64,000 nucleotides of DNA from Candidatus Gastranaerophilales bacterium (GTDB lineage: Bacteria > Cyanobacteriota > Vampirovibrionia > Gastranaerophilales > Gastranaerophilaceae). Positions 1 to 64,000 of the stretch are shown in pieces (the stretch's first letter is position 1; every line of letters begins with the position of its first letter). The stretch is taken from positions 122,306 to 186,305 of the forward strand of contig CANQOQ010000002.1 of NCBI GenBank assembly GCA_947625495.1, written 5' to 3'. The translations under genes were made by a program, and so were the position numbers. The notes under the pieces were generated by a model. It saw only the letters and a program-made list of their open reading frames with translations, was not told the DNA's origin and ran no database searches.

Positions 1-342
1 ATCGCTTTGTGTTTCGGTAATTTTATTATAAAGTTTTTCAATACAGGTCAATTCCATATAGTCATCGCCGTCAATAAAGAAAATATATTGACCGCGTGCC
101 ATTTGAACCCCGAAATTTCTTGCTATTCCCTGTTTTAAATTTTCACTGTTTTTATAAATTACAAATCTTTTATCATTTTTTGCATATTCATTAACTATTT
201 CAAGCGTTTTATCAGTTGAATGATTATCTACAATTATAATTTCTATATCTTTAAAAGTCTGGTTTACGACACTGTCAAGTGTTTGTCTTATATACTTTTC
301 TACATTATAAACAGCTAAAATAACTGAAACTTTTACGGGCAT
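1..342 (-). CDS. glycosyltransferase family 2, N-terminal part (gene runs off the window start)
   Basis: Own reverse-strand translation from ATG at 340-342: MPVKVSVILAVYNVEKYIRQTLDSVVNQTFKDIEIIIVDNHSTDKT...FIDGDDYM. This is the typical GT2 N-terminal signature with a DxD motif. It is absent from the ORF track because it is truncated. Confidence 0.8.
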   Translation of the reverse strand, partial: MPVKVSVILAVYNVEKYIRQTLDSVVNQTFKDIEIIIVDNHSTDKTLEIVNEYAKNDKRFVIYKNSENLKQGIARNFGVQMARGQYIFFIDGDDYMELTCIEKLYNKITETQSD

Positions 343-419
343 AATTAACCTTTTATGTTGTATAATAATTAAATTTATTTTATCATTAATTAAAATAGTT
401 GGTAAATAAAATAAATAAA

Positions 420-1526
420 ATGAAAAAAGCAGCTTTCATAGTCAATGAATATAATGAAGATATATTTTTTGGCGGAGGTGAAAAAGTCAATTCTTATATC
501 ATTAAAGAACTTATCAACAGAAATTATTCAGTTGACATATATACAGCTGTTTCTTACGTAAAAACAAGTAAAATTGTTAATATCTATATAAAAGATAAAA
601 ATTTTGATAATAATTATGAAAACATATTAAAAAATTATGATTTAGTTATATCGACCAATTTGGAATATCCCTCTGAAATCACTTATTCACACAGTCATTC
701 TTATATGTGGAATAAAAATATTTTAAATTTAATGTTTGAAAAAATATTCAAAAAATCATATAAATTAAGAATTAACAGACATAAAACAGCATTAGAAAAT
801 TCAAAAAAGATAAATAAAATTGTAGTATCTTCCAATATTATAAAACGGGATTATACAAAAAATTATAAAATTCCGTTTGAAAAGATTTTTATACTGCCTC
901 CGGGCGTTGATTACAGAGAATATGAATTAAAAGAAACAAATAAAAATAATTGTTTTACATTCGGCTTAGTCGGTAAAAGCGCCATAAAAAAGGGCGTATT
1001 TACAGCATTTAAAGCAGCCGGCCGTTTAGTTTCCAAAAACAAAAATTTTAAAGTAAAAATAATAAATAAAGAATATTATAGATATCCTCTAATAAGGATT
1101 CTTTTTAAAATAATTCTATATTTATTGAGAATAAATAAAAATATAGAATTTATGCCGCTTCAAAAGAATATGGAAAATTTTTATAATTCAATAGATTGTT
1201 TATTAGTACCATCATTAAAAGAGCCTTTTGGTTTAGTCGTTACGGAAGCAATGTCATATTCCATTCCCGTAATTGTTTCATCAGTCTCGGGTGCCGGTGA
1301 TTTAATAACCGATAAAGAAAACGGAATAATTATTGATTTTTCAAATAAAAATAAATCAAAAGAATTATATAAAGCTATGGAATATATTATTAATATTTCT
1401 GATGAAGAATATAAAAAACTGTCATATAATTCTTGGAAAACAATAAAAAATATGTCTTTTGATAAGTTTGCATATGATTTTGTTAATCTTGCCGAAAAAA
1501 AATTTAATCTGGTGTCGCAACCGTAA
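420..1526 (+). CDS. glycosyltransferase, GT-B fold (GT4/Glycos_transf_1-like)
   Basis: C-terminal EPFGLVVTEAMSYSIPVIVSSVSGAGDLITDKENG motif. ATG at 420 (MKKAAF) preferred over TTG at 399. Confidence 0.8.
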   Translation: MKKAAFIVNEYNEDIFFGGGEKVNSYIIKELINRNYSVDIYTAVSYVKTSKIVNIYIKDKNFDNNYENILKNYDLVISTNLEYPSEITYSHSHSYMWNKNILNLMFEKIFKKSYKLRINRHKTALENSKKINKIVVSSNIIKRDYTKNYKIPFEKIFILPPGVDYREYELKETNKNNCFTFGLVGKSAIKKGVFTAFKAAGRLVSKNKNFKVKIINKEYYRYPLIRILFKIILYLLRINKNIEFMPLQKNMENFYNSIDCLLVPSLKEPFGLVVTEAMSYSIPVIVSSVSGAGDLITDKENGIIIDFSNKNKSKELYKAMEYIINISDEEYKKLSYNSWKTIKNMSFDKFAYDFVNLAEKKFNLVSQP

Positions 1527-1579
1527 AGTTGCTCACCTTTTCAAAACGCCACTCGCAAAGTATAAAGGAAATTATTTTA

Positions 1580-1879
1580 ATGATATTAAAGGAATTTTCA
1601 AAATATTTACAAAACAATAAAGAAGAAAATTCGGTTATTTTATTAAATAATTGGCTTATAGAGCGCCTTATGTCGCCTTCATTAAATAAAGTTGATATTA
1701 TATTAAAAACAGAATTATATTATGCAAAAAACAGCAGCGGAAAAACATTAATTATAGCAAAAAGTGAAACGGGAAGAAATTTGATGAATGCATTATATAA
1801 TTTTTCTTTAAGTTTTGAACAGTATAAACTTGCAAAATTTTTACATGACAAAAAATCGAGCGATTTTAAGCATGATTAA
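1580..1879 (+). CDS. hypothetical protein
   Basis: ORF 1529-1879. Internal ATG at 1580 is preceded by aaggaa. No recognisable domain. Confidence 0.4.
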   Translation: MILKEFSKYLQNNKEENSVILLNNWLIERLMSPSLNKVDIILKTELYYAKNSSGKTLIIAKSETGRNLMNALYNFSLSFEQYKLAKFLHDKKSSDFKHD

Positions 1880-1893
1880 AAAACAATAAAATA

Positions 1894-1914
1894 GCATGTT
1901 TACATGCCTTTTTT
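1894..1914 (+). terminator. weak hairpin plus T-run after the hypothetical ORF
   Basis: gcatg-ttta-catgc followed by cttttttg. Confidence 0.3.
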
Positions 1915-1939
1915 GTATCAAAAATTTACATCTTTAAAA

Positions 1940-2259
1940 AAACTTAAAAATGTATAAAACCTGTAGAAAACTTTTTCAAATGTTGTTTATAATTTTAAAA
2001 AATTTTAGAAAACTTTTTTATATAAAAATAAAATTAAATATTTGAACATTTAATAAACAAGTTTTAAAAAATAATCTACAAGTTTTAAACATGGCTGAAA
2101 ATCAATTATAATAATTGTTTCAAATATTTTTATACAATTTATAAAAAAGCTTATTATTACTTTTATTTTATATATATAAATTAAGTAAATAATAAAAACT
2201 TTAGTTTTTAAATTTTTCTTATATAATATATGTGTAAAAGATAAATTGAGGGTAGTTTT
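1940..2259. other. candidate replication-origin-like AT-rich region upstream of dnaN
   Basis: Very AT-rich 380-bp gap. Imperfect DnaA-box-like 9-mers: tgtagaaaa at 1963 (rc TTTTCTACA) and taatctaca at 2072. Duplicated motifs: tagaaaacttttt (1965, 2005) and acaagttttaaa (2057, 2078). Confidence 0.3.
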
Positions 2260-3375
2260 ATGCTATTTACAATAGATAAAGATTCACTTTTAAATAAATT
2301 AAAAATAGTTGAAAAAGTAACAGCTCAAAGAGGAAATGTACAGCCTGTACTCGCTAATGTTTTATTTGAAGCCGAAAATAACACACTTAATTTAAGTGCA
2401 ACCGATTTAGAAATATCAATAAAAGCAAAAACTACCGTAGCAGTGAAAAAAGAAGGTAAAATAACGCTTCCTGCAAAAAAACTTTTGGAAATTGCTGCTA
2501 AACTTCCTGATAAACCGGTTGAATTTTCACTAAATGAAGATACAAACGTTGTAAGTATAATTTGCGGAAATTCAAAATTTGAAATAATAGGAATTTCAGC
2601 TTCCGAATTTCCGAAGATTGAAGATGAAATTGCAGGCGGAACTGAAATAGAAATAGAACTTGAACCGTTATTAAAATCCATAAGAAACACGGTTTATGCA
2701 GCTGCAAATTATGAAAACAGAAACGTAATATCAGGTGTATTTTGTTTGATAAAAGGTAATTCACTTGAAATGGCAGCAACGGACGGAAACAGATTAACAA
2801 GAATTATTGAAGCCATTAAGAATAAAGATGAAAAATCAGCTAAAATAGTTATTCCGTCTAAAACTTTAAATGAATTTGTAAGAATTTGTTCATTTATAAC
2901 CGAAGAAAAAGTTATTTTAATTGTTGATAAATCAAAATTAACATTAAAGACAATGAGTTTTTCAATAAATTCAAGATTAATAGAAGGAGAATATCCTCCT
3001 TATGAACAGTTGATACCAAAAACAACAGCTAATAATTCAGTAATATCAAGAGATGAGTTAATTACTGCACTTGACAGAGTTTCAACAATGGTAAATGACA
3101 GAACAAGCATAGTAAAATTCGGTTTTAACGATAATAAGTTAACTCTAAAAGCTGAAACTCCAAATTCAGGTACTTCAGAAGACGTAATTGACTGTAATTA
3201 TACCGGAGAAGAGTTAGCAATAGCATTTAATTATAAATATGTACTTGATTCTATAAAAACAATGGAATCAAAGAATGTAAAAGTAGGATTAAACGGAAGT
3301 TTGTCAGCAACGGTATTTAAACCTGACAGCGATGAAAATTATATTTGTTTAATAATGCCTATTCAGATAAGATAA
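2260..3375 (+). CDS. dnaN: DNA polymerase III beta sliding clamp
   Basis: 371 aa with typical DnaN N-terminus (KDSLLNKLKIVEKVTAQRGNVQPVLANVLFEA..LNLSATDLEISI) and length. RBS gaggg. Confidence 0.95.
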   Translation: MLFTIDKDSLLNKLKIVEKVTAQRGNVQPVLANVLFEAENNTLNLSATDLEISIKAKTTVAVKKEGKITLPAKKLLEIAAKLPDKPVEFSLNEDTNVVSIICGNSKFEIIGISASEFPKIEDEIAGGTEIEIELEPLLKSIRNTVYAAANYENRNVISGVFCLIKGNSLEMAATDGNRLTRIIEAIKNKDEKSAKIVIPSKTLNEFVRICSFITEEKVILIVDKSKLTLKTMSFSINSRLIEGEYPPYEQLIPKTTANNSVISRDELITALDRVSTMVNDRTSIVKFGFNDNKLTLKAETPNSGTSEDVIDCNYTGEELAIAFNYKYVLDSIKTMESKNVKVGLNGSLSATVFKPDSDENYICLIMPIQIR

Positions 3376-3385
3376 AAGGTTAGAT

Positions 3386-4312
3386 ATGAAAGTAAGCGTA
3401 AAAGTTCCCGCAACAACAGCAAATTTAGGTCCCGGTTTTGATTGTTTGGGACTTGCACTTCCTTTATATAATGAGGTTGCCGTTGAAGAAACGGTTATGC
3501 CCGGAAGCGGTATTGAAATTAATATTCTTGATGAAAATGATATGTATGATGTTTTATCAATACCAAAAGATGACAATAATCTGGCTTATAAGGCAATAGA
3601 ACTTTTATATAATTTTATAGGTCAGAGTGTAAGTGACATAAAAATAACAATAAAAACAAATATACCCGTAGCAAGAGGATTAGGTTCAAGTGCTTCGGTT
3701 ATAGTAGGCGGGCTTGTTGCAGCTAATGAGTTGCTGGGCAGACCCGCTGATGATGCGGTTATTTTATCAATAGCTTCAGAGGTTGAAGGTCATCCTGATA
3801 ATGTTGCTCCTGCTATTTATGGCGGTTTTTGTATTTCTTCAATGGAAAGTGACGGAAGCGTTTCTTATTCCAAGATAGATTGGCCTAAGGATTGGAAATT
3901 AACGGTTATAATTCCTGATTATGAACTTGATACTTCTATATCAAGGTCAGTTATACCTGAAAGTATAAGCGTAAAAGATGCAGCTTTTAATGTAAGAAAG
4001 TGTGCCATGCTGGTTGATGCAGTTTATAAACAGGATTCTGAGCAATTAAAAAAATGTTTAAAAGATAAGCTTCATCAGCCATATAGAGAAAAACTCATTA
4101 AAGGTTTTAAAGAGTTAAATGAACTGCTTGAAAACAAAGAAGATATTTTAGGCTGTGTAATATCAGGTGCAGGTCCTTCTATTTTGGTTATTTCCAAAAA
4201 TGACGGGTTTGAAAAGGTTCAAAATGAAGTAAAAAATATTTTTGATGATTTTAATGTTGAATGTGATATAAGGACATTTGATGTTGAAAATCAAGGTACG
4301 ATAGTAATATAA
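3386..4312 (+). CDS. thrB: homoserine kinase
   Basis: KVPATTANLGPGFDCLGLAL and GLGSSAS GHMP-kinase motifs; 308 aa. Confidence 0.92.
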   Translation: MKVSVKVPATTANLGPGFDCLGLALPLYNEVAVEETVMPGSGIEINILDENDMYDVLSIPKDDNNLAYKAIELLYNFIGQSVSDIKITIKTNIPVARGLGSSASVIVGGLVAANELLGRPADDAVILSIASEVEGHPDNVAPAIYGGFCISSMESDGSVSYSKIDWPKDWKLTVIIPDYELDTSISRSVIPESISVKDAAFNVRKCAMLVDAVYKQDSEQLKKCLKDKLHQPYREKLIKGFKELNELLENKEDILGCVISGAGPSILVISKNDGFEKVQNEVKNIFDDFNVECDIRTFDVENQGTIVI

Positions 4313-4325
4313 AAGGAGAGATAAA

Positions 4326-5522
4326 ATGAAAAAATCTGTTAAAGATTTGGGGGATATCAAAGGAAAGAGAGCTCTTGTAAGAGTAGATATTAATGTTCCT
4401 TTGGATGAAAATAAAAATGTATCGGATGATACAAGAATACAGGCAATAATGCCAACTTTAAAATTTTTAAAAGATAAAGGTGCAAAAGTTATATTAATGG
4501 CACATTTAGGCAGACCAAAAGGCGAAAAGAATCCTGAATTCAGTTTAGCACCTGTTGCAAAATATATGTCTAAATTGCTTGGTGAAGAGGTAATGTTTAT
4601 ACCTGATGTTGATGATGCGGAAAAAATGCTTGCATCATTAAAAGACGGACAAGTGGCACTTTTAGAAAATATCAGATACTACAAAGAAGAAGAAGCAAAA
4701 GATGATGATATGACATTTGCAAATAAATTAGCTAAATTAGGTGATTTTTATGTAAATGATGCATTTGGTGCAGCACACAGAAATCATACTTCAACAGCGA
4801 AACTTGCAAGAGTTTTAAAACCTGCGGTATCAGGTTTATTAATGGAAAAAGAAATAAGATGTTTATCACAGGCTCTTGATAATCCGACTCGTCCGTTTAC
4901 GGCAGTTGTAGGGGGAGCTAAAGTTTCTTCTAAAATCGGAGTTTTAGAAAACCTATTGGATAAAGTTGACAATATGATAATAGGCGGCGGTATGGCTTAT
5001 ACTTTTGTAAAAGCTAACGGCGGTAAAATTGGTAATTCTATTTGTGAAGACGACCAATTGGATGTTGCAAGAGCAATCGAAAAGAAAGCTCAAGAAAAAG
5101 GCGTTAAACTTGTTATGGCAACTGATGTTTTGGTTACCAATGATTTTTCAGGCAACGGCGAAAATAAGTTCGTTAAAATTAATGAAATACCTGACGGATT
5201 TGAAGGCGTTGATGCAGGTTTAGAATCAAGAAAAGCATTTAGTGATGTTTTAAAATCATCAAAAACAATATTAATGAACGGTCCTGTCGGTGCTTTTGAA
5301 AATCCAAAATTTGCTGAAGGTACAAAAGCGGTTCTTCAAGCTGTTGTTGAAGCTACAAAAAACGGTGCAACCTCTGTTATAGGCGGCGGCGACAGTGTAT
5401 CGGCTGCTAAAAAATTCTTTAAAGCGGAAGACTTCACTCACGTATCAACAGGCGGCGGTGCTTCATTAGAATTTATAGAAGGTAAAGTACTTCCCGGTGT
5501 TGCCGCTTTGGATGATAAATAA
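4326..5522 (+). CDS. pgk: phosphoglycerate kinase
   Basis: RVDINVPLD, HLGRPKG and GGGDS..A motifs; 398 aa; RBS aaggagag. Confidence 0.97.
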   Translation: MKKSVKDLGDIKGKRALVRVDINVPLDENKNVSDDTRIQAIMPTLKFLKDKGAKVILMAHLGRPKGEKNPEFSLAPVAKYMSKLLGEEVMFIPDVDDAEKMLASLKDGQVALLENIRYYKEEEAKDDDMTFANKLAKLGDFYVNDAFGAAHRNHTSTAKLARVLKPAVSGLLMEKEIRCLSQALDNPTRPFTAVVGGAKVSSKIGVLENLLDKVDNMIIGGGMAYTFVKANGGKIGNSICEDDQLDVARAIEKKAQEKGVKLVMATDVLVTNDFSGNGENKFVKINEIPDGFEGVDAGLESRKAFSDVLKSSKTILMNGPVGAFENPKFAEGTKAVLQAVVEATKNGATSVIGGGDSVSAAKKFFKAEDFTHVSTGGGASLEFIEGKVLPGVAALDDK

Positions 5523-5540
5523 ATAATTTAAAAATAAATA

Positions 5541-5570
5541 AAAAAAGGAAGGATTTAATCCTTCCTTTTT
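5541..5570. terminator. bidirectional intrinsic terminator between pgk and the convergent HSP20-like gene
   Basis: Perfect 10-bp stem aaggaaggat / atccttcctt (5545-5554 / 5558-5567), 3-nt loop, flanked by an A-run and a T-run. Confidence 0.7.
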
Positions 5571-6150
5571 AATTTTTTAACGGTACTGAAATTATTAAAT
5601 CTTTTCCGTCTTTATATTTTTTTATTTTCATTTTATCCGCATTTGAAGGAAGCAGAAAATCCTGCGAGAAAGAAATATCCTGCTGTGTAGTTTTATCTTT
5701 AACTTCGCTTGAACCGAATACAGTCAGTTTTCTGCCCGTTAAATTATAGTTAATTTTATCAATGTTTCCTTGAAAAGGTTTTAAATCAACAATTACATTA
5801 AAATTATTATCTTCAAATTCCGTTCTTATTTTAACCGCATCCATCATAAATAAAGGAACGGCAAGGTCACTATAATCTATTTTAGGCAGCTCTTTTTTGA
5901 ATATATCATCAAAATGTTTCATTTCATGTCTGTATGATTTTTCCATGTCATTAAACATTTTCTTTTCAAATCTGTCTATATTGTGAGGCATAAAAAGATG
6001 ATTTCTGTAATATCTTTCTGCCATTTGGTCAAATACAAAGTAAAATGCAACAAGTCCGCCTAAAAATGTTCCGAGCATCATTGCAAGATACTTTTTCCAA
6101 TTATGATGATAATGATATTCATTATTTTTTTGTTCACAGTTTTCTTCCAT
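5569..6150 (-). CDS. membrane-anchored HSP20/alpha-crystallin-like protein
   Basis: N-terminal TM helix (YLAMMLGTFLGGLVAFYFVF). C-terminal FNVIVDLKPF...LTVFG...FSQDFLLPSNAD...LIISVPLK matches the alpha-crystallin domain pattern. Confidence 0.6.
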   Translation of the reverse strand: MEENCEQKNNEYHYHHNWKKYLAMMLGTFLGGLVAFYFVFDQMAERYYRNHLFMPHNIDRFEKKMFNDMEKSYRHEMKHFDDIFKKELPKIDYSDLAVPLFMMDAVKIRTEFEDNNFNVIVDLKPFQGNIDKINYNLTGRKLTVFGSSEVKDKTTQQDISFSQDFLLPSNADKMKIKKYKDGKDLIISVPLKN

Positions 6151-6176
6151 ATTGCTTTCCTTTCTTTTTTAAATAA

Positions 6177-6205
6177 ATTATAGTGACATGTTGAAATTTT
6201 AACAA
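6177..6205 (-). promoter_or_regulatory. sigma70-like promoter for the HSP20-like gene
   Basis: On the minus strand: TTGTTA, 17-nt spacer, TATAAT, about 25 nt upstream of the ATG at 6150. Confidence 0.4.
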
Positions 6206-6217
6206 TATACTTTTGTT

Positions 6218-6526
6218 TTAATCATTTATACAGTTATTTAAATATTCAATAGTATCCATTTTGTTATCGTATAAGAATTTTAAAAAATATAAATAGTTAA
6301 TGTCATGAGAAGAAACTGTAACGTTAATTTCAAATCCGTCAGAGCAAAACGGCTCGTAATCATAAATAACGTAGCTGTTATATTTGCTTTTCCACTCTTT
6401 TTTATCTACCAGACAGTTGTTTTCTAATGCTGTTTCTTCCAGCCACGGAATAAGATCTTTTGATATATTTTTAAACTCAATTTGGCTTCTTTGATTTAAT
6501 CCGTTAATATATTTTTCAACTAGCAT
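6218..6526 (-). CDS. hypothetical protein (102 aa)
   Basis: Isolated ORF with no recognisable motif. Confidence 0.5.
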   Translation of the reverse strand: MLVEKYINGLNQRSQIEFKNISKDLIPWLEETALENNCLVDKKEWKSKYNSYVIYDYEPFCSDGFEINVTVSSHDINYLYFLKFLYDNKMDTIEYLNNCIND

Positions 6527-6828
6527 TTTCTATACCCCGTAATAACTTTTAATTTACACACTTCCATATATCCCAAAAATGTTCAGGGATATATTAAGTT
6601 TAAATTTATTTTAAACCTGATAAAATATACCAAGGTATAATATTTTAGTTGTATAATCAGGCTATTTTTTTTAATTTAAAAAAAATAATTGTAATAATCA
6701 ATATAATAAAAAATACTATTATTATTGAGTTTTAGCCCGGATATAAAGAATATATTAAAAAAAACGGAAATAGCAAATTTTCGGTTTATAATAAAATCGA
6801 AAGTTGAGAAATAATAAAGAGGCATTAT

Positions 6829-7122
6829 ATGAATACAGTATTATTACCTATAGATGAATATTTAAATAAGTTGGAAAATGCTGATAATACAATAAAAAAT
6901 AAGATTGAAAATGAACTTGTAAATATAGGAGAAGAAGCAGTACCATCTTTGGTTGACTCGCTTCAAGTTGTAAAAGGTAAAACAAGAGGTATTGTTGCTA
7001 TGGTTCTTATCAGAATCGGTGAATCTTCAATCGACTACCTCAAAAAAGCAGCTCAAAAAAATAATGATTTTGAATGGATTGCAAATTACTTAATTACCGA
7101 AATTAAAGGTTTGGCTGCTTAA
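6829..7122 (+). CDS. small HEAT-repeat (PBS-lyase-like) protein
   Basis: IGEEAVPSLVDSLQ....GIVAMVLIRIGESSIDYL resembles HEAT_PBS repeats. RBS agagg. Confidence 0.5.
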   Translation: MNTVLLPIDEYLNKLENADNTIKNKIENELVNIGEEAVPSLVDSLQVVKGKTRGIVAMVLIRIGESSIDYLKKAAQKNNDFEWIANYLITEIKGLAA

Positions 7123-7138
7123 ATAAAAAAAATTTAAG

Positions 7139-7174
7139 AAAACCGGCTCAAAAATTATTTGGGTCGGTTTTTTG
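7139..7174 (+). terminator. intrinsic terminator
   Basis: aaaaccggctc / gggtcggtttt stem (with G-U pairs), 11-nt loop, T-run. Confidence 0.45.
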
Positions 7175-7266
7175 TATCCTTATTGTAATAAAAGGCTTGA
7201 AAACCTTGACTTTATTACTTTCTTAGAATATTATGTTAATATCAAAAAGGGATTGGGGAAATAAAT

Positions 7267-7857
7267 ATGAGAAATTCATCAATTTACAGGTCTAATCTTT
7301 CGGGTGAAAAGATTGCTTTTTTATCTGAGGTTAAAAATCAAAAAGATATGGAGCCTCAAGAAGATAATAATACACCTAAAGCCTATAAAAGATCAGGGAA
7401 ACAAAAAGAACTTGATATGCTGTGGCAGAATTTTAAAATTAATCCCAAAGAAGAAAAATCTCCGGGTGTTTATTTATTAACAGGATTTATTGCAGGTGCT
7501 TTATGCATGTTCCTAATGAATGCTATTTTAAGTTTGGGTTCTAATATTTCAAACTCAACAGCAGAATCATCTTTAGGCCAGCCAAAATTTGAAAAGAAAA
7601 TTTCAAGAAAAAATAAATTGCCTCAAATAGCTTCTTCCGCAGAAGTATTTCCTTCTATATCCGCTAATCAGGAGGAACCTAGTATTCCTGCTAATGAAAC
7701 TTATGTAGTTAAATCAGGTGATTCTATGAGCAGTATTGTTTACCACTTCTACGGTAAATATGACCCTGAAAAAATTGAAAAAATTAAGCAGGTTAACAAT
7801 TTAACCAGTGCAAACAGGCTTTCTATCGGTCAGGAACTTATTATTCCAATGAACTGA
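7267..7857 (+). CDS. LysM domain membrane protein
   Basis: One TM helix (GVYLLTGFIAGALCMFLMNAIL). C-terminal LysM: YVVKSGDSMSSIVYHFYG...NRLSIGQELIIP. Confidence 0.75.
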   Translation: MRNSSIYRSNLSGEKIAFLSEVKNQKDMEPQEDNNTPKAYKRSGKQKELDMLWQNFKINPKEEKSPGVYLLTGFIAGALCMFLMNAILSLGSNISNSTAESSLGQPKFEKKISRKNKLPQIASSAEVFPSISANQEEPSIPANETYVVKSGDSMSSIVYHFYGKYDPEKIEKIKQVNNLTSANRLSIGQELIIPMN

Positions 7858-8377
7858 TATATGTAATTTGTTTATTACCGTATACTTTGGCTTTGATTAA
7901 TTCAAAGCCATTGTTGTTTATGGATTTATCAACAGGGTGTTCCAGTATTACAATTCCGCCTTGATTTAATATGTTATTTTTTTTGATTATATCAAGCGAC
8001 TGTTCATAAAGGTCAGAGTCATAAGGCGGGTCTATAAATATTACATCTGCCTTAGTGCTTATTTTTAATATGTTTTTTAGTGAATCTCCAAAATATAAAT
8101 TTGGAGTAAGCTTTAAATTTTTATAATTTTCCTTAATTGCAAGTGCTGTTTTTCTGTCTTTTTCAAAACATATAACATTAAATCCCCTCGATAGAGCCTC
8201 CAAACCCATTATTCCGCTTCCCGAGAACATATCTATAAAGGTTTTGCCGTTAAAATCCATCATTGAAGAAAGCGTGTTAAAAATTCCCTGACGGGTTTTT
8301 GATAATGTGGGCTTAATATTATCAAAATCAGGTGTTTGAATCTTTCTTGAATTATATATTCCGCCAGTTATCTGCAT
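7841..8377 (-). CDS. rsmD: 16S rRNA (guanine966-N2)-methyltransferase
   Basis: ITGGIYNSRKIQTP...TRQGIFN, DMFSGSGIMGLEALSRG and FIDPPY motifs. Confidence 0.85.
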   Translation of the reverse strand: MQITGGIYNSRKIQTPDFDNIKPTLSKTRQGIFNTLSSMMDFNGKTFIDMFSGSGIMGLEALSRGFNVICFEKDRKTALAIKENYKNLKLTPNLYFGDSLKNILKISTKADVIFIDPPYDSDLYEQSLDIIKKNNILNQGGIVILEHPVDKSINNNGFELIKAKVYGNKQITYISSLE

Positions 8378-8379
8378 AA

Positions 8380-8907
8380 TTATAATTCTATAAGGTTATT
8401 GGGATTATTTTGACTGCTGTTTGGACTGTATGTCTTAACACTTCCTACGATGTTTACTTGATTTGTCAATAAATTTTGCGAGTAATGAGGCATTTTGTTT
8501 TGATATATAACAAGAATTACACCTTCTTTACCTTGAAATGCACGCTCAATAGCGCATGTGGTTTTACTCTCGCTGCACCAGTATACCATAGCGTCATCCA
8601 TATCCTGCTTAATATAACGGGGCATAATATCTAAATAATTATTTTTGTCTTTACCAAGCTGTTTTTGAAGTATTGCCATAGGGCTTAAAGCCTTATTTTG
8701 GAGTACTCTCTCAGAAAAAATAAACATTTCCGTATAATTTTCACTGCTTTGATTATAAGGGACATAGCATTTCTTTGATTGTACTTTATCGGGACTGTCT
8801 ACTTTATGCCAGCCTTCATTCGGAAAATTAAACTCTAATACGTCTTTTGCAAAAACTAAATTTTGAATAAGTAATAAACTTAAAATAACCAATAATAATT
8901 TTTTCAT
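8380..8907 (-). CDS. secreted hypothetical protein
   Basis: Signal peptide MKKLLLVILSLLLIQNLVFA. ATG at 8907 overlaps the NIF3 stop codon. Confidence 0.6.
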   Translation of the reverse strand: MKKLLLVILSLLLIQNLVFAKDVLEFNFPNEGWHKVDSPDKVQSKKCYVPYNQSSENYTEMFIFSERVLQNKALSPMAILQKQLGKDKNNYLDIMPRYIKQDMDDAMVYWCSESKTTCAIERAFQGKEGVILVIYQNKMPHYSQNLLTNQVNIVGSVKTYSPNSSQNNPNNLIEL

Positions 8908-9641
8908 TATATTAACTCCCACGCAGGTTTTTCAGCAGCTTTAAAAAGCTCTACATCTTCTTTTTTCAATATCTTTTCAAATATGTCGACAACAAATTTT
9001 TCGCTTTGAAAGTGACCTAAATCAATAATGGTAATTGAGTCTGTATTGATAGCCTGATGATGTTTTAAATCACCCGTAATAAATACATCAATACCGATTT
9101 TTTCCAAATCTTGTATATAATCGGCGCCCGACCCCGAGCAAAATGCAATTGAACTGTAGGTTTTCCGTTTACTGTTAACAACTCTTATTTTGGGTATATT
9201 GAAAATTTCTTTTAATTTACTGATTAATTCCTTAAAGTCTTTGTCTTCATTAAATTTTTTATATTTAATAAAATCAAAAGCGGTATCTAAGTCTTTAAAA
9301 CCGCATTTTTCGGCAAGATGTTCGCATACTCCGCCTTTTGCTATATCTAAATTTGTGTGTGCCGAGTATATTTGTATGTTATTTTTTATTGCTTCTATAA
9401 TGAACGGTTTATTTATAATCTTTATCGGGCTGAAAAAAACGGGATGATGTGAAATAATTAAATCACAGTTGGATTTTATTGCCTCTTTCACCGTATTTAT
9501 TGTTACGTCAAGAGTAAGTAAAATTCTGTTTGTTTCTTTATTTCCGAGGTTAATCTGCCAGCCTGAGTTATCCCAACTCTGCATTGTATCCGTCGGTGCA
9601 AATTCTTCTATCTTTTTTATTATTCTGTTTATTTTAGCCAT
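8907..9641 (-). CDS. Nif3-like dinuclear metal centre protein (YbgI family)
   Basis: NSGWQI, ISHHPVFF and SAHTNLD motifs; 244 aa. Confidence 0.85.
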   Translation of the reverse strand: MAKINRIIKKIEEFAPTDTMQSWDNSGWQINLGNKETNRILLTLDVTINTVKEAIKSNCDLIISHHPVFFSPIKIINKPFIIEAIKNNIQIYSAHTNLDIAKGGVCEHLAEKCGFKDLDTAFDFIKYKKFNEDKDFKELISKLKEIFNIPKIRVVNSKRKTYSSIAFCSGSGADYIQDLEKIGIDVFITGDLKHHQAINTDSITIIDLGHFQSEKFVVDIFEKILKKEDVELFKAAEKPAWELI

Positions 9642-10809
9642 AAATTCTTTCTAATATCTTAAGTGCTACGGTTTGTTTATCTGTTTTTTCTATTTTATAT
9701 GTATTTAATTTTTTATCTATAATATATATTTCATTGTAATCTGATGAGAAGCCTATATCTTTTTTCGAAATATCATTTGCGCAAATATAGTCGCAGTGCT
9801 TCTTTTGAATTTTTATTTTAGCATTTTCGATTAAATTATCACTTTCGGCGCAAAATCCTATTACTGTTTGACTTTTTGATTTTATTTTTGAAATTTCAGC
9901 TAATATATCAGGATTTTCTACAAGTTCAACAGTTAAAGGCTTACCGTCTTTTTTAATTTTCTTGTCCGATTTATTTTTAACTTTATAATCACTTACGGCT
10001 GCCGCCATAATAAGAGAATCAGCATCTTTAAATTCTTTTTTTACTGCTTTAAACATTTCATCGGCGCTTTCTAAATTGATGATTTTATAAGGCTTTTGCG
10101 CCTCAACTGTAGATATAAGAACAACATCGGCTCCCAGTTTATGCGCATTATCGGCTAAAGCAATTCCCGTTTTGCCTGAACTGTAGTTGCCTATATATCT
10201 TACGGCATCAATATTTTCTTTTGTTCCGCCTGCCGTTATTACAATTTTTTTGCCTTTTAGGATTTGTTTAGGGATTAGAATTTCTTTCGCTGCCTCAAAA
10301 ATCTTATTAATATCGGGCAGTCTTCCTTTGCCTTCAGCTCCGCAGGCAAGAAAACCCACTTCGGGTTCAATTACTTTGACATCCCTCTTTTTTAAAATTT
10401 TTAAATTTTCCTGAATTGCAGCACTTTCCCACATATTTATATTCATTGAAGGTGCTATTATAACAGGTTTTTTAAATGCGCAGAATGTTGAAGTTAATAA
10501 GTTATCGCAGATTCCGTTTGCTATTTTGGATATTGTATTGGCGCTTATCGGGGCAATAACAAATATATCCGCTTCATCAACAAGAGATATGTGCTCGGGC
10601 TTATATTCGTTTATGATGAATTGTTCAATATTTAAAGGGGTCTGGCTCAATGTTTCAAGAGTGGTTTTTGTTACAAAGTTCATTGCGTTAGGTGTAACTA
10701 CAACCCTTACTTTTGCATTGTTTCTTTTGAACAATCTTATAAGTTCACATGTTTTATAAGCCGCAATAGCTCCCGTTATACCTATTAAAACTGTTTTTCC
10801 GCTTAACAT
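9634..10809 (-). CDS. coaBC: bifunctional phosphopantothenoylcysteine decarboxylase/phosphopantothenate-cysteine ligase
   Basis: GKTVLIGITGAIAAYK flavoprotein N-terminus, PSMN motif, C-terminal ITAGGT...R.I.N.SSG ligase motifs. Confidence 0.93.
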   Translation of the reverse strand: MLSGKTVLIGITGAIAAYKTCELIRLFKRNNAKVRVVVTPNAMNFVTKTTLETLSQTPLNIEQFIINEYKPEHISLVDEADIFVIAPISANTISKIANGICDNLLTSTFCAFKKPVIIAPSMNINMWESAAIQENLKILKKRDVKVIEPEVGFLACGAEGKGRLPDINKIFEAAKEILIPKQILKGKKIVITAGGTKENIDAVRYIGNYSSGKTGIALADNAHKLGADVVLISTVEAQKPYKIINLESADEMFKAVKKEFKDADSLIMAAAVSDYKVKNKSDKKIKKDGKPLTVELVENPDILAEISKIKSKSQTVIGFCAESDNLIENAKIKIQKKHCDYICANDISKKDIGFSSDYNEIYIIDKKLNTYKIEKTDKQTVALKILERIYG

Positions 10810-11369
10810 AGATTGTTCCTTTCAGTATCAAAAATCTTTTGCAGATTGTTTAATGCTTCATCCAAATTGTCATTTATAACCTGATAATCAAAGCGCTGAC
10901 CTGCTTCAATTTCTCTTTTCGCCTCCAAAAGACGTTTTTTAATAGTTTCTTCATCTTCCGTATGTCTGCCTCTTAATCTTGTTTCAAGTGTTTCAACGGA
11001 AGGCGGCATAATAAATATACCTATTGCATCAGGCATTTTCTCTTTAACCTGCTTTGCCCCTTTAACTTCTATTTCAAGGATTAAATCAATACCTTTATTC
11101 AGCGTCTTTTCAACAAAACTTTTTTTTGTTCCATAATAATTTCCGCTAAATTCAGCCCATTCCAGAAACTCATTATTATTAACATCGGCAAGAAATTCTT
11201 CTTTTGATAAGAAAAAGTAATTTTTTCCGTCAACTTCTCCTTCTCTGGGTTTTCTTGTAGTTGCAGAGATTGAAAGTTTTATATCGGGATTCTTCTCCAA
11301 AAAAAGCTTTAAAAGAGTACCTTTCCCCACACCCGAACATCCTGCTATTATAAATAATCGTCCTGTCAT
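10803..11369 (-). CDS. gmk: guanylate kinase
   Basis: GCSGVGKGTL P-loop and ATTRKPREGEVDGKNYFF. Confidence 0.93.
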   Translation of the reverse strand: MTGRLFIIAGCSGVGKGTLLKLFLEKNPDIKLSISATTRKPREGEVDGKNYFFLSKEEFLADVNNNEFLEWAEFSGNYYGTKKSFVEKTLNKGIDLILEIEVKGAKQVKEKMPDAIGIFIMPPSVETLETRLRGRHTEDEETIKKRLLEAKREIEAGQRFDYQVINDNLDEALNNLQKIFDTERNNLC

Positions 11370-11440
11370 AATAATCCTTAAAAACTGATTTTAAAAGATT
11401 ATAACCTAATTGATGATTATATGCCAGTTTTTTATAAAAT

Positions 11441-12670
11441 TTATTCATATCTTAAAGCATCAATGGGGTTAAGAAGTGAAGCTTTGTAAGCGGGATAATA
11501 GCCGAAAGCAATACCTACAAGCCCTGAAAAACCGAGTGAAAGAATTATTGAAAACACTGAAATTGATACGCTCATTCCGTCAGAGAAAAATTCAACTGCT
11601 TTTGCCCCTATAATACCTGTTAATACACCGATTAAACCGCCTATTATAGAAAGCATAAAAGATTCTATTAAAAATTGCCAGCGAATATCTGACGCCCTCG
11701 CTCCTATTGCCATTCTTATACCTATTTCCTTCGTTCTTTCCGTAACCGATACGAGCATTATATTCATAATGCCGATACCGCCTACAAGCAGCGAAACGGA
11801 AGCTATTGAAGCTAAAAGTATGGCAAAAGTTTGGACGGTTGATTTCATTTTTTCCTGAAATTCGGCGGAATTTCTTATTTCAAAATCGTTAACCTGATTT
11901 TTACCTATATTGTGTCTGGTTTTTAAAAGTTCTTCTATATCTGTTTGAACATCATTTAGAGTGTCGCCGTCAACACCTTTTACGACAATCATACCTACGG
12001 TTCCGGGGAAACTTACGCCGAACAGTTTTTTCTGCGCCGTTGTTATGGGGATGAATATTAAATCATCCTGATCAAAAGGGCCTGTTGAACCTTTGGTTTT
12101 AAGTGTGCCTAAAACTTTAAAAGGCACGTTGCCGACTCTTATAACCTTGTTGACGGGAGATACATCGCCAAAAAGCTCTGTAGCTACAGTCGAACCTATA
12201 ACGGCAACTTTGGCGCTGTTTTTTATATCCTCAAAGGAAAAACATCTGCCTTCATCTATTTCATAATTTTTAATATATAAATATGGCGGAGTCGTCCCGT
12301 ATACAGTGGATTGCCAGTTTTGATTGCCGTACATCAATTGTTTGCTTTGATTTGAAGCAGGAGCGACAGCATCGATATTCGCTATACTTTTTTGTATGGC
12401 TATTGTGTCTTTTAATGTTAATGTGGGTCTTGAACCTATTCCCATACTTACTCCGCCTGTTCTTGCGGATGAAGAACGTATTGTCAAAAGGTTTGACCCC
12501 ATTGCTTCCATATTCTCCTGAACTTTTTTACTTGCGCCAGTTCCTATTGCAAGCATTATAATTACCGCACTTACCCCGATAATAATACCCAGACTTGTCA
12601 GGGCAGAGCGCATTTTATTCACCTTGAGTGAAATCATTGCCATTTTAATTGTCGATTTGAAATCTAACAT
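11441..12670 (-). CDS. ABC transporter permease, MacB/FtsX type
   Basis: 409 aa; N-terminal TM helix, MacB-like periplasmic domain, C-terminal FtsX block (ERTKEIGIRMAIGA). Confidence 0.85.
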   Translation of the reverse strand: MLDFKSTIKMAMISLKVNKMRSALTSLGIIIGVSAVIIMLAIGTGASKKVQENMEAMGSNLLTIRSSSARTGGVSMGIGSRPTLTLKDTIAIQKSIANIDAVAPASNQSKQLMYGNQNWQSTVYGTTPPYLYIKNYEIDEGRCFSFEDIKNSAKVAVIGSTVATELFGDVSPVNKVIRVGNVPFKVLGTLKTKGSTGPFDQDDLIFIPITTAQKKLFGVSFPGTVGMIVVKGVDGDTLNDVQTDIEELLKTRHNIGKNQVNDFEIRNSAEFQEKMKSTVQTFAILLASIASVSLLVGGIGIMNIMLVSVTERTKEIGIRMAIGARASDIRWQFLIESFMLSIIGGLIGVLTGIIGAKAVEFFSDGMSVSISVFSIILSLGFSGLVGIAFGYYPAYKASLLNPIDALRYE

Positions 12671-13387
12671 CTATGTCTGCCTTGTCCTTGTCTTCATCCA
12701 CTCTTCTTTTGGCTGGTCTGAAACTATCCTGCCGTCTTTAAAACGGATTACCCGTTTGCAGTATTCCGCAATATCAGGTTCATGTGTTACGAGTACAATA
12801 GTCTTACCCGTCTTATTATTAAGATTTACAAAAAATTCCATAACCTCGATACTGGTCTTGGTATCAAGATTACCCGTAGGCTCATCCGCCAGAATTAAAG
12901 GTGCATCGTTAACTATGGCACGGGCTATGGCAACTCTCTGCTGCTGACCGCCTGACATCTGGTTTGGCATGTGGTCTTCTCTGTTTTCCAAACCTACTAT
13001 TTTTAAAGCTTCCCTCGCCCTTTTATGGCGTTCTTCTTCAGGTACTCCTTTATATATCATCGGCAACTCTACATTATCAAGTGCGGATGTCCTTGAAATT
13101 AAATTAAATCCCTGAAAAACAAATCCGAGTTTTAAATTTCTTATATCAGACAACTCATCAGGCTTTAAAGATAATACGTCAACACCGTCAAGGTAATAAC
13201 TGCCCGAATTTGGCTTATCAAGTGTGCCTAACATATTCATGCAGGTTGATTTACCTGAACCGGATGTTCCCATAATCGCAACAAACTCGCCTTTTTCTAT
13301 ACTTAATGAAACATCATTAAGTGCATTAAAGCTTTCTTCACCTGTTTTGTAGGTTTTTATTGCATGTTTTACTTCAATAAAACTCAT
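12671..13387 (-). CDS. ABC transporter ATP-binding protein (MacB/LolD-like)
   Basis: Walker A GTSGSGKST, signature LSGGQQQR, Walker B ILADEPTGNLD. Confidence 0.92.
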   Translation of the reverse strand: MSFIEVKHAIKTYKTGEESFNALNDVSLSIEKGEFVAIMGTSGSGKSTCMNMLGTLDKPNSGSYYLDGVDVLSLKPDELSDIRNLKLGFVFQGFNLISRTSALDNVELPMIYKGVPEEERHKRAREALKIVGLENREDHMPNQMSGGQQQRVAIARAIVNDAPLILADEPTGNLDTKTSIEVMEFFVNLNNKTGKTIVLVTHEPDIAEYCKRVIRFKDGRIVSDQPKEEWMKTRTRQT

Positions 13388-13394
13388 TTCTTGC

Positions 13395-14534
13395 CTATAA
13401 TCTCGGTACTCTCATATTTTGTTTTTGCTTGCCTGATAAAACTTTGCCTGTGTATACCTTGTCGCCTGCTTTTATTTCATCCGATATTATCTGCGTATAT
13501 GATTCGTTGCTTACTCCTGTTTCGATATCAATACGGACAGGCTTGCCTTTTTTATCTATCCAAATGCCTTTTTTCTCATATTTTTGTTTATTGCCTTCAA
13601 CCGTGAATTTAAGAGCCTGATTCGGAACGGTTAAGACATTTTCTTTTTTATCGGTAATAATTGAAACATTAGCGGTCATGCCCGGTAAAAGCTTGCCCTC
13701 ATCATTTTCAACTTCAATAATAACGGTGTAAGTAACAACATTAGATTCAGTAATCGGTGATAATCTTACCTGAGTGACTTTACCCGTAAAAATACTGTCG
13801 GGGTAGCCGTCAAGAGTGTATTCAACATCCTGACCGACCTTAACTTTACCTATATCAGCTTCCGAAACACTTGTTTCAATCCGCATTTTATTGAGGTCTT
13901 CCGCAACGGTAAATAATGTAGGTGTTTGGAAGCTTGCTGCAACAGTCTGCCCTACTTCTACTTCTTTTGAAATAACAATCCCTTTAACAGGAGAGATGAT
14001 TTTTGTATATCTCATATTGGCGCTTGCCGTATCATAATTAGCTTGCGCTTGCATAATGGAAGCTTTAGATGAAGCTACTTGTGCTAAATCCGATTTATAT
14101 GCTGATTCAGCTGAATCAAGGTCATTTTTTGACACAAGATTTCTTTTATAAAGATTCTTATACCTGTTGTATGTTTTTGTATCATATTCAAGTATGGCTT
14201 GATTTTTTGCCAGAGTTGCTTTTGCATTGTTAATATTTGCAAGACTTTGTTGAAGCTGCGCTTCAAACAAAGATGTGTCAATCTGCGCCAGTAATTGCCC
14301 CTTTTCAACTTCTGAGTTATAGTCAACGTAAATTTCATTTATTAACCCCGAAACCTGTGTACCTATATCAACCGTATTTACGGGTTCAATTGTTCCCGTG
14401 GCTTCAACTATCTGAGTTATTGTTCTGGGCTTTATTTCCTGAGTTATATACTTAACTTTTCCTGTTTTTTTCATAAAAGCAAAAGGAAGTATGATTAATA
14501 TTATTATAATTATTGCGATTATTATTTTTTTCAT
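13395..14534 (-). CDS. efflux periplasmic adaptor (HlyD/MacA family membrane fusion protein)
   Basis: N-terminal anchor, coiled-coil hairpin, beta-barrel motifs (GMTANVSI). Sits in an operon with the ABC and TolC genes. Confidence 0.85.
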   Translation of the reverse strand: MKKIIIAIIIIILIILPFAFMKKTGKVKYITQEIKPRTITQIVEATGTIEPVNTVDIGTQVSGLINEIYVDYNSEVEKGQLLAQIDTSLFEAQLQQSLANINNAKATLAKNQAILEYDTKTYNRYKNLYKRNLVSKNDLDSAESAYKSDLAQVASSKASIMQAQANYDTASANMRYTKIISPVKGIVISKEVEVGQTVAASFQTPTLFTVAEDLNKMRIETSVSEADIGKVKVGQDVEYTLDGYPDSIFTGKVTQVRLSPITESNVVTYTVIIEVENDEGKLLPGMTANVSIITDKKENVLTVPNQALKFTVEGNKQKYEKKGIWIDKKGKPVRIDIETGVSNESYTQIISDEIKAGDKVYTGKVLSGKQKQNMRVPRL

Positions 14535-15949
14535 CTTTCCCCCATAGCCGTTTGAAGGTCAACGAGTGCTACATTGTACCTGAAAATATTTTGAACATAA
14601 TCTCTTTGAGCATTGTTGTAATTTTCTTTAGCGTCCTGAAGTTCTATAAAGTTGCCTAAACCTACTTCATATCTTGCGTCAGCAAGTTCATAGTTTTCAA
14701 GAGTCTGCTTAACTTTTGTGCGCATTAACGGAATATTCTTTTCAAGCTGAATCATGTTAATATAAGCATTTTGAACCTGAAAATATATGTTTTGTTTAAC
14801 TAAATCAACATTTCTTTTTGCAATTTCAAGCTGAGCCTTGCTTTCTTTAATCTTCAATTTAGTGTCCATTATATTAAGATTACTTGTGGTTAAGAATGCG
14901 CCTAAGCTTATTCCGTTAGTGGAATAATAAGAGTTATTCTGCCAGTTGTAACCGACCGAACCGGTTAAGTCGGGCAGGTATGATTTTTTTGTATAGCTTA
15001 ATGCTTCTTTAACGGCATCTTGTGTTGCCATCATGGATAGTAAATCAGGTCTGTTTTTATACGCTTTTTCTACAGATTCTTTAAGCGTATAGGGATATTT
15101 TGTAAACTTATAATTTTGCAAAATATCATTTTTTTCAACCTGCATAGTTAACACAGCGTCTTTTGGTTCTATTGTTCCGTCTTCTTTTGTTGTTGTATTT
15201 GCAATATTTATAAGGTTAATTTCCGCATAGTTTTTATCAAAATTAAAGGTTTCCGTATTTTCAATTTGATAATCGGGCGCATCTACAATATACATAGAGC
15301 TGTTTAAAGCTACAATTGCATTCTGATAAGTATTTTCGGCATTGATTAAACTTATTTTTGCATCTGATAAATATACTTCCTGATTGACCAAATCTATTTT
15401 AGAAACAAGTCCTTCATCAAAAAATGCTTTTGTTCTGTTATACTGCCTTTCATTAACTAAAACATTGGCTTTTTGGATATCAACATTTGCTTTAGCGGCA
15501 AGTACGGCATAATATGCGGATTTAACCGAGTTTGCCGTATTTAAAATCGAGTTTTCCAGGTCAAATTGTGCTGCAATTTTATAGAATTTCTGCATTTTTA
15601 CCTGTGAAAATACTTTGCCGAAACTGTATATCAGCTGGTTTAAAGATACTTGAGCGGAAACATTTTTATTGCTGTTTGAATAGTATTTTGAATCGGCATT
15701 ATTAAAGTTATAGCCTGCACTTGCCCCGATTGAAGGAAAATATCTGGCTTTGCTCTGACCTACCCTTGAATCGTACATTTCTATATACTGCTCATTAATT
15801 TGTATTTCAGGGCTGTTTTTTATGGCAAGTTCAACGCAGTCATTTATTGAAAGCGTATCTCCCGCTTTTATTTCCTCTATTGCGTAAGAAACTGTACCCG
15901 AGCAGGTTAAAATTAATATTAAACCGATTATTTTTATTTTATTAAACAT
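14531..15949 (-). CDS. TolC-family outer membrane efflux protein
   Basis: 472 aa; signal peptide; two OEP-type repeats (QYNRTKAFFDEGLVSKIDL.. and ..ADARYEVGLGNFIELQDA). Confidence 0.8.
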   Translation of the reverse strand: MFNKIKIIGLILILTCSGTVSYAIEEIKAGDTLSINDCVELAIKNSPEIQINEQYIEMYDSRVGQSKARYFPSIGASAGYNFNNADSKYYSNSNKNVSAQVSLNQLIYSFGKVFSQVKMQKFYKIAAQFDLENSILNTANSVKSAYYAVLAAKANVDIQKANVLVNERQYNRTKAFFDEGLVSKIDLVNQEVYLSDAKISLINAENTYQNAIVALNSSMYIVDAPDYQIENTETFNFDKNYAEINLINIANTTTKEDGTIEPKDAVLTMQVEKNDILQNYKFTKYPYTLKESVEKAYKNRPDLLSMMATQDAVKEALSYTKKSYLPDLTGSVGYNWQNNSYYSTNGISLGAFLTTSNLNIMDTKLKIKESKAQLEIAKRNVDLVKQNIYFQVQNAYINMIQLEKNIPLMRTKVKQTLENYELADARYEVGLGNFIELQDAKENYNNAQRDYVQNIFRYNVALVDLQTAMGER

Positions 15950-16094
15950 AATTTTCTATACTTTGTACAATTACATTATACATAAAATTGAATCACAAAG
16001 TTTATAACGATATAATTATTATTTGGTTCAAAAATGTCCGCGTAAATTTTCACGGTTTCTAAAAAATGTTACAAAATGAATGCTCGGCTGTATA

Positions 16095-16670
16095 TTATTT
16101 TATAAAAGATTTTCTTTTTTTGTATAGAATAAAGAAAAACAGAATAATAACAACGGTTACGGCAATAATAACAAGTTCGATATATTGTTTAATGGCTTCG
16201 CCAAACAGCATTAAAACTATACTTACAATAAAGAACCTTAAGCCTCTTCCGAAAAAGCTTGCGAGCATAAATTTAAAGAAATTCATACTCAAAATACCGC
16301 TTGCAATTGTGAAAACTTTATAAGGAATCGGCGTAAATGCCGAAAAGAAAACGGCAAGAGTACCGTATTTATTGTATAAAACTTCAACAGCTTCAAATTT
16401 TTCTTTTCCGCCTTTTCTAAAGAACCAGTTAAAAGCGGGTCTGCCGCCATAGTACCCGATTGAGTATCCTATAACACCTCCGAATGCCGAGGCAATTGTA
16501 CAAATTAAAGCATAAAACAATGCTTTTTTAGGATTAGCTAAATCCATTGCTATTAAAAGAAAATCAGGCGGCGGAACAAGAAAAAAACTTTCTATAAACG
16601 AGTTTAGGGCTAAACCTTGAACACCCATTGCCTGAAAAAAGTCATTCATTTTTATAAATATTTCGTGCAT
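16095..16670 (-). CDS. DedA/YqaA (VTT/SNARE-associated) family membrane protein
   Basis: ESFFLVPPPDFLLI plus multi-TM profile; 191 aa. Confidence 0.75.
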   Translation of the reverse strand: MHEIFIKMNDFFQAMGVQGLALNSFIESFFLVPPPDFLLIAMDLANPKKALFYALICTIASAFGGVIGYSIGYYGGRPAFNWFFRKGGKEKFEAVEVLYNKYGTLAVFFSAFTPIPYKVFTIASGILSMNFFKFMLASFFGRGLRFFIVSIVLMLFGEAIKQYIELVIIAVTVVIILFFFILYKKRKSFIK

Positions 16671-16700
16671 TTTATCCTCTCGATTTTGATTTTAACATAA

Positions 16701-16731
16701 AAAAAGGTTAACAATTTATGTTAACCTTTTT
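16701..16731. terminator. bidirectional terminator-like hairpin ending the dnaK-downstream island
   Basis: aaaaaggttaac / gttaaccttttt perfect 12-bp inverted repeat with a 7-nt loop. Confidence 0.55.
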
Positions 16732-16735
16732 TTAA

Positions 16736-17248
16736 AACTTGAGCTCTGGTGCAGTGGCACCTTAAAAGTTTGGTTTAACTTATTTTGAACCGGCTCTGCC
16801 GGTGCCCTGCGAAATTCCGCTGTCTTGGATTTTGCTTCATTTCTGCCCTGTCATTCGCCGTGCTTCGCACCTGCTCATTTCGGGCATTCATTACTTCGAG
16901 CTTCGCTCTACGCAAAATCCGCTGTCTTGAAATTCCTTTTCGCTCAAGCTTGTCACTCCTACGGTTTTGCCTGTCGTCGTTTAAGCTTTCGCATAACGGA
17001 TTTCATCCGTACGGAATTTCGCTTCTTGGAATTGCTGTTCGCACAACCCCTGCAACCTCGCTTTAAAAACCTTTGGTTTTTCCGCTCGGTCGGGTTGTTG
17101 CTCCCTCGGGCTCGCTCGCTTTGCTCGGCTTTGCCCTGCGCAATTCCGCTGTCTTGAAATTCCTTTTCGCTCAAGCTTGTCACTCCTAAGGCTTTGCCTG
17201 TCGTCGTTTCAGCTTTCGCATAACGGATTTCATCCGTACGGAATTTCG
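16736..17248 (-). ncRNA. candidate structured non-coding RNA or 3' UTR element downstream of dnaK (unknown family)
   Basis: G+C jumps to about 50% (32/60 counted for 16801-16860). The plus strand is about two-thirds pyrimidine. Many short GNRA/GAA-loop hairpins, internal repeats, no credible ORF. Bounded by the dnaK stop codon and a terminator. Confidence 0.3.
16911..17023. repeat. direct repeat copy A (113 nt)
   Basis: Matches 17139-17250 with about five differences. Contains the acggat-ttc-atccgt hairpin and terminal inverted 11-mers. Confidence 0.9.

Positions 17249-17250
<2 letters not shown>
17139..17250. repeat. direct repeat copy B (112 nt), abutting the dnaK stop codon
   Basis: Matches 16911-17023. 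A partial third copy of its 5' end (gccctgcg[ac]aattccgctgtcttg) lies at 16804-16829. Confidence 0.9.
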
Positions 17251-19093
<1,843 letters not shown>

Positions 19094-19217
19094 TTATCTC
19101 CGTTTCTTTATTATTTTTTTTCACTATTCTCTTTATAACATCATTTTTTTTATTCCTTGAAAAAATAAACAAAAAATTAATATTTTATTTTGAAAAAAAT
19201 TATTATAAAATTTATTT

Positions 19218-20198
19218 ATGAAAAAAATATTTAGAATTTTATTGACTGTTTTAATATCATTTGCTGTTTTTATTTGTTTTGATATGTTATTTTTTTGGTA
19301 TATTGCAAATGATAATAAGAAAATTGTTAAATCTATTGAAAGATATAAATCCGTTAAAAAAATTCCGTCTTATTTTATCAAATTAAGACCTATAAAAGAC
19401 TATTATCAGGAAAATTTAAAAAATTTAAGACCTGTTATGAATCCTGACAGTAAAATGGATTCAATTATAATTTTCGGTTGTTCTTATGCTTACGGTTATG
19501 TTTTTCCTAATGAACAAACTATATCCTATGTGATGTCAAAATATTCTAAAAGACCTATATATAATAGGGCTATTAATAGTACGGGAGTTCAGCACGTAAT
19601 TTACCAATTACGAGACGAAAATTTATATAAAACAGTTAAAACTAAACCTAAATATATATTTTATGTACTTATGGATTATAATGGTCATTTTGAAAGATTA
19701 TATTTTACAAATGTGCCTTCTATAATAGATAATTATTATTATCTTACCTATAAACAAAAAGGTAATGAACTGATAGAAAGAAAGCCGTTTTTAAATTTAT
19801 ACTATAATTTTGCAATAATAAGGCATATACAAAATAAATTAATACAAAAATGGGCTTTTTATAATTATTGGACAAAACCTAATAAAAAATTTTTTGACTT
19901 TTTTATACTCCATTTTAAAACTATTAATAAATTAATTAAATCTAACTGGGGTGAGTCAGAAGACAGTGAATTCCCTAAATTGATAATTTTGACTTTTGAA
20001 CATACTAAAAAATATATGTGGGAAGATGAACTTAAAAAAGAAGGAATTGATGTTATTGATATAGCGGATACAATAGGAGTCCATGAGTTATATAAATTAT
20101 CAAAAGGATATTTTGAACCTGAAGTTTCTCCTCATCCTAACGGAAAGGTTTGGGAAGAATTAATTCCTGAGTTGAAGAAAATATATCCTGATTTATAA
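19218..20198 (+). CDS. membrane-anchored hypothetical protein, possibly SGNH/GDSL-like
   Basis: N-terminal TM helix. IIIFGCSYAYG could be SGNH block I and SPHPNG a block V-like His. Weak call. Confidence 0.45.
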   Translation: MKKIFRILLTVLISFAVFICFDMLFFWYIANDNKKIVKSIERYKSVKKIPSYFIKLRPIKDYYQENLKNLRPVMNPDSKMDSIIIFGCSYAYGYVFPNEQTISYVMSKYSKRPIYNRAINSTGVQHVIYQLRDENLYKTVKTKPKYIFYVLMDYNGHFERLYFTNVPSIIDNYYYLTYKQKGNELIERKPFLNLYYNFAIIRHIQNKLIQKWAFYNYWTKPNKKFFDFFILHFKTINKLIKSNWGESEDSEFPKLIILTFEHTKKYMWEDELKKEGIDVIDIADTIGVHELYKLSKGYFEPEVSPHPNGKVWEELIPELKKIYPDL

Positions 20199-20206
20199 TA
20201 TTAATT

Positions 20207-20884
20207 ATGAGTATAATAAACGAATTAAAAAACGAAGTAATAATATCTGTGCAGGCAATGAAGGGTGAACCTTTATATGATGAAATTGCTATGACTGCCA
20301 TGATGAAATCCGTTATCAATGGCGGAGCAAAAGCTTTAAGACTGGCAGGTGCAAGAGATGTCAAAAATGCAAAAAAACTTTTTAATGTTCCCGTAATAGG
20401 ACTCACCAAGCCTGATAAACTCCCTGATAACTGGCTTGATGTTGTTTATATTACTCCTTCTTTAAAAGAAGTTGATGAACTTATTTCAGCCGGAGCTGAT
20501 ATTATAGCAACGGATGCTACTAAAAGACCAAGACCAAAAGAGTCTTTAGAAGAAATTGTTAAATATATCCACGGTAAAAATAAACTTATAATGGCTGATA
20601 TTTCTGATTTTGAAGAAGGACTAAACGCGCAAAACATTGGATTTGACATTATTTCAACTACTCTTTCAGGTTATACTCAATATACTAAAACATCAACTAC
20701 CTATCCTGATTTTGAACTTTTAGATAAACTTGTTAAAAACTTAAATACCCCGATAGTTTTAGAAGGCAGAATTTGGAATCCTGATGAAGTGGATAGAGCA
20801 TTTGAGCTTGGCGCACATTGCGTTGTTATAGGTTCTGCCGTTACAAGACCTCAGTTAATTACTAAAAGATTTATAGAAAGATAA
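20207..20884 (+). CDS. nanE: N-acetylmannosamine-6-phosphate 2-epimerase
   Basis: IISVQA..GEPL, VIGL.K and IIATDAT.RPRP motifs; 225 aa. Confidence 0.85.
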   Translation: MSIINELKNEVIISVQAMKGEPLYDEIAMTAMMKSVINGGAKALRLAGARDVKNAKKLFNVPVIGLTKPDKLPDNWLDVVYITPSLKEVDELISAGADIIATDATKRPRPKESLEEIVKYIHGKNKLIMADISDFEEGLNAQNIGFDIISTTLSGYTQYTKTSTTYPDFELLDKLVKNLNTPIVLEGRIWNPDEVDRAFELGAHCVVIGSAVTRPQLITKRFIER

Positions 20885-20886
20885 TT

Positions 20887-21807
20887 ATGGCAAAAATTTT
20901 ATCAATAGATGTAGGCGGAACTAAGCTCTCATATTGTATTATTGACGAAAAAGGCGAAATAATAAGCAAAATTGAAAAAACTTCTACACCTAAAAATATT
21001 GAAGATATGAAAAAAATCTTCCGTTCAATAATTTCAGATTACGAAAAAGATGTTGATTTTATAGCATTTGCAACGGCAGGCGCCGTTAATCTTTCAAATA
21101 CAAAAGTTGAATCTTCTACTCCTAATCTGCCTGAAGGGTATAATTCCATTGATTTTTCTTTGTTAAGTAAAAAACCCGTTTATGTTGAAAATGACGCAAA
21201 CGCTGCTGCGTGGGCTGAATATAAAACAGGGGCAGCAATAGGTGATAATAATACTATTATTATTACTTTAGGTACAGGTATCGGAGGCGGATTTATTATT
21301 GACGGTAAAATGCTCAGAGGTAAATCGGGAAGAGGCGGTGAAGTCGGCAGTATGAAGATTAATTCTAAAGGAAGAATATGTACTTGCCGTAGAAAGGACT
21401 GCTGGGAAAGCTACGCCTCAGGTACAGGCTTAAAAACTTCTGCAGTTGAACTTGCTTTATCTGATGATATCTTTAAAACAAGTATTTTTAAAGATAAAAC
21501 CCCTGATGAAATTACTACTTATGATATTATTGACGGGATTAAGAAAAATGATTCCTATTGCACAAAAGTTTTTGAATTATGGAAAAATGATTTAATTACG
21601 GGATTAATAGGTTTGACAAATATTTTTGACCCCGACAGCATTGTAATTTCAGGCGGTATGGGTCAATTTATTAATACATCAGAACTAGAAGAAAAAATTA
21701 ACTCAGAAATTGTTGTTTCACCTGTCAAAATTAAACTCGCCAAAACGGGTAATTTCGCAGGCATGATTGGTGCTGCTCTTTTGGCTTTTCAAAAATTTAG
21801 TGTATAA
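20887..21807 (+). CDS. ROK family sugar kinase (ManNAc kinase/glucokinase-like)
   Basis: LSIDVGGTK, ENDANAAAWAE and zinc motif CTCRRKDCWESYASG. Confidence 0.85.
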   Translation: MAKILSIDVGGTKLSYCIIDEKGEIISKIEKTSTPKNIEDMKKIFRSIISDYEKDVDFIAFATAGAVNLSNTKVESSTPNLPEGYNSIDFSLLSKKPVYVENDANAAAWAEYKTGAAIGDNNTIIITLGTGIGGGFIIDGKMLRGKSGRGGEVGSMKINSKGRICTCRRKDCWESYASGTGLKTSAVELALSDDIFKTSIFKDKTPDEITTYDIIDGIKKNDSYCTKVFELWKNDLITGLIGLTNIFDPDSIVISGGMGQFINTSELEEKINSEIVVSPVKIKLAKTGNFAGMIGAALLAFQKFSV

Positions 21808-21824
21808 TCAAATTGAGGTTGCTT

Positions 21825-22229
21825 ATGAAATTGATTTTAAATATTTTTTGTTGGATTTTAGTTGTATTTTGTTTTTATTTTCCTTTTTCGTATTATGATT
21901 CCGAAATGAATAAAAAAGAAGTGAAAATTTCACATATTCTTGTTGATTCAGAACAAAAAGCACAAGAGATAAGACAAAATATTATTGATAAAAAAATTAC
22001 TTTTGAACATGCCGCTTTTATGTATTCTATTGATCCTTCCGCTAAAGATAAAGGTAATATCGGTTATGTCATGAAAGATTTGCTGCGTGATGAATTTAAA
22101 GAAATCGCATTTAAACTCAATAAAGGTCAAGTATCTGAAGTTATTAAATCGGATGACGGCTGGCATATTATTAAAATTACTAATATTAGAAAATTTTCCG
22201 ATAAAAATTCTTTTTCATTTAATCCATAA
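21825..22229 (+). CDS. PpiC/parvulin-type peptidyl-prolyl isomerase with N-terminal anchor
   Basis: ISHILV....A..I, GNIGYV and GWHIIKI motifs. ATG at 21825 follows gagg. Confidence 0.8.
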   Translation: MKLILNIFCWILVVFCFYFPFSYYDSEMNKKEVKISHILVDSEQKAQEIRQNIIDKKITFEHAAFMYSIDPSAKDKGNIGYVMKDLLRDEFKEIAFKLNKGQVSEVIKSDDGWHIIKITNIRKFSDKNSFSFNP

Positions 22230-22303
22230 TTTGAATTTGACTTTTTGTTGAATAAAAAAATTGTTTTATATATAATTTTATTGATAAATTGAGAGGAATA
22301 AAT

Positions 22304-23005
22304 ATGGCAGTAAGAAATCAACTTCCTGAAGGTGTCGGGAAAAAGATAGTTGAAGCATTGAAAAGACAAGCTGAAACTAATATTTCACCTATTGTTGATA
22401 TTGATAATTCAGCATCAAGCAGTGTTCCCTTAAACGATATTCCGGCTGCAGAGGACGTAAATTTTGAAATACCCTCAGAACAAACAGCTGTTGATGATTT
22501 AATAGTTGAAGAATCGCCGATTGTTGACATGAATGTTTCCGATGAGCCTATACATGATGATAATAACATCGAAGTAAAAGAAACTGTCGAAGATGTACCT
22601 ATTGCTCCAAAACAGGTACAATCTTTGAATTTTACCGAAAAAACCGTTATAAAAAAAGATAAACTGCAAAAAGCTACACCTGTTGTCAGCGTTAATATAC
22701 CTTCTAATGTTGCTATTTTGAAAAATCTTATAGCTACATTACCTGCAGGTGTTTCTAAACAAACAGGTGCTCAAATCATCAGGCAGACTCTTGAAGCTAT
22801 GGGGCTTCCTATGAACAGTGTTCTTAAAGAAGCTCAGGAAGTTCAGGAAGAATTAAATACCTCGGTAAGAGAATTTATGTTAAAAATTCAAGAGTATAAA
22901 ACTAATATTTTAAGACTTGAAGAATCAGTTGACGAATACCAGAAAAATGTAGCTCAATTAAATGACCTCGTTAGTTTGTTTTTATTAACTGATAAAAATA
23001 ACTAA
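22304..23005 (+). CDS. hypothetical protein with acidic linker and C-terminal coiled coil
   Basis: ATG at 22304 follows gagagga. No recognisable domain. Confidence 0.55.
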   Translation: MAVRNQLPEGVGKKIVEALKRQAETNISPIVDIDNSASSSVPLNDIPAAEDVNFEIPSEQTAVDDLIVEESPIVDMNVSDEPIHDDNNIEVKETVEDVPIAPKQVQSLNFTEKTVIKKDKLQKATPVVSVNIPSNVAILKNLIATLPAGVSKQTGAQIIRQTLEAMGLPMNSVLKEAQEVQEELNTSVREFMLKIQEYKTNILRLEESVDEYQKNVAQLNDLVSLFLLTDKNN

Positions 23006-23760
23006 ATCTTATGGTTTACTCCGTAGCCAAACAGAGCAAAATCATATTTTACAGGGTCTTTTGAATCAAACATTTTTAAATTATTTGTTAGTTCGATAAC
23101 GCTTTCATAAGCGTTATCGTTCCGTTTTAACAGACCTAATAACCTGCTTATTTTTGCTACATGGGTATCTAATGGAATTAATAATTCAGATTTATCTATA
23201 AATTTCCATATACCTATATCAACTTCACTTTTGCGGACGAACCACCTCAAAAGCATATTTAATCTTTTTAATGCGCTCTTTTTTTCGGGGTTTGGCAGAA
23301 GGTGATAAAATCCTCTTGTTATGTTATTTTTGTCAACTCTTGCATAAAAATAATCAACAGTGCCCTGAAACATATCCCATATCTCTTTTTTATTGCCGTA
23401 TGAGTATTTAAAAAGGCTTTCTAATGTTTCATTCTCTCTGTAAAGCATGTTTAAAATCTTAAATATTTCAATTAAATCGCAGTCTTTCGAGAATCTGTAG
23501 CCGCAATTTTTTATATTGTTGTCATTTTTATCAAATGATTTTACATATTCTAAAATGTTACTGCCGGTTAAATTAAAAATATGATTCAATTTTTCAATAA
23601 AAACTTCTCTTTTCCCGTATGCAAACATAGAGGCAATGAAACCGGCTATTTCAATATCTTCTTTATTTTTGAACCTGTGTACAAATTGTACGGGATCATC
23701 TTTTATAAAATCTTTTGTTTCATATTCAAGTGCATATTTATCAAGTTCTGTTTTTATCAT
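23002..23760 (-). CDS. TIGR02757/DUF2400 family protein
   Basis: DPVQFVHRF...EIAGFIASMFAYGKRE recalls the DUF2400 N-terminus. Recalled from memory. Confidence 0.55.
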   Translation of the reverse strand: MIKTELDKYALEYETKDFIKDDPVQFVHRFKNKEDIEIAGFIASMFAYGKREVFIEKLNHIFNLTGSNILEYVKSFDKNDNNIKNCGYRFSKDCDLIEIFKILNMLYRENETLESLFKYSYGNKKEIWDMFQGTVDYFYARVDKNNITRGFYHLLPNPEKKSALKRLNMLLRWFVRKSEVDIGIWKFIDKSELLIPLDTHVAKISRLLGLLKRNDNAYESVIELTNNLKMFDSKDPVKYDFALFGYGVNHKI

Positions 23761-24191
23761 TATCTTATTTTCTCAAAATAGTCCTTTAATAATTTGGAGC
23801 ATTCTTCTTCAAGAATACCGCCTTTTACTTCTATATTATAACCCATAATACTACGCATGTCTGATTTAGAACCAAATGCACCGTTTAATAAATCATTACA
23901 TCCAAAATAAACGGCTTTTAATCTTGCCTGCAGAATGGCACTTGCACACATCGGGCATGGCTCTAGTGTTACATACATTTCACAGTCATTTAATCTCCAA
24001 TTTTTTAGTTTATGACATGCTCTTTTTATCGCAAGCATTTCTGCATGGTATATTGCGTTTTGCCTTTTTTCACGCTCATTTACCGCCATAGATATTATTT
24101 TATTATTTTTAACTATAATTGCGCCTATCGGAATATCTTTTCCTGATTTTTTTGCTTTTTCTATCGCTTTTTGCATGAATTCAAGCTTCAT
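23760..24191 (-). CDS. tadA: tRNA-specific adenosine deaminase
   Basis: HAEMLAI and PCPMCASAI zinc motifs. ATG at 24191 (MKLEFMQKAIE) preferred over the upstream ORF start. Confidence 0.9.
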   Translation of the reverse strand: MKLEFMQKAIEKAKKSGKDIPIGAIIVKNNKIISMAVNEREKRQNAIYHAEMLAIKRACHKLKNWRLNDCEMYVTLEPCPMCASAILQARLKAVYFGCNDLLNGAFGSKSDMRSIMGYNIEVKGGILEEECSKLLKDYFEKIR

Positions 24192-25893
24192 TATTAATAT
24201 TCTCCGATTCTTTAAATAAAGGTAAAACGATTTTAACTGCAAATCTGTTGTCTGTATATGATTTTAGATGTACACTTCCGTTCATGGCTTCAACAAGTCC
24301 TTTTACTATGTATAAACCAAGCCCTGTTCCTCTTGTTGTTCTTGTTGTTTTATCATCTAATCTTATAAATTTATCAAATAATGTGTTAAGTACATGTTTT
24401 TCAATAAAATCAGCCTGATTTGATATCTTTATTATTGCTCTGTCGTTTTCTGCTGCAGCTTCAATTCTTATAGGAGTATCAGGATATGCATATTTATTGG
24501 CATTGCCTAAAATATTTATTATAACCTGTTCTAATCTGTCCTTATCTGCCAGAATGTCAGGAAAGTCATTTGTTATTTCATTTTCTATCGGTCTTGTTTC
24601 TATATTTTTAACCGAATATATTGAAGCTTCAATAATATTTAATATGTTGACTCTTTCAAGATTTATATTAAGTTTAGCCCCTTCAATATCTGGAATAACA
24701 AGCAGGTCTTCTATCATCCTCGACAGTCTTTCTGATTGCTGTTTTATTATAAGTAGTGATTTATGTTTTGTTTCTTCGTCAATTTCTATATCCGTTCTCA
24801 ATAATCTTGAAGTATATCCTCTTATACTTGTTAAAGGTGTTCTTAATTCGTGGCTTACCGTATCTACAAGGTTTGAACGGAAATTATCTAATTGTTTTAA
24901 TTCTTTATTTTTTTGTTTTAGTTTTTTATATGATTCATTTATTTCGTTGACCATTTTATTAAACTCATCTGCAAGAAATATTATTTCTCTGGGTGTGAAT
25001 ATGTTTGTTAAAAGAGATATCTGTCTTTTATAGTTTCCTTTTGATATTGCTATTATTCCTTTAAATAGCTGCCTTATGTTGATATAGAGGTAGTATGTAT
25101 ATAAAAGAGTTAATAAAATAGTAATAGCAGCAGCAATCAGAAAAGAGAGAAGAATTTTTATTCTTGCTTTGTTGATTGTGGATTTTGTCAATGCTTCCGT
25201 AGTATTTACTATAATGATAAGATTGACATTATCCATTTTTAAATAGACTCTTGGTTGATTTTTAATTTCTTCAAACCTTGTTGCTATATTATTTACTAAA
25301 TTTACCGGTAATTGTTTTATACAATCATTAAAATCGGTTTCATCATAGTTATGTGAAAAAATTAAATTGCCTGATTTATCAACTACATATATTCTTCTGC
25401 CTTTTTCTTCCGATATATTATTAAAGATATTATCTTTAATTACTTTAGTATTAACTTCAGCTTTTAAATATTTATCATCGTGGATTTTTTTTATAAGCCA
25501 CAATTGTTCATTTTCGGGATTATATTCAAGATTCTGCTCGGCTTCAAAATTCTTTTGCTCTGAGGGATGAATTATCTCAAAATCTTTAAAAACATTTGAA
25601 TTAATGGCTATATCTTTTAACATTAAATTTTGAGCAGATTCTGTTTTTATATGCTTTAGTGAAATTACAATTTCATTCAGCCTGTTTTGGTCGGAATTAA
25701 TTAAAGAAAAAATATTATTTTCAATAATTCTGGCAAACATTTGTGCCGAATATCCGAGTTCTTTTCTTATAGAATGCTGGCTTACATTATTTATTACAAC
25801 CCAAGCGATAACGGAAGGAACTAAAACTCCTATAAGAGAAATTATTATAATTTGTTCAACTATTTTTAATCTTTTTCTAAACATCTTCACCAA
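24181..25893 (-). CDS. sensor histidine kinase (HAMP-HisKA-HATPase)
   Basis: Two TM segments, H-box VSHELRTPLTSI, N/G boxes (GNANKY, GTGLGLYIV). Confidence 0.9.
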   Translation of the reverse strand: MVKMFRKRLKIVEQIIIISLIGVLVPSVIAWVVINNVSQHSIRKELGYSAQMFARIIENNIFSLINSDQNRLNEIVISLKHIKTESAQNLMLKDIAINSNVFKDFEIIHPSEQKNFEAEQNLEYNPENEQLWLIKKIHDDKYLKAEVNTKVIKDNIFNNISEEKGRRIYVVDKSGNLIFSHNYDETDFNDCIKQLPVNLVNNIATRFEEIKNQPRVYLKMDNVNLIIIVNTTEALTKSTINKARIKILLSFLIAAAITILLTLLYTYYLYINIRQLFKGIIAISKGNYKRQISLLTNIFTPREIIFLADEFNKMVNEINESYKKLKQKNKELKQLDNFRSNLVDTVSHELRTPLTSIRGYTSRLLRTDIEIDEETKHKSLLIIKQQSERLSRMIEDLLVIPDIEGAKLNINLERVNILNIIEASIYSVKNIETRPIENEITNDFPDILADKDRLEQVIINILGNANKYAYPDTPIRIEAAAENDRAIIKISNQADFIEKHVLNTLFDKFIRLDDKTTRTTRGTGLGLYIVKGLVEAMNGSVHLKSYTDNRFAVKIVLPLFKESENINNEA

Positions 25894-26584
25894 ACGGAGT
25901 TAATTTGTATCCTACGTTATTTACGGTATGAAGGTAATCAGGCATTTTAGGATTATCTTCAATCTTTTGTCTTAACCCGCCCACATGGACTCTAAGCATT
26001 CTGACATCGTCATCCGAGTTATATCCCCATACTTCATCGAGTAGTACGGCAAGGGTTACCGCATTATTAAAATGCTGTATAAGGCAGTATAATATCTCAA
26101 ATTCCGTAGGAGTAAGTTTTATGCGCTTCCCTTTTATTTCTGTTTCAAGTGAATCGGGGAATAATTCAATATCTCCGATTTTTAATATTTCTTGTGCCTT
26201 TGTTTGCGCCTTATCATTATGATTTCTTCTTACAAGCGCCCTTACTCTTAATAAGACTTCCTGTATATCAAAAGGTTTTACTATATAATCATCCGCACCC
26301 GAGTCAAAACCTTGCGTTTTATCGTTTATTGTACCTTTAGCAGTGAGCATTAGTATCGGAATTTCCGGTTTTGAGTTTCTTATGTGTTTACAAACCTCGA
26401 ATCCGTTCATTTTTGGCATCATAACATCAAGCAGAATTAAATCATAATTGTTTTTTAATGCTTTTTGAAGTGCTTCTTCCCCGTCTTTTGCGCTTTCAAC
26501 TTCATATCCGCTGTGAGATAAATCAAACTCCAGAAGCTCTCTGATTTCGTTATCATCATCTGCTATTAATAATTTTTGTGACAC
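25877..26584 (-). CDS. OmpR-family response regulator
   Basis: DLILLDVMMP receiver motifs and a winged-helix C-terminus (VHVGGLRQKIE...VGYKL). Confidence 0.93.
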   Translation of the reverse strand: MSQKLLIADDDNEIRELLEFDLSHSGYEVESAKDGEEALQKALKNNYDLILLDVMMPKMNGFEVCKHIRNSKPEIPILMLTAKGTINDKTQGFDSGADDYIVKPFDIQEVLLRVRALVRRNHNDKAQTKAQEILKIGDIELFPDSLETEIKGKRIKLTPTEFEILYCLIQHFNNAVTLAVLLDEVWGYNSDDDVRMLRVHVGGLRQKIEDNPKMPDYLHTVNNVGYKLTPFGEDV

Positions 26585-26593
26585 AATAAACCC

Positions 26594-27898
26594 TCATAAC
26601 TTTTTATTATTATTGCATATAATATTATATTCATCAATAATATTATCGGCAGGTACTCTTTTGTTATTTATGTACTCAAAAACAGGTTCAAGGTACTTTT
26701 CTTCCTCTTCATTATTTTGTTTTAGGCTTAAATAAGAAATATCAAACATTTCTTTAACTAAATCAATTACTTTATGAAATCCTATTTTAGCTTCAATAGC
26801 TTTTATAGGTGATTCTTCTCGGAGTTTTATAAAATCTTCGTAGCCGTATTTTGATAATATTTTTTCACATTCCTCAATTGCACTATCTGAATACATTATG
26901 CCTTTCCAAAAAGCGGGAACAGACATTGTCATTTGAGAATTTTGCGCATCGTGGTTTCTTATTTCAACATAACTTTTTAATCTTACGTCGGGGAAATAAA
27001 GACTTATATGGTTATACCAGTCTGAAATTTCAGCTTTTAAACCGTTATAACCGTTTTCCATAAATTCTTTAAATGTTTGCGAGCAGCCGAAATATGTATT
27101 CCCTCTTTGAATAAAAATCATAGGAACATTGAGCAAAATATCTACGTAGTTATTAAATGTAAAATCTTGATTTTTTTCAAACAGTTTTCTGCTTATATAA
27201 CCGCACCTGTCTTCATCGACATTAAGCCATGAATTAGCTCTGAATGACTTATATCCTGTTAACTTGGAATCTCTTACGGGTGAATTTGCGTAAATGGCGC
27301 TTATTATCGGGCTCATTTTTAAAGCCAGAGATAACTTCCTTACGGCATCTTGTTCATTTTTGTAGTCAAAGTTAGCCTGAATACCTGCCGTTTCTCTCAT
27401 CATTACAAAGGGAGTCAATTCTTTTGTCGGGAGGTATTTTGTCATATATTCATAACGCTTTTTAGGTATTACATCAATGTTATCAAAGGTAGATACAGGC
27501 TGAATCCCCGTATTTAATACCATTGCATTAACATTTTCGGCATAATCGGATAAATTATTATAAAATTCATTTAATTTATCTGAAATGGTTTTGATATCTT
27601 TAAAGGGAAAAAGACTTAGTTCAACTTGGCTTCCCGGTTCAAGAGATATTACCCCGAAGCTGCTCTTTAGCCCCGTTAAATTATCTTCTTCATAGACTTT
27701 TTGCCAGATATTTGTGTCAAAACAGTATAAAATTTTTACCACATCTTCATATTTAACGGCTTTTTGGCTGTCTTTATATATAAGAAGCTTCTCTGATTCC
27801 ACCCCGATTTTTTGTTCTTCTTTACAGCCGGAGAAAAAAATCCCGGAAAGCTCGTTATAATTTAATGTAGAAATCTTATCATTATCTTGCAGCAGCAT
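26594..27898 (-). CDS. gshA: glutamate-cysteine ligase, GCS2 (plant/cyanobacterial) type
   Basis: 434 aa; GVESEKL, EPGSQVELS and VEIRNHD-like motifs; adjacent to gshB. Confidence 0.75.
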   Translation of the reverse strand: MLLQDNDKISTLNYNELSGIFFSGCKEEQKIGVESEKLLIYKDSQKAVKYEDVVKILYCFDTNIWQKVYEEDNLTGLKSSFGVISLEPGSQVELSLFPFKDIKTISDKLNEFYNNLSDYAENVNAMVLNTGIQPVSTFDNIDVIPKKRYEYMTKYLPTKELTPFVMMRETAGIQANFDYKNEQDAVRKLSLALKMSPIISAIYANSPVRDSKLTGYKSFRANSWLNVDEDRCGYISRKLFEKNQDFTFNNYVDILLNVPMIFIQRGNTYFGCSQTFKEFMENGYNGLKAEISDWYNHISLYFPDVRLKSYVEIRNHDAQNSQMTMSVPAFWKGIMYSDSAIEECEKILSKYGYEDFIKLREESPIKAIEAKIGFHKVIDLVKEMFDISYLSLKQNNEEEEKYLEPVFEYINNKRVPADNIIDEYNIICNNNKKL

Positions 27899-28874
27899 AT
27901 ATTCTTTCTTTTGTAAAATGTTTATTGATAATGTTTTCTAAACAAGCCATTATTTTATCTTCAAATTTAATACCGTAGTTTTGGTTAATTTCTCTTATAA
28001 AATAGCAAGGGCTTGTCACATTTATTTCAATAGCTTTTTCTTTTATAACATCAAGTCCTATGAGATAAATTCCCCTTTCAGACAATTGAGAAGCGATATG
28101 TTGAGCCATAATTTTTTCATTTTCGCTTAATTTAGCAGGTTTAAAGTATTTATCACTGTGGATAGAAAATTTAAAATTATGGTCGCCGGGGAGTTTTTGA
28201 ATACATTCATCAAGTACCGTATCACCTATAATTAATACACGTTTATCCCCTTCTTTAGCCTCAGGCAGGTATTCCTGCACCATTACCTGAACTTTACCTT
28301 CCTCCGTCATATTATTAATTATGGTTAAGAGGTTATTGTCATTTCTGTTTAAATAGTAAACTCCGCTTCCGAAACATCTGTTTAACGGCTTTAAAATAGC
28401 TTCTTTTTTTTCTTCGACATAATTCATTATAAGTTCAACCGAGCTTGTAACAATGTTATCGGGTACAAATTCGGGGAAATAATTTATATGTAATTTCTCA
28501 TTAAAGTTTTTAACTTCAACGGGATCATTAATAAGAAGCGTTTTTTCTCTGTCTACAAAGTTAAAAACGTAGCAGGCATTTATATAATTAATGTTAACGG
28601 GAGGGTCTGACCTAAAAAATACAACGTCAAAATCATTAATTAAATTTTTCTCGGGTCCTTTATTATAAAATATATTGTCTTCTTTTAAATATGATTGTCT
28701 TGAAAATACGCTTCCTTTTGCATTTTCAATAAATAAATCAGTTTTAACAGCAACCGATACTTCATAATTCCGTTTTAAAAATTCTCTAATCAGCCAAAAA
28801 TCGGTTATTAAATCATTAAATTCAAAATATTTTAATTCAAGTTCATCTATTATAAATAACAATTTTTTCGGCAT
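27882..28874 (-). CDS. gshB: glutathione synthetase (ATP-grasp)
   Basis: RSDPP, NEKL, ILKPLN..GSG, GDKRVL and EINVTSP motifs. Confidence 0.8.
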   Translation of the reverse strand: MPKKLLFIIDELELKYFEFNDLITDFWLIREFLKRNYEVSVAVKTDLFIENAKGSVFSRQSYLKEDNIFYNKGPEKNLINDFDVVFFRSDPPVNINYINACYVFNFVDREKTLLINDPVEVKNFNEKLHINYFPEFVPDNIVTSSVELIMNYVEEKKEAILKPLNRCFGSGVYYLNRNDNNLLTIINNMTEEGKVQVMVQEYLPEAKEGDKRVLIIGDTVLDECIQKLPGDHNFKFSIHSDKYFKPAKLSENEKIMAQHIASQLSERGIYLIGLDVIKEKAIEINVTSPCYFIREINQNYGIKFEDKIMACLENIINKHFTKERIYAAAR

Positions 28875-28897
28875 AAAAACCTCTTTATTAAATTAAA

Positions 28898-30286
28898 TTA
28901 AATTTTCCCCGTTATCCAGGCAAATATATCGTTATAAACAATTAATATCATTAATGCAATTAAAAGATAGAAGAAGAAATTGCTTAATTTCTCAATAAAT
29001 GTTTTGCTGACGGGTTTACCCGTAACCTTTTCGATGATTAAGAACAAAAGGTGTCCGCCGTCTAATGCGGGAATTGGCAATATATTAATTAATGCAAGGT
29101 TTAAAGATATCATTGCCGTAAGCAAAATGCCTTGGAATATGCCTTTATAAGCAATAATTTCAGTACCTATTTTTGTAATGGCTATAATACCGTTCATTTC
29201 GCTCATCGGAATTTTGCCCGTAAAAAGCTTGCCAAGACTGTATACCATTAGCCACATTGTATTATTAACATAATCAAAAGTGGATTTTACACATTGCTTT
29301 ATTGTTTTTGTTTGTGTATAGTTTTCGCTGTAGCTTTGTTCAATCCCTAAAAGCCCGTCTTTATTCGGGTATACATCAGGCAATTGAATTTCTTCATTTC
29401 CTCTTTTTACGACTATAGAAACAGGTTTTTTGGTATCTGATACTGCCATTGCCAAATCTTTTAAAGAAACGGCTTTTTCTGTTTTGTATGTTTTTGAATA
29501 ATTAATTTTATCTCTTAAATCTCTTTGTGAATCCGTTAATGCGATTTCATCAGATTTAAATTTTTCAAGTCCTACAATATTGTCAAAGGTTAATTTAACG
29601 GGTGCTTCATCCTTAAATTCGGGAAGTTTTACTACCGTTCCTTCTTTTATCAGTTCGTTTTCATTGAGTTTTGGGTTTAATTTTTTCAGTTCGTCAAGCT
29701 TCGACGTAAATATTTTTTCATCAACAAAACCGTCAAACTCTTTTGACATATTAAAAAATTTATTTACGGCAACAGGATAATCAACCTTTAAACCGTTTAT
29801 TGAATAGATAATATCACCTTTTTCAATCCCTGAATTCTTAATTGATTCAACGGCAGATGAAGCAAATCTTTCAAAACGAACCGTATAGGTATTATCAGGG
29901 AGATGTTTCCACAAAAGTCCTGTCATAAATATTAAGACATAAGCTAAAATAATATTGCAAATTACACCTGCCGAAATAACAAGAGCTCTTTGACCGACCG
30001 ATTTATTAGAAAATCTTAAGGGTGAATCCTTAGCTAGGTCGCAATCTTCTTCATCATCAGGGAATGAAACATAACCACCAAGTAAAAAGGCGTGTATTAA
30101 TATTTCCGTTTCTCCGACTTTTCTTTTAAATAAAGTAGGCCCGACAGGCAATCCGAATCCGAATTTATCTACCCTTATTCCCACTAATTTTGCTGCCAGA
30201 AAATGCCCCGCTTCATGGACTAATATCAATAAACTTATAAGTAATATCATTATTATTGAGCTTGTCAGCATGTGTAAAAAATTCAT
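28898..30286 (-). CDS. rseP: RIP metalloprotease RseP (site-2 protease, M50)
   Basis: HEAGHFLAAK, PDZ region, and C-terminal NILPIPALDGGHL. Confidence 0.88.
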   Translation of the reverse strand: MNFLHMLTSSIIMILLISLLILVHEAGHFLAAKLVGIRVDKFGFGLPVGPTLFKRKVGETEILIHAFLLGGYVSFPDDEEDCDLAKDSPLRFSNKSVGQRALVISAGVICNIILAYVLIFMTGLLWKHLPDNTYTVRFERFASSAVESIKNSGIEKGDIIYSINGLKVDYPVAVNKFFNMSKEFDGFVDEKIFTSKLDELKKLNPKLNENELIKEGTVVKLPEFKDEAPVKLTFDNIVGLEKFKSDEIALTDSQRDLRDKINYSKTYKTEKAVSLKDLAMAVSDTKKPVSIVVKRGNEEIQLPDVYPNKDGLLGIEQSYSENYTQTKTIKQCVKSTFDYVNNTMWLMVYSLGKLFTGKIPMSEMNGIIAITKIGTEIIAYKGIFQGILLTAMISLNLALINILPIPALDGGHLLFLIIEKVTGKPVSKTFIEKLSNFFFYLLIALMILIVYNDIFAWITGKI

Positions 30287-30314
30287 TTTAAAAATCTCTT
30301 TTATCTAATATAAT

Positions 30315-30980
30315 TTGTATTATATGATAAAGTTTTTTGAAAAACTACTTAATTTAATTTATATTCAACCTTGTTATTTTTGTAAATCTTCAAAAGAAGA
30401 TACCTTGTTGTGTTCAAAATGTCATGATAAGATTCATTTTCTCCCTTTGCGTGAATTAAGAAATGAAAACGGCGTAAAAATATACTCTGCCTGCCTTTAT
30501 GACGGAATTATAAAAACTTTAATAAGAGATTTTAAATATCATAATAAAAAAAATCTTGCTTCCGTTATGGCTCAATTAATGTCTGAATACTGGCAAAAAC
30601 TTAATATAAAAGATGATTTTTTATTAATTCCAGTTCCTATTCATAAATCAAGACTTAAACAGAGAAAATATAATCACATGGATATAGCGGTAAAAGAATT
30701 TTCTCTTTTAACAAGTTATAAATATAATACTGATTTTTTGATAAGAATAAAAGATACGCAAAACCAGTATAAACTCAACAGAAAAGAACGTATTGAAAAC
30801 TTAAGAAATGCTTTTGACATTGATGAGACAAAAATGCCCGACTTAGAAACTCCAATATTAATAACGGATGATATAACATCAACAGGCGCAACCTTAAATG
30901 AGATTATAAAACTCTTAAAATCAAAAGGGTATAAAAATATAACGGCATTTACCCTTTCAACTCCGGATATTTGGAATTAA
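30315..30980 (+). CDS. comF: ComF family phosphoribosyltransferase-like protein
   Basis: N-terminal CxxC...C..C zinc finger, R..NL..AF, and C-terminal ILITDDITSTGATL PRT motif. Confidence 0.8.
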   Translation: MYYMIKFFEKLLNLIYIQPCYFCKSSKEDTLLCSKCHDKIHFLPLRELRNENGVKIYSACLYDGIIKTLIRDFKYHNKKNLASVMAQLMSEYWQKLNIKDDFLLIPVPIHKSRLKQRKYNHMDIAVKEFSLLTSYKYNTDFLIRIKDTQNQYKLNRKERIENLRNAFDIDETKMPDLETPILITDDITSTGATLNEIIKLLKSKGYKNITAFTLSTPDIWN

Positions 30981-32269
30981 ATATCAAATCTTTTATAAAT
31001 TTCATTTATGTTTTTTAAATAATCGTCAATGTTAAAACACGATTTTATTTCTTCCGAAGACAGTTTTGATGTTACATCTTTATCGTTTAAAAGATTATCA
31101 ATAAAGCTTTTATTGTTATTGAAGGCGTCAAGTGCATTTCTTTGAACTATTTTATAAGCATCTTCTCTAAGCATTCCTTTTGCGCATAATTTTAATAAAA
31201 CTTTTTGCGAAAATACAATTCCGCCGAAAAGATTTGTATTTTTAAGCATATTATCCTTGTGGACAACGAGGGTTTTTATGGTTTTTTCAAGTCTTGAGAG
31301 CATATAATCAATAAGCACGGATGAATCAGGGAATATAATTCTTTCAACACTACTGTGAGATATATCTCTTTCATGCCAGAGCGGAATATTCTCCATTGCG
31401 GCAATAGAGTTAGCTCTTACAACTCTTGCGAGTCCCGATAAATTTTCGCCCGAAATGGGGTTCTTTTTATGCGGCATAGCGGATGAGCCTTTTTGCGAAG
31501 ATGTAAAACCTTCTTCAACCTCAAGCACTTCTGTCCTTTGTAAGTGTCTTAGTTCAACTGCAACTTGTTCAACGCAGGAAGCTATAAGCGCCAATGCCTG
31601 AATATATTGAGCGTGAATATCTCTTGCAATAACCTGAGTCGAAAATTTAGCAGGTTTTAACCCTAAAATATCGCATGCCAGCTGTTCAACTTTAGGACTT
31701 ATATTGCTGTATGTTCCGACAGGCCCTGAAATTTGACCCACATTAGCTTCCGACAGTGCTTTTTCAAAGTTTCTTTTATTTCTTTCAAATAAATCAATCC
31801 AGCCGCAAAGTTTTACCCCGAATGTTATAGGCTCTGCATGTACACCGTGAGAACGTCCTATACATACGGTATTTTTATGCTCTTTAGCTTTTTCTTTTAT
31901 TGTTTTTATTAAATTGTCGATATCATCAAGGATAATTTTTCCCGCAGCTTTCATTTGAAGCGCAAGAGCAGTATCAATGACATCGGAGCTTGTCATTCCC
32001 ATGTGGATATATCTTGAATTTTCGCCTACATTTTCATTAACGTTTGTTAAAAATGCAATAACGTCGTGATGAACCTGACTTTCAATCTCGTCGATTCTTT
32101 CTACGGAAAAGGAAGCCTTATTTATGATATCATTTAAAACTTCGTCACTTATTTCACCAAGCTTATTATAAGCTTTTACAACGGCAAGTTCTACATCAAG
32201 ATAGTATTTAAACTTGGTTTCAATATCCCAAATTTTTTTCATTTTTTCTCTTGAATATCTCTCAATCAT
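30977..32269 (-). CDS. purB: adenylosuccinate lyase
   Basis: MIERYSREKM start, SSAMPHKKNP signature. The upstream 18 codons of the ORF are judged non-coding. Confidence 0.95.
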   Translation of the reverse strand: MIERYSREKMKKIWDIETKFKYYLDVELAVVKAYNKLGEISDEVLNDIINKASFSVERIDEIESQVHHDVIAFLTNVNENVGENSRYIHMGMTSSDVIDTALALQMKAAGKIILDDIDNLIKTIKEKAKEHKNTVCIGRSHGVHAEPITFGVKLCGWIDLFERNKRNFEKALSEANVGQISGPVGTYSNISPKVEQLACDILGLKPAKFSTQVIARDIHAQYIQALALIASCVEQVAVELRHLQRTEVLEVEEGFTSSQKGSSAMPHKKNPISGENLSGLARVVRANSIAAMENIPLWHERDISHSSVERIIFPDSSVLIDYMLSRLEKTIKTLVVHKDNMLKNTNLFGGIVFSQKVLLKLCAKGMLREDAYKIVQRNALDAFNNNKSFIDNLLNDKDVTSKLSSEEIKSCFNIDDYLKNINEIYKRFDI

Positions 32270-32355
32270 TATTACTTCCTTTTTTAACTTTTTTATTTTA
32301 CAATAACTCCATACAGAGTTCAAGGAATGGAAATAACGCTAAGGAGAGTATAAAG

Positions 32356-33867
32356 ATGGAAAGACAGCCCTTCTTTTATGATATAACGCTTAGAGACGGC
32401 AACCAATCTCTTAAAAAGCCTTGGAACACCTTTGAAAAGGAAATCATATTCAATAATCTGATAGAACTTGGAGCTCAAGGTATAGAAGTAGGTTTTGCTG
32501 CGGCATCCGATATGGATTTTGAAGCCTGCTCAAGATTAGCTTCAATTGCGCCTGATAATACAGTTATTTCTGCCCTTGCAAGAACGGTTAAAAATGATAT
32601 TTTAAAGGCTTTTGAATCAATAAGAAACGCAAAGAAAAAGAGGATTCACACTTTTATAGCTATGAGCCCTTTTAATATGCGATATGTATTGAATAAATCA
32701 CCTGAAGAAGTTAAAAAGACGGCAATTGAAGCTGTTGGATATGCAAAAAGCCTTGTAGGAAATGGCGGAGAGGTACAATTCTCGGTTGAACACTTCGGCG
32801 ATTGCTGTGAAAATATAGATTTTGTTATAGATTCACTTAAAGAGATTGTAAAAGCAGGTGCAAGCGTTATTAATTTACCTAATACGGTAGAAAGAACCTG
32901 CCCTTCAAGATTTGTTAATCTTGTTGAAAAGGTTTATAATGCGCTTCCGAAGGATATAATAATTTCGGTTCACAACCATAATGACCTTGGAATGGCAACA
33001 GCCACAACGGTTGAAAGTTATTTTAAAGGTGCTGTACAGCTTGAATGTGCATTAAACGGGCTTGGAGAAAGAGCGGGAAATACAAATATGTATGAAGTTG
33101 CAGTTGCTCTCCATAATCTCGGCGTGGATGTACCTTTAAATTTATCTAAAATATACGAACTTGCACTTGTAATATCCGATATGTCGGATGTAAAAATATA
33201 TGAAAAAGCGCCTTTAATAGGGCCTGAAGCACTATCACACAGAAGCGGCATACACCAAGACGGTGCCGTAAAAACCAAAGATATGGAAAAAGGTGCATAT
33301 AGACCTATTCATCCGTCTTTAATAGGCAGAAAAGATGATGAAAAACTCGGATTTACTTCGCAATCGGGTAAAACCGCCATATTTGAAATTATTACGGAGG
33401 CAGGTTATCCTATTACACTTTCCGAGGCGCAAAGAATTGTTCCCGTTGCCAAGGAAGAAGCCGAAAAAATCGGAGAACTTACAACACGCAATATTATTGA
33501 TATCTACTACAATAATGTTCTTAATGTTAAAGGTGCATTCAGGTTATGCAATCTTGAAAAACTTGAAGACGAAAAAATTAAACTCAGATTTATGTATAAA
33601 GATAAAGAATACAATATTGAAGTATCTGGTAACGGGCCTGTTGATGCTTGTATTAAAGCTGTTCAAAAGGCAGGATTCGATTGTGAGTTCTTAAATTATG
33701 AACAAAAAGCTTTGAATATGGGTTCTGACGCAAGTGCTATGACTATTATGCAGTTTAAAGCACCGAACGGACAGACCGTTATTTCCAGAGGTTGTGATGA
33801 AAGTACCGTTAAAGCTAATATTAAAGCCATATTTAACGGACTTAACATTATTGAAAATATGAAGTAA
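32356..33867 (+). CDS. leuA: 2-isopropylmalate synthase
   Basis: ATG at 32356 follows aaggagag. DITLRDGNQ, HNHNDLG and a C-terminal LeuA dimer/regulatory domain. Confidence 0.92.
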   Translation: MERQPFFYDITLRDGNQSLKKPWNTFEKEIIFNNLIELGAQGIEVGFAAASDMDFEACSRLASIAPDNTVISALARTVKNDILKAFESIRNAKKKRIHTFIAMSPFNMRYVLNKSPEEVKKTAIEAVGYAKSLVGNGGEVQFSVEHFGDCCENIDFVIDSLKEIVKAGASVINLPNTVERTCPSRFVNLVEKVYNALPKDIIISVHNHNDLGMATATTVESYFKGAVQLECALNGLGERAGNTNMYEVAVALHNLGVDVPLNLSKIYELALVISDMSDVKIYEKAPLIGPEALSHRSGIHQDGAVKTKDMEKGAYRPIHPSLIGRKDDEKLGFTSQSGKTAIFEIITEAGYPITLSEAQRIVPVAKEEAEKIGELTTRNIIDIYYNNVLNVKGAFRLCNLEKLEDEKIKLRFMYKDKEYNIEVSGNGPVDACIKAVQKAGFDCEFLNYEQKALNMGSDASAMTIMQFKAPNGQTVISRGCDESTVKANIKAIFNGLNIIENMK

Positions 33868-33870
33868 TTT

Positions 33871-35913
33871 ATGAAAAAATTATTTAAAATATTATTAATA
33901 TTATGTTTATTTTTAAATTACACCCTTCCCGTATCGGCATTTTCATCAGGGTTTATTCTGCACGAGAAAATTATTGATGAGATTCAAACCGAAAATGTTG
34001 TTTCAAAAGATGTTGAAAAAAGGCTAAAATCTTCAATTGCAAAGGTATATGGCGAAAATCAAAAAGACGAAATATATATAAATATATTAAAAATAATAAA
34101 AGAAACAAGATTAAAACGCAGTGATTCTTTAAAAAGAGAAGACTTAAAACGCAGTGATGACTGGTATAAAGATGAAATTATATATATGTTTTATGTTGAC
34201 CAGTTTGGCGTCGGCAGTGATAATCTGCCTAATACATTCAGAAAAACTGCCCAAATGCTTCCTTATTTAAAAGATTTAGGTGTAACAACAATTTATATGC
34301 TGCCTTTCGTGGATTCACCAATGGGAGATGCGGGATTTGACGTGAGAAACCCTAGAGATGTCCGTAAAGACTTAGGCGGTATGAGCGAATTTAAATACTT
34401 TATTCGTGAAGCAAAAAATCATGGGCTGAAAATAAAATCAGACTTAGTGCTGAATCACTTTTCCGATAGTCATGAATGGTTTAATGAGATAAAGAACGGT
34501 AATTTGGATAAGTTGGATTACTTCCTTGTAACGGATAAGGAACCCGAAAAAACGATATATAAAGATGAAAAACTCGGGTATATCGCTGAATATAAACACG
34601 ACAGCGGAAAAATCTCAAAAAGAAGGCTTATATTCCCCGAAATAACGGATTCTCATTACCGAAAAGAAACAATAAACGGCAAAGACTACTATTTTTACCA
34701 TACTTTTTATCCGTTTCAACTTGATATCAACTGGGAAAATCCGAAAGTATTGTATTACAATTTGGAAACAATAGCGTTTTGGGCAAATATAGGAATTGAT
34801 ATATTCAGAATGGATGCTATACCGTACCTTATAAAAGAAGAAGGCACCAACGGTGAAAACAGTCCTAAAACACATGAAATAATAAAGATTTTAAGTACGT
34901 TTTTGCAGGAAATTGCGCCTCGTTCCGTTATTCAATCCGAGGCATGCCAGCCTCCTAAAAAGATAGTTCCTTATTTTGGCAGTGAAAAACAGGTGGAACT
35001 AAATATATCGGGAGAAAATAAGCATTTATTAAGAACAAATGAAGTTCAAATAGCTTACCATTTTCCTTACATGCCTGCAATATGGGCTTCTTTGGTATCG
35101 GGTAACAGTTCATATTTCTGGCAGATACATAAAAAAACTCCTCAAATACCTGCTTCAAGCGAATGGGCAGTATTCTTAAGGGTGCATGATGAACTTACGC
35201 TTGAAATGGTAAATAATCAAATTCGTGAACTTATATATGACGGTTTGGCGGATAAGGGTGCAGAGTTTAGAAAAGGCTACGGCGTAAGCGGCAGAATGGC
35301 TGATTTCTTGGATAATGACCCTGAACGTATTAATATGGCATTTTCAATTCTTCTTTCTTTAAAAGGGATTCCCGTAATATATTACGGTGACGAAATAGGA
35401 AGCCGTAATAACTATTCTTTTGCCCAAAGAAGGGCTAAATACAGAGAAAGAAAAAATAAAACAAAAAACGGCGAAAAAACAGAAATGCTGTCTTATTTTG
35501 ACAGCAGAGACATTCATAGAGGTGCAATTAAAAAATCTGCTTTTTATAGAGCTATGAATAATTCCAATAACTTTAATTCAAGAATTTATAAAAAAGTTAA
35601 AAGATTAATTCAGGTAAGAAAAGCCTATCCTACACTGTCTAGAGGTGATTTTAGCGAGGTCAAATCAAGTAAAAAAGAGGTTTTATCTTATTTAAGAAAA
35701 GGAAAAAATGACAGAATACTTATAATTAATAATCTTTCCGATGACAGAATTTATACGGAGCTTGAATCTTCTGACTTTAATTTCGATAAGTTATCGGGTG
35801 AAATTGAAATGAAAGAATTAATTTCGATGAAAAATAAAGTCTTAAAAATTGATAATAAAAAATTAATAGTAAGATTAAGACCTTATGAGTCTTTGTGGTT
35901 AAGTTTTCCTTAA
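33871..35913 (+). CDS. GH13 alpha-amylase family enzyme (TreS/amylosucrase-like) with signal peptide
   Basis: DWYKDEIIY, DLVLNHFSD, FRMDAIPYL and RVHDELTLEMV catalytic-region motifs. Confidence 0.85.
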   Translation: MKKLFKILLILCLFLNYTLPVSAFSSGFILHEKIIDEIQTENVVSKDVEKRLKSSIAKVYGENQKDEIYINILKIIKETRLKRSDSLKREDLKRSDDWYKDEIIYMFYVDQFGVGSDNLPNTFRKTAQMLPYLKDLGVTTIYMLPFVDSPMGDAGFDVRNPRDVRKDLGGMSEFKYFIREAKNHGLKIKSDLVLNHFSDSHEWFNEIKNGNLDKLDYFLVTDKEPEKTIYKDEKLGYIAEYKHDSGKISKRRLIFPEITDSHYRKETINGKDYYFYHTFYPFQLDINWENPKVLYYNLETIAFWANIGIDIFRMDAIPYLIKEEGTNGENSPKTHEIIKILSTFLQEIAPRSVIQSEACQPPKKIVPYFGSEKQVELNISGENKHLLRTNEVQIAYHFPYMPAIWASLVSGNSSYFWQIHKKTPQIPASSEWAVFLRVHDELTLEMVNNQIRELIYDGLADKGAEFRKGYGVSGRMADFLDNDPERINMAFSILLSLKGIPVIYYGDEIGSRNNYSFAQRRAKYRERKNKTKNGEKTEMLSYFDSRDIHRGAIKKSAFYRAMNNSNNFNSRIYKKVKRLIQVRKAYPTLSRGDFSEVKSSKKEVLSYLRKGKNDRILIINNLSDDRIYTELESSDFNFDKLSGEIEMKELISMKNKVLKIDNKKLIVRLRPYESLWLSFP

Positions 35914-35992
35914 TTAATATTTCTTTATATAAATAAAAAATGCTAAAGAAATAATCCTATGATACCGATATATTCCATGGTATGGAGTATGT

Positions 35993-38020
35993 ATGGCAGA
36001 TTCTGTAAATAATAACGGCATAGATAACGCTTATAAATATAATAATCCCGAAATATCCAAATATGATACAGATAATGACGGAAAAATTTCCGTATTTGAA
36101 GTTGAGCAAATAACTGATGAAAATTCTAAGTCGGAATTGGCTGTTTTGCTTGAAAATGATATGACCGAACAGTATAGTGAAGAAATAACCGAAGAAAAAA
36201 TACAATCACTTGAAAGCAAATTATCGGAGGCAAAAAATAAACAAGGTGTAGTAGGTTCACTTTGGAACGGAATAAAAAATATAACCGGACTCGGTTCAAG
36301 TACAAATAAGTGCGAACAAGCTATCGAGGATTATAAAAACGGAAAAATCAGCTACGATGAAGCAGAAAGTATAATTTCGGGCTTTGACTCCAAACAGGAA
36401 AGTTCTGTAAATCTTGCAGCAAATATATTAACAGGTGTAGCGGCGACTTTAGTAGTTGGTTCTGCGGTATTAACAGGCGGACTGTCACTGGGTGTAATAG
36501 CAGGTGCAGCTGCAGTCGGAGCAGGAACAAAGGCTGGACTTAAATTTTTAGACAGAGCCACAAATAAAGTAGAAGGTGATGCTGCAGATGCCAAACAAAT
36601 AGCTAAAGATTCACTATCAGGTGCCGTGGATGGTGCGGTTTCCGTTGCAACAATGGGAATGGGAACTACTGCTGTTACTGCAAAGACCGCGGTTCAACAA
36701 ACACTAAAAGAAACCGTAAAACAAGGAATAATTTCAGGTGCTAAAGCAGGTGCCGTTTCAGGTGCCGTAACAGGTGCAAGTGACTATACCATTGAAGCCG
36801 TTTTAGAAGAAGATGTTGAATTTAATGCTCAAGATTTAGCTAAAAGTACATTAATGAATGCGGCAGGCGGTGCTATAGCAGGTGGTGCCATGGGCGGAAT
36901 TTCTTCCGGCATTCAATATAAAAAAGCCTTTAAAATAGCTAATGAATTGAAAGATCAAACAAATAAAATGCATGAAACCTATTCATCATATATTGATGAA
37001 GCTCAAGAGCAGATATCAAATGAGTTTTCCGAGCTTACAAGTGTTAAAAATGAAAATATTACCGCAAGAGTTAAAAGTAAAAATTCGGTTTTAAGTAAAT
37101 TGGCAAAAAAATATGATAGCGGCGAACTCAAATCTACGTCAATGGAAGATTGTATAGATGCAATAGGAGATGCATACGGAACAAGAATTCAGATGGAAAA
37201 TCTCCGGCCGAATGAAGCAAAAGAAATTATTGAAGATTGTTTATACGGTTATAATATCACATACGAACAGTTTATAAAGTATATGAATGGTGATACTTCT
37301 ACTCTTGATGATGCTGGTATTAATACTATTAATGAAATAAAAGATACCGTTATTGATTTACTAAAAGAACGCCAATCGCAGGAAGTTGTTGATCAGCTTA
37401 TTGATGCGATAGGTAACGGCAGAATGACTATTACCGAATTAAACAATTACGGTGATAATATTTCTTCTTATTTTACCGCAAAACAATTGCAGGAAATAGC
37501 TGATGCGTACTACATTGCAACAGGAAATAAACTTGAACTCGTTTCATTAGATAATTTCCATAATGCTTCAGGGTCAAAAGTTACCATAGATGATAGTTTT
37601 GATTATACAATAAATTTAGATACAAAAGGTGCAGTAAAAGATTCAGGATATGCGTCATCTCAAATGAATGTTAAACACAAATTCGCTGACGGTACAATAG
37701 GTAACGGCGAACTTCAAATCCGTGGTACCGAAGTAAATAAATTTGCTGATGTGGAGCATATTCCCTATGATATAAAAACAGGTAAGATTAAAGCTTCTGA
37801 TGAAACTTATTCTGATATTTATAAAATTATAGAAAAAATGTCTGATAAAACTTATACAAAATATAATGAATTCCTTACTAAAACATATCAATATTTAAGG
37901 CTAAAAGAGCTTGGGATTGAAACTGCTCCTCCTGTATTTAGTGATAAATCACTTTCTGAAGAAGCACTCAGATTATTAAGCCCCGAAGGTTTATTGGAAA
38001 TAAGTGCAAGAAAACACTGA
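35993..38020 (+). CDS. polymorphic-toxin-like protein: EF-hand loop, Gly/Ala-rich glycine-zipper region, C-terminal RelA/SpoT-like (RSH/toxSAS-like) domain
   Basis: DTDNDGKISVFE (aa 25-36). Gly/Ala-rich helices at aa ~140-310. RVKSKNSVLSKL (359), DAYGTRI (393), GYASSQ (552) and ELQIRGTEVNKFADVEHIPYD (573) occur in the canonical RSH synthetase order. No signal peptide. Confidence 0.7.
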   Translation: MADSVNNNGIDNAYKYNNPEISKYDTDNDGKISVFEVEQITDENSKSELAVLLENDMTEQYSEEITEEKIQSLESKLSEAKNKQGVVGSLWNGIKNITGLGSSTNKCEQAIEDYKNGKISYDEAESIISGFDSKQESSVNLAANILTGVAATLVVGSAVLTGGLSLGVIAGAAAVGAGTKAGLKFLDRATNKVEGDAADAKQIAKDSLSGAVDGAVSVATMGMGTTAVTAKTAVQQTLKETVKQGIISGAKAGAVSGAVTGASDYTIEAVLEEDVEFNAQDLAKSTLMNAAGGAIAGGAMGGISSGIQYKKAFKIANELKDQTNKMHETYSSYIDEAQEQISNEFSELTSVKNENITARVKSKNSVLSKLAKKYDSGELKSTSMEDCIDAIGDAYGTRIQMENLRPNEAKEIIEDCLYGYNITYEQFIKYMNGDTSTLDDAGINTINEIKDTVIDLLKERQSQEVVDQLIDAIGNGRMTITELNNYGDNISSYFTAKQLQEIADAYYIATGNKLELVSLDNFHNASGSKVTIDDSFDYTINLDTKGAVKDSGYASSQMNVKHKFADGTIGNGELQIRGTEVNKFADVEHIPYDIKTGKIKASDETYSDIYKIIEKMSDKTYTKYNEFLTKTYQYLRLKELGIETAPPVFSDKSLSEEALRLLSPEGLLEISARKH

Positions 38021-38048
38021 CAAAAAAAATAGTTATATGTTTTAAATA

Positions 38049-38057
38049 TGTTATAAT
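38049..38057 (+). promoter_or_regulatory. possible extended -10 element (TGtTATAAT) ahead of the 145-aa ORF
   Basis: tgttataat at 38049-38057. Such strings are frequent by chance in AT-rich DNA. Confidence 0.25.
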
Positions 38058-38071
38058 ATAAGGATAAAAAA

Positions 38072-38509
38072 ATGAATATAAATAATAACAATAATCAAAT
38101 AAATACTTCGTTTTCAGGGTTGTTAAAAAAAGATTTAAATAAAATGACAAAAGATGAAAAAATGGATATATTAGTTGAAAAAGCTTCAAACCTTCTGGTA
38201 CAGAGAGCCGAAAGGGAAGTACCCGATAACGGGAAGTTCAGCAGAATTTTTGTTGCTTTTGATATTCCTGATACTCAAAATGAAGCATTAATCAGTTTTG
38301 AACATGATGAAATCGAACCTAAGGATATGAGAAGACTTTCTATTGGCGTTCACAGAGCTAACAGTGACAGAATTACTTCAAAATATATCGTTAAAGGTAC
38401 TAAAAAGGAATTAATTGAATATTTAAAGAAAACTGAATTTAAAAAAGAATTTACGGATACTGTTAATTCGCTTTCTCACTCCGTTGATAACTATTATTCT
38501 TCATTATAA
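38072..38509 (+). CDS. hypothetical cytoplasmic protein, candidate immunity/antitoxin for the RSH-domain protein
   Basis: 145 aa; RBS aagga; no signal peptide; no known motif. Function is inferred from position only. Confidence 0.5.
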   Translation: MNINNNNNQINTSFSGLLKKDLNKMTKDEKMDILVEKASNLLVQRAEREVPDNGKFSRIFVAFDIPDTQNEALISFEHDEIEPKDMRRLSIGVHRANSDRITSKYIVKGTKKELIEYLKKTEFKKEFTDTVNSLSHSVDNYYSSL

Positions 38510-38581
38510 TAAACTATATACTTGTAAAATATCTTTGAAGCAATTACAATAAAGTGAGTTTAGTTTTGAGGATATTTTAAT

Positions 38582-40498
38582 ATGGGAAATTGTGAAGAAC
38601 AAAAAAAATCACATTTTACAAGTTTAGAAGCAAAGTCAATAATAAATGAGGCTTTAAAAGTATTAGGGAAAAAACATCTGGCATTTATAGCACATGCAAA
38701 CAGTTTTCCTGCTGAAACGGGTAAAAATACCGGATTTGGCAGTGTTAATTCAAATGCGGCAAAAAAGTTAATTGATTTTTTATCAGGCGTATTTACCGAT
38801 ATTCAGCTTGGACCTGCAGGAAAAACAAAATCTATTGATGCTTCGCCGTATACGGGTACAATTTTTTCAAATAACCCTTTATTTATAGATTTAGAGCAAC
38901 TGACAACCGATGAATGGTTTAATATTCTGTCGCTTGAAACTTATGACAGAATTGTTGAAAATAATCCGAATAAAAATACAAACAGAACAGCTTATTCATA
39001 TATTTTTGATGCACAGGATGAAGCATTAAAAGAGGCTTTTGAAAACTTTAAAAAAGTTAACTGCCCCGATTTAAAAAATCAGTTTGAAAAGTATAAAGAA
39101 GATAATAAATTCTGGCTTGAAAAAGATTCTTTGTATGAAGCTTTAACAGTTGAACACAACAACGATTATTGGCCTATGTGGAATTCGGAGGTTGATAAAA
39201 ATCTTCTTAATCCTCAAAATGAAGAACAAAAAGCTCAATATACACAAAGAATAAAAGAACTTAAAGAACAGTATAAAGATGTAATAGAGTATTATTCATT
39301 CTGCCAGTTCTTAATTTATGTTCAAAATAATAAATCAAGACAGTATGCCCAGACAAAAGGTATGAAAATGATAGCCGACAGGCAAGTTGCATTTTCAGAC
39401 CGTGATAATTGGGCATATCAGTCATATTTCTTAAAAGGCTGGTACTTGGGATGTCCGCCTGATTATTTCTCGGAAGACGGTCAAATGTGGGGATTCCCCG
39501 TAATGGATCCTGAAAAGCTCTTTAATCAAGACGGCTCACTTGCTGAAGGCGGATTGTTAATGAAAGAGCTTTATAAGAAAATGTTTACCGAAAACCCCGG
39601 CGGTGTAAGAATTGACCACATGGTAGGTTTAATTGACCCTTGGGTTTATGTTGCGGGCAAAAAACCTAAAATAGAAGAAGGTGCGGGCAGATTATATTCA
39701 TCTCCCGAACATCCCGTTTTATCAAGATATGCTATTGCAACTAAAGATGACTTAAATTATGAAGTTGAAGCCGATAAAGAAGAAAGAATACTTAAGTTAA
39801 CCGAAGAACAGGTTAAACGCTACGGTGCGCTTGTCGAAAAAATAGTTATCGGTGCCGCTAAAGAAGTCGGACTTGATAAAGATTCCATTGTTTGCGAGGA
39901 TTTGGGCACTTTGACTTATCCTGTTGTAAGTGTTATGAAAGAATATGACCTTCAAGGTATGAAATTGATTCAGTTTGTTGTACCTGAAAAGCCTGATCAC
40001 CCTTACAGATGTAAAAATATTACTCCGAGAAGCTGGGCTATGGTCGGTACTCACGATAATGAACCTATTGCAATGTGGGCTGACGCTACGGTTAATACGG
40101 AAGCAGGGTATTTAAACGGTAAAAATCTTGCTGAGGACTTATGGCCTGATGCTGATGATGAAGAAAGAGAAGCAATTGCCGTAAGAATTTCTAAAGATGC
40201 TCCTTTCTTAACTCAAACCAAGTTTGTTGAGTTATTTGCCTGCAAGGCTGAAAATATTCAGATTTTCTTTACCGACTTTTTAGGGTTGTATGATGTATAT
40301 AACCGCCCCGGAACTTCAGGTGATAAAAACTGGTCATTAAGAATTCCCGATAACTATGATGAAGTTTATGCAAATAATTTAAGAGAAGGTAAAGCATTAA
40401 ATCTTCCTTTAATCTTAAAGCTTGCCATAGAAGCAAGAGGGCATGAGTTTGCTTCTCAACATCAGGATGTTATCCAAAAACTTGAAAGTATAATATAG
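38582..40498 (+). CDS. malQ: 4-alpha-glucanotransferase (GH77)
   Basis: GSVNS, SPY.G, WGFPV, VRIDHMVGL and VGTHDN motifs; 638 aa. Confidence 0.85.
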   Translation: MGNCEEQKKSHFTSLEAKSIINEALKVLGKKHLAFIAHANSFPAETGKNTGFGSVNSNAAKKLIDFLSGVFTDIQLGPAGKTKSIDASPYTGTIFSNNPLFIDLEQLTTDEWFNILSLETYDRIVENNPNKNTNRTAYSYIFDAQDEALKEAFENFKKVNCPDLKNQFEKYKEDNKFWLEKDSLYEALTVEHNNDYWPMWNSEVDKNLLNPQNEEQKAQYTQRIKELKEQYKDVIEYYSFCQFLIYVQNNKSRQYAQTKGMKMIADRQVAFSDRDNWAYQSYFLKGWYLGCPPDYFSEDGQMWGFPVMDPEKLFNQDGSLAEGGLLMKELYKKMFTENPGGVRIDHMVGLIDPWVYVAGKKPKIEEGAGRLYSSPEHPVLSRYAIATKDDLNYEVEADKEERILKLTEEQVKRYGALVEKIVIGAAKEVGLDKDSIVCEDLGTLTYPVVSVMKEYDLQGMKLIQFVVPEKPDHPYRCKNITPRSWAMVGTHDNEPIAMWADATVNTEAGYLNGKNLAEDLWPDADDEEREAIAVRISKDAPFLTQTKFVELFACKAENIQIFFTDFLGLYDVYNRPGTSGDKNWSLRIPDNYDEVYANNLREGKALNLPLILKLAIEARGHEFASQHQDVIQKLESII

Positions 40499-40506
40499 GA
40501 AATAAA

Positions 40507-40866
40507 ATGCACGAGTTAAAAGTGGAATCTACATTCTCGGCTGCTCACCACCTTTTAAATTATAACGGTGAATGTGAGAATCAGCACGGGCATAACTGGA
40601 AGGTTGAAGCTTATTTCAGAGGTTCAACCCTTGATAAATCAAATCTTCTGATTGATTTTAAAGTCTTAAAAAAAGAACTTAGTTCAATCCTTGATTTACT
40701 TGACCATAAGGATATTAACACTCTTAAAGAGTTTGACGGAGTAAGTCCTTCAAGTGAGATTATCTCAAAATTTATTTATAAAAAATTGAAAGAAAAAATC
40801 CCTCAAACTTTTAAAGTATCGGTATGGGAAACGGAAAAGGCTTGTGCGAGCTATTTTGAGGATTAA
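40507..40866 (+). CDS. queD: 6-carboxy-5,6,7,8-tetrahydropterin synthase
   Basis: FSAAHHL...CENQHGHNW motif; 119 aa. Confidence 0.9.
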   Translation: MHELKVESTFSAAHHLLNYNGECENQHGHNWKVEAYFRGSTLDKSNLLIDFKVLKKELSSILDLLDHKDINTLKEFDGVSPSSEIISKFIYKKLKEKIPQTFKVSVWETEKACASYFED

Positions 40867-40868
40867 AA

Positions 40869-41723
40869 ATGGGTATAATTCAAGCGATAATTATGGGGAT
40901 AGTTCAGGGATTAAGCGAGTTTCTTCCGGTATCAAGCTCTGCTCACCTTGTTATTACTTCTAATCTTTACAAAGTATTAAAAAACATCCCTATCCAAGAG
41001 CAGCAGACTCAGGAAATTTTTCTTGATATTATGCTTCATTTGGGTACTTTAATCGCCGTTTTAATCTTCTTTAGAAAAGACATTATAAGTATTATAAAAG
41101 CTTTTTTATCTGCGATAAAAACAAAAGATTTTTCTAATCAGGATGCTAAACTTTCGCTATATATAATCTTTGGTACGGTAATAACCGTATTAATAGCGTA
41201 TCCTTTAAATACCGTTGCGGAAAAACTTGTTTTTGCTCCATGTATTGTAGGTATTTTATTAATAATAACGGGCTGTTTACTGTTTTTTAGCGAACGATAT
41301 TCCAAGAATCTATCTAAAAAATCAGCTGATATAGATACAAAAACAGCTATATTTATGGCAATAGCACAAGGTATAGCTGCGCTTCCGGGGTTTTCCCGTT
41401 CGGGGCTTACAATTGCCGCAGGGCTTTTAAATAAGCAGCAAAGAGTTACCGCTGCAAGATATTCTTTTCTTTTAAGTATACCAATCATTCTCGGTGCTTC
41501 TATGTTGTACCCTCTTATTAAAATAGATTTAAATGAACTCTATTCATACAATTGGACTTCAATTATAACAGGAACAATAGTTTCCGCTATAGTCGGGTAC
41601 CTTTGTATTAAATACTTTCTTAAATTTGTCGGAAAATATTCACTTGCATTTTTCGGATATTACTGCATAATAATAGGTGTGTTTACTTTTGTGTTTTTTA
41701 ATTTTGCTGCAAAAGGGGTTTAA
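40869..41723 (+). CDS. uppP: undecaprenyl-diphosphate phosphatase
   Basis: GIVQGLSEFLPVSSSAHL and PGFSRSG motifs. Confidence 0.93.
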   Translation: MGIIQAIIMGIVQGLSEFLPVSSSAHLVITSNLYKVLKNIPIQEQQTQEIFLDIMLHLGTLIAVLIFFRKDIISIIKAFLSAIKTKDFSNQDAKLSLYIIFGTVITVLIAYPLNTVAEKLVFAPCIVGILLIITGCLLFFSERYSKNLSKKSADIDTKTAIFMAIAQGIAALPGFSRSGLTIAAGLLNKQQRVTAARYSFLLSIPIILGASMLYPLIKIDLNELYSYNWTSIITGTIVSAIVGYLCIKYFLKFVGKYSLAFFGYYCIIIGVFTFVFFNFAAKGV

Positions 41724-41726
41724 TAA

Positions 41727-42530
41727 ATGGATAAAACAATTGATTTTATAAGGGATAAGATTGGCAATTTTGAGCCTGAGATAGGTATAATATTGGGTTC
41801 AGGGCTTGGAGACTTTGCGGATGAATTTCAGGGGAAGGTAATTCCTTATAGTGAAATACCTGAGTTTGAAGCTTCACATGTCGAGGGGCATAAAGGACAG
41901 CTTGTATTTGCCGAGGTATGCGGTAAAAAAACCGTTATGATGCAGGGCAGATACCATTTTTATGAAGGTTATTCTCTTGCTACCGTTACTTATCCCGTTA
42001 AGGTTATGAAAAAACTCGGGGTTAAAATCCTTATAATAACAAATGCCGCAGGTGCGGTTACTAAAGAATATACCCCCGGAGATTTGATGTTTATTACGGA
42101 TCATATTAATTTTATGGGAACAAATCCTTTAATAGGCAGAAATGATGATACATTGGGTACTCGTTTCCCTGATATGAGCGAAGTATATTCAAAAGAACTT
42201 ATTGAAAAAGCGGAAAATATAGCAAAAAAACTTAATATCAAATATCAAAAAGGGATATATGTTGCAACAACAGGTCCAAGCTATGAAACGCCCGCAGAGA
42301 TAAGAATGTTTTCTCTCTTAGGGGCAAATGCAGTCGGAATGTCTACCGTTCCCGAAGCTATTGTAGCTAATTATTGCGGATTAAAGGTGTTAGGGATAAG
42401 CTGCCTTACAAATTATGCGGCAGGAACCACGAATAATCCTTTGAACCATCAGGAAGTTATAGATACGGCAAACAAGGTTAAGGAAAACTTTAAAAATCTT
42501 TTAATTGAGCTTATTGAAAAGGTTTATTAA
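41727..42530 (+). CDS. purine nucleoside phosphorylase (PunA/trimeric type)
   Basis: LGSGLG, VEGHKG.LVF, GRYHFYEG and GMSTVPE motifs. Confidence 0.9.
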   Translation: MDKTIDFIRDKIGNFEPEIGIILGSGLGDFADEFQGKVIPYSEIPEFEASHVEGHKGQLVFAEVCGKKTVMMQGRYHFYEGYSLATVTYPVKVMKKLGVKILIITNAAGAVTKEYTPGDLMFITDHINFMGTNPLIGRNDDTLGTRFPDMSEVYSKELIEKAENIAKKLNIKYQKGIYVATTGPSYETPAEIRMFSLLGANAVGMSTVPEAIVANYCGLKVLGISCLTNYAAGTTNNPLNHQEVIDTANKVKENFKNLLIELIEKVY

Positions 42531-44896
42531 TTAATATCAACGACGCTCACGCCGTCGCCGCCTTCGGCGTTTTCGCCCGCTCTGAATTTAGCGACATAAG
42601 GTGAGTGCATAAGATATTCTCTTATGACCTGTTTTAATGCTCCGGTGCCGTGTCCGTGGATAATGTATACGGGGCTTAAATTATAAAGGCTTGCTTTATC
42701 AAGATATTTTTCTATTTCATCAAGTGCTTCTTCACACCTGTAGCCTCTTAAATCCAAAGTCTGAGATAAGGAATGTCTTTCAAATGAAAAATCTTTTTTA
42801 TATACGCCTTTTGCTTTCTGTTCTCTTTTTATTAAAGATTTATTTAAAACCGCTAGTTTATTTTGTTTTATCTTTGTTTTTAACTGCCCTAATTGAATTA
42901 ATACATTTTTATTCTTATCGGGAAGTTCTAAAATTGTGACTTCCTGATTCAGGTCGGTAATCATAACGATATCGCCTGCTTTTGCTTTTGTCCAGTCAAT
43001 AGGAGTATATTTTTCGGCTATTTCGTCTTCATCTTTTCTGAAATCAGAGCGCATTACCGTTTCAATATTTGCCAGACGGTTAAAGCTTCTTCTTGCAATT
43101 TTCTCTGATTTTTCTTCCCGCATTTGTTTAAGTATGTCTTTTATTTCATCACGGGCTTCATTTATTGAGGTTTCATATTTCTTTTTGTATATTCCGATAT
43201 TTTTCTTTTTTTCTTTTTTTATTTCATTTAATTTATCGTTAAGACTTTGTTCCAATCGTTTAACATTTTCTTCTTTTTCTTTAATAATGAGTTTAGAGTC
43301 AGAGAGCTCCTGCTGAGTTTTTTGGAGTTCTTCAAGAACTTTTGCGCTTGTATCTTTTTCATTAAAGTAAATATCTTTGGCATTATTAATAATTTCTTCT
43401 TTTAAACCGAGATTTTTACTTATTGATATAGCGTTACTGGCACCGGGTATTCCTATTAAGAGTTTATAGGTCGGTTCAAGCGTATTAATATTAAATTCTA
43501 CTGAAGCATTAATAAATCCTTCTTTTAAATATGCAAGAGATTTGAGTTCTCCAAAATGCGTTGTTGCAATGATAAAAGAATTTTTGTTTTTAAGATATTC
43601 AAGTATGCTTTGAGCCAGTGAAGCACCTTCTTTTGGGTCTGTTCCCGCTGATATTTCGTCAAATAATACAAGAGTTTCTTCATCTGAATGATTAATTATA
43701 TTAACAATATTTGTCATGTGAGAAGAAAAAGTTGAAAGGTTTTGAATTATGCTCTGTTCATCTCCAATATCCGCAAATACTTTTTTAAACGGATATATTT
43801 GAGCTTCATAGCACGGAATATGAAGTCCTGCTTTTGTCATAAGTACAAAAAGCCCGACGGTTTTAAGTACAACAGTTTTTCCGCCCGTATTTGAACCTGT
43901 TATTATCATGCAGTTTTTATTCGGGTTCATATAAAAATCATTTTCAACAATTTCTTTTTTTGATTTTATTAACACGGGGTTTTTCATCATTTTGATATTA
44001 ATTAATTTTTCCGATGAAATTTCAGCTGCCGTTCCGTCAAATGATGCGGAATATTTTGCTTTTGCAAAAATAAAGTCGAGCTCGACAAGTTCATTTAGCG
44101 AGTTTTCTATATCTTCAAATGCGCTTCCTATTTCATTTGAAAGAGATTTAAGTATTTTTTCGATTTCAATGTTAATTTCGATTTCCGTTTGTCTTATTTT
44201 ATTGTTGAGTCCTACCAGTATTTCAGGCTCAATAAAGAAAGTTTGACTGCTTTGCGAGATATCGTGAACAATACCTGATACCTTGTTTTTACATTCGGCT
44301 TTAACCTGAAAAACAGTTCTGCCTTCCCTTTGGGTATATATACTGTCTTGCAGACAGCTTGTAAAATCGGAATTTTGAAGTAGAGACGAAACAACCGTTT
44401 TCACATTAGAATTTGTATCTCTCAGTGTTTGATACAGTCCTTTTAATTTTTGAGTTGCATCTTCTTTTACGGTCAGTGCGGGAGTAAATGTATTAAATAT
44501 TTTGTCTTCAAGTTCTTTATTCGGAAATAAATTATTTTTTAATTCCGATAATTCTTTATAATCTTTTGAAATACTCTCAAGAAAGTTTTTCATTAATCTT
44601 GTTGTTTTAAGGATTCTTGCAGAGTTTATTATTTCTTCTTCACTTAGCCTTAAGTGTTTTTTTGCGTCTTCAAGACTTTTTTTTATGTTATAAATATTGT
44701 CTAAAGGAACATTAAGCGCATTATTTATAATTTGTCTTGCCTGCGAAGTTAATAAAAGTTCATGAGTTATAAGGAAGGGTTCATCAAAAATTTGAGCATT
44801 CAAACACCTTTCCTTACCTAAATAACTTACTGCAAATTCAGAAAGGTATGAAAGTACTTTGTCAAATTCAAGAATTTTTATAGCTTTATTTTTCAT
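42527..44896 (-). CDS. mutS2: endonuclease MutS2 (MutS domain V plus Smr)
   Basis: ITGSNTGGKT Walker A, DEISAGTDP, C-terminal Smr (LDLRGYR...IIHGHGTGALK). Confidence 0.93.
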   Translation of the reverse strand: MKNKAIKILEFDKVLSYLSEFAVSYLGKERCLNAQIFDEPFLITHELLLTSQARQIINNALNVPLDNIYNIKKSLEDAKKHLRLSEEEIINSARILKTTRLMKNFLESISKDYKELSELKNNLFPNKELEDKIFNTFTPALTVKEDATQKLKGLYQTLRDTNSNVKTVVSSLLQNSDFTSCLQDSIYTQREGRTVFQVKAECKNKVSGIVHDISQSSQTFFIEPEILVGLNNKIRQTEIEINIEIEKILKSLSNEIGSAFEDIENSLNELVELDFIFAKAKYSASFDGTAAEISSEKLINIKMMKNPVLIKSKKEIVENDFYMNPNKNCMIITGSNTGGKTVVLKTVGLFVLMTKAGLHIPCYEAQIYPFKKVFADIGDEQSIIQNLSTFSSHMTNIVNIINHSDEETLVLFDEISAGTDPKEGASLAQSILEYLKNKNSFIIATTHFGELKSLAYLKEGFINASVEFNINTLEPTYKLLIGIPGASNAISISKNLGLKEEIINNAKDIYFNEKDTSAKVLEELQKTQQELSDSKLIIKEKEENVKRLEQSLNDKLNEIKKEKKKNIGIYKKKYETSINEARDEIKDILKQMREEKSEKIARRSFNRLANIETVMRSDFRKDEDEIAEKYTPIDWTKAKAGDIVMITDLNQEVTILELPDKNKNVLIQLGQLKTKIKQNKLAVLNKSLIKREQKAKGVYKKDFSFERHSLSQTLDLRGYRCEEALDEIEKYLDKASLYNLSPVYIIHGHGTGALKQVIREYLMHSPYVAKFRAGENAEGGDGVSVVDIN

Positions 44897-44911
44897 AAAA
44901 ATATTATAAAC

Positions 44912-44949
44912 AAAAAAAGGACAGATAAGAAATCTTATCTGCCCTTTTT
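44912..44949 (-). terminator. intrinsic terminator after hup
   Basis: ggacagataag / cttatctgccc stem with one mismatch, 4-nt loop, U-run on the minus-strand transcript. Confidence 0.65.
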
Positions 44950-44964
44950 AAACTTATAAAATAA

Positions 44965-45258
44965 CTATTTTCTTGCAGCTACTTTACCGTCAACAATTTC
45001 TTTGAATTTTTTACCAGCAGTAAATACGGGAGCTGTTTTAGCAGCGATTTTAATTTTAGCGCCTGTTTGAGGGTTACGGCCTGTTCTTGCAGCTCTTTTT
45101 CTAGCTTCCCAAGTACCGAAACCTACTAATGTTACTTTTTTACCTTTAGCAACTGTTTTTTCAACTGTTGACATAATTGCATTTATTACTTCTGCTGCAT
45201 CTTTTTGAGTAACTTTTGCTTTTTTTGATACTTCTTGTACTAATTCTTCTTTGTTCAT
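44965..45258 (-). CDS. hup: HU family DNA-binding protein
   Basis: MNKEELV...GFGTWEARKRAARTGRNPQTG..I.I. Confidence 0.93.
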   Translation of the reverse strand: MNKEELVQEVSKKAKVTQKDAAEVINAIMSTVEKTVAKGKKVTLVGFGTWEARKRAARTGRNPQTGAKIKIAAKTAPVFTAGKKFKEIVDGKVAARK

Positions 45259-45367
45259 GGTATAAAACCCCTTTCCTTAAATATAAATATAACACTTCTT
45301 ATTATAGCTATTTTTTAGAACTAGTCAATAGCTAACTTTCAATACTGTTATAATTTATAGCGAGAGG

Positions 45368-46870
45368 CTATTTATTTTTCATCGTTGGAAAGGCAATAAC
45401 ATCACGGATGGTGGTTGAATCGGTTAATAACATAACAAGTCTGTCGATACCCATACCCATACCGCCTGTCGGAGGCATTCCGTATTCTAATGCGTTAATA
45501 AAATCCTCATCTATATCGCAGGCTTCTTCATCACCTTGAGCTTTTTGTAGTGCCTGTGCTTCAAACCTTTCACGCTGGTCTATTGGGTCAGTCAGTTCCG
45601 AGAATGCATTGGCAAGTTCCCACCCGTTGACTTTTGATTCAAAACGTTCCGTTAAACGGGGATTATTTCTGTGAACTTTTGCTAACGGCGAGATTTCTCT
45701 CGGGTAGTCCATTATATGTACGGGCTGAATTATATAGGGTTCTACTTTATCTTCAAAAACGGCTTCAACAATTTTGCCCCAGTTCATATTTTCTTCAAGT
45801 TCAACGCCTAATTTTTCGGCAGCCGCTTTTGCTTCATCAGCTGTCATAAATTCTGCAAAATCAACTCCCGTTGCTTCTTTTATAGAACCTATCATTGTTT
45901 TTCTGTCCCACGGCGGAGTTAAATCTATTTCGTTTTCTCCGTACTTAATTTTTGTTGTGCCGAGAACTTCTTTTGCAACGAAGGCAACCATATTTTCGGT
46001 TAATTCCATCATATCGTTATAGTCTACGTATGCTTGATAAAGTTCTATAGTCGTAAATTCAGGGTTATGCAGTGAGTCTATACCTTCATTTCTGAAACAG
46101 CGGTTGATTTCAAAAATCTTTTCGGATAATCCGCCGACCATAAGTCTTTTTAAGTGGAGCTCGGGGGCTATTCTCATATACATCGGGATATCTAAAGCAT
46201 TATGGTGTGTTTCAAAGGGTCTTGCATTTGCTCCGCCTGCTTGCGAGTGCAGCATTGGTGTTTCAACTTCCAAAAATCCTTTTGAGGTTAAATATTCTCT
46301 GATTTTTTGAATGATTAATCCCCTTTTTCTGAAGGTTTCTTTAACTTCTTCATTCATAATCATATCGACATATCTTTGGCGGTAACGTGTTTCAACGTCA
46401 GTTAATCCGTGGAACTTTTCGGGCAGCGGTTTTAGTGATTTTGTTAAAATCTCAAAATCAATTGTTTTTAAGCTTAATTCACCTCTCGGGGTTCTTCTTA
46501 TGTCGCCCGTAAACCCTACAATGTCACCTATATCAATCACTTTTAAAAGTTTTATTTTTTCTTCATCAATGTTTTGTTTATGAGAGAATATTTGGATTTT
46601 GCCTGTATCATCCATAAGGTCAATAAACATGCCTGAATTTCTGATTGCCATAACTCTGCCTGCTACGCTGTAGCGGTCAGTTGTTTCCTCGCCTGAGGCA
46701 AGGTCTTTATATTTTTCCTGTAATTCTTTAGCTGATGCGGTTTTATTAAATTTATAAGGATAAGGGTTTATTCCTTTTTCTCTTAAATCGTTTGCTTTTT
46801 GTATTCTTGTTTGCCTTATTGTGTCTATTGATGATGTTGTTTCTTTAGTATCCTGCATATTACTCTCCAA
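45368..46870 (-). CDS. lysS: lysine-tRNA ligase (class II)
   Basis: OB-fold N-terminus, FLEVETPML, FRNEG and GMGIDRL motifs. Confidence 0.97.
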   Translation of the reverse strand: MESNMQDTKETTSSIDTIRQTRIQKANDLREKGINPYPYKFNKTASAKELQEKYKDLASGEETTDRYSVAGRVMAIRNSGMFIDLMDDTGKIQIFSHKQNIDEEKIKLLKVIDIGDIVGFTGDIRRTPRGELSLKTIDFEILTKSLKPLPEKFHGLTDVETRYRQRYVDMIMNEEVKETFRKRGLIIQKIREYLTSKGFLEVETPMLHSQAGGANARPFETHHNALDIPMYMRIAPELHLKRLMVGGLSEKIFEINRCFRNEGIDSLHNPEFTTIELYQAYVDYNDMMELTENMVAFVAKEVLGTTKIKYGENEIDLTPPWDRKTMIGSIKEATGVDFAEFMTADEAKAAAEKLGVELEENMNWGKIVEAVFEDKVEPYIIQPVHIMDYPREISPLAKVHRNNPRLTERFESKVNGWELANAFSELTDPIDQRERFEAQALQKAQGDEEACDIDEDFINALEYGMPPTGGMGMGIDRLVMLLTDSTTIRDVIAFPTMKNK

Positions 46871-46926
46871 ATTATTCTTTCAGTAAAATTCTATCATTAA
46901 CATATAATTTGTGTAATAATTAAAAA

Positions 46927-47805
46927 ATGAATATTTTAATCCCCGAAGAATTAGCGATAAAAAAGCCAAATAGCGAACTTCTAAAAATTATAAACAGTAA
47001 AAAATTCAATGACCGTGTGCTTTATGAAATAAATTCCGATTTTCATAATATTAAAATAATAGAAAATGAAATCGGGCGGTTTTTGCATTATAAAGACACC
47101 TATCAGGCAGGGTTTATTGAAACGGAGTTTTATAAAGGCAATCTGCCTTATATTAATTATTTTTTGATTTCTTATTTATTGAATCCTAGAATTGAGAAAA
47201 TTTTGCTTGTGGGATTGGGAACGGGGAAATTAATCAATGATTTTGAATTTCTTTTTGATAATCTTAAAACAATTGACTGCGTTGATATAGAAGAAAATAT
47301 ATATGATATTGCGGTTAATTATTTTGATTTTAAACAGCCCGAAAAATTTAATTTTATTTTGCAAGACGGCATAACATACCTTCGTAATTGCCCCAAAAAG
47401 TACGATTTAATTATAGTTGACGTTGCAAATAATGACGGGATAGACTTAAGATTTTTATCTGACGAGTACTTTTGCGCAGTAAAAAAATGTTTAAAAAAAG
47501 ACGGAATTTTTGTTTCCAATATGTGTGCAAGCCCTGATTTTGAGAATCCTGAAAATATTTTTTTCAAAAAATATTTCCCGATATATAAAAAATATTTTGG
47601 CTGTAATTTAGTTTTTAAAGGCGATTATTCCGATAAAATTTACTATAAATCGTTTTTTAATATTGATGAAAGAGTAATGGATATAACAAATGTGATAATT
47701 TTTTCATCGGACAAAAAATATTCTTTAAAACACGACTATGAAAAAGCGGAAAAATTGGGTGTAAATATTAAAAATTATTTGAAAGATTTATCACAAATTG
47801 AATAA
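46927..47805 (+). CDS. spermidine synthase-like SAM-dependent methyltransferase-fold protein
   Basis: LLVGLGTG, VDIEE and YDLIIVDV motifs. Confidence 0.5.
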   Translation: MNILIPEELAIKKPNSELLKIINSKKFNDRVLYEINSDFHNIKIIENEIGRFLHYKDTYQAGFIETEFYKGNLPYINYFLISYLLNPRIEKILLVGLGTGKLINDFEFLFDNLKTIDCVDIEENIYDIAVNYFDFKQPEKFNFILQDGITYLRNCPKKYDLIIVDVANNDGIDLRFLSDEYFCAVKKCLKKDGIFVSNMCASPDFENPENIFFKKYFPIYKKYFGCNLVFKGDYSDKIYYKSFFNIDERVMDITNVIIFSSDKKYSLKHDYEKAEKLGVNIKNYLKDLSQIE

Positions 47806-47853
47806 TAGCTTTATTTGTATTAAAATTAAATCAAAGTATAAAGGGATAGAGAA

Positions 47854-49182
47854 GTGGCAGCAAGACCCACAGTAGCAATAGTAGGACGTCCGAATGTCGG
47901 TAAATCGACATTCGTTAACAGGCTTTTGGGTGCAAGAAAATCGATTGTTGATGATAAGGCAGGCGTTACCCGTGACCGTATTTATTTTGACGTTGAATGG
48001 ATGGATAAGCATTTTACCGTAATTGATACGGGCGGTATAATCCCCGGTGACGAAGATGAAATAATGGTTAATATTTACGCACAGGCAAAAGCTGCCTGTG
48101 ATGAAGCAGATAAAATCATTTTCATTGTCGATGGTTTAGAGGGTATTCACCCCGTTGATTATGATATAGCCAATATTTTAAGAAAAAGCGGAAAAGAAGT
48201 ATTTCTCGCCGTTAATAAGCTGGATTCTCCCGAAAAATTTATTAATATCACGGATTTCTATTCACTTGCACTAGGTGAACCTGTTGCAATATCCGCACTT
48301 CACGGCTCTGGTGGTGTTGGTGACCTTTTAGAACTTGTTACAAAAGATTTTAACTATGATATAGAAGAAGAAAAATCAGAACATATAAGAATCGCAATAG
48401 TTGGTAAGCCTAATGTGGGTAAATCCTCTATAGTTAACGCTCTTTTAAATAAAGAAAGAGTTATTGTTTCAAATGTATCAGGTACGACACGTGATGCAAT
48501 AGATTCTAAAGTTAAATATGAGGGCGAAGAATTTATTCTTGTTGATACGGCAGGTATCAGGAAAAAATCAAAAGTCGATTGGGGAATAGAAAAATTTGCC
48601 GTAGACAGGTCCATAAGAGCCATTAGAAATTGTGATATTGCGGTTCTTGTTATTGATGCAACGGAAGGAATCTCGGATCAGGATAAAAAAATTGCGGGCA
48701 CTATAATTGATTCGGGCAAGGGTATGATTCTTGCAATAAATAAATGGGATTTAATTGAAGATAAAAAATCCTCCACCATTAATAAGTTTGAAAAAGAAAT
48801 AGAAAACGAAATGCCTTTTCTGAGTTATGTTCCTAAAGTATTTATCAGCGCAAAAACCAAGCAGAGATTGGTTAACATATATAAGTTAACAAAAGAAGTA
48901 TATGCTGAAACGACAAAAAGAATTTCAACAAGCATATTGAACAAGGTTGTTTTAGACGCTATATCAATGAATCCTCCTGTAAGCATAAGAGGTAAAAGAT
49001 TAAAATTGTTCTATATTACTCAGGTTAAAACTCAGCCGCCTTCTTTTGTCTTATTTATTAATAATGAAGATTTATTAAAGGATAACTATGTTAAATATCT
49101 CGAAAATAAAATGAGAGAAGCATTCGGATTTAAAGGCAGTCCCATTAAAATTTCTGCCAGAGAAAAGGGAGAGAAAAAATGA
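47854..49182 (+). CDS. der: ribosome biogenesis GTPase Der (EngA)
   Basis: Two G domains (GRPNVGKST and GKPNVGKSS) plus a KH-like C-terminus. GTG start. Confidence 0.95.
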   Translation: MAARPTVAIVGRPNVGKSTFVNRLLGARKSIVDDKAGVTRDRIYFDVEWMDKHFTVIDTGGIIPGDEDEIMVNIYAQAKAACDEADKIIFIVDGLEGIHPVDYDIANILRKSGKEVFLAVNKLDSPEKFINITDFYSLALGEPVAISALHGSGGVGDLLELVTKDFNYDIEEEKSEHIRIAIVGKPNVGKSSIVNALLNKERVIVSNVSGTTRDAIDSKVKYEGEEFILVDTAGIRKKSKVDWGIEKFAVDRSIRAIRNCDIAVLVIDATEGISDQDKKIAGTIIDSGKGMILAINKWDLIEDKKSSTINKFEKEIENEMPFLSYVPKVFISAKTKQRLVNIYKLTKEVYAETTKRISTSILNKVVLDAISMNPPVSIRGKRLKLFYITQVKTQPPSFVLFINNEDLLKDNYVKYLENKMREAFGFKGSPIKISAREKGEKK

Positions 49183-49790
49183 TTGAAGTTATTAATACTA
49201 CGTTAGTAATTGCTTTAGTTTCTTATATCATAGGCTCTATACCTACAGGATATATTATTGTGAAATTATTAAAAGGTATTGATATAAGAACAATAGGTTC
49301 AGGGTCAACAGGTGCTACAAATGTTAAAAGGGTGCTTGGTACTAAATGGTTTTTTATTGTAATGCTGTTGGATGCTCTAAAAGGTGCTATCCCTGTTTTA
49401 ATCGCAGTTAATTATCATAATTTTGTTCATTTTAAAGGATTGACACCCGTAGTTGCGGCATTATTTGTAATTATAGGACACAGTAAATCAATTTTCTTAA
49501 AATTTACGGGCGGAAAATCCGTTGCAGCAGGAATTGGAACTATTCTGGCTTTATGCTGGCCTGTCGGTCTGATTATTGCAGGTGTCTGGGCTATTGTTAC
49601 ATATTTATCAAAATATGTGTCTCTGGGTTCTATTGTTGCGGTTGCTATTGCTCCTGTATTAATGAATTCTTTTGATCAGAATATTTATTATATATGTTTT
49701 TCTGCAATAGGCGCAATTTATGTCATATTAATGCACAAGGAAAATATAAAAAGATTAATAGCCGGAACGGAAAATAAAGTCAGAAAATAA
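49179..49790 (+). CDS. plsY: glycerol-3-phosphate acyltransferase PlsY
   Basis: GSIPTGYI, GSGSTGATN and GGKSVA motifs. Confidence 0.93.
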   Translation: MIEVINTTLVIALVSYIIGSIPTGYIIVKLLKGIDIRTIGSGSTGATNVKRVLGTKWFFIVMLLDALKGAIPVLIAVNYHNFVHFKGLTPVVAALFVIIGHSKSIFLKFTGGKSVAAGIGTILALCWPVGLIIAGVWAIVTYLSKYVSLGSIVAVAIAPVLMNSFDQNIYYICFSAIGAIYVILMHKENIKRLIAGTENKVRK

Positions 49791-51289
49791 TGGCAAAGTA
49801 TAACGGATTAAAAATAGTTTCAAAAGTTGAAGTTGATTCAAAAGAAGCATTGAGTATAGTTTATACCCCAGGGGTTGCAGCTTCCTGCATTGAAATAAAA
49901 AATAACCCCGAAACTTCTTATGACTATACGAACAGAGAAAATTCAGTTGCCGTTATATCTTTTGACTATGAAAGTTCTTTAAATCGTGCAATATTTTTAA
50001 AGAGTACACTTTCTATTGACGCTTATCCGTTTGAAATATCTTCAAAAGCTTCTGATAAGATTAAACTCGTTGTTGAAAATATTGAACCTTCATTCGGTGC
50101 CGTGGATTTAAGCCTGATCGAGGAATATGTTAAAAATATTGATTTTAACGTCAAAATACCTGTTTTAAAAGGTAAAACCGGCAATTTAAAAGAGTTTTTC
50201 CTGTGTGTATCCAAGAATTTATTTATGTTCAGCTATGATAAACTTGAAGGAAGCAATAGCGAAAAATCACTGCAATTAAGAAAAATGGCAGGCGGGGTTA
50301 TTGAAATTGAACTTACGGAAGAAAAACAAAAAAAGCCCGTAGGGATTGTTTCAGACGGCAGTGCCGTTTTGGGCTTAGGGGATATAAAAGGGCTTGCAGG
50401 GCTTCCCGTTATGGAAGGGAAAGCTGTTTTGTTTCAGCAATTAGGCGAAGTTAGTGCAATGCCTCTATGCTTAAAAACTCAAAATGCCGATGAAATTGTT
50501 GAAACGGTTCTGCTGCTTCAAAATTCATTTTCGGGAATAAATTTAGAGGATATTAAGGCTCCGAGGTGTTTTGAAGTAGAAAATAAGCTTATTGAAAAAG
50601 CGGATATACCGATATTCCACGATGACCAGCATGGTACAGCTGTTGTTGTGGCTGCTGCATTATTAAATGCGCTTGTGCTTGCCGATAAAAAAATAGAAGA
50701 CGTAAAAATTATATTTTCGGGTGCAGGTGCTGCCGCTATTGCCGTTTGTAAGCTTATTCTTGCTCTGGGTGCTAAAAATGTCGTTATGTTCGATATAGAT
50801 GGTGCTATTTATAAAGGCAGAAAGCAAAATAACTTCGCCCACGATGAAATTTCAAATTATACAAATTCAGATTGTGTAAAAACACCTCTTAAAGAGCAGA
50901 TAAAAGGTGCTGACGTATTTATAGGACTTAGCGCCCCTGATATTTTAAATGAAGAAATGATAAAATCAATGAATAAAAACCCGATTATATTTGCTCTTGC
51001 AAACCCTGTACCTGAAATCATGCCTGATAAGGCGAAAGAATTTGGTGCATTTATTTCGGCATCAGGCAGAAGCGACTTTCCTAATCAAATAAATAATTCT
51101 TTGGTTTTTCCGGGGCTTTTTAAAGGTGTTTTGGAGCATAATATAAAAAAGATTACAACTCAAATGAAACTTAATTGCGCTTTTGCTCTTGCTTCTTTGG
51201 TTAAAGATGATGAATTAAATCCCGATTATATACTTCCTGATGCACTTGATATGAGAGTACCAAATGTAATTTCAGAGAATGTGGTTTAA
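49790..51289 (+). CDS. NAD(P)-dependent malic enzyme with an atypical ~130-aa insertion in the N-terminal domain
   Basis: YTPGVA, DGSAVLGLGDIKG, PVMEGK, NLEDIKAPRCFE, HDDQHGTA and GAGAAA motifs. The block is interrupted between aa 57 and 189. Confidence 0.85.
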   Translation: MAKYNGLKIVSKVEVDSKEALSIVYTPGVAASCIEIKNNPETSYDYTNRENSVAVISFDYESSLNRAIFLKSTLSIDAYPFEISSKASDKIKLVVENIEPSFGAVDLSLIEEYVKNIDFNVKIPVLKGKTGNLKEFFLCVSKNLFMFSYDKLEGSNSEKSLQLRKMAGGVIEIELTEEKQKKPVGIVSDGSAVLGLGDIKGLAGLPVMEGKAVLFQQLGEVSAMPLCLKTQNADEIVETVLLLQNSFSGINLEDIKAPRCFEVENKLIEKADIPIFHDDQHGTAVVVAAALLNALVLADKKIEDVKIIFSGAGAAAIAVCKLILALGAKNVVMFDIDGAIYKGRKQNNFAHDEISNYTNSDCVKTPLKEQIKGADVFIGLSAPDILNEEMIKSMNKNPIIFALANPVPEIMPDKAKEFGAFISASGRSDFPNQINNSLVFPGLFKGVLEHNIKKITTQMKLNCAFALASLVKDDELNPDYILPDALDMRVPNVISENVV

Positions 51290-51353
51290 ATTTTATTCAC
51301 TTTCTTTATTCATATTTTAATTTATGGTAGAATTTAAAAGAATTGGGGATAAT

Positions 51354-52673
51354 ATGAAGCTTAGTTTAAAAGAGATAGTGAATGCCGTTGGGGCAGAAGT
51401 TTTAAAAGGCGGTTCTGATAACTTTGAATATAGTTTTTCAACAGATACAAGAACAATAAAGGAATGTGATTTATATATCCCTTTAAAAGGCGAGAATTTT
51501 GACGGTGCCGTATTTATTGATAAAGCCCTTGAAAACGGGGCTAAAGGTTATTTTACTTCAGATAAAAGTAAAATTTTAAATAATGCGGAAGTCATTTTAT
51601 ATACAAATGACACAAAAGAAGCTTATTTAAAGCTTGCTAATTATCATAAAAATAAAATTAACCCCTGCACAATAGCCGTAACGGGCAGCAGCGGAAAGAC
51701 AACCGTTAAAGAAATGCTCTACAGCGTCTTTAAAAATGCGGGAGAAACCGTAAAATCCATTTTGAACCATAATAATGAAATAGGATTGTGCCAAACACTT
51801 TCTGACATTGATAAAAATACTAAATACCTTATTGTCGAGATGGGTATGAGAGGCTTTGGCGAAATTGAATTATTATCAAAATATACACAGCCTGATATTG
51901 CAATAATCGTAAATTCGGGAAGCGCCCATATAGGAAGGCTTGGTTCACTTTTAAATATTGCAAAAGCCAAGTTTGAAATAGCTAAATATCTTAAATCGGA
52001 CGGTATATTAATTGCGCATGATAATCCATTAATTAAAGAGGTTAATGATAATAAGCATAAAACAATATATTTTTCGCTTGAAGATAAAAATCTTGAAATA
52101 ACGGAAATGACGGCTGAAAACTCTGAATTTATATATAAGGGAAATGAATATAAATTAAATGTTTCGGGTGAACACAATATACAAAATGCCCTGAGTGTTA
52201 TTGAAGCAGGTTTATATGCAGGGTTAAATCCCGATATAATTGCAAAAGGGCTTTTTGAATTTTCACCGATAGAAAAAAGATGGGATATAGAGGATATAAA
52301 AGGATTTAAAGTTATAAATGACAGCTATAATTCTAATCCTGACTCGGTTAAAGCTGCATTGAAAACCTTTTTAACTCATACTCCTTCTCCTAAAGCAGTT
52401 GTGCTTGGTGATATGGGAGAACTTGGCAGGGACGAGAAAAAATACCATAAAGAAGTCGGTAAATTTCTTGATAACCTTGAATGTGATTATGTTCTGACGG
52501 TGGGTGAACTGGCTGAATATATAGTTTCAGCAAAAAATAAAACAATTCATTTTAATTCAAAAAAAGAGCTTGCGGATTATATAAAAGAAAATCTGCCAAA
52601 GCATTCAAATATTCTTTTAAAGGCTTCAAGGTTTATGAAATTTGAAGAAATTATTGAGGAGCTGAAGAAATAA
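51354..52673 (+). CDS. murF: UDP-N-acetylmuramoyl-tripeptide-D-alanyl-D-alanine ligase
   Basis: VTGSSGKTT, Mur ligase middle and C domains, dcw context. ATG at 51354 preferred. Confidence 0.9.
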   Translation: MKLSLKEIVNAVGAEVLKGGSDNFEYSFSTDTRTIKECDLYIPLKGENFDGAVFIDKALENGAKGYFTSDKSKILNNAEVILYTNDTKEAYLKLANYHKNKINPCTIAVTGSSGKTTVKEMLYSVFKNAGETVKSILNHNNEIGLCQTLSDIDKNTKYLIVEMGMRGFGEIELLSKYTQPDIAIIVNSGSAHIGRLGSLLNIAKAKFEIAKYLKSDGILIAHDNPLIKEVNDNKHKTIYFSLEDKNLEITEMTAENSEFIYKGNEYKLNVSGEHNIQNALSVIEAGLYAGLNPDIIAKGLFEFSPIEKRWDIEDIKGFKVINDSYNSNPDSVKAALKTFLTHTPSPKAVVLGDMGELGRDEKKYHKEVGKFLDNLECDYVLTVGELAEYIVSAKNKTIHFNSKKELADYIKENLPKHSNILLKASRFMKFEEIIEELKK

Positions 52674-52674
52674 T

Positions 52675-53649
52675 ATGGGATTCAATATATTAATAATAGT
52701 TTCAATGCTTGTTGCATTCGTTTTAACTTTATTATTCGGTGTTGTGTATATTGATTTTCTAAAAAAAAGAATGATGACGCAGTATATACTTGAAGATGCG
52801 CCTGAACGCCATGCACAAAAAGCAGGTACACCTACAACAGGCGGAGTTTTTATTGTATTTTCTATTATTCAAGCTTCACTTGCGGCATTGACTATGAATC
52901 AAAGTCTTACGACTTCGGCACTTATAGTTTTAATAACATTTTTATTTTTTATGCTTGCCGGGTTAAAAGATGATTACGGAAAAATAAGCCATAAAGAGAA
53001 TAAAGCAGGGCTTTCACCGAGAAATAAACTGTTCTTTCAAATTGCTATTGCTATTTTACCTGCGGTTTATATGACGCTTTCGGGTCAAACATATTTAAAT
53101 ATAGGACAATACAGTATTGATTTACATTACCTGTATCCGTTTTTTGTAATATTTTTTATGACGGGTGTATCAAATGCAGTTAATTTAACGGACGGACTTG
53201 ACGGTTTGGCATCATCAAATACTGCCGTTGCCATGATTATGTGTACTATAATTTCTGTTATCTCAGGCAGAACGGATTTAGCTATCATATCATCGGCTGT
53301 TGTTGGAAGCTGTATTGCTTTTTTATATTTTAATCGTTATCCCGCAAAAGTATTTATGGGCGATACAGGCTCTTTGGCACTCGGAGGACTTCTCGCAACT
53401 ATTGCTGTTATGGGCAAATTTGAACTTTGGATTTTATTTATAGGTTTTGTTTTCTTTTGTGAAACAATGTCTGTTATAATACAAGTTATAAGCTTTAAAT
53501 TAACAGGGAAAAGAGTTTTTAAAATGAGTCCTATTCATCATCATTTTGAACTTTCAGGCTGGAGCGAAAATAAAATAGTAATTGTATTTTCTTTAGTAAG
53601 TTTAATAATGGGTTCAATTGCCGCAATTTTATTTAAAATTTTATGGTAG
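52675..53649 (+). CDS. mraY: phospho-N-acetylmuramoyl-pentapeptide transferase
   Basis: PTTGG, NAVNLTDGLDGLA and HHHFE motifs. Confidence 0.96.
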   Translation: MGFNILIIVSMLVAFVLTLLFGVVYIDFLKKRMMTQYILEDAPERHAQKAGTPTTGGVFIVFSIIQASLAALTMNQSLTTSALIVLITFLFFMLAGLKDDYGKISHKENKAGLSPRNKLFFQIAIAILPAVYMTLSGQTYLNIGQYSIDLHYLYPFFVIFFMTGVSNAVNLTDGLDGLASSNTAVAMIMCTIISVISGRTDLAIISSAVVGSCIAFLYFNRYPAKVFMGDTGSLALGGLLATIAVMGKFELWILFIGFVFFCETMSVIIQVISFKLTGKRVFKMSPIHHHFELSGWSENKIVIVFSLVSLIMGSIAAILFKILW

Positions 53650-53656
53650 GTATGGT

Positions 53657-55006
53657 ATGAAAAGAAAGTGGATTGATAAAAAAGTTTTAATATTAGGTTT
53701 ATCTAAAAGCGGTGTATCAGCAGCTAAATACCTTTCATCAAAAGGCGCAGACTGTTTTGTGACGGAATTTAAACCTTTAGATGATAAAAATAAAGAGCTT
53801 GCACAGGAACTTGAAAAACTTGATATTAAGTTAGAAACAGGCGGACACAGTGACGAGTTTATAAACGATTCATATATCGCAATTACAAGCCCCGGGATTC
53901 CGCCTAAAAGCGAAATCTTCCAAAGGCTTAAGGAAAAAAATATTCCCGTAATAGGTGAAGTTGAACTTGCATACTTGGAAGCTGATGCGCCTTTTATTGC
54001 AATAACAGGTACAAACGGCAAAACTACAACTACGTATTTAACTTCACATATTTTAGAAAGTGAATATAAAGCTCCCGTTTGCGGTAACATTGGAGTTCCT
54101 CCGACATCACTTTTAGGTGAAAAAATTGATTATTTTGTTTGTGAAGTAAGTTCATTTCAGCTTGCAACGGCGCCCGCTTTTAAACCGCAAATAGCCTGCT
54201 TTTTAACTTTTACTCCCGACCACATCGATTGGCACGGCTCTTTAGAAAAGTATTTTGAAGCGAAAATAAGTTTGTTTGATGATAAAAAACAACCGTTATA
54301 TGCGGTTTTTAGCGGTGCGGATGAAAAAATTTATGAATTTTCAAAAACATACTCGGGTGAAAAATTTATATATGCAAAAGAACTCGAAAATAATTGCTGT
54401 TACCTGAAAAACGGAAAAATTTATTTTAAACGTGATAAAGAAGAAGAAATAATAAGTATTGATGAAATATCGCTCGTGGGTGAACATAATTACCAAAATA
54501 TTATGTGTGCGGTAGTTATAGCTAAATTAACCGGAGTTTCTAATGAAAATATAAGAGAAAGAATAAAGTCGTTTAAAGCTGTAGAACACAGAATAGAATA
54601 TGTAGCGGATATTCAAGGCAAGTCATTCTATAACGATTCAAAGGCAACAAACCCCGAAGCTTCTTTTGTCGCTATTAAATCTTTTGAAGGGAAAAATCTT
54701 ACTTTGATAGCCGGCGGAAGAGATAAAAATACTGATTTAACCGAGTTTTGCAAAGACTATATTAACAAATACGTTTCAACGGTTATTTTGATAGGTGAAG
54801 CTGCTCAAAGATTCAGAGAGAATATGGAAAAAAACGGTTTTAATAATATAATATCCGCAAACTCGCTTGAAGAAGCGGTGGATATATCTTTAACTCTTGA
54901 CACTCAGGTAGTGTTGTTATCACCTGCCTGTGCAAGTTATGATATGTTTAACAGTTACGAACACAGAGGAGAAGTATTTAAAAAATATGTCACGTCCAAG
55001 ATATAA
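53657..55006 (+). CDS. murD: UDP-N-acetylmuramoylalanine-D-glutamate ligase
   Basis: VLILGLSKSG, ITGTNGKTTT and NDSKATN motifs. ATG at 53657. Confidence 0.93.
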   Translation: MKRKWIDKKVLILGLSKSGVSAAKYLSSKGADCFVTEFKPLDDKNKELAQELEKLDIKLETGGHSDEFINDSYIAITSPGIPPKSEIFQRLKEKNIPVIGEVELAYLEADAPFIAITGTNGKTTTTYLTSHILESEYKAPVCGNIGVPPTSLLGEKIDYFVCEVSSFQLATAPAFKPQIACFLTFTPDHIDWHGSLEKYFEAKISLFDDKKQPLYAVFSGADEKIYEFSKTYSGEKFIYAKELENNCCYLKNGKIYFKRDKEEEIISIDEISLVGEHNYQNIMCAVVIAKLTGVSNENIRERIKSFKAVEHRIEYVADIQGKSFYNDSKATNPEASFVAIKSFEGKNLTLIAGGRDKNTDLTEFCKDYINKYVSTVILIGEAAQRFRENMEKNGFNNIISANSLEEAVDISLTLDTQVVLLSPACASYDMFNSYEHRGEVFKKYVTSKI

Positions 55007-56132
55007 TAAACAGGAACAAGTCGTCAAAAATACGGTAATGTTATCTAATCATGACGGTACTTTGGTAACTATAGTTATATTCCTTTCCGTAATAGGTTTG
55101 CTGGCTATATTTTCGGCAGGTGCGCCAAAATGTATTCAGCAGGGAACTTCTTCCACTTATTTTGTTGCAAGACAGTTTATCTGGTTTATACTTGGTTTAA
55201 TTGCAATGTTTATGCTCAGTAATGTAAATTATAAAGTGTATGATAAATTATCCGTTCCTTTTGCATGGATTATAATATTGTTATTAGCGGGAGTTCATTT
55301 TGCAGGTACTACCGTAAACGGGGCGCAAAGGTGGTTAACTATAGGACCTGTTCAGTTCCAGCCGTCAGAAGCCTCAAAACTTGCAGTTATAATGCTCCTG
55401 TCGAGTGCTTTTTCAAAAAATATAAAAATATTTGATTTTTCGCAGTTTAAATATTTTATCCCCATAATAATAATGGTAGGATTTATCTTTTTACAGCCAA
55501 ACCTCAGTATGGTAATAATCTTGGCTTTATCTTCATTGTTTATGTATTTTGCCGGCGGCGGGTCAATAAAACTTATTATTACAATGTGTGTTCTTGGTGT
55601 TTTAGGTGTAAGCACCATGATAAGATCATTTCAAATGCAGAGAATACTCACATGGCTTCACCCCGAACGTGACCCTTACGGCGCAGGATATAACATTATT
55701 CAGGCTATGCTTGCCTTTGTTGCAGGCGGTTTCTTCGGTGAAGGCTACGGGAATTCAAGGCAGAAACTCGGCTGGCTGCCTGAAGGACATACTGATTTTA
55801 TTTATTCCGTTTTAGCTGAAGAATTTGGTTTCTTAGGCTGTTTAATTATAATCGGTCTATTTCTCGCCTTTCTGCAAAGAGGTATATTAATATCGGTTAA
55901 ATGCGAAGATGTTTTCGGCAAACTTCTTGCAGGCGGTATAACTATATCAATATGTTTACAGGCATTTATAAATATTTCCGTTGCAAGTTCAATGCTTCCT
56001 GCAACCGGTGTTCCGCTCCCGTTTATAAGCTACGGGGGTACTTCTTTATTTATAACTATGTGTATGGTCGGAATATTATTAAATATTTCAAAAAAAAGAA
56101 TAAGAATGATTACACAGTATGATGAACAGTAA
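54987..56132 (+). CDS. ftsW: SEDS family peptidoglycan polymerase FtsW/RodA
   Basis: QPSE..K, LQPNLS, PE.HTDFI and LPFISYGGTS motifs. dcw position. Confidence 0.88.
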   Translation: MSRPRYNKQEQVVKNTVMLSNHDGTLVTIVIFLSVIGLLAIFSAGAPKCIQQGTSSTYFVARQFIWFILGLIAMFMLSNVNYKVYDKLSVPFAWIIILLLAGVHFAGTTVNGAQRWLTIGPVQFQPSEASKLAVIMLLSSAFSKNIKIFDFSQFKYFIPIIIMVGFIFLQPNLSMVIILALSSLFMYFAGGGSIKLIITMCVLGVLGVSTMIRSFQMQRILTWLHPERDPYGAGYNIIQAMLAFVAGGFFGEGYGNSRQKLGWLPEGHTDFIYSVLAEEFGFLGCLIIIGLFLAFLQRGILISVKCEDVFGKLLAGGITISICLQAFINISVASSMLPATGVPLPFISYGGTSLFITMCMVGILLNISKKRIRMITQYDEQ

Positions 56133-57243
56133 AAAAAATTATTTTATTTCAGGCGGCGGTACGGGAGGACATATATATCCCGCTTTTACCGTTGTTGAAA
56201 AACTCCTGAAAGATGAAGAAACATCTAAAATATATTTTGTCGGGAATCCTGATAACTTAGAATATGATATCGCTAAAAACTACCCTGATGTTGAGTTTCT
56301 GCCCGTAAAAGTATCGGGTATGCCGAGAAAAATAAGTTTTTCATTAATAAAATGGGCAATAGAATTATTTTTTGCCTGCTTAAAATCAATGTCTTATATA
56401 AAAAAATACAAACCTGATGCCGTTTTTACAACAGGCGGTTATGTAAGTGCTCCTATTGTTATTGCTTCAATATTAAAAAAAATTCCTTATATGATACACG
56501 ATTGTGATTCCGTTCCGGGGCTTGTATCTAAAATGGCGGCACCAAAGGCAAAATATGTTTCCGTTGCATTTGAAAACTCTAAAAATATTCTCAAATCAAA
56601 TAATATAAAGTTTAACGGAAATCCTGTAAGAGAAGCATTTTTTACCGTAACAAAAGATGAAGCAAGAGAAAAATTAAATATCTCTAAAGAAAAAAAAGTT
56701 ATATTCGCAATGGGCGGTTCTCAAGGCGCTAAAACGATTAACAGCGCATTGATTGATATTTTAAAGACGCTTGCCGATAATAACAATAATTATATTATTC
56801 TGCAGACAGGCAAGAAAAAATTTGATGAAGTATTGTCTGAACTTGATGAAAAATTTACGGAATATAAAAATTATAATAATATACTTATTAAGCCTTATTT
56901 TGATGAAATGGTATATCCGCTTAAAGCTTGCGATATAGTAATAGCAAGGGCAGGCAGTGTAAGTTTGTCCGAAATTCTTCAATGTCATTTGGCTTCAATA
57001 TTGGTTCCGTATCCTTATGCCGCTCAAGACCACCAAAGGAAAAATGCCAAAGAAATGACAGACAGAGGAACTGCCCTGTATTTGGAAGATTCGGACTGCA
57101 GTGGAAATAACCTTTTAAACAAAATAAATGAACTTTTAAATGATGAAAATAAACTAATGCAAATGCGTAAAAAGGCGGAAGAATTTGCCAAAACAAACCC
57201 GACTCAAGAAATAGTTAATCAATTAAAAAGTATAGCGCAATGA
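56119..57243 (+). CDS. murG: undecaprenyldiphospho-muramoylpentapeptide beta-N-acetylglucosaminyltransferase
   Basis: GGGTGGHIYPA, GGSQGA and RAGS.S..E motifs. Confidence 0.93.
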   Translation: MMNSKKNYFISGGGTGGHIYPAFTVVEKLLKDEETSKIYFVGNPDNLEYDIAKNYPDVEFLPVKVSGMPRKISFSLIKWAIELFFACLKSMSYIKKYKPDAVFTTGGYVSAPIVIASILKKIPYMIHDCDSVPGLVSKMAAPKAKYVSVAFENSKNILKSNNIKFNGNPVREAFFTVTKDEAREKLNISKEKKVIFAMGGSQGAKTINSALIDILKTLADNNNNYIILQTGKKKFDEVLSELDEKFTEYKNYNNILIKPYFDEMVYPLKACDIVIARAGSVSLSEILQCHLASILVPYPYAAQDHQRKNAKEMTDRGTALYLEDSDCSGNNLLNKINELLNDENKLMQMRKKAEEFAKTNPTQEIVNQLKSIAQ

Positions 57244-58433
57244 TTTTAACATATAAAAAAGCAGTAAAATTGCTGCAATCACAGGGTAAATTTCATATAA
57301 ATTTAGGACTTGAAAGAATAAAAAGGGTTCTAAAGTATTTTGATAACCCTCAAAATAAAATAAAGATAATCCATATTGCAGGAACAAACGGCAAAGGGTC
57401 GGTGTGCTCCGCTCTTTCAAATATATTATATTCAAACGGTCTAAAAACGGGACTTTATACAAGCCCTCATTTGGTTGAATATACAGAAAGAATAAAAATT
57501 AATAACGAAAAGATAACACAAGATGATTTTGCATTGTATATTACAAGAATATGCAAGCAGGCAGATTTTGTCGGAATTAATTTGACTGAGTTTGAAATAC
57601 TGACAAGTGCTGCATTTTTATATTTTTACGAAAAAAAAGTTGATATAGCCGTTATAGAAACGGGACTTGGCGGCAGGTTTGATGCTACTAATACATCGGA
57701 GAATAAAATTCTTGCCGTTATAACTTCAATTTCCTTAGACCATACCGACAGACTGGGTGACAGTATAGAGAAAATCGCATTTGAAAAAGCAGGTATTATT
57801 AATGATTATTCAAATGTTGTAATTTCCGCTCAAAATAAAGGTTTTGACGTTATTGAAAAGTATTGTATCGAACATAATGCTAAACTTTATACTGCTTTTG
57901 ATAGAGAAATACCTTATAAAATACCGTTATTAGGATTATATCAGACCGAAAATATGTCTTTAGTTTTAAAATGTGTAGAAGTATTAAATGAAAATGGCTT
58001 TTCTATAACAAAAGAAGCGGTTGAAAAAGGTTTAAAAACTTTAAAATGGGGTGCAAGGCTTGAATATTTGAAAGAAAAAAATATTTTAATTGACGGAGCT
58101 CACAATCCTGATGCGGCTTTAGCTTTAAGAAAAAGTCTTGATTATTATTTCCCGAAGCAAAAACGCACTTTTATTTATTCAACTTTAAGCACAAAAAATT
58201 ATAAAGAAATAGCTGAAATTCTTTTTAGAAAAGAAGATGAAATATTCTATATTGAATTTAACCACAAAGACTGCGTTTTATATGATGACTATGTAAAAAA
58301 TACCATATTGCCTTGCCAAATAGAAAAAATTGATTTGGAAAATCTTGATAATGTATTAAAAAAAGATTCCTTAAAAATAGTGACAGGAAGTCTTTATATG
58401 ATTGGCAGTATATATAAAAAGCTAAAAAAATGA
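57240..58433 (+). CDS. folC: bifunctional folylpolyglutamate synthase/dihydrofolate synthase
   Basis: IHIAGTNGKGSV, TSPHL and E.GLGGR.D motifs. Confidence 0.88.
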   Translation: MILTYKKAVKLLQSQGKFHINLGLERIKRVLKYFDNPQNKIKIIHIAGTNGKGSVCSALSNILYSNGLKTGLYTSPHLVEYTERIKINNEKITQDDFALYITRICKQADFVGINLTEFEILTSAAFLYFYEKKVDIAVIETGLGGRFDATNTSENKILAVITSISLDHTDRLGDSIEKIAFEKAGIINDYSNVVISAQNKGFDVIEKYCIEHNAKLYTAFDREIPYKIPLLGLYQTENMSLVLKCVEVLNENGFSITKEAVEKGLKTLKWGARLEYLKEKNILIDGAHNPDAALALRKSLDYYFPKQKRTFIYSTLSTKNYKEIAEILFRKEDEIFYIEFNHKDCVLYDDYVKNTILPCQIEKIDLENLDNVLKKDSLKIVTGSLYMIGSIYKKLKK

Positions 58434-58445
58434 TATTATTGGTTT

Positions 58446-59270
58446 ATGAAAAAAACATATAAAATAATAGGTTTTATAATACTGATACTCGGGGCAATAT
58501 CAATGCTTCTTCCGTTTATTTATATGATTTCATTATCATTTATGACTGATAAACAGATAATATCGGGAACGACTGAATTTATAGCTCATCCCTCTACTTT
58601 TGAGCATTATAAATATGTAGTAAATAACGTAGATATAATAAAATATTTTTATAACAGTATGTTCGTTGCAATTGCAACAACAATAGGTCAGGTATTAATT
58701 GCCTCAATGGCAGGGTACGCTTTTGCTCGATTTGAATTTAGATATAAAGAAATATTGTTCTTTCTAATCCTTGTATCAATGATGATACCGCCTCAGGTAA
58801 ATATAGTGCCTTTGTTTTTTATAATGAAACAGTTTCATTGGATAGATACATATTGGGCATTAATAGTTCCGGGGCTTTTTGGTGGGTTTGGAGTATTTAT
58901 GATGAGGCAGTGGTTTAAATCCATGCCTGATGATATGGAATCATCGGCGAAGATAGACGGGTGTAACACTTTTGAAGTGTTTTATAAAATAGCTCTGCCA
59001 TTGGCGCTTCCTGCAATTGTTACACTTGCTATATTTACATTTATTACAACATGGAACAGTTTTATGTGGCCGTTAATTGTGACAAATTCAGATTCTATGA
59101 GAACATTGCCTTTAGGATTAGCTAATTTTAAGGGAAGTTTTAGAGAAGTAACAGACTGGGGAGCATTAACCGCATATAGTGTAATTTGTTGTATTCCCGT
59201 TATAGGTGTGTTTTTACTTGGCAGAAAGTATTTTATAAACGATATTCTTTCGGGCGGAATAAAAGAGTAA
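58446..59270 (+). CDS. carbohydrate ABC transporter permease (MalG/UgpE-like), orphan
   Basis: Six TM helices and EAA loop (SAKIDGCNTFEVFYKIALPLALPA). No partner genes are nearby. Confidence 0.88.
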   Translation: MKKTYKIIGFIILILGAISMLLPFIYMISLSFMTDKQIISGTTEFIAHPSTFEHYKYVVNNVDIIKYFYNSMFVAIATTIGQVLIASMAGYAFARFEFRYKEILFFLILVSMMIPPQVNIVPLFFIMKQFHWIDTYWALIVPGLFGGFGVFMMRQWFKSMPDDMESSAKIDGCNTFEVFYKIALPLALPAIVTLAIFTFITTWNSFMWPLIVTNSDSMRTLPLGLANFKGSFREVTDWGALTAYSVICCIPVIGVFLLGRKYFINDILSGGIKE

Positions 59271-59293
59271 AATTTTAAATACTGATTAACAAA

Positions 59294-59768
59294 ATAATGT
59301 AATAATAATGAATATTTTTACAATTATTTACATACAGCTAAAATCATGTTCAAATCATGGTTTTAGCGGTTTTAAACTTTGCGAAAAGAGCTGATTTTAT
59401 TGATAAAGGATTGAAGAACTCAAAAAAAGATTTATACTGAAAATATAACAAACTTTAAAAAAAGACTATTGATAAATGGATGAGAATATACATTCCGTTG
59501 CTAACATAATAATGAAAAAAATATCAGGAAAGGAGAAAATAAATGGGAACTTGGGATGAGTCTGAACATCCACGTGATGACGAAGGGAAATTTACATATA
59601 AAAATGGAGGTAGTGATAGTGTTAAATCCGATGAAGAAAAAATGCAAAGACGAGCAGACCTTCTATATCCGTCAATGAAAGATAAAGAACCCAAAACAGA
59701 TTATTCAACTGTCGGACTTGAAAATTACAAAAAAGAAAAAGATTCTGTTACCGGCGGAGCTGCAAATA
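59294..59768 (+). repeat. 475-bp module copy 1 (249-bp leader plus the first 75 codons of the muramidase gene)
   Basis: Aligns colinearly with 61207-61680 with one indel and about a dozen substitutions by hand alignment. Confidence 0.9.
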
Positions 59769-60244
59769 CGGAAGATTGGCAAAAAGATAAGGATTTTAAT
59801 AAAATTTTAGAATATTTATATCCGCAAGAAGGAGGATATAGTAATAGAAAAGCAGATTTAGGCGGACCTACAAAACTTGGGGTTACTCAGACTACTTATG
59901 ACTGGTATAATAAACGTAATAAAATTCCGACTCAGAATGTGAAAAATATAACTAAAGGGGAAGCAACAAAAATATATTATGATTATTTTTGGAAAGAATC
60001 TGGTGCTAGTTCAATTAAAGATAAGGGTATGGCATTGATGTATTTTGATGCTGCCGTTAATCATGGTCCATATTATGCAAAAAAATATTATAAAGAATCA
60101 AATGGCAATTATAATAAGTTTGTTGAACTACGGAAACAACATTATGAGCGTATGAAAAATAATATACCTCAACAAAAAGAAAATTATAATGGTTGGATTA
60201 ACAGATTAAATAATATAGATAAATATATAGAAAAGAATTATTAA
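59543..60244 (+). CDS. GH108-like N-acetylmuramidase with conserved 75-aa N-terminal module (effector candidate 1)
   Basis: YPQEGGYSNRKADLGGPTKLGVTQ (GH108 EGGY catalytic motif). C-terminal YFD..VN.G / GW.NRL segment is PG_binding_3-like. RBS aggaaaggag. No signal peptide. Confidence 0.8.
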   Translation: MGTWDESEHPRDDEGKFTYKNGGSDSVKSDEEKMQRRADLLYPSMKDKEPKTDYSTVGLENYKKEKDSVTGGAANTEDWQKDKDFNKILEYLYPQEGGYSNRKADLGGPTKLGVTQTTYDWYNKRNKIPTQNVKNITKGEATKIYYDYFWKESGASSIKDKGMALMYFDAAVNHGPYYAKKYYKESNGNYNKFVELRKQHYERMKNNIPQQKENYNGWINRLNNIDKYIEKNY

Positions 60245-60251
60245 ATATAAA

Positions 60252-60671
60252 TTATTTGTTTATTTCACTTAAATATTTTCGGATAGTAATTAGTTTTTCT
60301 AAATATTGTTTTGAATTTTGGCATTTTATACTTGAACTTACTAAATATGGTTCTGCATAGTTCTGATTTTCAAATAAATTTTTTAATAATAAATTATTAT
60401 TTTTAATATATGTTTCCCAACTTAAATTAGACTCTGATAATAATTTATATTTATCCTTAGTAAGTATTTTTTTTAAAAGTTTTAATTCTTTATTGATTTC
60501 TTTATTGTATAAATTAATTGCTTGATAATTACATTCAGCCATATAAAAATCTGACTGATTGTTTGTATTTAGACAATTAAGTCTGGTTCTTTCTATATCA
60601 TCTGTTATATTAGCAAAAGAACAATTATTTGTTAATATCAAAATTATAAATACAATAAAAAACTTTTTCAT
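60252..60671 (-). CDS. secreted DUF1311/LprI-like protein (candidate muramidase immunity 1)
   Basis: Signal peptide MKKFFIVFIILILTNNCSFA. C..T......MAEC......Y.KEIN.....L......LL.ES...W..Y......C pattern of PF07007. ATG at 60671 preferred. Confidence 0.65.
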   Translation of the reverse strand: MKKFFIVFIILILTNNCSFANITDDIERTRLNCLNTNNQSDFYMAECNYQAINLYNKEINKELKLLKKILTKDKYKLLSESNLSWETYIKNNNLLLKNLFENQNYAEPYLVSSSIKCQNSKQYLEKLITIRKYLSEINK

Positions 60672-60769
60672 AAAAATAATTATAATAATTAGTATGTATA
60701 AAGACAATAGTAAATAAGTTAGGTTTAACTTCATCTAGAAAATATTAAACATTCAACAAGAAAACGTAA

Positions 60770-61138
60770 TTAAAATTCAAAAACAGGTTTTCTAAATTTA
60801 CGTTTTTCGTACCATCTAGCAAAGCGAAGTTTATTTTTGTAATCGTAAATATACTGTACTTTTTTATCTTTTAAACAAGAATACACTCCGCCTTTATTTT
60901 TAAAAAGAGCATAACTCCAATAATAGTGTTTAATAATTTTGAAGCAATTATTTTCATAAGCAAATTTTTTAACATAGTCAGGACTATCAGAAGCATCTAT
61001 TCTATCTAAAACATAATATTTATAGGCTTCATCTCCACTCATTTCTTCAAGCTCGGCAAGGGCTTTATTTGAAGACGAAGGAAAACAATTCAGTATAGAA
61101 ACCAAAATTACAGATAAAATGATAAAAAACTTTTTCAT
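60770..61138 (-). CDS. secreted/lipoprotein-like hypothetical protein
   Basis: Signal peptide MKKFFIILSVILVSILNC. Shares an upstream promoter module with the 62230-62769 gene. Confidence 0.55.
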   Translation of the reverse strand: MKKFFIILSVILVSILNCFPSSSNKALAELEEMSGDEAYKYYVLDRIDASDSPDYVKKFAYENNCFKIIKHYYWSYALFKNKGGVYSCLKDKKVQYIYDYKNKLRFARWYEKRKFRKPVFEF

Positions 61139-61210
61139 AGTAATAATTATAATAGTTCAAGTATAAAAAAACAATAGACAACAGCTTGTAGTTTTAATAC
61201 AACATAATAA
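61139..61210. repeat. conserved upstream (promoter) module of minus-strand island genes, copy 1
   Basis: aaaaaaacaatagaca[ag]cagcttgtagttttaatacaacataataa is repeated at 62796-62841 with one mismatch. The proximal part is more diverged. Confidence 0.8.
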
Positions 61211-61680
61211 TGTAATAATAATGAATATTTTTACAATCATTTACATACAGCTGAAATCATGTTCAAATCATGGTTTTAGCGGTTTTAAACTTTGCGAAAA
61301 GAGCTGATTTTATTGATAAAGGATTGAAGAACTCAAAAAAAGATTTATACTGAAAATATAATAAACTTTATAAAAAGACTATTGATAAAGGGATGTGAAT
61401 ATACATTGCGTTACTAACATAATAATGAAAAAATATCAGGAAAGGAGAAAATAAATGGGAACATGGGATGAGTCTGAGCATCCACGTGATGAAAATGGAA
61501 AATTTACATACAAAAACGGAGGTAGTGATAGTGTTAAATCCGAAGAAGAAAAAATGCAAAGACGAGCAGACCTTCTATATCCGTCAATGAAAGATAAAGA
61601 ACCAAAAACAGATTATTCAACTGTCGGACTTGAAAATTACAAAAAAGAAAAAGATTTTGTTACCGGCGGAGCTGCAAATA
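61207..61680 (+). repeat. 475-bp module copy 2
   Basis: See 59294-59768. Confidence 0.9.
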
Positions 61681-62201
61681 TTCAAATGGATAATGAAGAA
61701 TATATAAAAAATTTAAAAAATTTAGCTCAAACTGATTCGGATTTAAGATTTTTAAACAGTTTAGATTATATTTTAAAAGAAGAAGGAGGATATAATAATT
61801 ATAAAGGAGATAAACCAACAAATTTAGGAGTAACTCAAGATATTTATAATATATATAGAAAAGAAAAAGGTTTACCTTCCCAAGATGTGAAAAAAATTAA
61901 TATAAAAGAAGCAACTCAAATTTATCATAAATATTTTTGGAAACCATCTAAAGCAGATAAACTTCAACATCCTTTAGATTTAGTTTATTTTGATATGTAT
62001 ATTAATAGTAATCCTAGGGAAGCGAAAAATGTATTAAATCGTTCTGATAACGATGTTTATAAATTTATAGAAAATCGTAGAAAATTTTATGATGATGTTA
62101 TTAAGTCAAAACCAATAAAGGAAAAATTTAGAAAAGGCTGGTATAATCGACTTGATAATTTAAAAAAATATATTGATGAGTACTATGCGAGTATAAAATA
62201 A
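61455..62201 (+). CDS. GH108-like N-acetylmuramidase with the same N-terminal module and a diverged catalytic domain (effector candidate 2)
   Basis: First 75 aa are 71/75 identical to the 59543 gene. Then LKEEGGYNNYKGDKPTNLGVTQ, FWKPS, VYFD and GWYNRLDNLKKYI. Confidence 0.8.
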   Translation: MGTWDESEHPRDENGKFTYKNGGSDSVKSEEEKMQRRADLLYPSMKDKEPKTDYSTVGLENYKKEKDFVTGGAANIQMDNEEYIKNLKNLAQTDSDLRFLNSLDYILKEEGGYNNYKGDKPTNLGVTQDIYNIYRKEKGLPSQDVKKINIKEATQIYHKYFWKPSKADKLQHPLDLVYFDMYINSNPREAKNVLNRSDNDVYKFIENRRKFYDDVIKSKPIKEKFRKGWYNRLDNLKKYIDEYYASIK

Positions 62202-62215
62202 TTAAAGAATAAATT

Positions 62216-62245
62216 ACCTGATAACTCTATTATGAATTATCAGGT
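62216..62245. terminator. 9-bp inverted repeat spanning the convergent gene ends
   Basis: acctgataa (62216-62224) / ttatcaggt (62237-62245), 12-nt loop. It overlaps the stop codon of the minus-strand gene. Confidence 0.4.
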
Positions 62246-62769
62246 ATTCTGTCCGTATGAATTTTATAAACCCATTTTAAAAATTCTGCACGGTTTTTAA
62301 TTAATTCTTCATAATCACTTGCTGCTATATCAAAATACATTGTGCCTCCGTGATTAAAAATAAATTCATTAATAATATCATTATCTTTTTTACTTTGTTG
62401 TAACCATAGATTTTGACTGTCTTTAATGAGTTTATATTGTTCTTTTGTTGTTGATTGCTCCAATAATTTTATATATTTGTCTATTTCTTTTTCCCATTCT
62501 TTTGTTGCGTAATATATGCAATTTCTTGAATCTGCTGCATTATCAGTTTTATATATACAGCTTTGTTCGTTTATATCAATAGGATTGTCGAAATTTGTGA
62601 GTTTGTTATTTAATTCATTAATCAGTTTAACTTCTGCCTTTAATTTTTTATTTTCTGCTATTAAATTTGTATATTTTTTATCATCAATTGATTTTTTAAC
62701 AAAAAAACCTAGAGCAAAAGATGATAATAATAACAATAATGAAATTAATACAATAATAAGCTTTTTCAT
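62230..62769 (-). CDS. secreted DUF1311/LprI-like protein (candidate muramidase immunity 2)
   Basis: Signal/anchor MKKLIIVLISLLLLLSSFALGFF. C....(11)..C.....KEWEKEIDKY...L........L..SQ..W......GGTM......RAEFL fits PF07007 well. Confidence 0.75.
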   Translation of the reverse strand: MKKLIIVLISLLLLLSSFALGFFVKKSIDDKKYTNLIAENKKLKAEVKLINELNNKLTNFDNPIDINEQSCIYKTDNAADSRNCIYYATKEWEKEIDKYIKLLEQSTTKEQYKLIKDSQNLWLQQSKKDNDIINEFIFNHGGTMYFDIAASDYEELIKNRAEFLKWVYKIHTDRIPDNS

Positions 62770-62841
62770 AAGATAATTATAGTAATTCAATTTTAAAAAA
62801 ACAATAGACAGCAGCTTGTAGTTTTAATACAACATAATAAT
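62770..62841. repeat. conserved upstream (promoter) module, copy 2
   Basis: See 61139-61210. Confidence 0.8.
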
Positions 62842-62936
62842 AAAAAAATGTCATAAAAATTAGTACAAGCAGGTCGGGAATTACAAGAGCAAGAACAAAT
62901 AGAACCGTATTTTATAGTGTATTATGTTATAATACA

Positions 62937-63233
62937 TTGTCAATTATTGTGCCATTGCCATACGTAATACAATTTTATTCATTTAACGAAGTTGATATAA
63001 AAGATAATATACTTGAGATGTTTTTGCAATTAAGCATACCTACAATTATTGCAGCAATAATAAAAATAATGATTGAATTTCAAAAAGATGAAAATAAAAT
63101 AAAAAAATTAAATATTGTCAGGAAAATACTCAATATAATATCAGCAATTTATTTATTACTTTATGAACTCTTTCTTATATTTGTAATTATTGTAGTAAAG
63201 AGTATGGGGAATGCAGGTCCTTGGCAGAATTAA
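62937..63233 (+). CDS. possible small two-TM membrane protein
   Basis: TTG start directly after TGtTATAAT (62925-62933), with an alternative ATG at 63018. Two hydrophobic helices. Weak coding evidence. Confidence 0.3.
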   Translation: MSIIVPLPYVIQFYSFNEVDIKDNILEMFLQLSIPTIIAAIIKIMIEFQKDENKIKKLNIVRKILNIISAIYLLLYELFLIFVIIVVKSMGNAGPWQN

Positions 63234-63334
63234 TAATTCAAGTATTAAAAAATTAAATATAAAGTTTTAAATGGATTAATTGATAGAATGGCAAAAGAGA
63301 AAAAGTTATTTCTTACACCTGACGGAGAATAAAA

Positions 63335-63850
63335 TCACTTTATATCTTTTTCATATTTGCATAAAGCACTATAATATATTTCTCCATTAACAAACCCTGA
63401 ATAATCGGGACAAACTCCATAATCATTTATTTTGTCAGTCAATAATTTACCGTTTCTATCGTATTGTTTTATATGTATAAGACATAAAACATTTACATTA
63501 CAGTACGCTTCATATTTTATTAATTCATAATTTACCGAAACACCATCAACATCATATAAGGGATTTTCGACTGAATTAAATATTTTAAACCAACCCAGTA
63601 TTGAATACTTATTTTTAGTTATGGATTTTTTATCCAAATAAATATCTTTTGTTAATTGTAACCATTTCTCATCATTAGAAAGTTTGTAATTTGTTTCTGC
63701 TAAATGATTTATTTTGTCTTGTAAATATTTTCTTTCTGCATTCCAATCACTAATTTTCTCATCATCAACCGACTTTTTTACAAAAAAACCTAAAGTAAAA
63801 GACGATAATAATAACAATAATGATATTAATACAATAATAAGTTTTTTCAT
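63335..63850 (-). CDS. secreted protein, possibly Adhesin_E-like beta domain
   Basis: The N-terminal 30 aa are nearly identical to those of the 62230-62769 gene. C-terminal GWFKI....Y.....Y.C.....(L)......Y...GK........C pattern recalls surface-adhesin protein E-like domains (from memory). Confidence 0.5.
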   Translation of the reverse strand: MKKLIIVLISLLLLLSSFTLGFFVKKSVDDEKISDWNAERKYLQDKINHLAETNYKLSNDEKWLQLTKDIYLDKKSITKNKYSILGWFKIFNSVENPLYDVDGVSVNYELIKYEAYCNVNVLCLIHIKQYDRNGKLLTDKINDYGVCPDYSGFVNGEIYYSALCKYEKDIK

Positions 63851-63978
63851 AATGTAATTATAATAATTAATAAATACAATGACAATAGTTCAGTATATAG
63901 TTTGATTTGGGTTAGCGTAATTTAACAACAATAAAAAAGTAAGTTATTTCTTACACCGGATGATTAATAAAAACAATT

Positions 63979-64000
63979 CTAGTTTTTCTCATATTTACAT
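63979..64000 (-). CDS. 3' end of a further paralog of the 63335-63850 gene (runs off the window)
   Basis: Reverse translation gives ...CKYEKN-stop versus ...CKYEKDIK-stop. The shared 3' flank aagttatttcttacacc lies at 63941 and 63303. Confidence 0.3.

Follow-up and report, generated by a model that had tools for sequence, protein, structure and literature searches.

The repeated DNA that heads two muramidase genes of an uncultured Gastranaerophilales bacterium is very probably the constant front end of a Gastranaerophilales (Melainabacteria) polymorphic toxin-immunity system with cassette exchange. The toxin family is apparently undescribed. Two copies of this front end lie in the window, the whole stretch of 64,000 nucleotides that was analysed. 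Several observations carry this reading: the family has a mosaic structure with two reciprocal breakpoints; toxin and immunity types are paired; orphan cassettes are present; the promoter is conserved; the GH108 folds are intact. In the proposed mechanism, the front end would consist of a shared regulatory region (promoter TTGAAG-N16-TATACT and, ~95 bp ahead of the predicted transcription start, a positionally conserved inverted repeat with TTTACA boxes) and a shared N-terminal region of ~75 amino acids ending in the junction [VL]TGGAA. Past this junction, peptidoglycan-degrading or other toxin domains would be swapped, each with its own convergent, exported immunity gene. Homologous recombination would drive the exchange: the left homology arm would be provided by the front end, or by the junction alone, and the right boundary by the conserved promoter of the immunity genes. 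Cassettes displaced in this way would persist downstream, where they are seen as truncated toxin tails and orphan immunity genes.

The two copies of the module (Table 1) exhibit 96% identity in local alignment and repeat finding, with 20 substitutions and one 1-nt indel located in an A-run at 59515. The collinear blocks pair 59288-59514 with 61201-61427 and 59516-59768 with 61428-61680. The initial annotation, made from the letters alone, had rightly recognised the near-identical module at the head of two muramidase genes and its single indel; it had set the left edges slightly too far in (59294 and 61207) and had counted only about a dozen substitutions. A 50-nt core of the repeat has two matches in the window and none expected, shuffled sequence containing no comparable repeat. 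The repeat is not an assembly artefact, since copy 1 is found again in L002, a short-read contig obtained independently, which stops 108 nt into copy 2 and has the copy-2 variants. The orthologous module of strain L003 is 96% identical to copy 1. To note, the 4% difference between the window copies is about equal to the difference between strains, so that ongoing homogenisation within the genome is not demonstrated. The left edge of copy 2 interrupts a decayed toxin-tail remnant (NNRQQLVVLIQHNN), the same remnant being present from 62785 on, and a 77-nt direct repeat (D6) is found on both sides of the second unit.

The encoded N-termini are identical at 71 of their 75 residues, as read at the outset. 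Among the coding substitutions between the copies, 7 of 11 are synonymous, a predominance which, on sequence grounds, indicates purifying selection on the tag. Identity drops exactly past the VTGGAAN codons, and the alignment beyond 59768/61680 is reduced to gapped pieces of ~70% identity: the abrupt collapse reported initially is therefore a sharp breakpoint in pairwise alignment. The accompanying claim that the catalytic domains share only scattered motifs did not hold, as both belong to GH108 and are homologous, with 40% identity between the C-termini.

Both C-termini score well above the Pfam cutoff for GH108 (PF05838; 78 and 67 bits against 21), and toxin 2 has a weak PG_binding_3 match besides. 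The EGGY motif is found in both toxins, as QEGGY and EEGGY, and E96 is nearly invariant in the alignment. In the AlphaFold model of toxin 1, residues 78-233 reach pLDDT values above 90, the N-terminus being mostly below 55-76. Foldseek matches this predicted fold to SagA, TtsA and NMB1012 (7dnp, 6v40 and 2ikb). With a putative catalytic Glu in EGGY and a predicted GH108 fold, both toxins qualify as GH108 members, and their muramidase activity is predicted.

In all, 37 genome loci carry the N-terminal domain, nearly every one of them in a Gastranaerophilales MAG, with several copies per genome. A word-indexed protein search with the tag alone returned three relatives; an exhaustive profile search recovered the family. 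To note, the data come nearly all from metagenome-assembled genomes. Because short-read assemblies break at such repeats (of the 37 loci, at least 15 lie at contig edges, with a contig end within 1 kb), toxin arsenals are under-counted in MAGs. Behind this one N-terminal domain, Pfam identifies at least six unrelated C-terminal families: GH108, Phage_lysozyme (GH24), Peptidase_M23, Gln_amidase (papain-fold toxin 1), SAA-like and Lipase_3, to which is added one unassigned domain, here termed DVYDFN. The survey of C-termini attached to the module in relatives, which had been proposed with the annotation, thus yields at least six families, each with its own immunity type.

Two comparisons define the exchange. 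Strain L003 is 97.5% identical to the window over 53541-59768 and unrelated thereafter, a GH24 lysozyme domain occupying the same locus. Genome L006 displays the reciprocal pattern: its front end is 52-68% identical to that of the window and its GH108 domain and immunity gene 88-98%, with the step at about 59752-59781. The immunity-gene promoter forms the right-hand limit of the cassette common to the window and L006, and L010 harbors an orphan copy of the 3' two-thirds of cassette 1 (93.6% identity). Identities of N- and C-termini follow the same logic: 95% versus 40% between the two window toxins, 92% versus 29% between toxin 1 and L003, 65% versus 94% between toxin 1 and L006, and 93-95% versus 23-28% among L004, L005 and L006. 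Cassette exchange at the domain junction, suspected from the two window copies, is borne out by L003, where the same module ends at 59768 ahead of a GH24 domain, and by the reciprocal L006 pattern. The locus is a very clean natural example of such exchange, with reciprocal breakpoints, exact limits at base resolution and a promoter within the constant part.

Table 1. Features of the toxin-immunity region (window coordinates).
Feature	Position	Strand	Basis or remark
Constant 5' module, copy 1	59288-59768	+	255-nt regulatory leader and first 75 codons of toxin 1; 481-bp repeat
Constant 5' module, copy 2	61201-61680	+	Leader and first 75 codons of toxin 2
Inverted repeat GCTAAAATCATG-N7-CATGGTTTTAGC	59336-59366; copy 2 61249-61279	+	Candidate regulator-binding site
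Probable toxin promoter TTGAAG-N16-TATACT, then GAAAATATA	59411-59438; copy 2 61324-61351	+	Promoter scan
Toxin 1 (233 aa)	59543-60244	+	Tag (residues 1-75) and GH108 muramidase; Pfam Glyco_hydro_108, 6.8e-22
Exchangeable cassette 1: GH108 domain, convergent immunity gene, immunity promoter	59769-60712	.	Precisely this span is 88-98% identical to L006
Immunity candidate for toxin 1, exported, 139 aa, LprI/DUF1311-like (cluster 4)	60252-60671	-	Weak Pfam LprI match, 0.0044
Conserved immunity-gene promoter/start TTGTCT-N17-TATAAT-N7-ATG	60655-60710	-	Repeat family D4, minus-strand promoter scan
Further immunity-promoter copies	61122-61177, 62752-62807, 63833-63888		Repeat family D4, minus-strand promoter scan
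Orphan immunity gene (candidate), cluster 1, 122 aa, signal peptide	60770-61138	-	Cluster-1 members follow Gln_amidase toxins
Toxin 2 (248 aa)	61455-62201	+	Same tag and diverged GH108 muramidase; Pfam Glyco_hydro_108, 2.8e-18
Immunity candidate for toxin 2, membrane-anchored, LprI/DUF1311 (cluster 4)	62230-62769	-	Pfam LprI, 5e-9
Decayed 3' tail of DVYDFN-type toxin, in-frame stop	62785-62946	+	tblastn to C-terminal ends of L028, L021, L015 and L001 toxins
Orphan immunity candidate, cluster 2, small membrane protein	63018-63233	+	Cluster 2 follows DVYDFN-type toxins
Orphan 3' tail of GH24-type toxin (...KKLFLTPDGE*)	63264-63334; second copy 63941-63972	+	tblastn to L007 and L101 GH24 toxin ends; repeat D8
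Immunity candidate, cluster 3, 171 aa, membrane-anchored, GH24-type cognate	63335-63850	-	Cluster 3 directly after L007 GH24 toxin

The exported small proteins encoded next to the toxins, LprI-like and others, are candidate immunity proteins that would neutralise them. The assignment draws on where the genes lie, on their co-variation with the toxins, on signal peptides and on an LprI match of weak to moderate strength. The neighbour of toxin 2 scores 36.9 bits for LprI (PF07007) against a cutoff of 22, and that of toxin 1, 28% identical to it, reaches 17.8 bits, below the cutoff; the MKKFF start of the latter agrees with the gene call on L002. Both carry an N-terminal hydrophobic signal or anchor sequence. 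Cluster 4 genes also follow GH108 toxins in L006, L010 and L011, and LprI/DUF1311 is a described family of lysozyme inhibitors and immunity proteins (PMC12135965). A terminator-like hairpin (62215-62246) is located between toxin 2 and its immunity gene. The toxin and immunity genes are convergent, which counts against the polymorphic toxin reading: this arrangement is unusual for polymorphic toxin loci.

The type of neighbour changes with the type of toxin, clusters 4, 1, 2, 3 and 8 following GH108, Gln_amidase, DVYDFN, GH24 and M23 domains, respectively. Cluster 1 lies directly after Gln_amidase toxins in L008, L009, L010, L018 and L019, whereas the window has a cluster 1 gene and no Gln_amidase toxin. 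Cluster 2 lies directly after DVYDFN-type toxins in L001, L012 and L021, and the window copy displays 79-82% DNA identity to those of L021 and L012. Upstream of it, the decayed DVYDFN-type tail translates as ...LVQAGRELQEQEQIEPYFIVYYVII, with a stop codon. The toxin arrays of L018 and L019 also include cluster 3 genes, and the window gene shares 79% DNA identity with the L018 copy. Besides the orphan fragments and genes of Table 1, such a segment is found in L010 (7507-8276).

The N-terminal tag is a hydrophilic, mostly disordered segment of 75 residues, 40% of them charged, and has no signal peptide. It follows the pattern W-x-E-x-x-HPRD-x-x-GKF-T-Y-K-N-GG, then a linker, then TGGAA: the 22-residue motif MxxWxExxHPRDxxGKFTYKNGG comes first, the short linear motif R-x-D-I-L-Y-P-T-M-K-D-K follows in one to three copies, and the junction motif closes the segment. 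Neither Pfam nor PHROGs holds a match to it, except a faint one of residues 3-18 to phrog_30637, and no known trafficking domain was found by these two resources over residues 1-75. The tag would be a delivery or processing signal, and the toxins would be exported to act in the periplasm of neighbouring cells. Against such export, no secretion or injection system is encoded in the window or beside the related loci. Pfam scans of 30 further window ORFs returned housekeeping genes only, and tblastn found no terminase homologue in the window.

At the level of its residues, the 22-amino-acid opening of the tag is the same motif that recurs between the domains of giant phage head-associated polyvalent proteins. 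It is repeated 2-9 times between domains of giant proteins bearing MuF, ART-PolyVal or Zeta-toxin domains, and in viral contigs it stands directly after portal or head-protease domains, or N-terminally in small ORFs of the head module. A tblastn search of cultured phages with the tag gave nothing at E <= 0.01, the consensus peptide giving weak matches only, and the motif did not come up in term searches of the main text of the papers on MuF toxins and polyvalent proteins (PMC5576092; PMC5512222). From the occurrences in giant proteins and viral contigs, the HPRD tag may derive from phage head-internal proteins, as a signal for packaging or processing, and the toxins may travel in or on a phage-derived particle instead of by classical secretion. 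The toxin arrays directly follow terS/terL in L018, L019 and L029, and the L029 toxin occupies the portal position. However, no capsid, portal or tail gene is seen near any Gastranaerophilales toxin locus, most loci lie in an ordinary chromosomal context with their own promoter, and the motif could instead be a protease site or a generic linker. Particle-borne delivery is regarded as unlikely. By means of the HPRD tag, Gastranaerophilales might package free-standing toxins that degrade peptidoglycan in a phage-derived particle or in some other machine. If true, polymorphic toxins would have a delivery route not described before, and this in a phylum without a described interbacterial weapon. 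Finding what binds or cuts the 22-residue tag would inform both the toxin and the polyvalent-protein fields.

Many family members have a structured element of 100-128 nt inserted exactly where the His-Pro codons of the tag meet the Arg-Asp codons, and a tandem array of this element follows dnaK in the window. The element might act in site-specific homing, or as an intron-like switch controlling toxin expression. Other candidates were rejected: the landing frame does not fit a translational bypass, the ends and size do not fit a group I or II intron, the core sites of an integron attC site are absent, and there is no Rfam match to a known small ribozyme. The joint proposal, in which the tag is a portable address label taken from phage head cargo and the inserted element is a homing element or intron-like switch, is quite unlikely.

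Within the polymorphic toxin-immunity system, the leader is the regulatory part of the front end. Its promoter is probably sigma-70-like, and transcription would start at ~59445, ~95 bp downstream of the inverted repeat. The block AAAGATTTATACTGAAAATATA is nearly invariant in 16 leaders from different genomes, and in the window the promoter block is confined to the two modules. When metagenome DNA was scanned with the promoter pattern GATTTATACTRAAAATA, one of the 80 loci among the matches listed was relevant (L101), the others being chance matches. The inverted-repeat motif is likewise unique to the two modules within the window, and its position is conserved: across the 16 leaders, 80% of cells are paired, versus 24-46% with the partner slid. 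The box TTTACA stands 16 nt ahead of the hairpin loop in nearly all loci read (18 nt in L007). No homologue of an XRE-type regulator was found in the window by tblastn. In L007, L009, L012, L037 and L039, however, XRE-type proteins are encoded next to toxin loci, and these are candidates for binding the 59300-59370 part of the leader. A 28-codon leader ORF (from 59308) has two synonymous differences between the copies and is unconserved in the leaders of other genomes; it was rejected.

The initial annotation had described the stem, GCT[A/G]AAATCATG-N7-CATGGTTTTAGC, correctly: its single A/G difference between copies yields a G-T pair. It had also considered the distal leader more conserved than the proximal part. 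The two copies differ at 3 of 155 distal and 6 of 100 proximal positions plus the indel, a contrast that is not significant alone (Fisher p = 0.16, or 0.05 with the indel counted); the trend itself stands and is independently supported by cross-genome conservation. As for the functional element proposed there, the promoter and the positioned inverted repeat argue for a regulatory region at the DNA level, and the regulatory RNA found no support. A cis-regulatory RNA (riboswitch-like or an attenuator) or a small RNA around the 12-bp hairpin would account for the presence of the hairpin in most leaders and for five visible compensatory pairs, as well as for 16 G-T against 8 A-C pairs on the plus strand, counts too weak and too non-independent to settle RNA versus DNA. 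Against it, covariation is not above that of shuffles (97/500), RNAalifold yields no consensus structure for the 16 leaders, and single-sequence folding energies of the leader and putative 5' UTR are ordinary (z-scores of -0.6 and -0.8). A scan of 59200-62900 with Rfam 15 found no match in the leader and one chance-level match elsewhere in that range. Furthermore, the hairpin is probably not in the toxin mRNA, because it lies upstream of the best-conserved promoter, and the invariant 16-nt spacing to the TTTACA box suits a protein-binding DNA site. An RNA element is therefore improbable.

A more general objection to the polymorphic toxin-immunity system is that the genes encode autolysins with a housekeeping role, or are what is left of prophage endolysins, their neighbours being general lysozyme inhibitors or unrelated lipoproteins. 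PHROGs indeed labels the catalytic domains 'endolysin', phage lysis genes often encode GH108, GH24 and M23 domains, and the arrays adjoin terS/terL-like genes in three loci. Such an origin is very doubtful: no holin, spanin or other phage gene was found in the window; many unrelated domains share one front end, including the dedicated polymorphic-toxin domain Gln_amidase; domain and neighbour types are strictly paired; and the loci include truncated tails as well as neighbour genes left as orphans. To our knowledge, endolysins need no cognate periplasmic inhibitors. As another alternative, one muramidase gene could simply have been duplicated in tandem not long ago, its 3' parts then diverging or decaying, with no cassette exchange. 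The adjacency, shared orientation and common GH108 family of the two genes and the D6 repeat might suggest this scenario, which the initial annotation had named among its refuting cases, but it has next to no chance of being correct. Decay is excluded because both genes are intact GH108 enzymes with strong Pfam scores; identity steps abruptly from 95% to 40%; the 97.5%-identical strain carries an unrelated fold past the same breakpoint; and the window C-terminus and immunity gene are ~90-98% identical to a cassette that L006 has behind a dissimilar front end.

The Melainabacteria (Gastranaerophilales) are related to cyanobacteria, live in the gut and are uncultured. Literature searches found no interbacterial competition system described for Gastranaerophilales. 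The locus points to multi-copy arsenals of polymorphic toxins in these bacteria, mainly directed at the cell wall, with a front end absent from Pfam and PHROGs.

The catalytic domain, EGGY motif and predicted fold of the window toxins resemble those of the GH108 N-acetylmuramidases gp61 of coliphage N4, TtsA of Salmonella, SagA of Brucella and NMB1012 of Neisseria. These known enzymes are phage lysins or helpers of secretion systems, and unlike the window toxins they have neither the N-terminal tag nor a cognate immunity gene. With MuF polymorphic toxins and polyvalent proteins (PMC5576092; PMC5512222), the toxins share the 22-residue motif W-x-E-x-x-HPRD-x-x-G-K/R-F ... GG. In those proteins the motif marks off one effector domain from the next and comes after MuF, portal or protease domains, whereas the window toxins have a single effector, the motif at residue 1 and no MuF or other virion domain (Pfam finds no N-terminal Phage_Mu_F); they are chromosomal, with their own promoter and periplasmic-type immunity genes. 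Only the short HPRD motif is thus common to both groups, and the toxins do not belong to the MuF/polyvalent class.

T6SS effectors with a WHIX domain combine a secretion-marker region with diverse peptidoglycan hydrolases (muramidase, lysozyme-like, M23 and amidase), and their neighbours are immunity proteins with signal peptides, including DUF1311/LprI lysozyme inhibitors (PMC12135965). Both traits have counterparts here. The window tag, however, is a short disordered N-terminal peptide and not a folded marker domain: Pfam detects no WHIX, MIX, FIX or PAAR domain in the toxins, residues 1-75 being uncovered, and the scanned ORFs of the window yielded no T6SS gene, so that the toxins are not classed as T6SS effectors.

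Close parallels in architecture are the CdiA-CT/CdiI and Rhs/YD systems. There as here, similarity collapses after a constant N-terminus and a short junction motif, [VL]TGGAA being the counterpart of VENN in CdiA and of PxxxxDPxGL in Rhs; variable C-terminal toxins have cognate adjacent immunity genes, and orphan tails and immunity genes lie downstream. Unlike CdiA and Rhs, the proteins of this family are small (230-500 amino acids) and devoid of FHA, YD, PAAR or LXG domains, no CdiB or other transporter is encoded nearby, and most immunity genes are convergent with their own promoter. Moreover, the constant part reaches into ~250 bp of upstream regulatory DNA, and the lineage is Melainabacteria. 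The window toxins, of 233 and 248 residues with GH108 as their sole Pfam domain and no TPS transporter in the window, are therefore not CDI proteins. The polymorphic toxin framework is reportedly that of Zhang et al. 2012, Gln_amidase (PF15644) being said to be among the toxin domains defined there. Three generic features of a polymorphic toxin system are found at these loci: a constant N-terminal region followed by unrelated C-termini; an adjacent, co-varying putative immunity gene, which the cassette shared with L006 includes; and, downstream, orphan C-terminal fragments and immunity genes.

The stretches 59288-59768 and 61201-61680 are colinear at 96% identity by alignment and repeat finder, differing by 20 substitutions and a single 1-nt indel, which falls in an A-run (59515); the initial annotation had the indel right but counted only roughly a dozen substitutions. 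Each copy comprises a leader of ~255 nt and codons 1-75 of an intact ORF. The N-termini of toxins 1 and 2 are identical at 71 of 75 residues; the coding substitutions number 11, 7 of them synonymous. A 50-nt core of the module occurs exactly twice in the window, against none expected from shuffled sequence. The claim that one near-identical module heads two genes is thereby confirmed, with independent support from L002, a short-read contig of another assembly with 99.9% identity to the window: since it carries the variants of copy 2 yet ends 108 nt into that copy, the repeat is real and short-read assemblies break at it.

Similarity indeed breaks at VTGGAAN, directly past whose codons the DNA alignment fragments into gapped pieces of ~70% identity. 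The domains beyond, however, share more than the scattered motifs first ascribed to them: both are GH108 muramidases (Pfam 6.8e-22 for toxin 1, 2.8e-18 for toxin 2) that keep the EGGY motif and are ~40% identical, and are therefore diverged homologues, not pseudogenes. The AlphaFold model of toxin 1 exceeds pLDDT 90 at residues 78-233; in fold, it matches SagA, TtsA and NMB1012, all of them GH108 structures. The 75-residue region is 40% charged, has neither a signal peptide nor a Pfam or PHROG family, and is for the most part predicted to be flexible: a pLDDT of ~75 is reached only at residues 1-20 and in a helix at 30-41.

The window is part of a Gastranaerophilales (Melainabacteria) chromosome in which the toxin locus follows murD-ftsW-murG-folC and an ABC permease gene, the remainder being housekeeping genes. 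When species-representative genomes were scanned for the N-terminal domain, 37 loci emerged, almost all in Gastranaerophilales MAGs, with up to five per genome; at least 15 of the 37 are no more than 1 kb away from a contig end. All start with MxxW[DN]E[SA][ED]HPRD[DE][EN]GKFT[YF]KNGG, followed by one to three copies of R-x-D-I-L-Y-P-T-M-K-D-K and the junction [VL]TGGAA[NSDK]. Past it, unrelated domains are found: GH108, Phage_lysozyme (GH24), Peptidase_M23, Gln_amidase (papain-fold toxin 1 of the polymorphic-toxin literature), SAA-like, Lipase_3, and 'DVYDFN', without family assignment.

Exchange of cassettes at this junction, proposed from the two window genes, is borne out at base level. 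L003, a MAG contig, matches the window at 97.5% identity from 53541 onward, across flanking genes, leader and tag; homology stops at base 59768, beyond which it encodes a GH24 lysozyme domain. Conversely, the N-terminal coding part of L006, from another genome, is 52-68% identical to toxin 1; identity climbs to 88-98% at ~59752-59781, stays at that level across the GH108 domain and the convergent putative immunity gene with its promoter, and falls at ~60712, so that the exchangeable unit is 59769-60712. N- and C-terminal protein identities are incongruent across the whole family: 95% and 40% between the two window toxins, 92% and 29% between toxin 1 and L003, 65% and 94% between toxin 1 and L006, and 93-95% and 23-28% among L004, L005 and L006. 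Clustering of neighbouring ORFs also gives each toxin type a follower of its own: exported LprI/DUF1311-like proteins for GH108, an exported protein of 116-122 aa for Gln_amidase, a small membrane protein for DVYDFN, membrane-anchored proteins of ~170 aa for GH24 and another protein family for M23. DUF1311/LprI is a described family of lysozyme inhibitors and T6SS immunity proteins (PMC12135965). Finally, orphan tails and immunity genes are left in the window (see table), and in L010, a related locus, a 3' fragment of the window's GH108 cassette survives as an orphan (93.6% identity).

Features of the toxin loci and their relatives (L handles are related loci or contigs from other assemblies)
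Feature	Location	Remark
Toxin 1 ORF	59543-60244	233 aa
Toxin 2 ORF	61455-62201	248 aa
Sigma-70-like pair	59411-59438; 61324-61351	copy 1; copy 2
Immunity promoter copies	60655-60710; 61122-61177; 62752-62807; 63833-63888	minus strand
Orphan Gln_amidase-type immunity gene	60770-61138	without toxin
DVYDFN toxin tail	62785-62946	contains stop; then its immunity type, 63018-63233
GH24 tail 1	63264-63334	then convergent exported protein, 63335-63850
GH24 tail 2	63941-63972	then convergent exported protein
Element array in window	16822-17250	minus strand; directly after dnaK stop codon; four tandem units
Element copies elsewhere	L016:2922-3048; L017/L033/L036:5874-6000; L030:1167-1293; L039:6031-6142	
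Further element copies	L171:102-212 and 3888-4015; L010:5414-5520 and 9101-9207; L015:5393-5509; L101:1757-1880	
XRE-type HTH genes	L007:9068-9674; L009:5974-6557; L012:7670-8253; L037:2292-2516; L039:11856-12083	
terS/terL-like pairs	L018:934-2539; L019:2049-3654; L029:4344-5955	PHROG terminase large subunit, 2.9e-44

The four immunity-like genes of the window share a conserved upstream block, TTGTCx-N17-TATAAT, 7 nt before the ATG, have no Shine-Dalgarno sequence, and encode proteins starting with MKKFF or MKKLI. This suggests leaderless transcripts whose expression does not depend on that of the toxins. Between toxin 2 and its convergent immunity gene lies a 13-bp hairpin flanked on both sides by T-runs (62215-62246), likely a bidirectional terminator; toxin 1 and its immunity gene lie 7 nt apart, without such a hairpin. 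A 77-nt direct repeat (61143-61219 and 62773-62849, 90% identical) brackets the toxin 2 and immunity unit. Both its copies contain the same decayed toxin-tail remnant (NNRQQLVVLIQHNN), and module copy 2 therefore starts within the remnant of an older cassette. The same genome harbors a third module copy (L171:1-950 and L172, contigs of the same sample as L002), with typA, infA and ribosomal protein genes downstream of it. This cassette has decayed: the leader is absent between two ACATAATAAT(G) direct repeats, a ~100-128-nt element is inserted in the HPRD codons, and the GH24-type C-terminus is frameshifted at its end.

This element belongs to a GC-richer family that starts with AGCGGA(T/A)TT and ends with (A/T)TCCAAGAC. 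Most copies folded adopt a similar three-way junction as MFE structure (z = -3.6 to -4.7 for 6 of 8 units), with compensatory changes between subfamilies in the closing stem; Rfam has no match for it. In other genomes, it interrupts the toxin tag precisely between the codons for His-Pro and Arg-Asp. It contains in-frame stops, and deleting it exactly would yield EHPRDDEG again. Copies are mutually 92-99% identical, as compared to 50-90% for the toxin coding sequence around them, a contrast that points to insertion at a specific site in recent times. The element, which within the set of loci examined is confined to those of Gastranaerophilales type, may be a MITE, a homing element or an excisable switch.

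The leader had been proposed to hold a functional element, either a regulatory RNA or an operator. Aligning leaders of 16 loci from different genomes, the most conserved block is cTTGAAAag-N-AAAAAGATTTATACTGAAAATATA, a sigma-70-like -35/-10 pair that would place the toxin transcription start at ~59445; the resulting 5' UTR of ~98 nt is much more weakly conserved between genomes. The stem reported initially is an imperfect inverted repeat (59336-59366) ~95 bp upstream of this putative start. Its position is conserved (80% of cells paired, against 24-46% with partner columns slid), and TTTACA precedes its loop by 16 nt in nearly all leaders examined (18 in L007, a related locus). An RNA role finds no support: covariation in the repeat does not exceed shuffles (97/500), G-T pairs outnumber A-C pairs only 16 to 8 among sequences that are not independent, and RNAalifold returns no consensus structure for the leaders, whose folding energies are ordinary and for which Rfam offers no match. 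The most economical reading, which upholds the proposed functional element as promoter and operator-like DNA rather than as RNA, is a shared promoter with an upstream candidate protein-binding site, and all toxin paralogues would therefore be co-regulated. In five other genomes, small XRE-type HTH genes stand no more than a few kb from toxin loci, often together with a second protein of 69-79 aa; their products may regulate the conserved leader. The window revealed no such gene.

An exhaustive profile search with the tag retrieved 358 proteins at E <= 1e-3. Among the best 150 of these, 65 are shorter than 500 aa, and in 55 of them the motif lies within residues 1-20. The remaining 85 are long proteins of up to 3,673 aa in which the 22-aa core (wDEsxHPRDedGkFtxkGGg) mostly occurs 2-9 times at domain-sized spacing. 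Examples of the long proteins bear Phage_Mu_F, ART-PolyVal, Zeta_toxin or GNAT domains, identifying them as polyvalent proteins of phages or plasmids. On viral contigs, this motif directly follows portal or head-maturation-protease domains, or is N-terminal in small head-module ORFs; in Pseudomonas phage Orimi01, it lies ~520 residues into a 703-aa protein at the portal position. At three related loci (L018, L019, L029), toxin arrays stand directly downstream of terS/terL-like gene pairs that adjoin rlmH, with no other phage genes visible; in L029, a toxin gene occupies the portal position, 45 nt after terL and without the usual leader. Given its recurrence in polyvalent proteins, head modules and terS/terL-linked arrays, the tag appears to be a per-effector label common to toxins and head-internal phage cargo, and may act as a packaging signal, protease site or export signal. 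Delivery of the toxins by particles is a speculative, rather improbable extension. The window also encodes a MacB-type ABC exporter operon (11441-15949, minus strand), with a Pfam-confirmed MacB permease and a TolC-like outer-membrane protein separated by two further ORFs; it fits a diderm envelope, appears ordinary and shows no toxin link.

On a term search, the main text of the MuF-toxin and polyvalent-protein papers (PMC5576092; PMC5512222) makes no mention of the 22-aa motif, and the literature searched holds no description of a polymorphic toxin system in this phylum. The locus features match the generic definition of such systems, and the genes form a family of polymorphic toxins whose N-terminal tag is undescribed. 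It differs from the CDI, Rhs, T6SS-marker and MuF systems, each of which has a defining feature that the window family lacks.

What the first reader, a model, noticed from the sequence alone, without database searches (positions are those of the whole stretch)
59543..59767. Conserved N-terminal module MGTWDESEHPRD(D/E)xGKFTYKNGG... without signal peptide: possible trafficking or packaging domain
Seen: both muramidases start with the same hydrophilic 75-aa region (WDESEHPRDxxGKFT, then an acidic/basic stretch, ending VTGGAAN). It has no hydrophobic signal, lipobox or twin-arginine motif. A muramidase must nevertheless cross the inner membrane to act. From memory only, short (D/E)xxHPRDxxG(K/R)F motifs recur in phage/plasmid polyvalent proteins and MuF-type toxin proteins that are packaged and delivered. 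I cannot verify that link here. Inference: the module is a recognition tag for an export, vesicle-loading or particle-packaging route encoded elsewhere.
Basis: inference. Interest (0 to 1): 0.6.

Follow-up and report, generated by a model that had tools for sequence, protein, structure and literature searches.

The report
Capsid-loading tag on cell-wall toxins
The shared 75-residue front end of these signal-less cell-wall-cutting enzymes is most likely an address label that loads them into a phage-like particle encoded elsewhere in the genome, which would make the particle a protein-delivery weapon in an uncultured gut bacterium.

Summary
Both GH108 genes start with the same hydrophilic 75 residues (71/75 identical), and two more copies lie just past the window, fused to GH24 lysozymes. 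In relatives the same front end heads M23 peptidases, lipases, a deamidase and an unknown fold. Each gene is followed by small exported proteins, such as LprI-type inhibitors, so this is a polymorphic effector/immunity array confined to Gastranaerophilales.

The tag is predicted disordered and carries three short motifs.
- **W-D-E-x-x-HPRD-x-x-GKF.** It recurs 2-16 times in phage polyvalent proteins and joins portals, prohead-protease-like domains and MuF to effector domains.
- **RRADLLYPSM.** In this genome it otherwise occurs only at the C-terminal end of the head-assembly protein (between portal and capsid genes) of an epsilon15-like podovirus cluster on another contig. The tag's version follows the genus-specific version of that tail.
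- **VTGGAA.** It marks the junction with the cargo.

In relatives the cassettes sit between that cluster's terminase and portal genes. All ten sampled effector-bearing genomes carry the cluster. T6SS, contractile sheaths and C39 exporters are absent.

Best reading (about 0.6): a capsid-loading tag. No experiment supports this yet.

The parts
59294..59542 (+). Conserved ~249-nt leader with RBS (AGGAGAAAATAAATG), repeated upstream of copies 1-3
   Evidence: DNA alignment of the four copies
59543..59767 (+). N75 module, copy 1 (the finding): a signal-less, hydrophilic, predicted disordered tag
59552..59611 (+). Motif 1, residues 4-23, WDESEHPRDDEGKFTYKNGG (the 'HPRD' motif). The same motif recurs internally in phage polyvalent proteins.
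59648..59683 (+). Motif 2, residues 36-47, RRADLLYPSMKD. It copies the C-terminal tail (REDILFPTM-stop) of the head-assembly protein of the podovirus-like cluster at G000:C12:22556-23149. A helix is predicted at residues 30-41.
59747..59767 (+). Motif 3, residues 69-75, VTGGAAN: the boundary where identity between copies collapses. It is the junction with the cargo and possibly a processing site.
   Evidence: VTG(G) also lies in the tails of the phiV10, Tyrion and BUCT711 homologues.
59768..60244 (+). GH108 muramidase cargo domain of copy 1
   Evidence: Pfam PF05838 E 7e-22; folded in the AF2 model
60252..60734 (-). Convergent exported protein, weakly LprI/DUF1311-like: immunity candidate for copy 1
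   Evidence: Signal peptide readable in the sequence; PF07007 E 4e-3, below the curated cut-off
60770..61138 (-). 122-aa exported protein of a family that recurs beside these effectors in 9 other loci: immunity candidate
   Evidence: cluster 3
61207..61454 (+). Leader, copy 2
61455..61679 (+). N75 module, copy 2 (motifs at 61464-61523, 61560-61595 and 61659-61679)
61680..62201 (+). GH108 muramidase cargo domain of copy 2, diverged from copy 1
   Evidence: Pfam PF05838 E 3e-18
62230..62790 (-). Convergent LprI/DUF1311 lysozyme-inhibitor-type protein with an N-terminal membrane anchor or signal: immunity candidate for copy 2
   Evidence: PF07007 E 5e-9, above the curated cut-off
62937..63233 (+). 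98-aa two-TM protein. The family recurs in 4 other effector islands. Its role is unknown (immunity or holin-like).
   Evidence: cluster 9
63335..63850 (-). 171-aa exported or anchored protein of a family found in 11 effector islands, with a paralogue just past the window: orphan immunity candidate
   Evidence: cluster 2

Best explanation
N75 is a disordered, modular address label. It loads signal-less, envelope-degrading effectors into the capsid of an epsilon15-like podovirus particle encoded elsewhere in the same genome (G000:C12:12359-28928).

Shown:
- The tag heads many unrelated cargo folds, each with an adjacent exported immunity candidate.
- Its first motif (HPRD) is the motif found in phage and viral proteins that combine portal, prohead-protease-like or MuF domains with effector domains.
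- Its second motif (RADLLYPSM) is found in this genome only in the tag and at the extreme C-terminus of the cluster's head-assembly protein, encoded between portal and capsid genes. The tag's version tracks the genus-specific version of that tail.
- In relatives the effector/immunity cassettes lie between the cluster's terminase and portal genes.
- Effector-bearing genomes carry the cluster.

Inferred:
- The tail docks the head-assembly protein inside the procapsid.
- The tag uses the same docking site, so effectors are co-assembled into procapsids.
- Particles leave by lysis; the cluster ends in a GH24 lysozyme.
- On adsorption to a neighbouring cell the internal proteins are ejected into the periplasm, where muramidases, M23 peptidases and lipases act.
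- Kin are protected by the periplasmic immunity proteins.

The specific role of HPRD (docking, threading through the portal, or processing) is not resolved.
For: **Modularity.** The genome has four tandem copies, with GH108 and GH24 cargo. Relatives add M23, Lipase_3, Gln_amidase, DUF6973, a zincin and an unknown fold. C-terminal regions of 126 N-terminal-HPRD proteins form at least 16 clusters.

**Immunity.** Convergent exported proteins follow each effector, including LprI PF07007 at E 5e-9.

**HPRD motif.** 173 representative proteins match. Long ones hold 2-16 copies and carry Zeta toxin, S78_2, MuF or GNAT domains. Of 60 viral ORFs carrying the motif, 5 have portal domains, 4 DUF2213, 2 S78_2 and 1 MuF, alongside ART, Zeta, PBECR1 and Acb1.

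**The cluster.** It encodes TerL, portal, a capsid protein matching PF20911 at E 3e-113 (PDB 3j40 and 3j4u are relatives), T7-type tail tubular proteins, an internal virion protein and a tail fibre.

**Motif specificity.** The strict pattern occurs only in the four N75 genes and at the head-assembly protein's C-terminus, against 0.05 expected by chance.

**Covariation.** In genus g1 the tails read REDILFPTM-stop and the tags read RADLLYPSM or REDILYPTM (7/8). In g22 the tails read TPAQILYG and the tags read PAEILYG or PAQILYS (0/23 of the PxM type). In 17 further genomes the PxM type makes up 17/28 motif instances against 0/13.

**The tail is ancient.** phiV10, Tyrion, Carin1, Jess A and BUCT711 end in AEVLYGK, AEIMYPDLK and similar.

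**Position.** Cassettes lie directly after TerL in L063, L064, L065, L077 and L078. The TerL-portal slot is expanded with cassettes in g1 and g22.

**Co-occurrence.** The portal occurs in 30/201 genomes of the order, including all 10 with N-terminal HPRD effectors. The head-assembly gene occurs in 19/20 further effector genomes.

**Structure.** Residues 1-75 are below pLDDT 50.

**Precedents.** N-terminal capsid-targeting sequences are known in T4 IPIII (PMC9026906) and P1 DarB (PMC9024508).
Against: - There is no experimental evidence and no structure of a tag-capsid contact.
- This window's island is not next to the cluster; it lies on another contig, among housekeeping genes.
- The co-occurrence and covariation rest on essentially two clades (g1-like and g22-like), so the Fisher values overstate independence.
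- Genomes with the REDILFPTM-type tail also carry effectors with only the short ILY core (11/28).
- Motif order differs: in the tag ILY comes before VTGG, but in phage tails VTG comes before LY.
- The head-assembly protein is annotated 'protease' in RefSeq and PHROGs and has no Pfam or PDB match. Calling it a scaffold rests on gene position only.
- Whether the cluster still makes particles is unknown.
- The effector in this genome's own TerL-portal slot lacks HPRD.
- Two weaker HPRD-hit genomes lack the cluster: G172, and G208 (which holds L119).
Confidence: 0.6

Rival explanations
1. The packaging tag is real, but the proteins are not weapons. They are virion-internal lysins that the particle (a phage or gene-transfer-agent-like element) needs to breach peptidoglycan for its own DNA delivery. 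The exported 'immunity' proteins then act as superinfection exclusion.
For: PHROG and Pfam scans of ten cluster proteins named no T7 gp16-type lytic transglycosylase, while gp13- and gp14-like proteins are present. Terminase small and large subunits are retained. Podovirus ejection proteins acting in the periplasm are established knowledge (abstract of PMC8402733).
Against: One lysin would be enough for DNA entry. Instead there are up to 4-6 paralogous cassettes per genome, with lipases, a deamidase and an unknown fold. Each is paired with its own exported protein, and the junctions look recombinational. That is the signature of polymorphic toxin systems.
Confidence: 0.18
2. These are lysis-released bacteriocins of the pesticin or colicin M kind. 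In this reading N75 is an unstructured translocation domain whose short motifs bind the target cell's import machinery. The resemblance to the phage tail is then a remnant of their origin.
For: The N-terminus is disordered and carries short linear motifs. The cargo acts in the periplasm and the immunity candidates are periplasmic. No secretion apparatus lies nearby. Pesticin is a T4-lysozyme-type bacteriocin with a periplasmic immunity protein (own knowledge).
Against: The proteins are only 230-250 aa and have no receptor-binding domain. The reading does not explain why motif 2 follows the genus-specific tail of the head-assembly protein. It does not explain why cassettes sit between terminase and portal, or why HPRD recurs inside portal and protease fusions.
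Confidence: 0.1
3. The proteins are exported by a non-phage secretion system. Candidates are a double-glycine leader cleaved at TGG|AA by a C39 ABC exporter, a T6SS or extracellular contractile injection system, or the type IV pilus/T2SS-like operon.
For: VTGGAA and ELGLMTGGAS in relatives resemble double-glycine leader ends. In two genomes an effector lies just downstream of a PilQ-PilB-PilC operon.
Against: Peptidase_C39 is absent from this genome and from 8 of the 10 effector-bearing genomes. T6SS TssC was found in 0/40 genomes, and phage-type sheath in 0/11 HPRD-hit genomes. The proteins have no Sec or prepilin signal. No apparatus gene recurs among 714 neighbouring ORFs in 78 loci except terminase.
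Confidence: 0.07
4. The module has no trafficking role. It is a shared 5' homology block (promoter, leader and first 75 codons) kept alike by gene conversion to allow cassette swapping, or it is an inhibitory propeptide.
For: Identity is near-perfect at the DNA level and includes 249 nt of non-coding leader, with a sharp breakpoint.
Against: The three peptide motifs are conserved across genera in which the DNA and the linkers have diverged (identity to the query falls to 24-56% across the alignment). The HPRD motif is conserved across phyla. This points to selection on the peptide itself.
Confidence: 0.05

Closest known systems
[quoted passage not shown]
   Same: A short N-terminal peptide on an otherwise unrelated cargo directs it into the procapsid. 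The cargo is delivered to the next cell, and the tag can be moved onto foreign cargo.
   Different: No sequence similarity. The T4 CTS is 10 residues long and is removed by the gp21 protease. Here the tag is 75 residues with three motifs, one copying the tail of the head-assembly protein. The genes sit in a bacterial chromosome as multi-copy toxin/immunity cassettes, not in a lytic phage genome.
MuF polymorphic toxins of temperate phages (Zhang et al. 2012, PMC3482391; PMC12226406)
   Same: Variable C-terminal toxin with an adjacent immunity gene. Delivery is presumed to be through the phage head. Location in the head-gene region applies to relatives here.
   Different: There is no MuF domain (Pfam scan). 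A 75-residue disordered tag replaces a ~300-residue folded anchor. Cargo is envelope-degrading enzymes with periplasmic immunity proteins. The associated particle is epsilon15-like.
Polyvalent proteins of phages and conjugative elements (Iyer et al. 2017, PMC5512222)
   Same: They share the W-D-E-x-x-HPRD-x-x-G-[KRQ]-F motif and effector domains such as PBECR, ART-PolyVal and Zeta toxin.
   Different: Polyvalent proteins string 2-15 domains in one chain, whereas these have one cargo domain each. A term search of that paper found no mention of the motif.
Encapsulin cargo-loading peptides (own knowledge)
   Same: A short terminal peptide docks cargo on the inner face of an HK97-fold shell. This is the closest analogue for how the tag may work.
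   Different: Encapsulins have no portal, terminase or tail and do not deliver cargo to other cells. Here the shell belongs to a tailed-phage gene set.
T6SS peptidoglycan-hydrolase effector/immunity pairs (Tse/Tsi, Tae/Tai, Tge/Tgi; own knowledge)
   Same: Signal-less muramidases, peptidases and lipases are paired with periplasmic immunity proteins. My recollection, not checked here, is that some of those immunity proteins are DUF1311/LprI-type.
   Different: No T6SS or sheath gene was found in any effector genome.

Membership tests
Polymorphic toxin/immunity systems (Zhang et al. 2012) | Conserved N-terminal trafficking region joined to interchangeable C-terminal toxin domains | tested here: met
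   One tag on GH108, GH24, M23, Lipase_3, Gln_amidase, DUF6973, a zincin and an unknown fold. C-terminal regions form at least 16 clusters.
Polymorphic toxin/immunity systems (Zhang et al. 2012) | Immunity gene immediately next to each toxin | tested here: inconclusive
   Convergent exported small proteins follow every copy. One reaches the LprI cut-off. Protection was not tested.
Polymorphic toxin/immunity systems (Zhang et al. 2012) | Sharp conserved motif at the junction, with signs of cassette exchange | tested here: met
   Identity collapses right after VTGGAAN, and the 249-nt leader is shared.
MuF polymorphic toxins | N-terminal MuF (PF04233) domain | tested here: not met
   No Pfam hit in residues 1-75 at E up to 1.
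Polyvalent proteins (Iyer et al. 2017) | Two to fifteen effector domains in one polypeptide of a phage or conjugative element | tested here: not met
   Each protein has a single cargo domain and the genes are chromosomal. Only the HPRD motif is shared.
T4-type capsid-targeting sequence | N-terminal propeptide with affinity for the prohead core, removed by the prohead protease | not testable with these tools
   The position and logic match. Binding and cleavage cannot be computed here.
Sec, Tat or lipoprotein signal peptides | Hydrophobic h-region, RR motif or lipobox | tested here: not met
   Residues 1-75 are hydrophilic throughout.
Double-glycine leader / C39 ABC exporter substrates | Cognate Peptidase_C39 transporter in the genome | tested here: not met
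   PF03412 is absent from G000 and from 8 of the 10 effector-bearing genomes.
T6SS or contractile-injection-system effectors | Sheath or TssC apparatus present | tested here: not met
   PF05943 in 0/40 genomes. PF04984 in 0/11 HPRD-hit genomes.
GH108 endolysin / TtsA-type holin-dependent muramidase | NCBIfam holin-associated muramidase model and a dedicated holin partner | tested here: not met
   NF040573 scores 33 bits against a cut-off of 240. The same tag heads non-muramidases.
Gene transfer agent-like domesticated particle (applies to the C12 cluster, not to N75) | Structural and lysis genes only; no replication or integration genes; vertically inherited | tested here: inconclusive
   The cluster spans 16.6 kb between rlmH and an aspartate kinase gene and holds only head, tail, terminase and lysozyme genes. 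The portal is intact in 10/10 genomes of the genus. It lies at the same site in 4 of them. Packaging of host DNA cannot be tested here.

The most novel reading that the evidence does not exclude
Gastranaerophilales keep a vertically inherited epsilon15-like podovirus particle as a protein-injection weapon. Chromosomal toxins would be loaded into it by a two-part code: a copy of the head-assembly protein's capsid-docking tail, plus the HPRD motif. HPRD would then be a pan-phage address label for capsid-internal, ejected proteins. That would explain how polyvalent and MuF-type effectors across many phyla reach the capsid.
Probability: 0.3. Interest if true: 0.9.

Novelty: new variant of a known kind. 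Interest (0 to 1): 0.78.

Why it matters
How phage-borne toxins and polyvalent effectors get into capsids is largely unknown outside T4 and P1. This locus gives a concrete, testable code: a 22-residue motif present in hundreds of phage proteins, plus a peptide that copies the tail of a head-assembly protein and follows its genus-specific variant. It also points to a way for an uncultured gut lineage related to cyanobacteria to attack neighbours' cell walls when T6SS, sheath and C39-exporter genes were not found. The means would be a retained podovirus-like particle. If the tag is portable, it could be used to load chosen enzymes into phage-like particles.

Tried and rejected
- **Family scans of residues 1-75.** Pfam, NCBIfam and PHROGs gave nothing except one weak 16-residue PHROG hit.
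- **Other searches with the tag.** A PDB profile search found no relative. tblastn against 50,697 deposited phage genomes found no match.
- **Literature.** Searches for the motif under six spellings returned no relevant paper. The polyvalent-protein paper does not mention it. A search for a Gastranaerophilales particle returned nothing relevant.
- **C39 exporter route.** Rejected by absence of the transporter.
- **T6SS and contractile particles.** Rejected by absence.
- **Shared regulatory element.** A search between the 249-nt leader and the capsid cluster gave only AT-rich chance matches.
- **Other HPRD proteins in this genome.** None exist outside the island.
- **Unknown cargo fold.** The model is confident (pLDDT above 90 from about residue 140). 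No PDB match reaches significance; the best is pectocin M2 at E 0.12 and TM 0.14-0.17.
- **Head-assembly protein.** It has no Pfam or PDB relative. Whether it is a scaffold or a protease stays open.

Full report
**Observation**

The window holds two + strand ORFs, 59543-60244 (233 aa) and 61455-62201 (248 aa). Their first 75 residues are 71/75 identical, and the rest is about 37% identical. Pfam finds GH108 at residues 91-175 and 104-185. Nothing in Pfam, NCBIfam or PHROGs covers residues 1-75. The sequence is hydrophilic throughout, with no signal peptide, lipobox or RR motif.

A search of the whole assembly (1.88 Mb, 51 contigs; the window is C2:122306-186305) finds four tandem copies of the module. 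Copies 3 and 4 lie just past the window and carry GH24 phage-type lysozyme domains instead of GH108. The DNA alignment shows that the shared block includes about 249 nt of upstream leader and stops right after VTGGAAN. Copy 4 is a pseudogene. A ~110-nt GC-richer repeat sits inside its HPRD codons, its lysozyme domain is truncated, and the repeat recurs elsewhere in the genome.

**What the genes are**

Every copy is followed by small convergent genes for exported or membrane-anchored proteins. One reaches the Pfam cut-off for the LprI/DUF1311 lysozyme-inhibitor family (62230-62790, E 5e-9) and another is weakly similar (60252-60734).

In relatives the same front end heads M23 peptidases, class-3 lipases, a papain-fold glutamine deamidase, DUF6973, a zincin and a frequent unknown domain. 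C-terminal regions of 126 such proteins fall into at least 16 clusters. The neighbouring small exported proteins form recurrent families.

This is the architecture of a polymorphic effector/immunity system whose cargo acts mostly on the cell envelope. A scan of one genome per prokaryotic species finds the full module almost only in Candidatus Gastranaerophilales MAGs from animal guts, often with 3-6 copies per genome. Within the order it is patchy: 15 of 201 genomes and 5 of 49 genera.

**Anatomy of the tag**

AlphaFold2, run on a shallow alignment of 5 sequences, leaves residues 1-75 below pLDDT 50, with one helix at residues 30-41. The GH108 fold starts near residue 78. Together with the fusion to unrelated folds, this excludes the idea that the module is part of the GH108 fold.

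Alignment of 24 modules gives invariant E6, H9, P10, R11, D12, G15 and F17. Three short motifs stand out:
- **Motif 1:** WDESEHPRDDEGKFTYKNGG, residues 4-23.
- **Motif 2:** RRADLLYPSMKD, residues 36-47, often duplicated in relatives as REDILYPTMK.
- **Motif 3:** VTGGAAN, residues 69-75, at the junction with the cargo.

**Motif 1 is a phage motif**

An exhaustive search of 1.84 billion representative proteins gives 173 hits. About 56 are short proteins with the module at residue 1. About 94 are long proteins (450-5313 aa) holding 2-16 internal copies of the 22-residue motif alone, spaced 150-400 residues apart. Sampled long proteins carry Zeta toxin, XkdF-type protease (S78_2), MuF, GNAT and 2'-5' RNA ligase domains.

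In IMG/VR the pattern matches 457 stretches. Of 60 viral ORFs scanned, 5 carry portal domains, 4 DUF2213, 2 S78_2 and 1 MuF. The same set also carries ADP-ribosyltransferases (9), Zeta toxin (3), PBECR1, LPD3, Acb1, RelA/SpoT and Gln_amidase. In one relative's prophage the order is DUF2213, then HPRD, then PBECR3.

The motif occurs in proteins that combine capsid-interior anchor domains with effector domains. I found no paper that describes it.

**Apparatus tests**

- Peptidase_C39 exporters are absent from this genome and from 8 of the 10 effector-bearing genomes.
- T6SS TssC is absent from all 40 genomes tested, and phage-type sheath from all 11 HPRD-hit genomes.
- Contexts of two homologues show housekeeping neighbours only.
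- Clustering 714 ORFs around 78 loci finds no recurrent secretion gene. It does find a terminase large subunit directly upstream of the effector/immunity island in five loci (L063, L064, L065, L077, L078). In L078 the portal gene follows the island.

**A podovirus-like cluster in the same genome**

tblastn with those terminase and portal proteins finds the same cluster on contig C12 of this genome, at 12359-28928 on the minus strand. PHROGs, Pfam and PDB searches identify the genes below:
- a small terminase subunit-like gene and TerL
- portal
- a 197-aa head-assembly protein (phrog_458) between portal and capsid genes
- a major capsid protein (PF20911, E 3e-113; relatives of epsilon15 gp7 3j40 and BPP-1 3j4u)
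- a Bbp16-like protein
- T7 gp11/gp12-type tail tubular proteins
- a gp13-like protein and an internal virion protein
- a tail fibre
- a GH24 lysozyme

Gene order matches E. coli phage phiV10, an epsilon15-like virus. The 16.6 kb lie between rlmH and an aspartate kinase gene and contain no replication, integration or lysogeny gene.

The portal is intact in 30 of 201 genomes of the order. That includes 10 of 10 genomes of this genus, at 77-87% identity. The cluster lies at the same site in at least four of them. This suggests a vertically kept, possibly domesticated element. Whether it still forms particles is unknown.

**Links between the tag and the cluster**

(a) *Motif specificity.* The head-assembly protein ends in ...KENREDILFPTM-stop. 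A strict pattern for this motif occurs in the whole genome only there and in the four N75 genes, with 0.05 matches expected by chance.

(b) *The tail is ancient.* All 28 relatives and five isolated phages of Proteobacteria end in variants such as TPAQILYGKND, ADILYGSK, EDILYPSMNENE, AAEVLYGK and AEIMYPDLK. In four of those five phages (all but Carin1) the tail is preceded by VTG, VTGG or VTP.

(c) *The tag follows the local tail variant.*
- Genus g1: tails read REDILFPTM, and 7 of 8 tag motifs are of the LYP[ST]M type.
- Genus g22: tails read TPAQILYG, and 0 of 23 tag motifs are of that type. They read PAEILYG, PAQILYS or PADILYG.
- 17 further genomes: 17 of 28 against 0 of 13.

(d) *Cassettes in the TerL-portal slot.* The ancestral slot holds one 66-aa gene. 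In g1 and g22 it is expanded with effector/immunity cassettes. In this genome the slot holds a 335-aa protein with the frequent unknown cargo domain, a disordered N-terminus and a degenerate RAKTLFNYP motif. A multi-TM protein follows it.

(e) *Co-occurrence.* All 10 sampled genomes with N-terminal-HPRD effectors have the portal (Fisher 1.3e-9). 19 of 20 further effector genomes have the head-assembly gene.

Caveat: (c) and (e) rest on about two clades, so the statistics overstate independence.

**Mechanism**

Shown: modular tag, paired exported proteins, motif sharing, covariation, position in the head-gene region, co-occurrence, and absence of the tested secretion systems.

Inferred:
- The C-terminal tail docks the head-assembly protein inside the procapsid. 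C-terminal parts are known to do this for the P22 scaffold (abstract of 10.1101/2022.12.13.520362). For the HK97 protease I rely on my own knowledge of Duda et al. 2013, which I could not read here.
- The tag exploits that site to get effectors co-assembled.
- Particles are released by lysis.
- The effectors are ejected into the periplasm of the next cell, as podovirus ejection proteins are.
- Kin are protected by the periplasmic inhibitors.

N-terminal capsid-targeting peptides that carry foreign cargo are established for T4 IPIII and P1 DarB (PMC9026906, PMC9024508). The role of HPRD is open. VTGGAA may be a processing site, but this genome's own head-assembly tail lacks it.

**Rivals**

- The proteins could be the particle's own entry lysins, with exclusion proteins rather than immunity proteins. 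The tag would still be a packaging tag, but multiplicity and cargo diversity argue for weapons.
- A bacteriocin-type import domain fits the disorder and the periplasmic logic. It does not explain the tail mimicry, the terminase-portal position, or the portal fusions.
- A non-phage exporter finds no support.
- A pure recombination handle is contradicted by conservation of the peptide motifs across genera and phyla.

**Comparison and novelty**

The tag works like a T4 or P1 capsid-targeting sequence or an encapsulin cargo-loading peptide. The system resembles MuF polymorphic toxins. It is not a member of the MuF, polyvalent-protein, T6SS-effector or double-glycine families, because a defining feature of each was tested and not met.

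What is new:
- the composite tag
- the mimicry and covariation with a head-assembly tail
- chromosomal multi-copy arrays served by a replication-less epsilon15-like cluster
- the lineage in which it occurs

I rate it a new variant of a known kind. Confidence in the packaging-tag reading is about 0.6, and interest is 0.78.

Noticed in passing
L005:7480-7590 (G000:C2:188377-188488, just past the window); related copy at window 16821-16908: A ~110-nt GC-richer repeat element interrupts copy 4 exactly inside the HPRD codons. It recurs at C19:7023-7132 (90% identity), C2:107613-107672, C2:139126-139213 and C26. It may be a small mobile or REP-like element.
   Followed up: partly
G000:C12:12359-28928 (outside the window): A 16.6-kb epsilon15-like podovirus cluster holds only structural genes and a lysozyme, with no replication or integration genes. 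It lies at a conserved site (rlmH flank), and its portal is intact in 10/10 genomes of the genus. It may be a domesticated, GTA-like particle of a podovirus type.
   Followed up: partly
G000:C12:25873-26880 and many relatives (e.g. L007, L011, L076): This is the most frequent cargo domain of the family (motifs NFHNAxG...DTYDFNK...IPYF). It gives a confident AlphaFold2 model with no significant PDB match; the best is pectocin M2 at E 0.12. It is usually followed by multi-TM proteins, so it may be a new membrane- or envelope-acting toxin fold.
   Followed up: partly
L081:1-7047 and L085:1-6177 (relatives); G000:C12:798-6240: In two relatives an HPRD effector lies just downstream of a PilQ-PilB-PilC-type operon. 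In this genome the same operon ends near a contig end, about 6 kb from the podovirus-like cluster.
   Followed up: no
window 62937-63233: The 98-aa two-TM ORF belongs to a family with 6 members in 4 other effector islands. It is more likely an island component (immunity or holin-like) than a chance ORF.
   Followed up: partly
G000:C1:105896 (+ strand ORF of 278 codons, outside the window): A Gly/Ser-rich protein carries two [FV]TGGA[AS] motifs. These are the only other occurrences of motif 3 in the genome. It may relate to the glycine-rich effector front end noted for the window's 35993-38020 gene.
   Followed up: no
L124 (G154:C1:128627-142273, read on the reverse strand), positions 8274-8762 of the reversed sequence, and L126 (G159:C11) 2471-2947: Stand-alone GH108 genes without the N75 tag sit in the TerL-portal slot just before the 66-aa gene. 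This suggests that muramidase cassettes move between the particle cluster and chromosomal islands.
   Followed up: no
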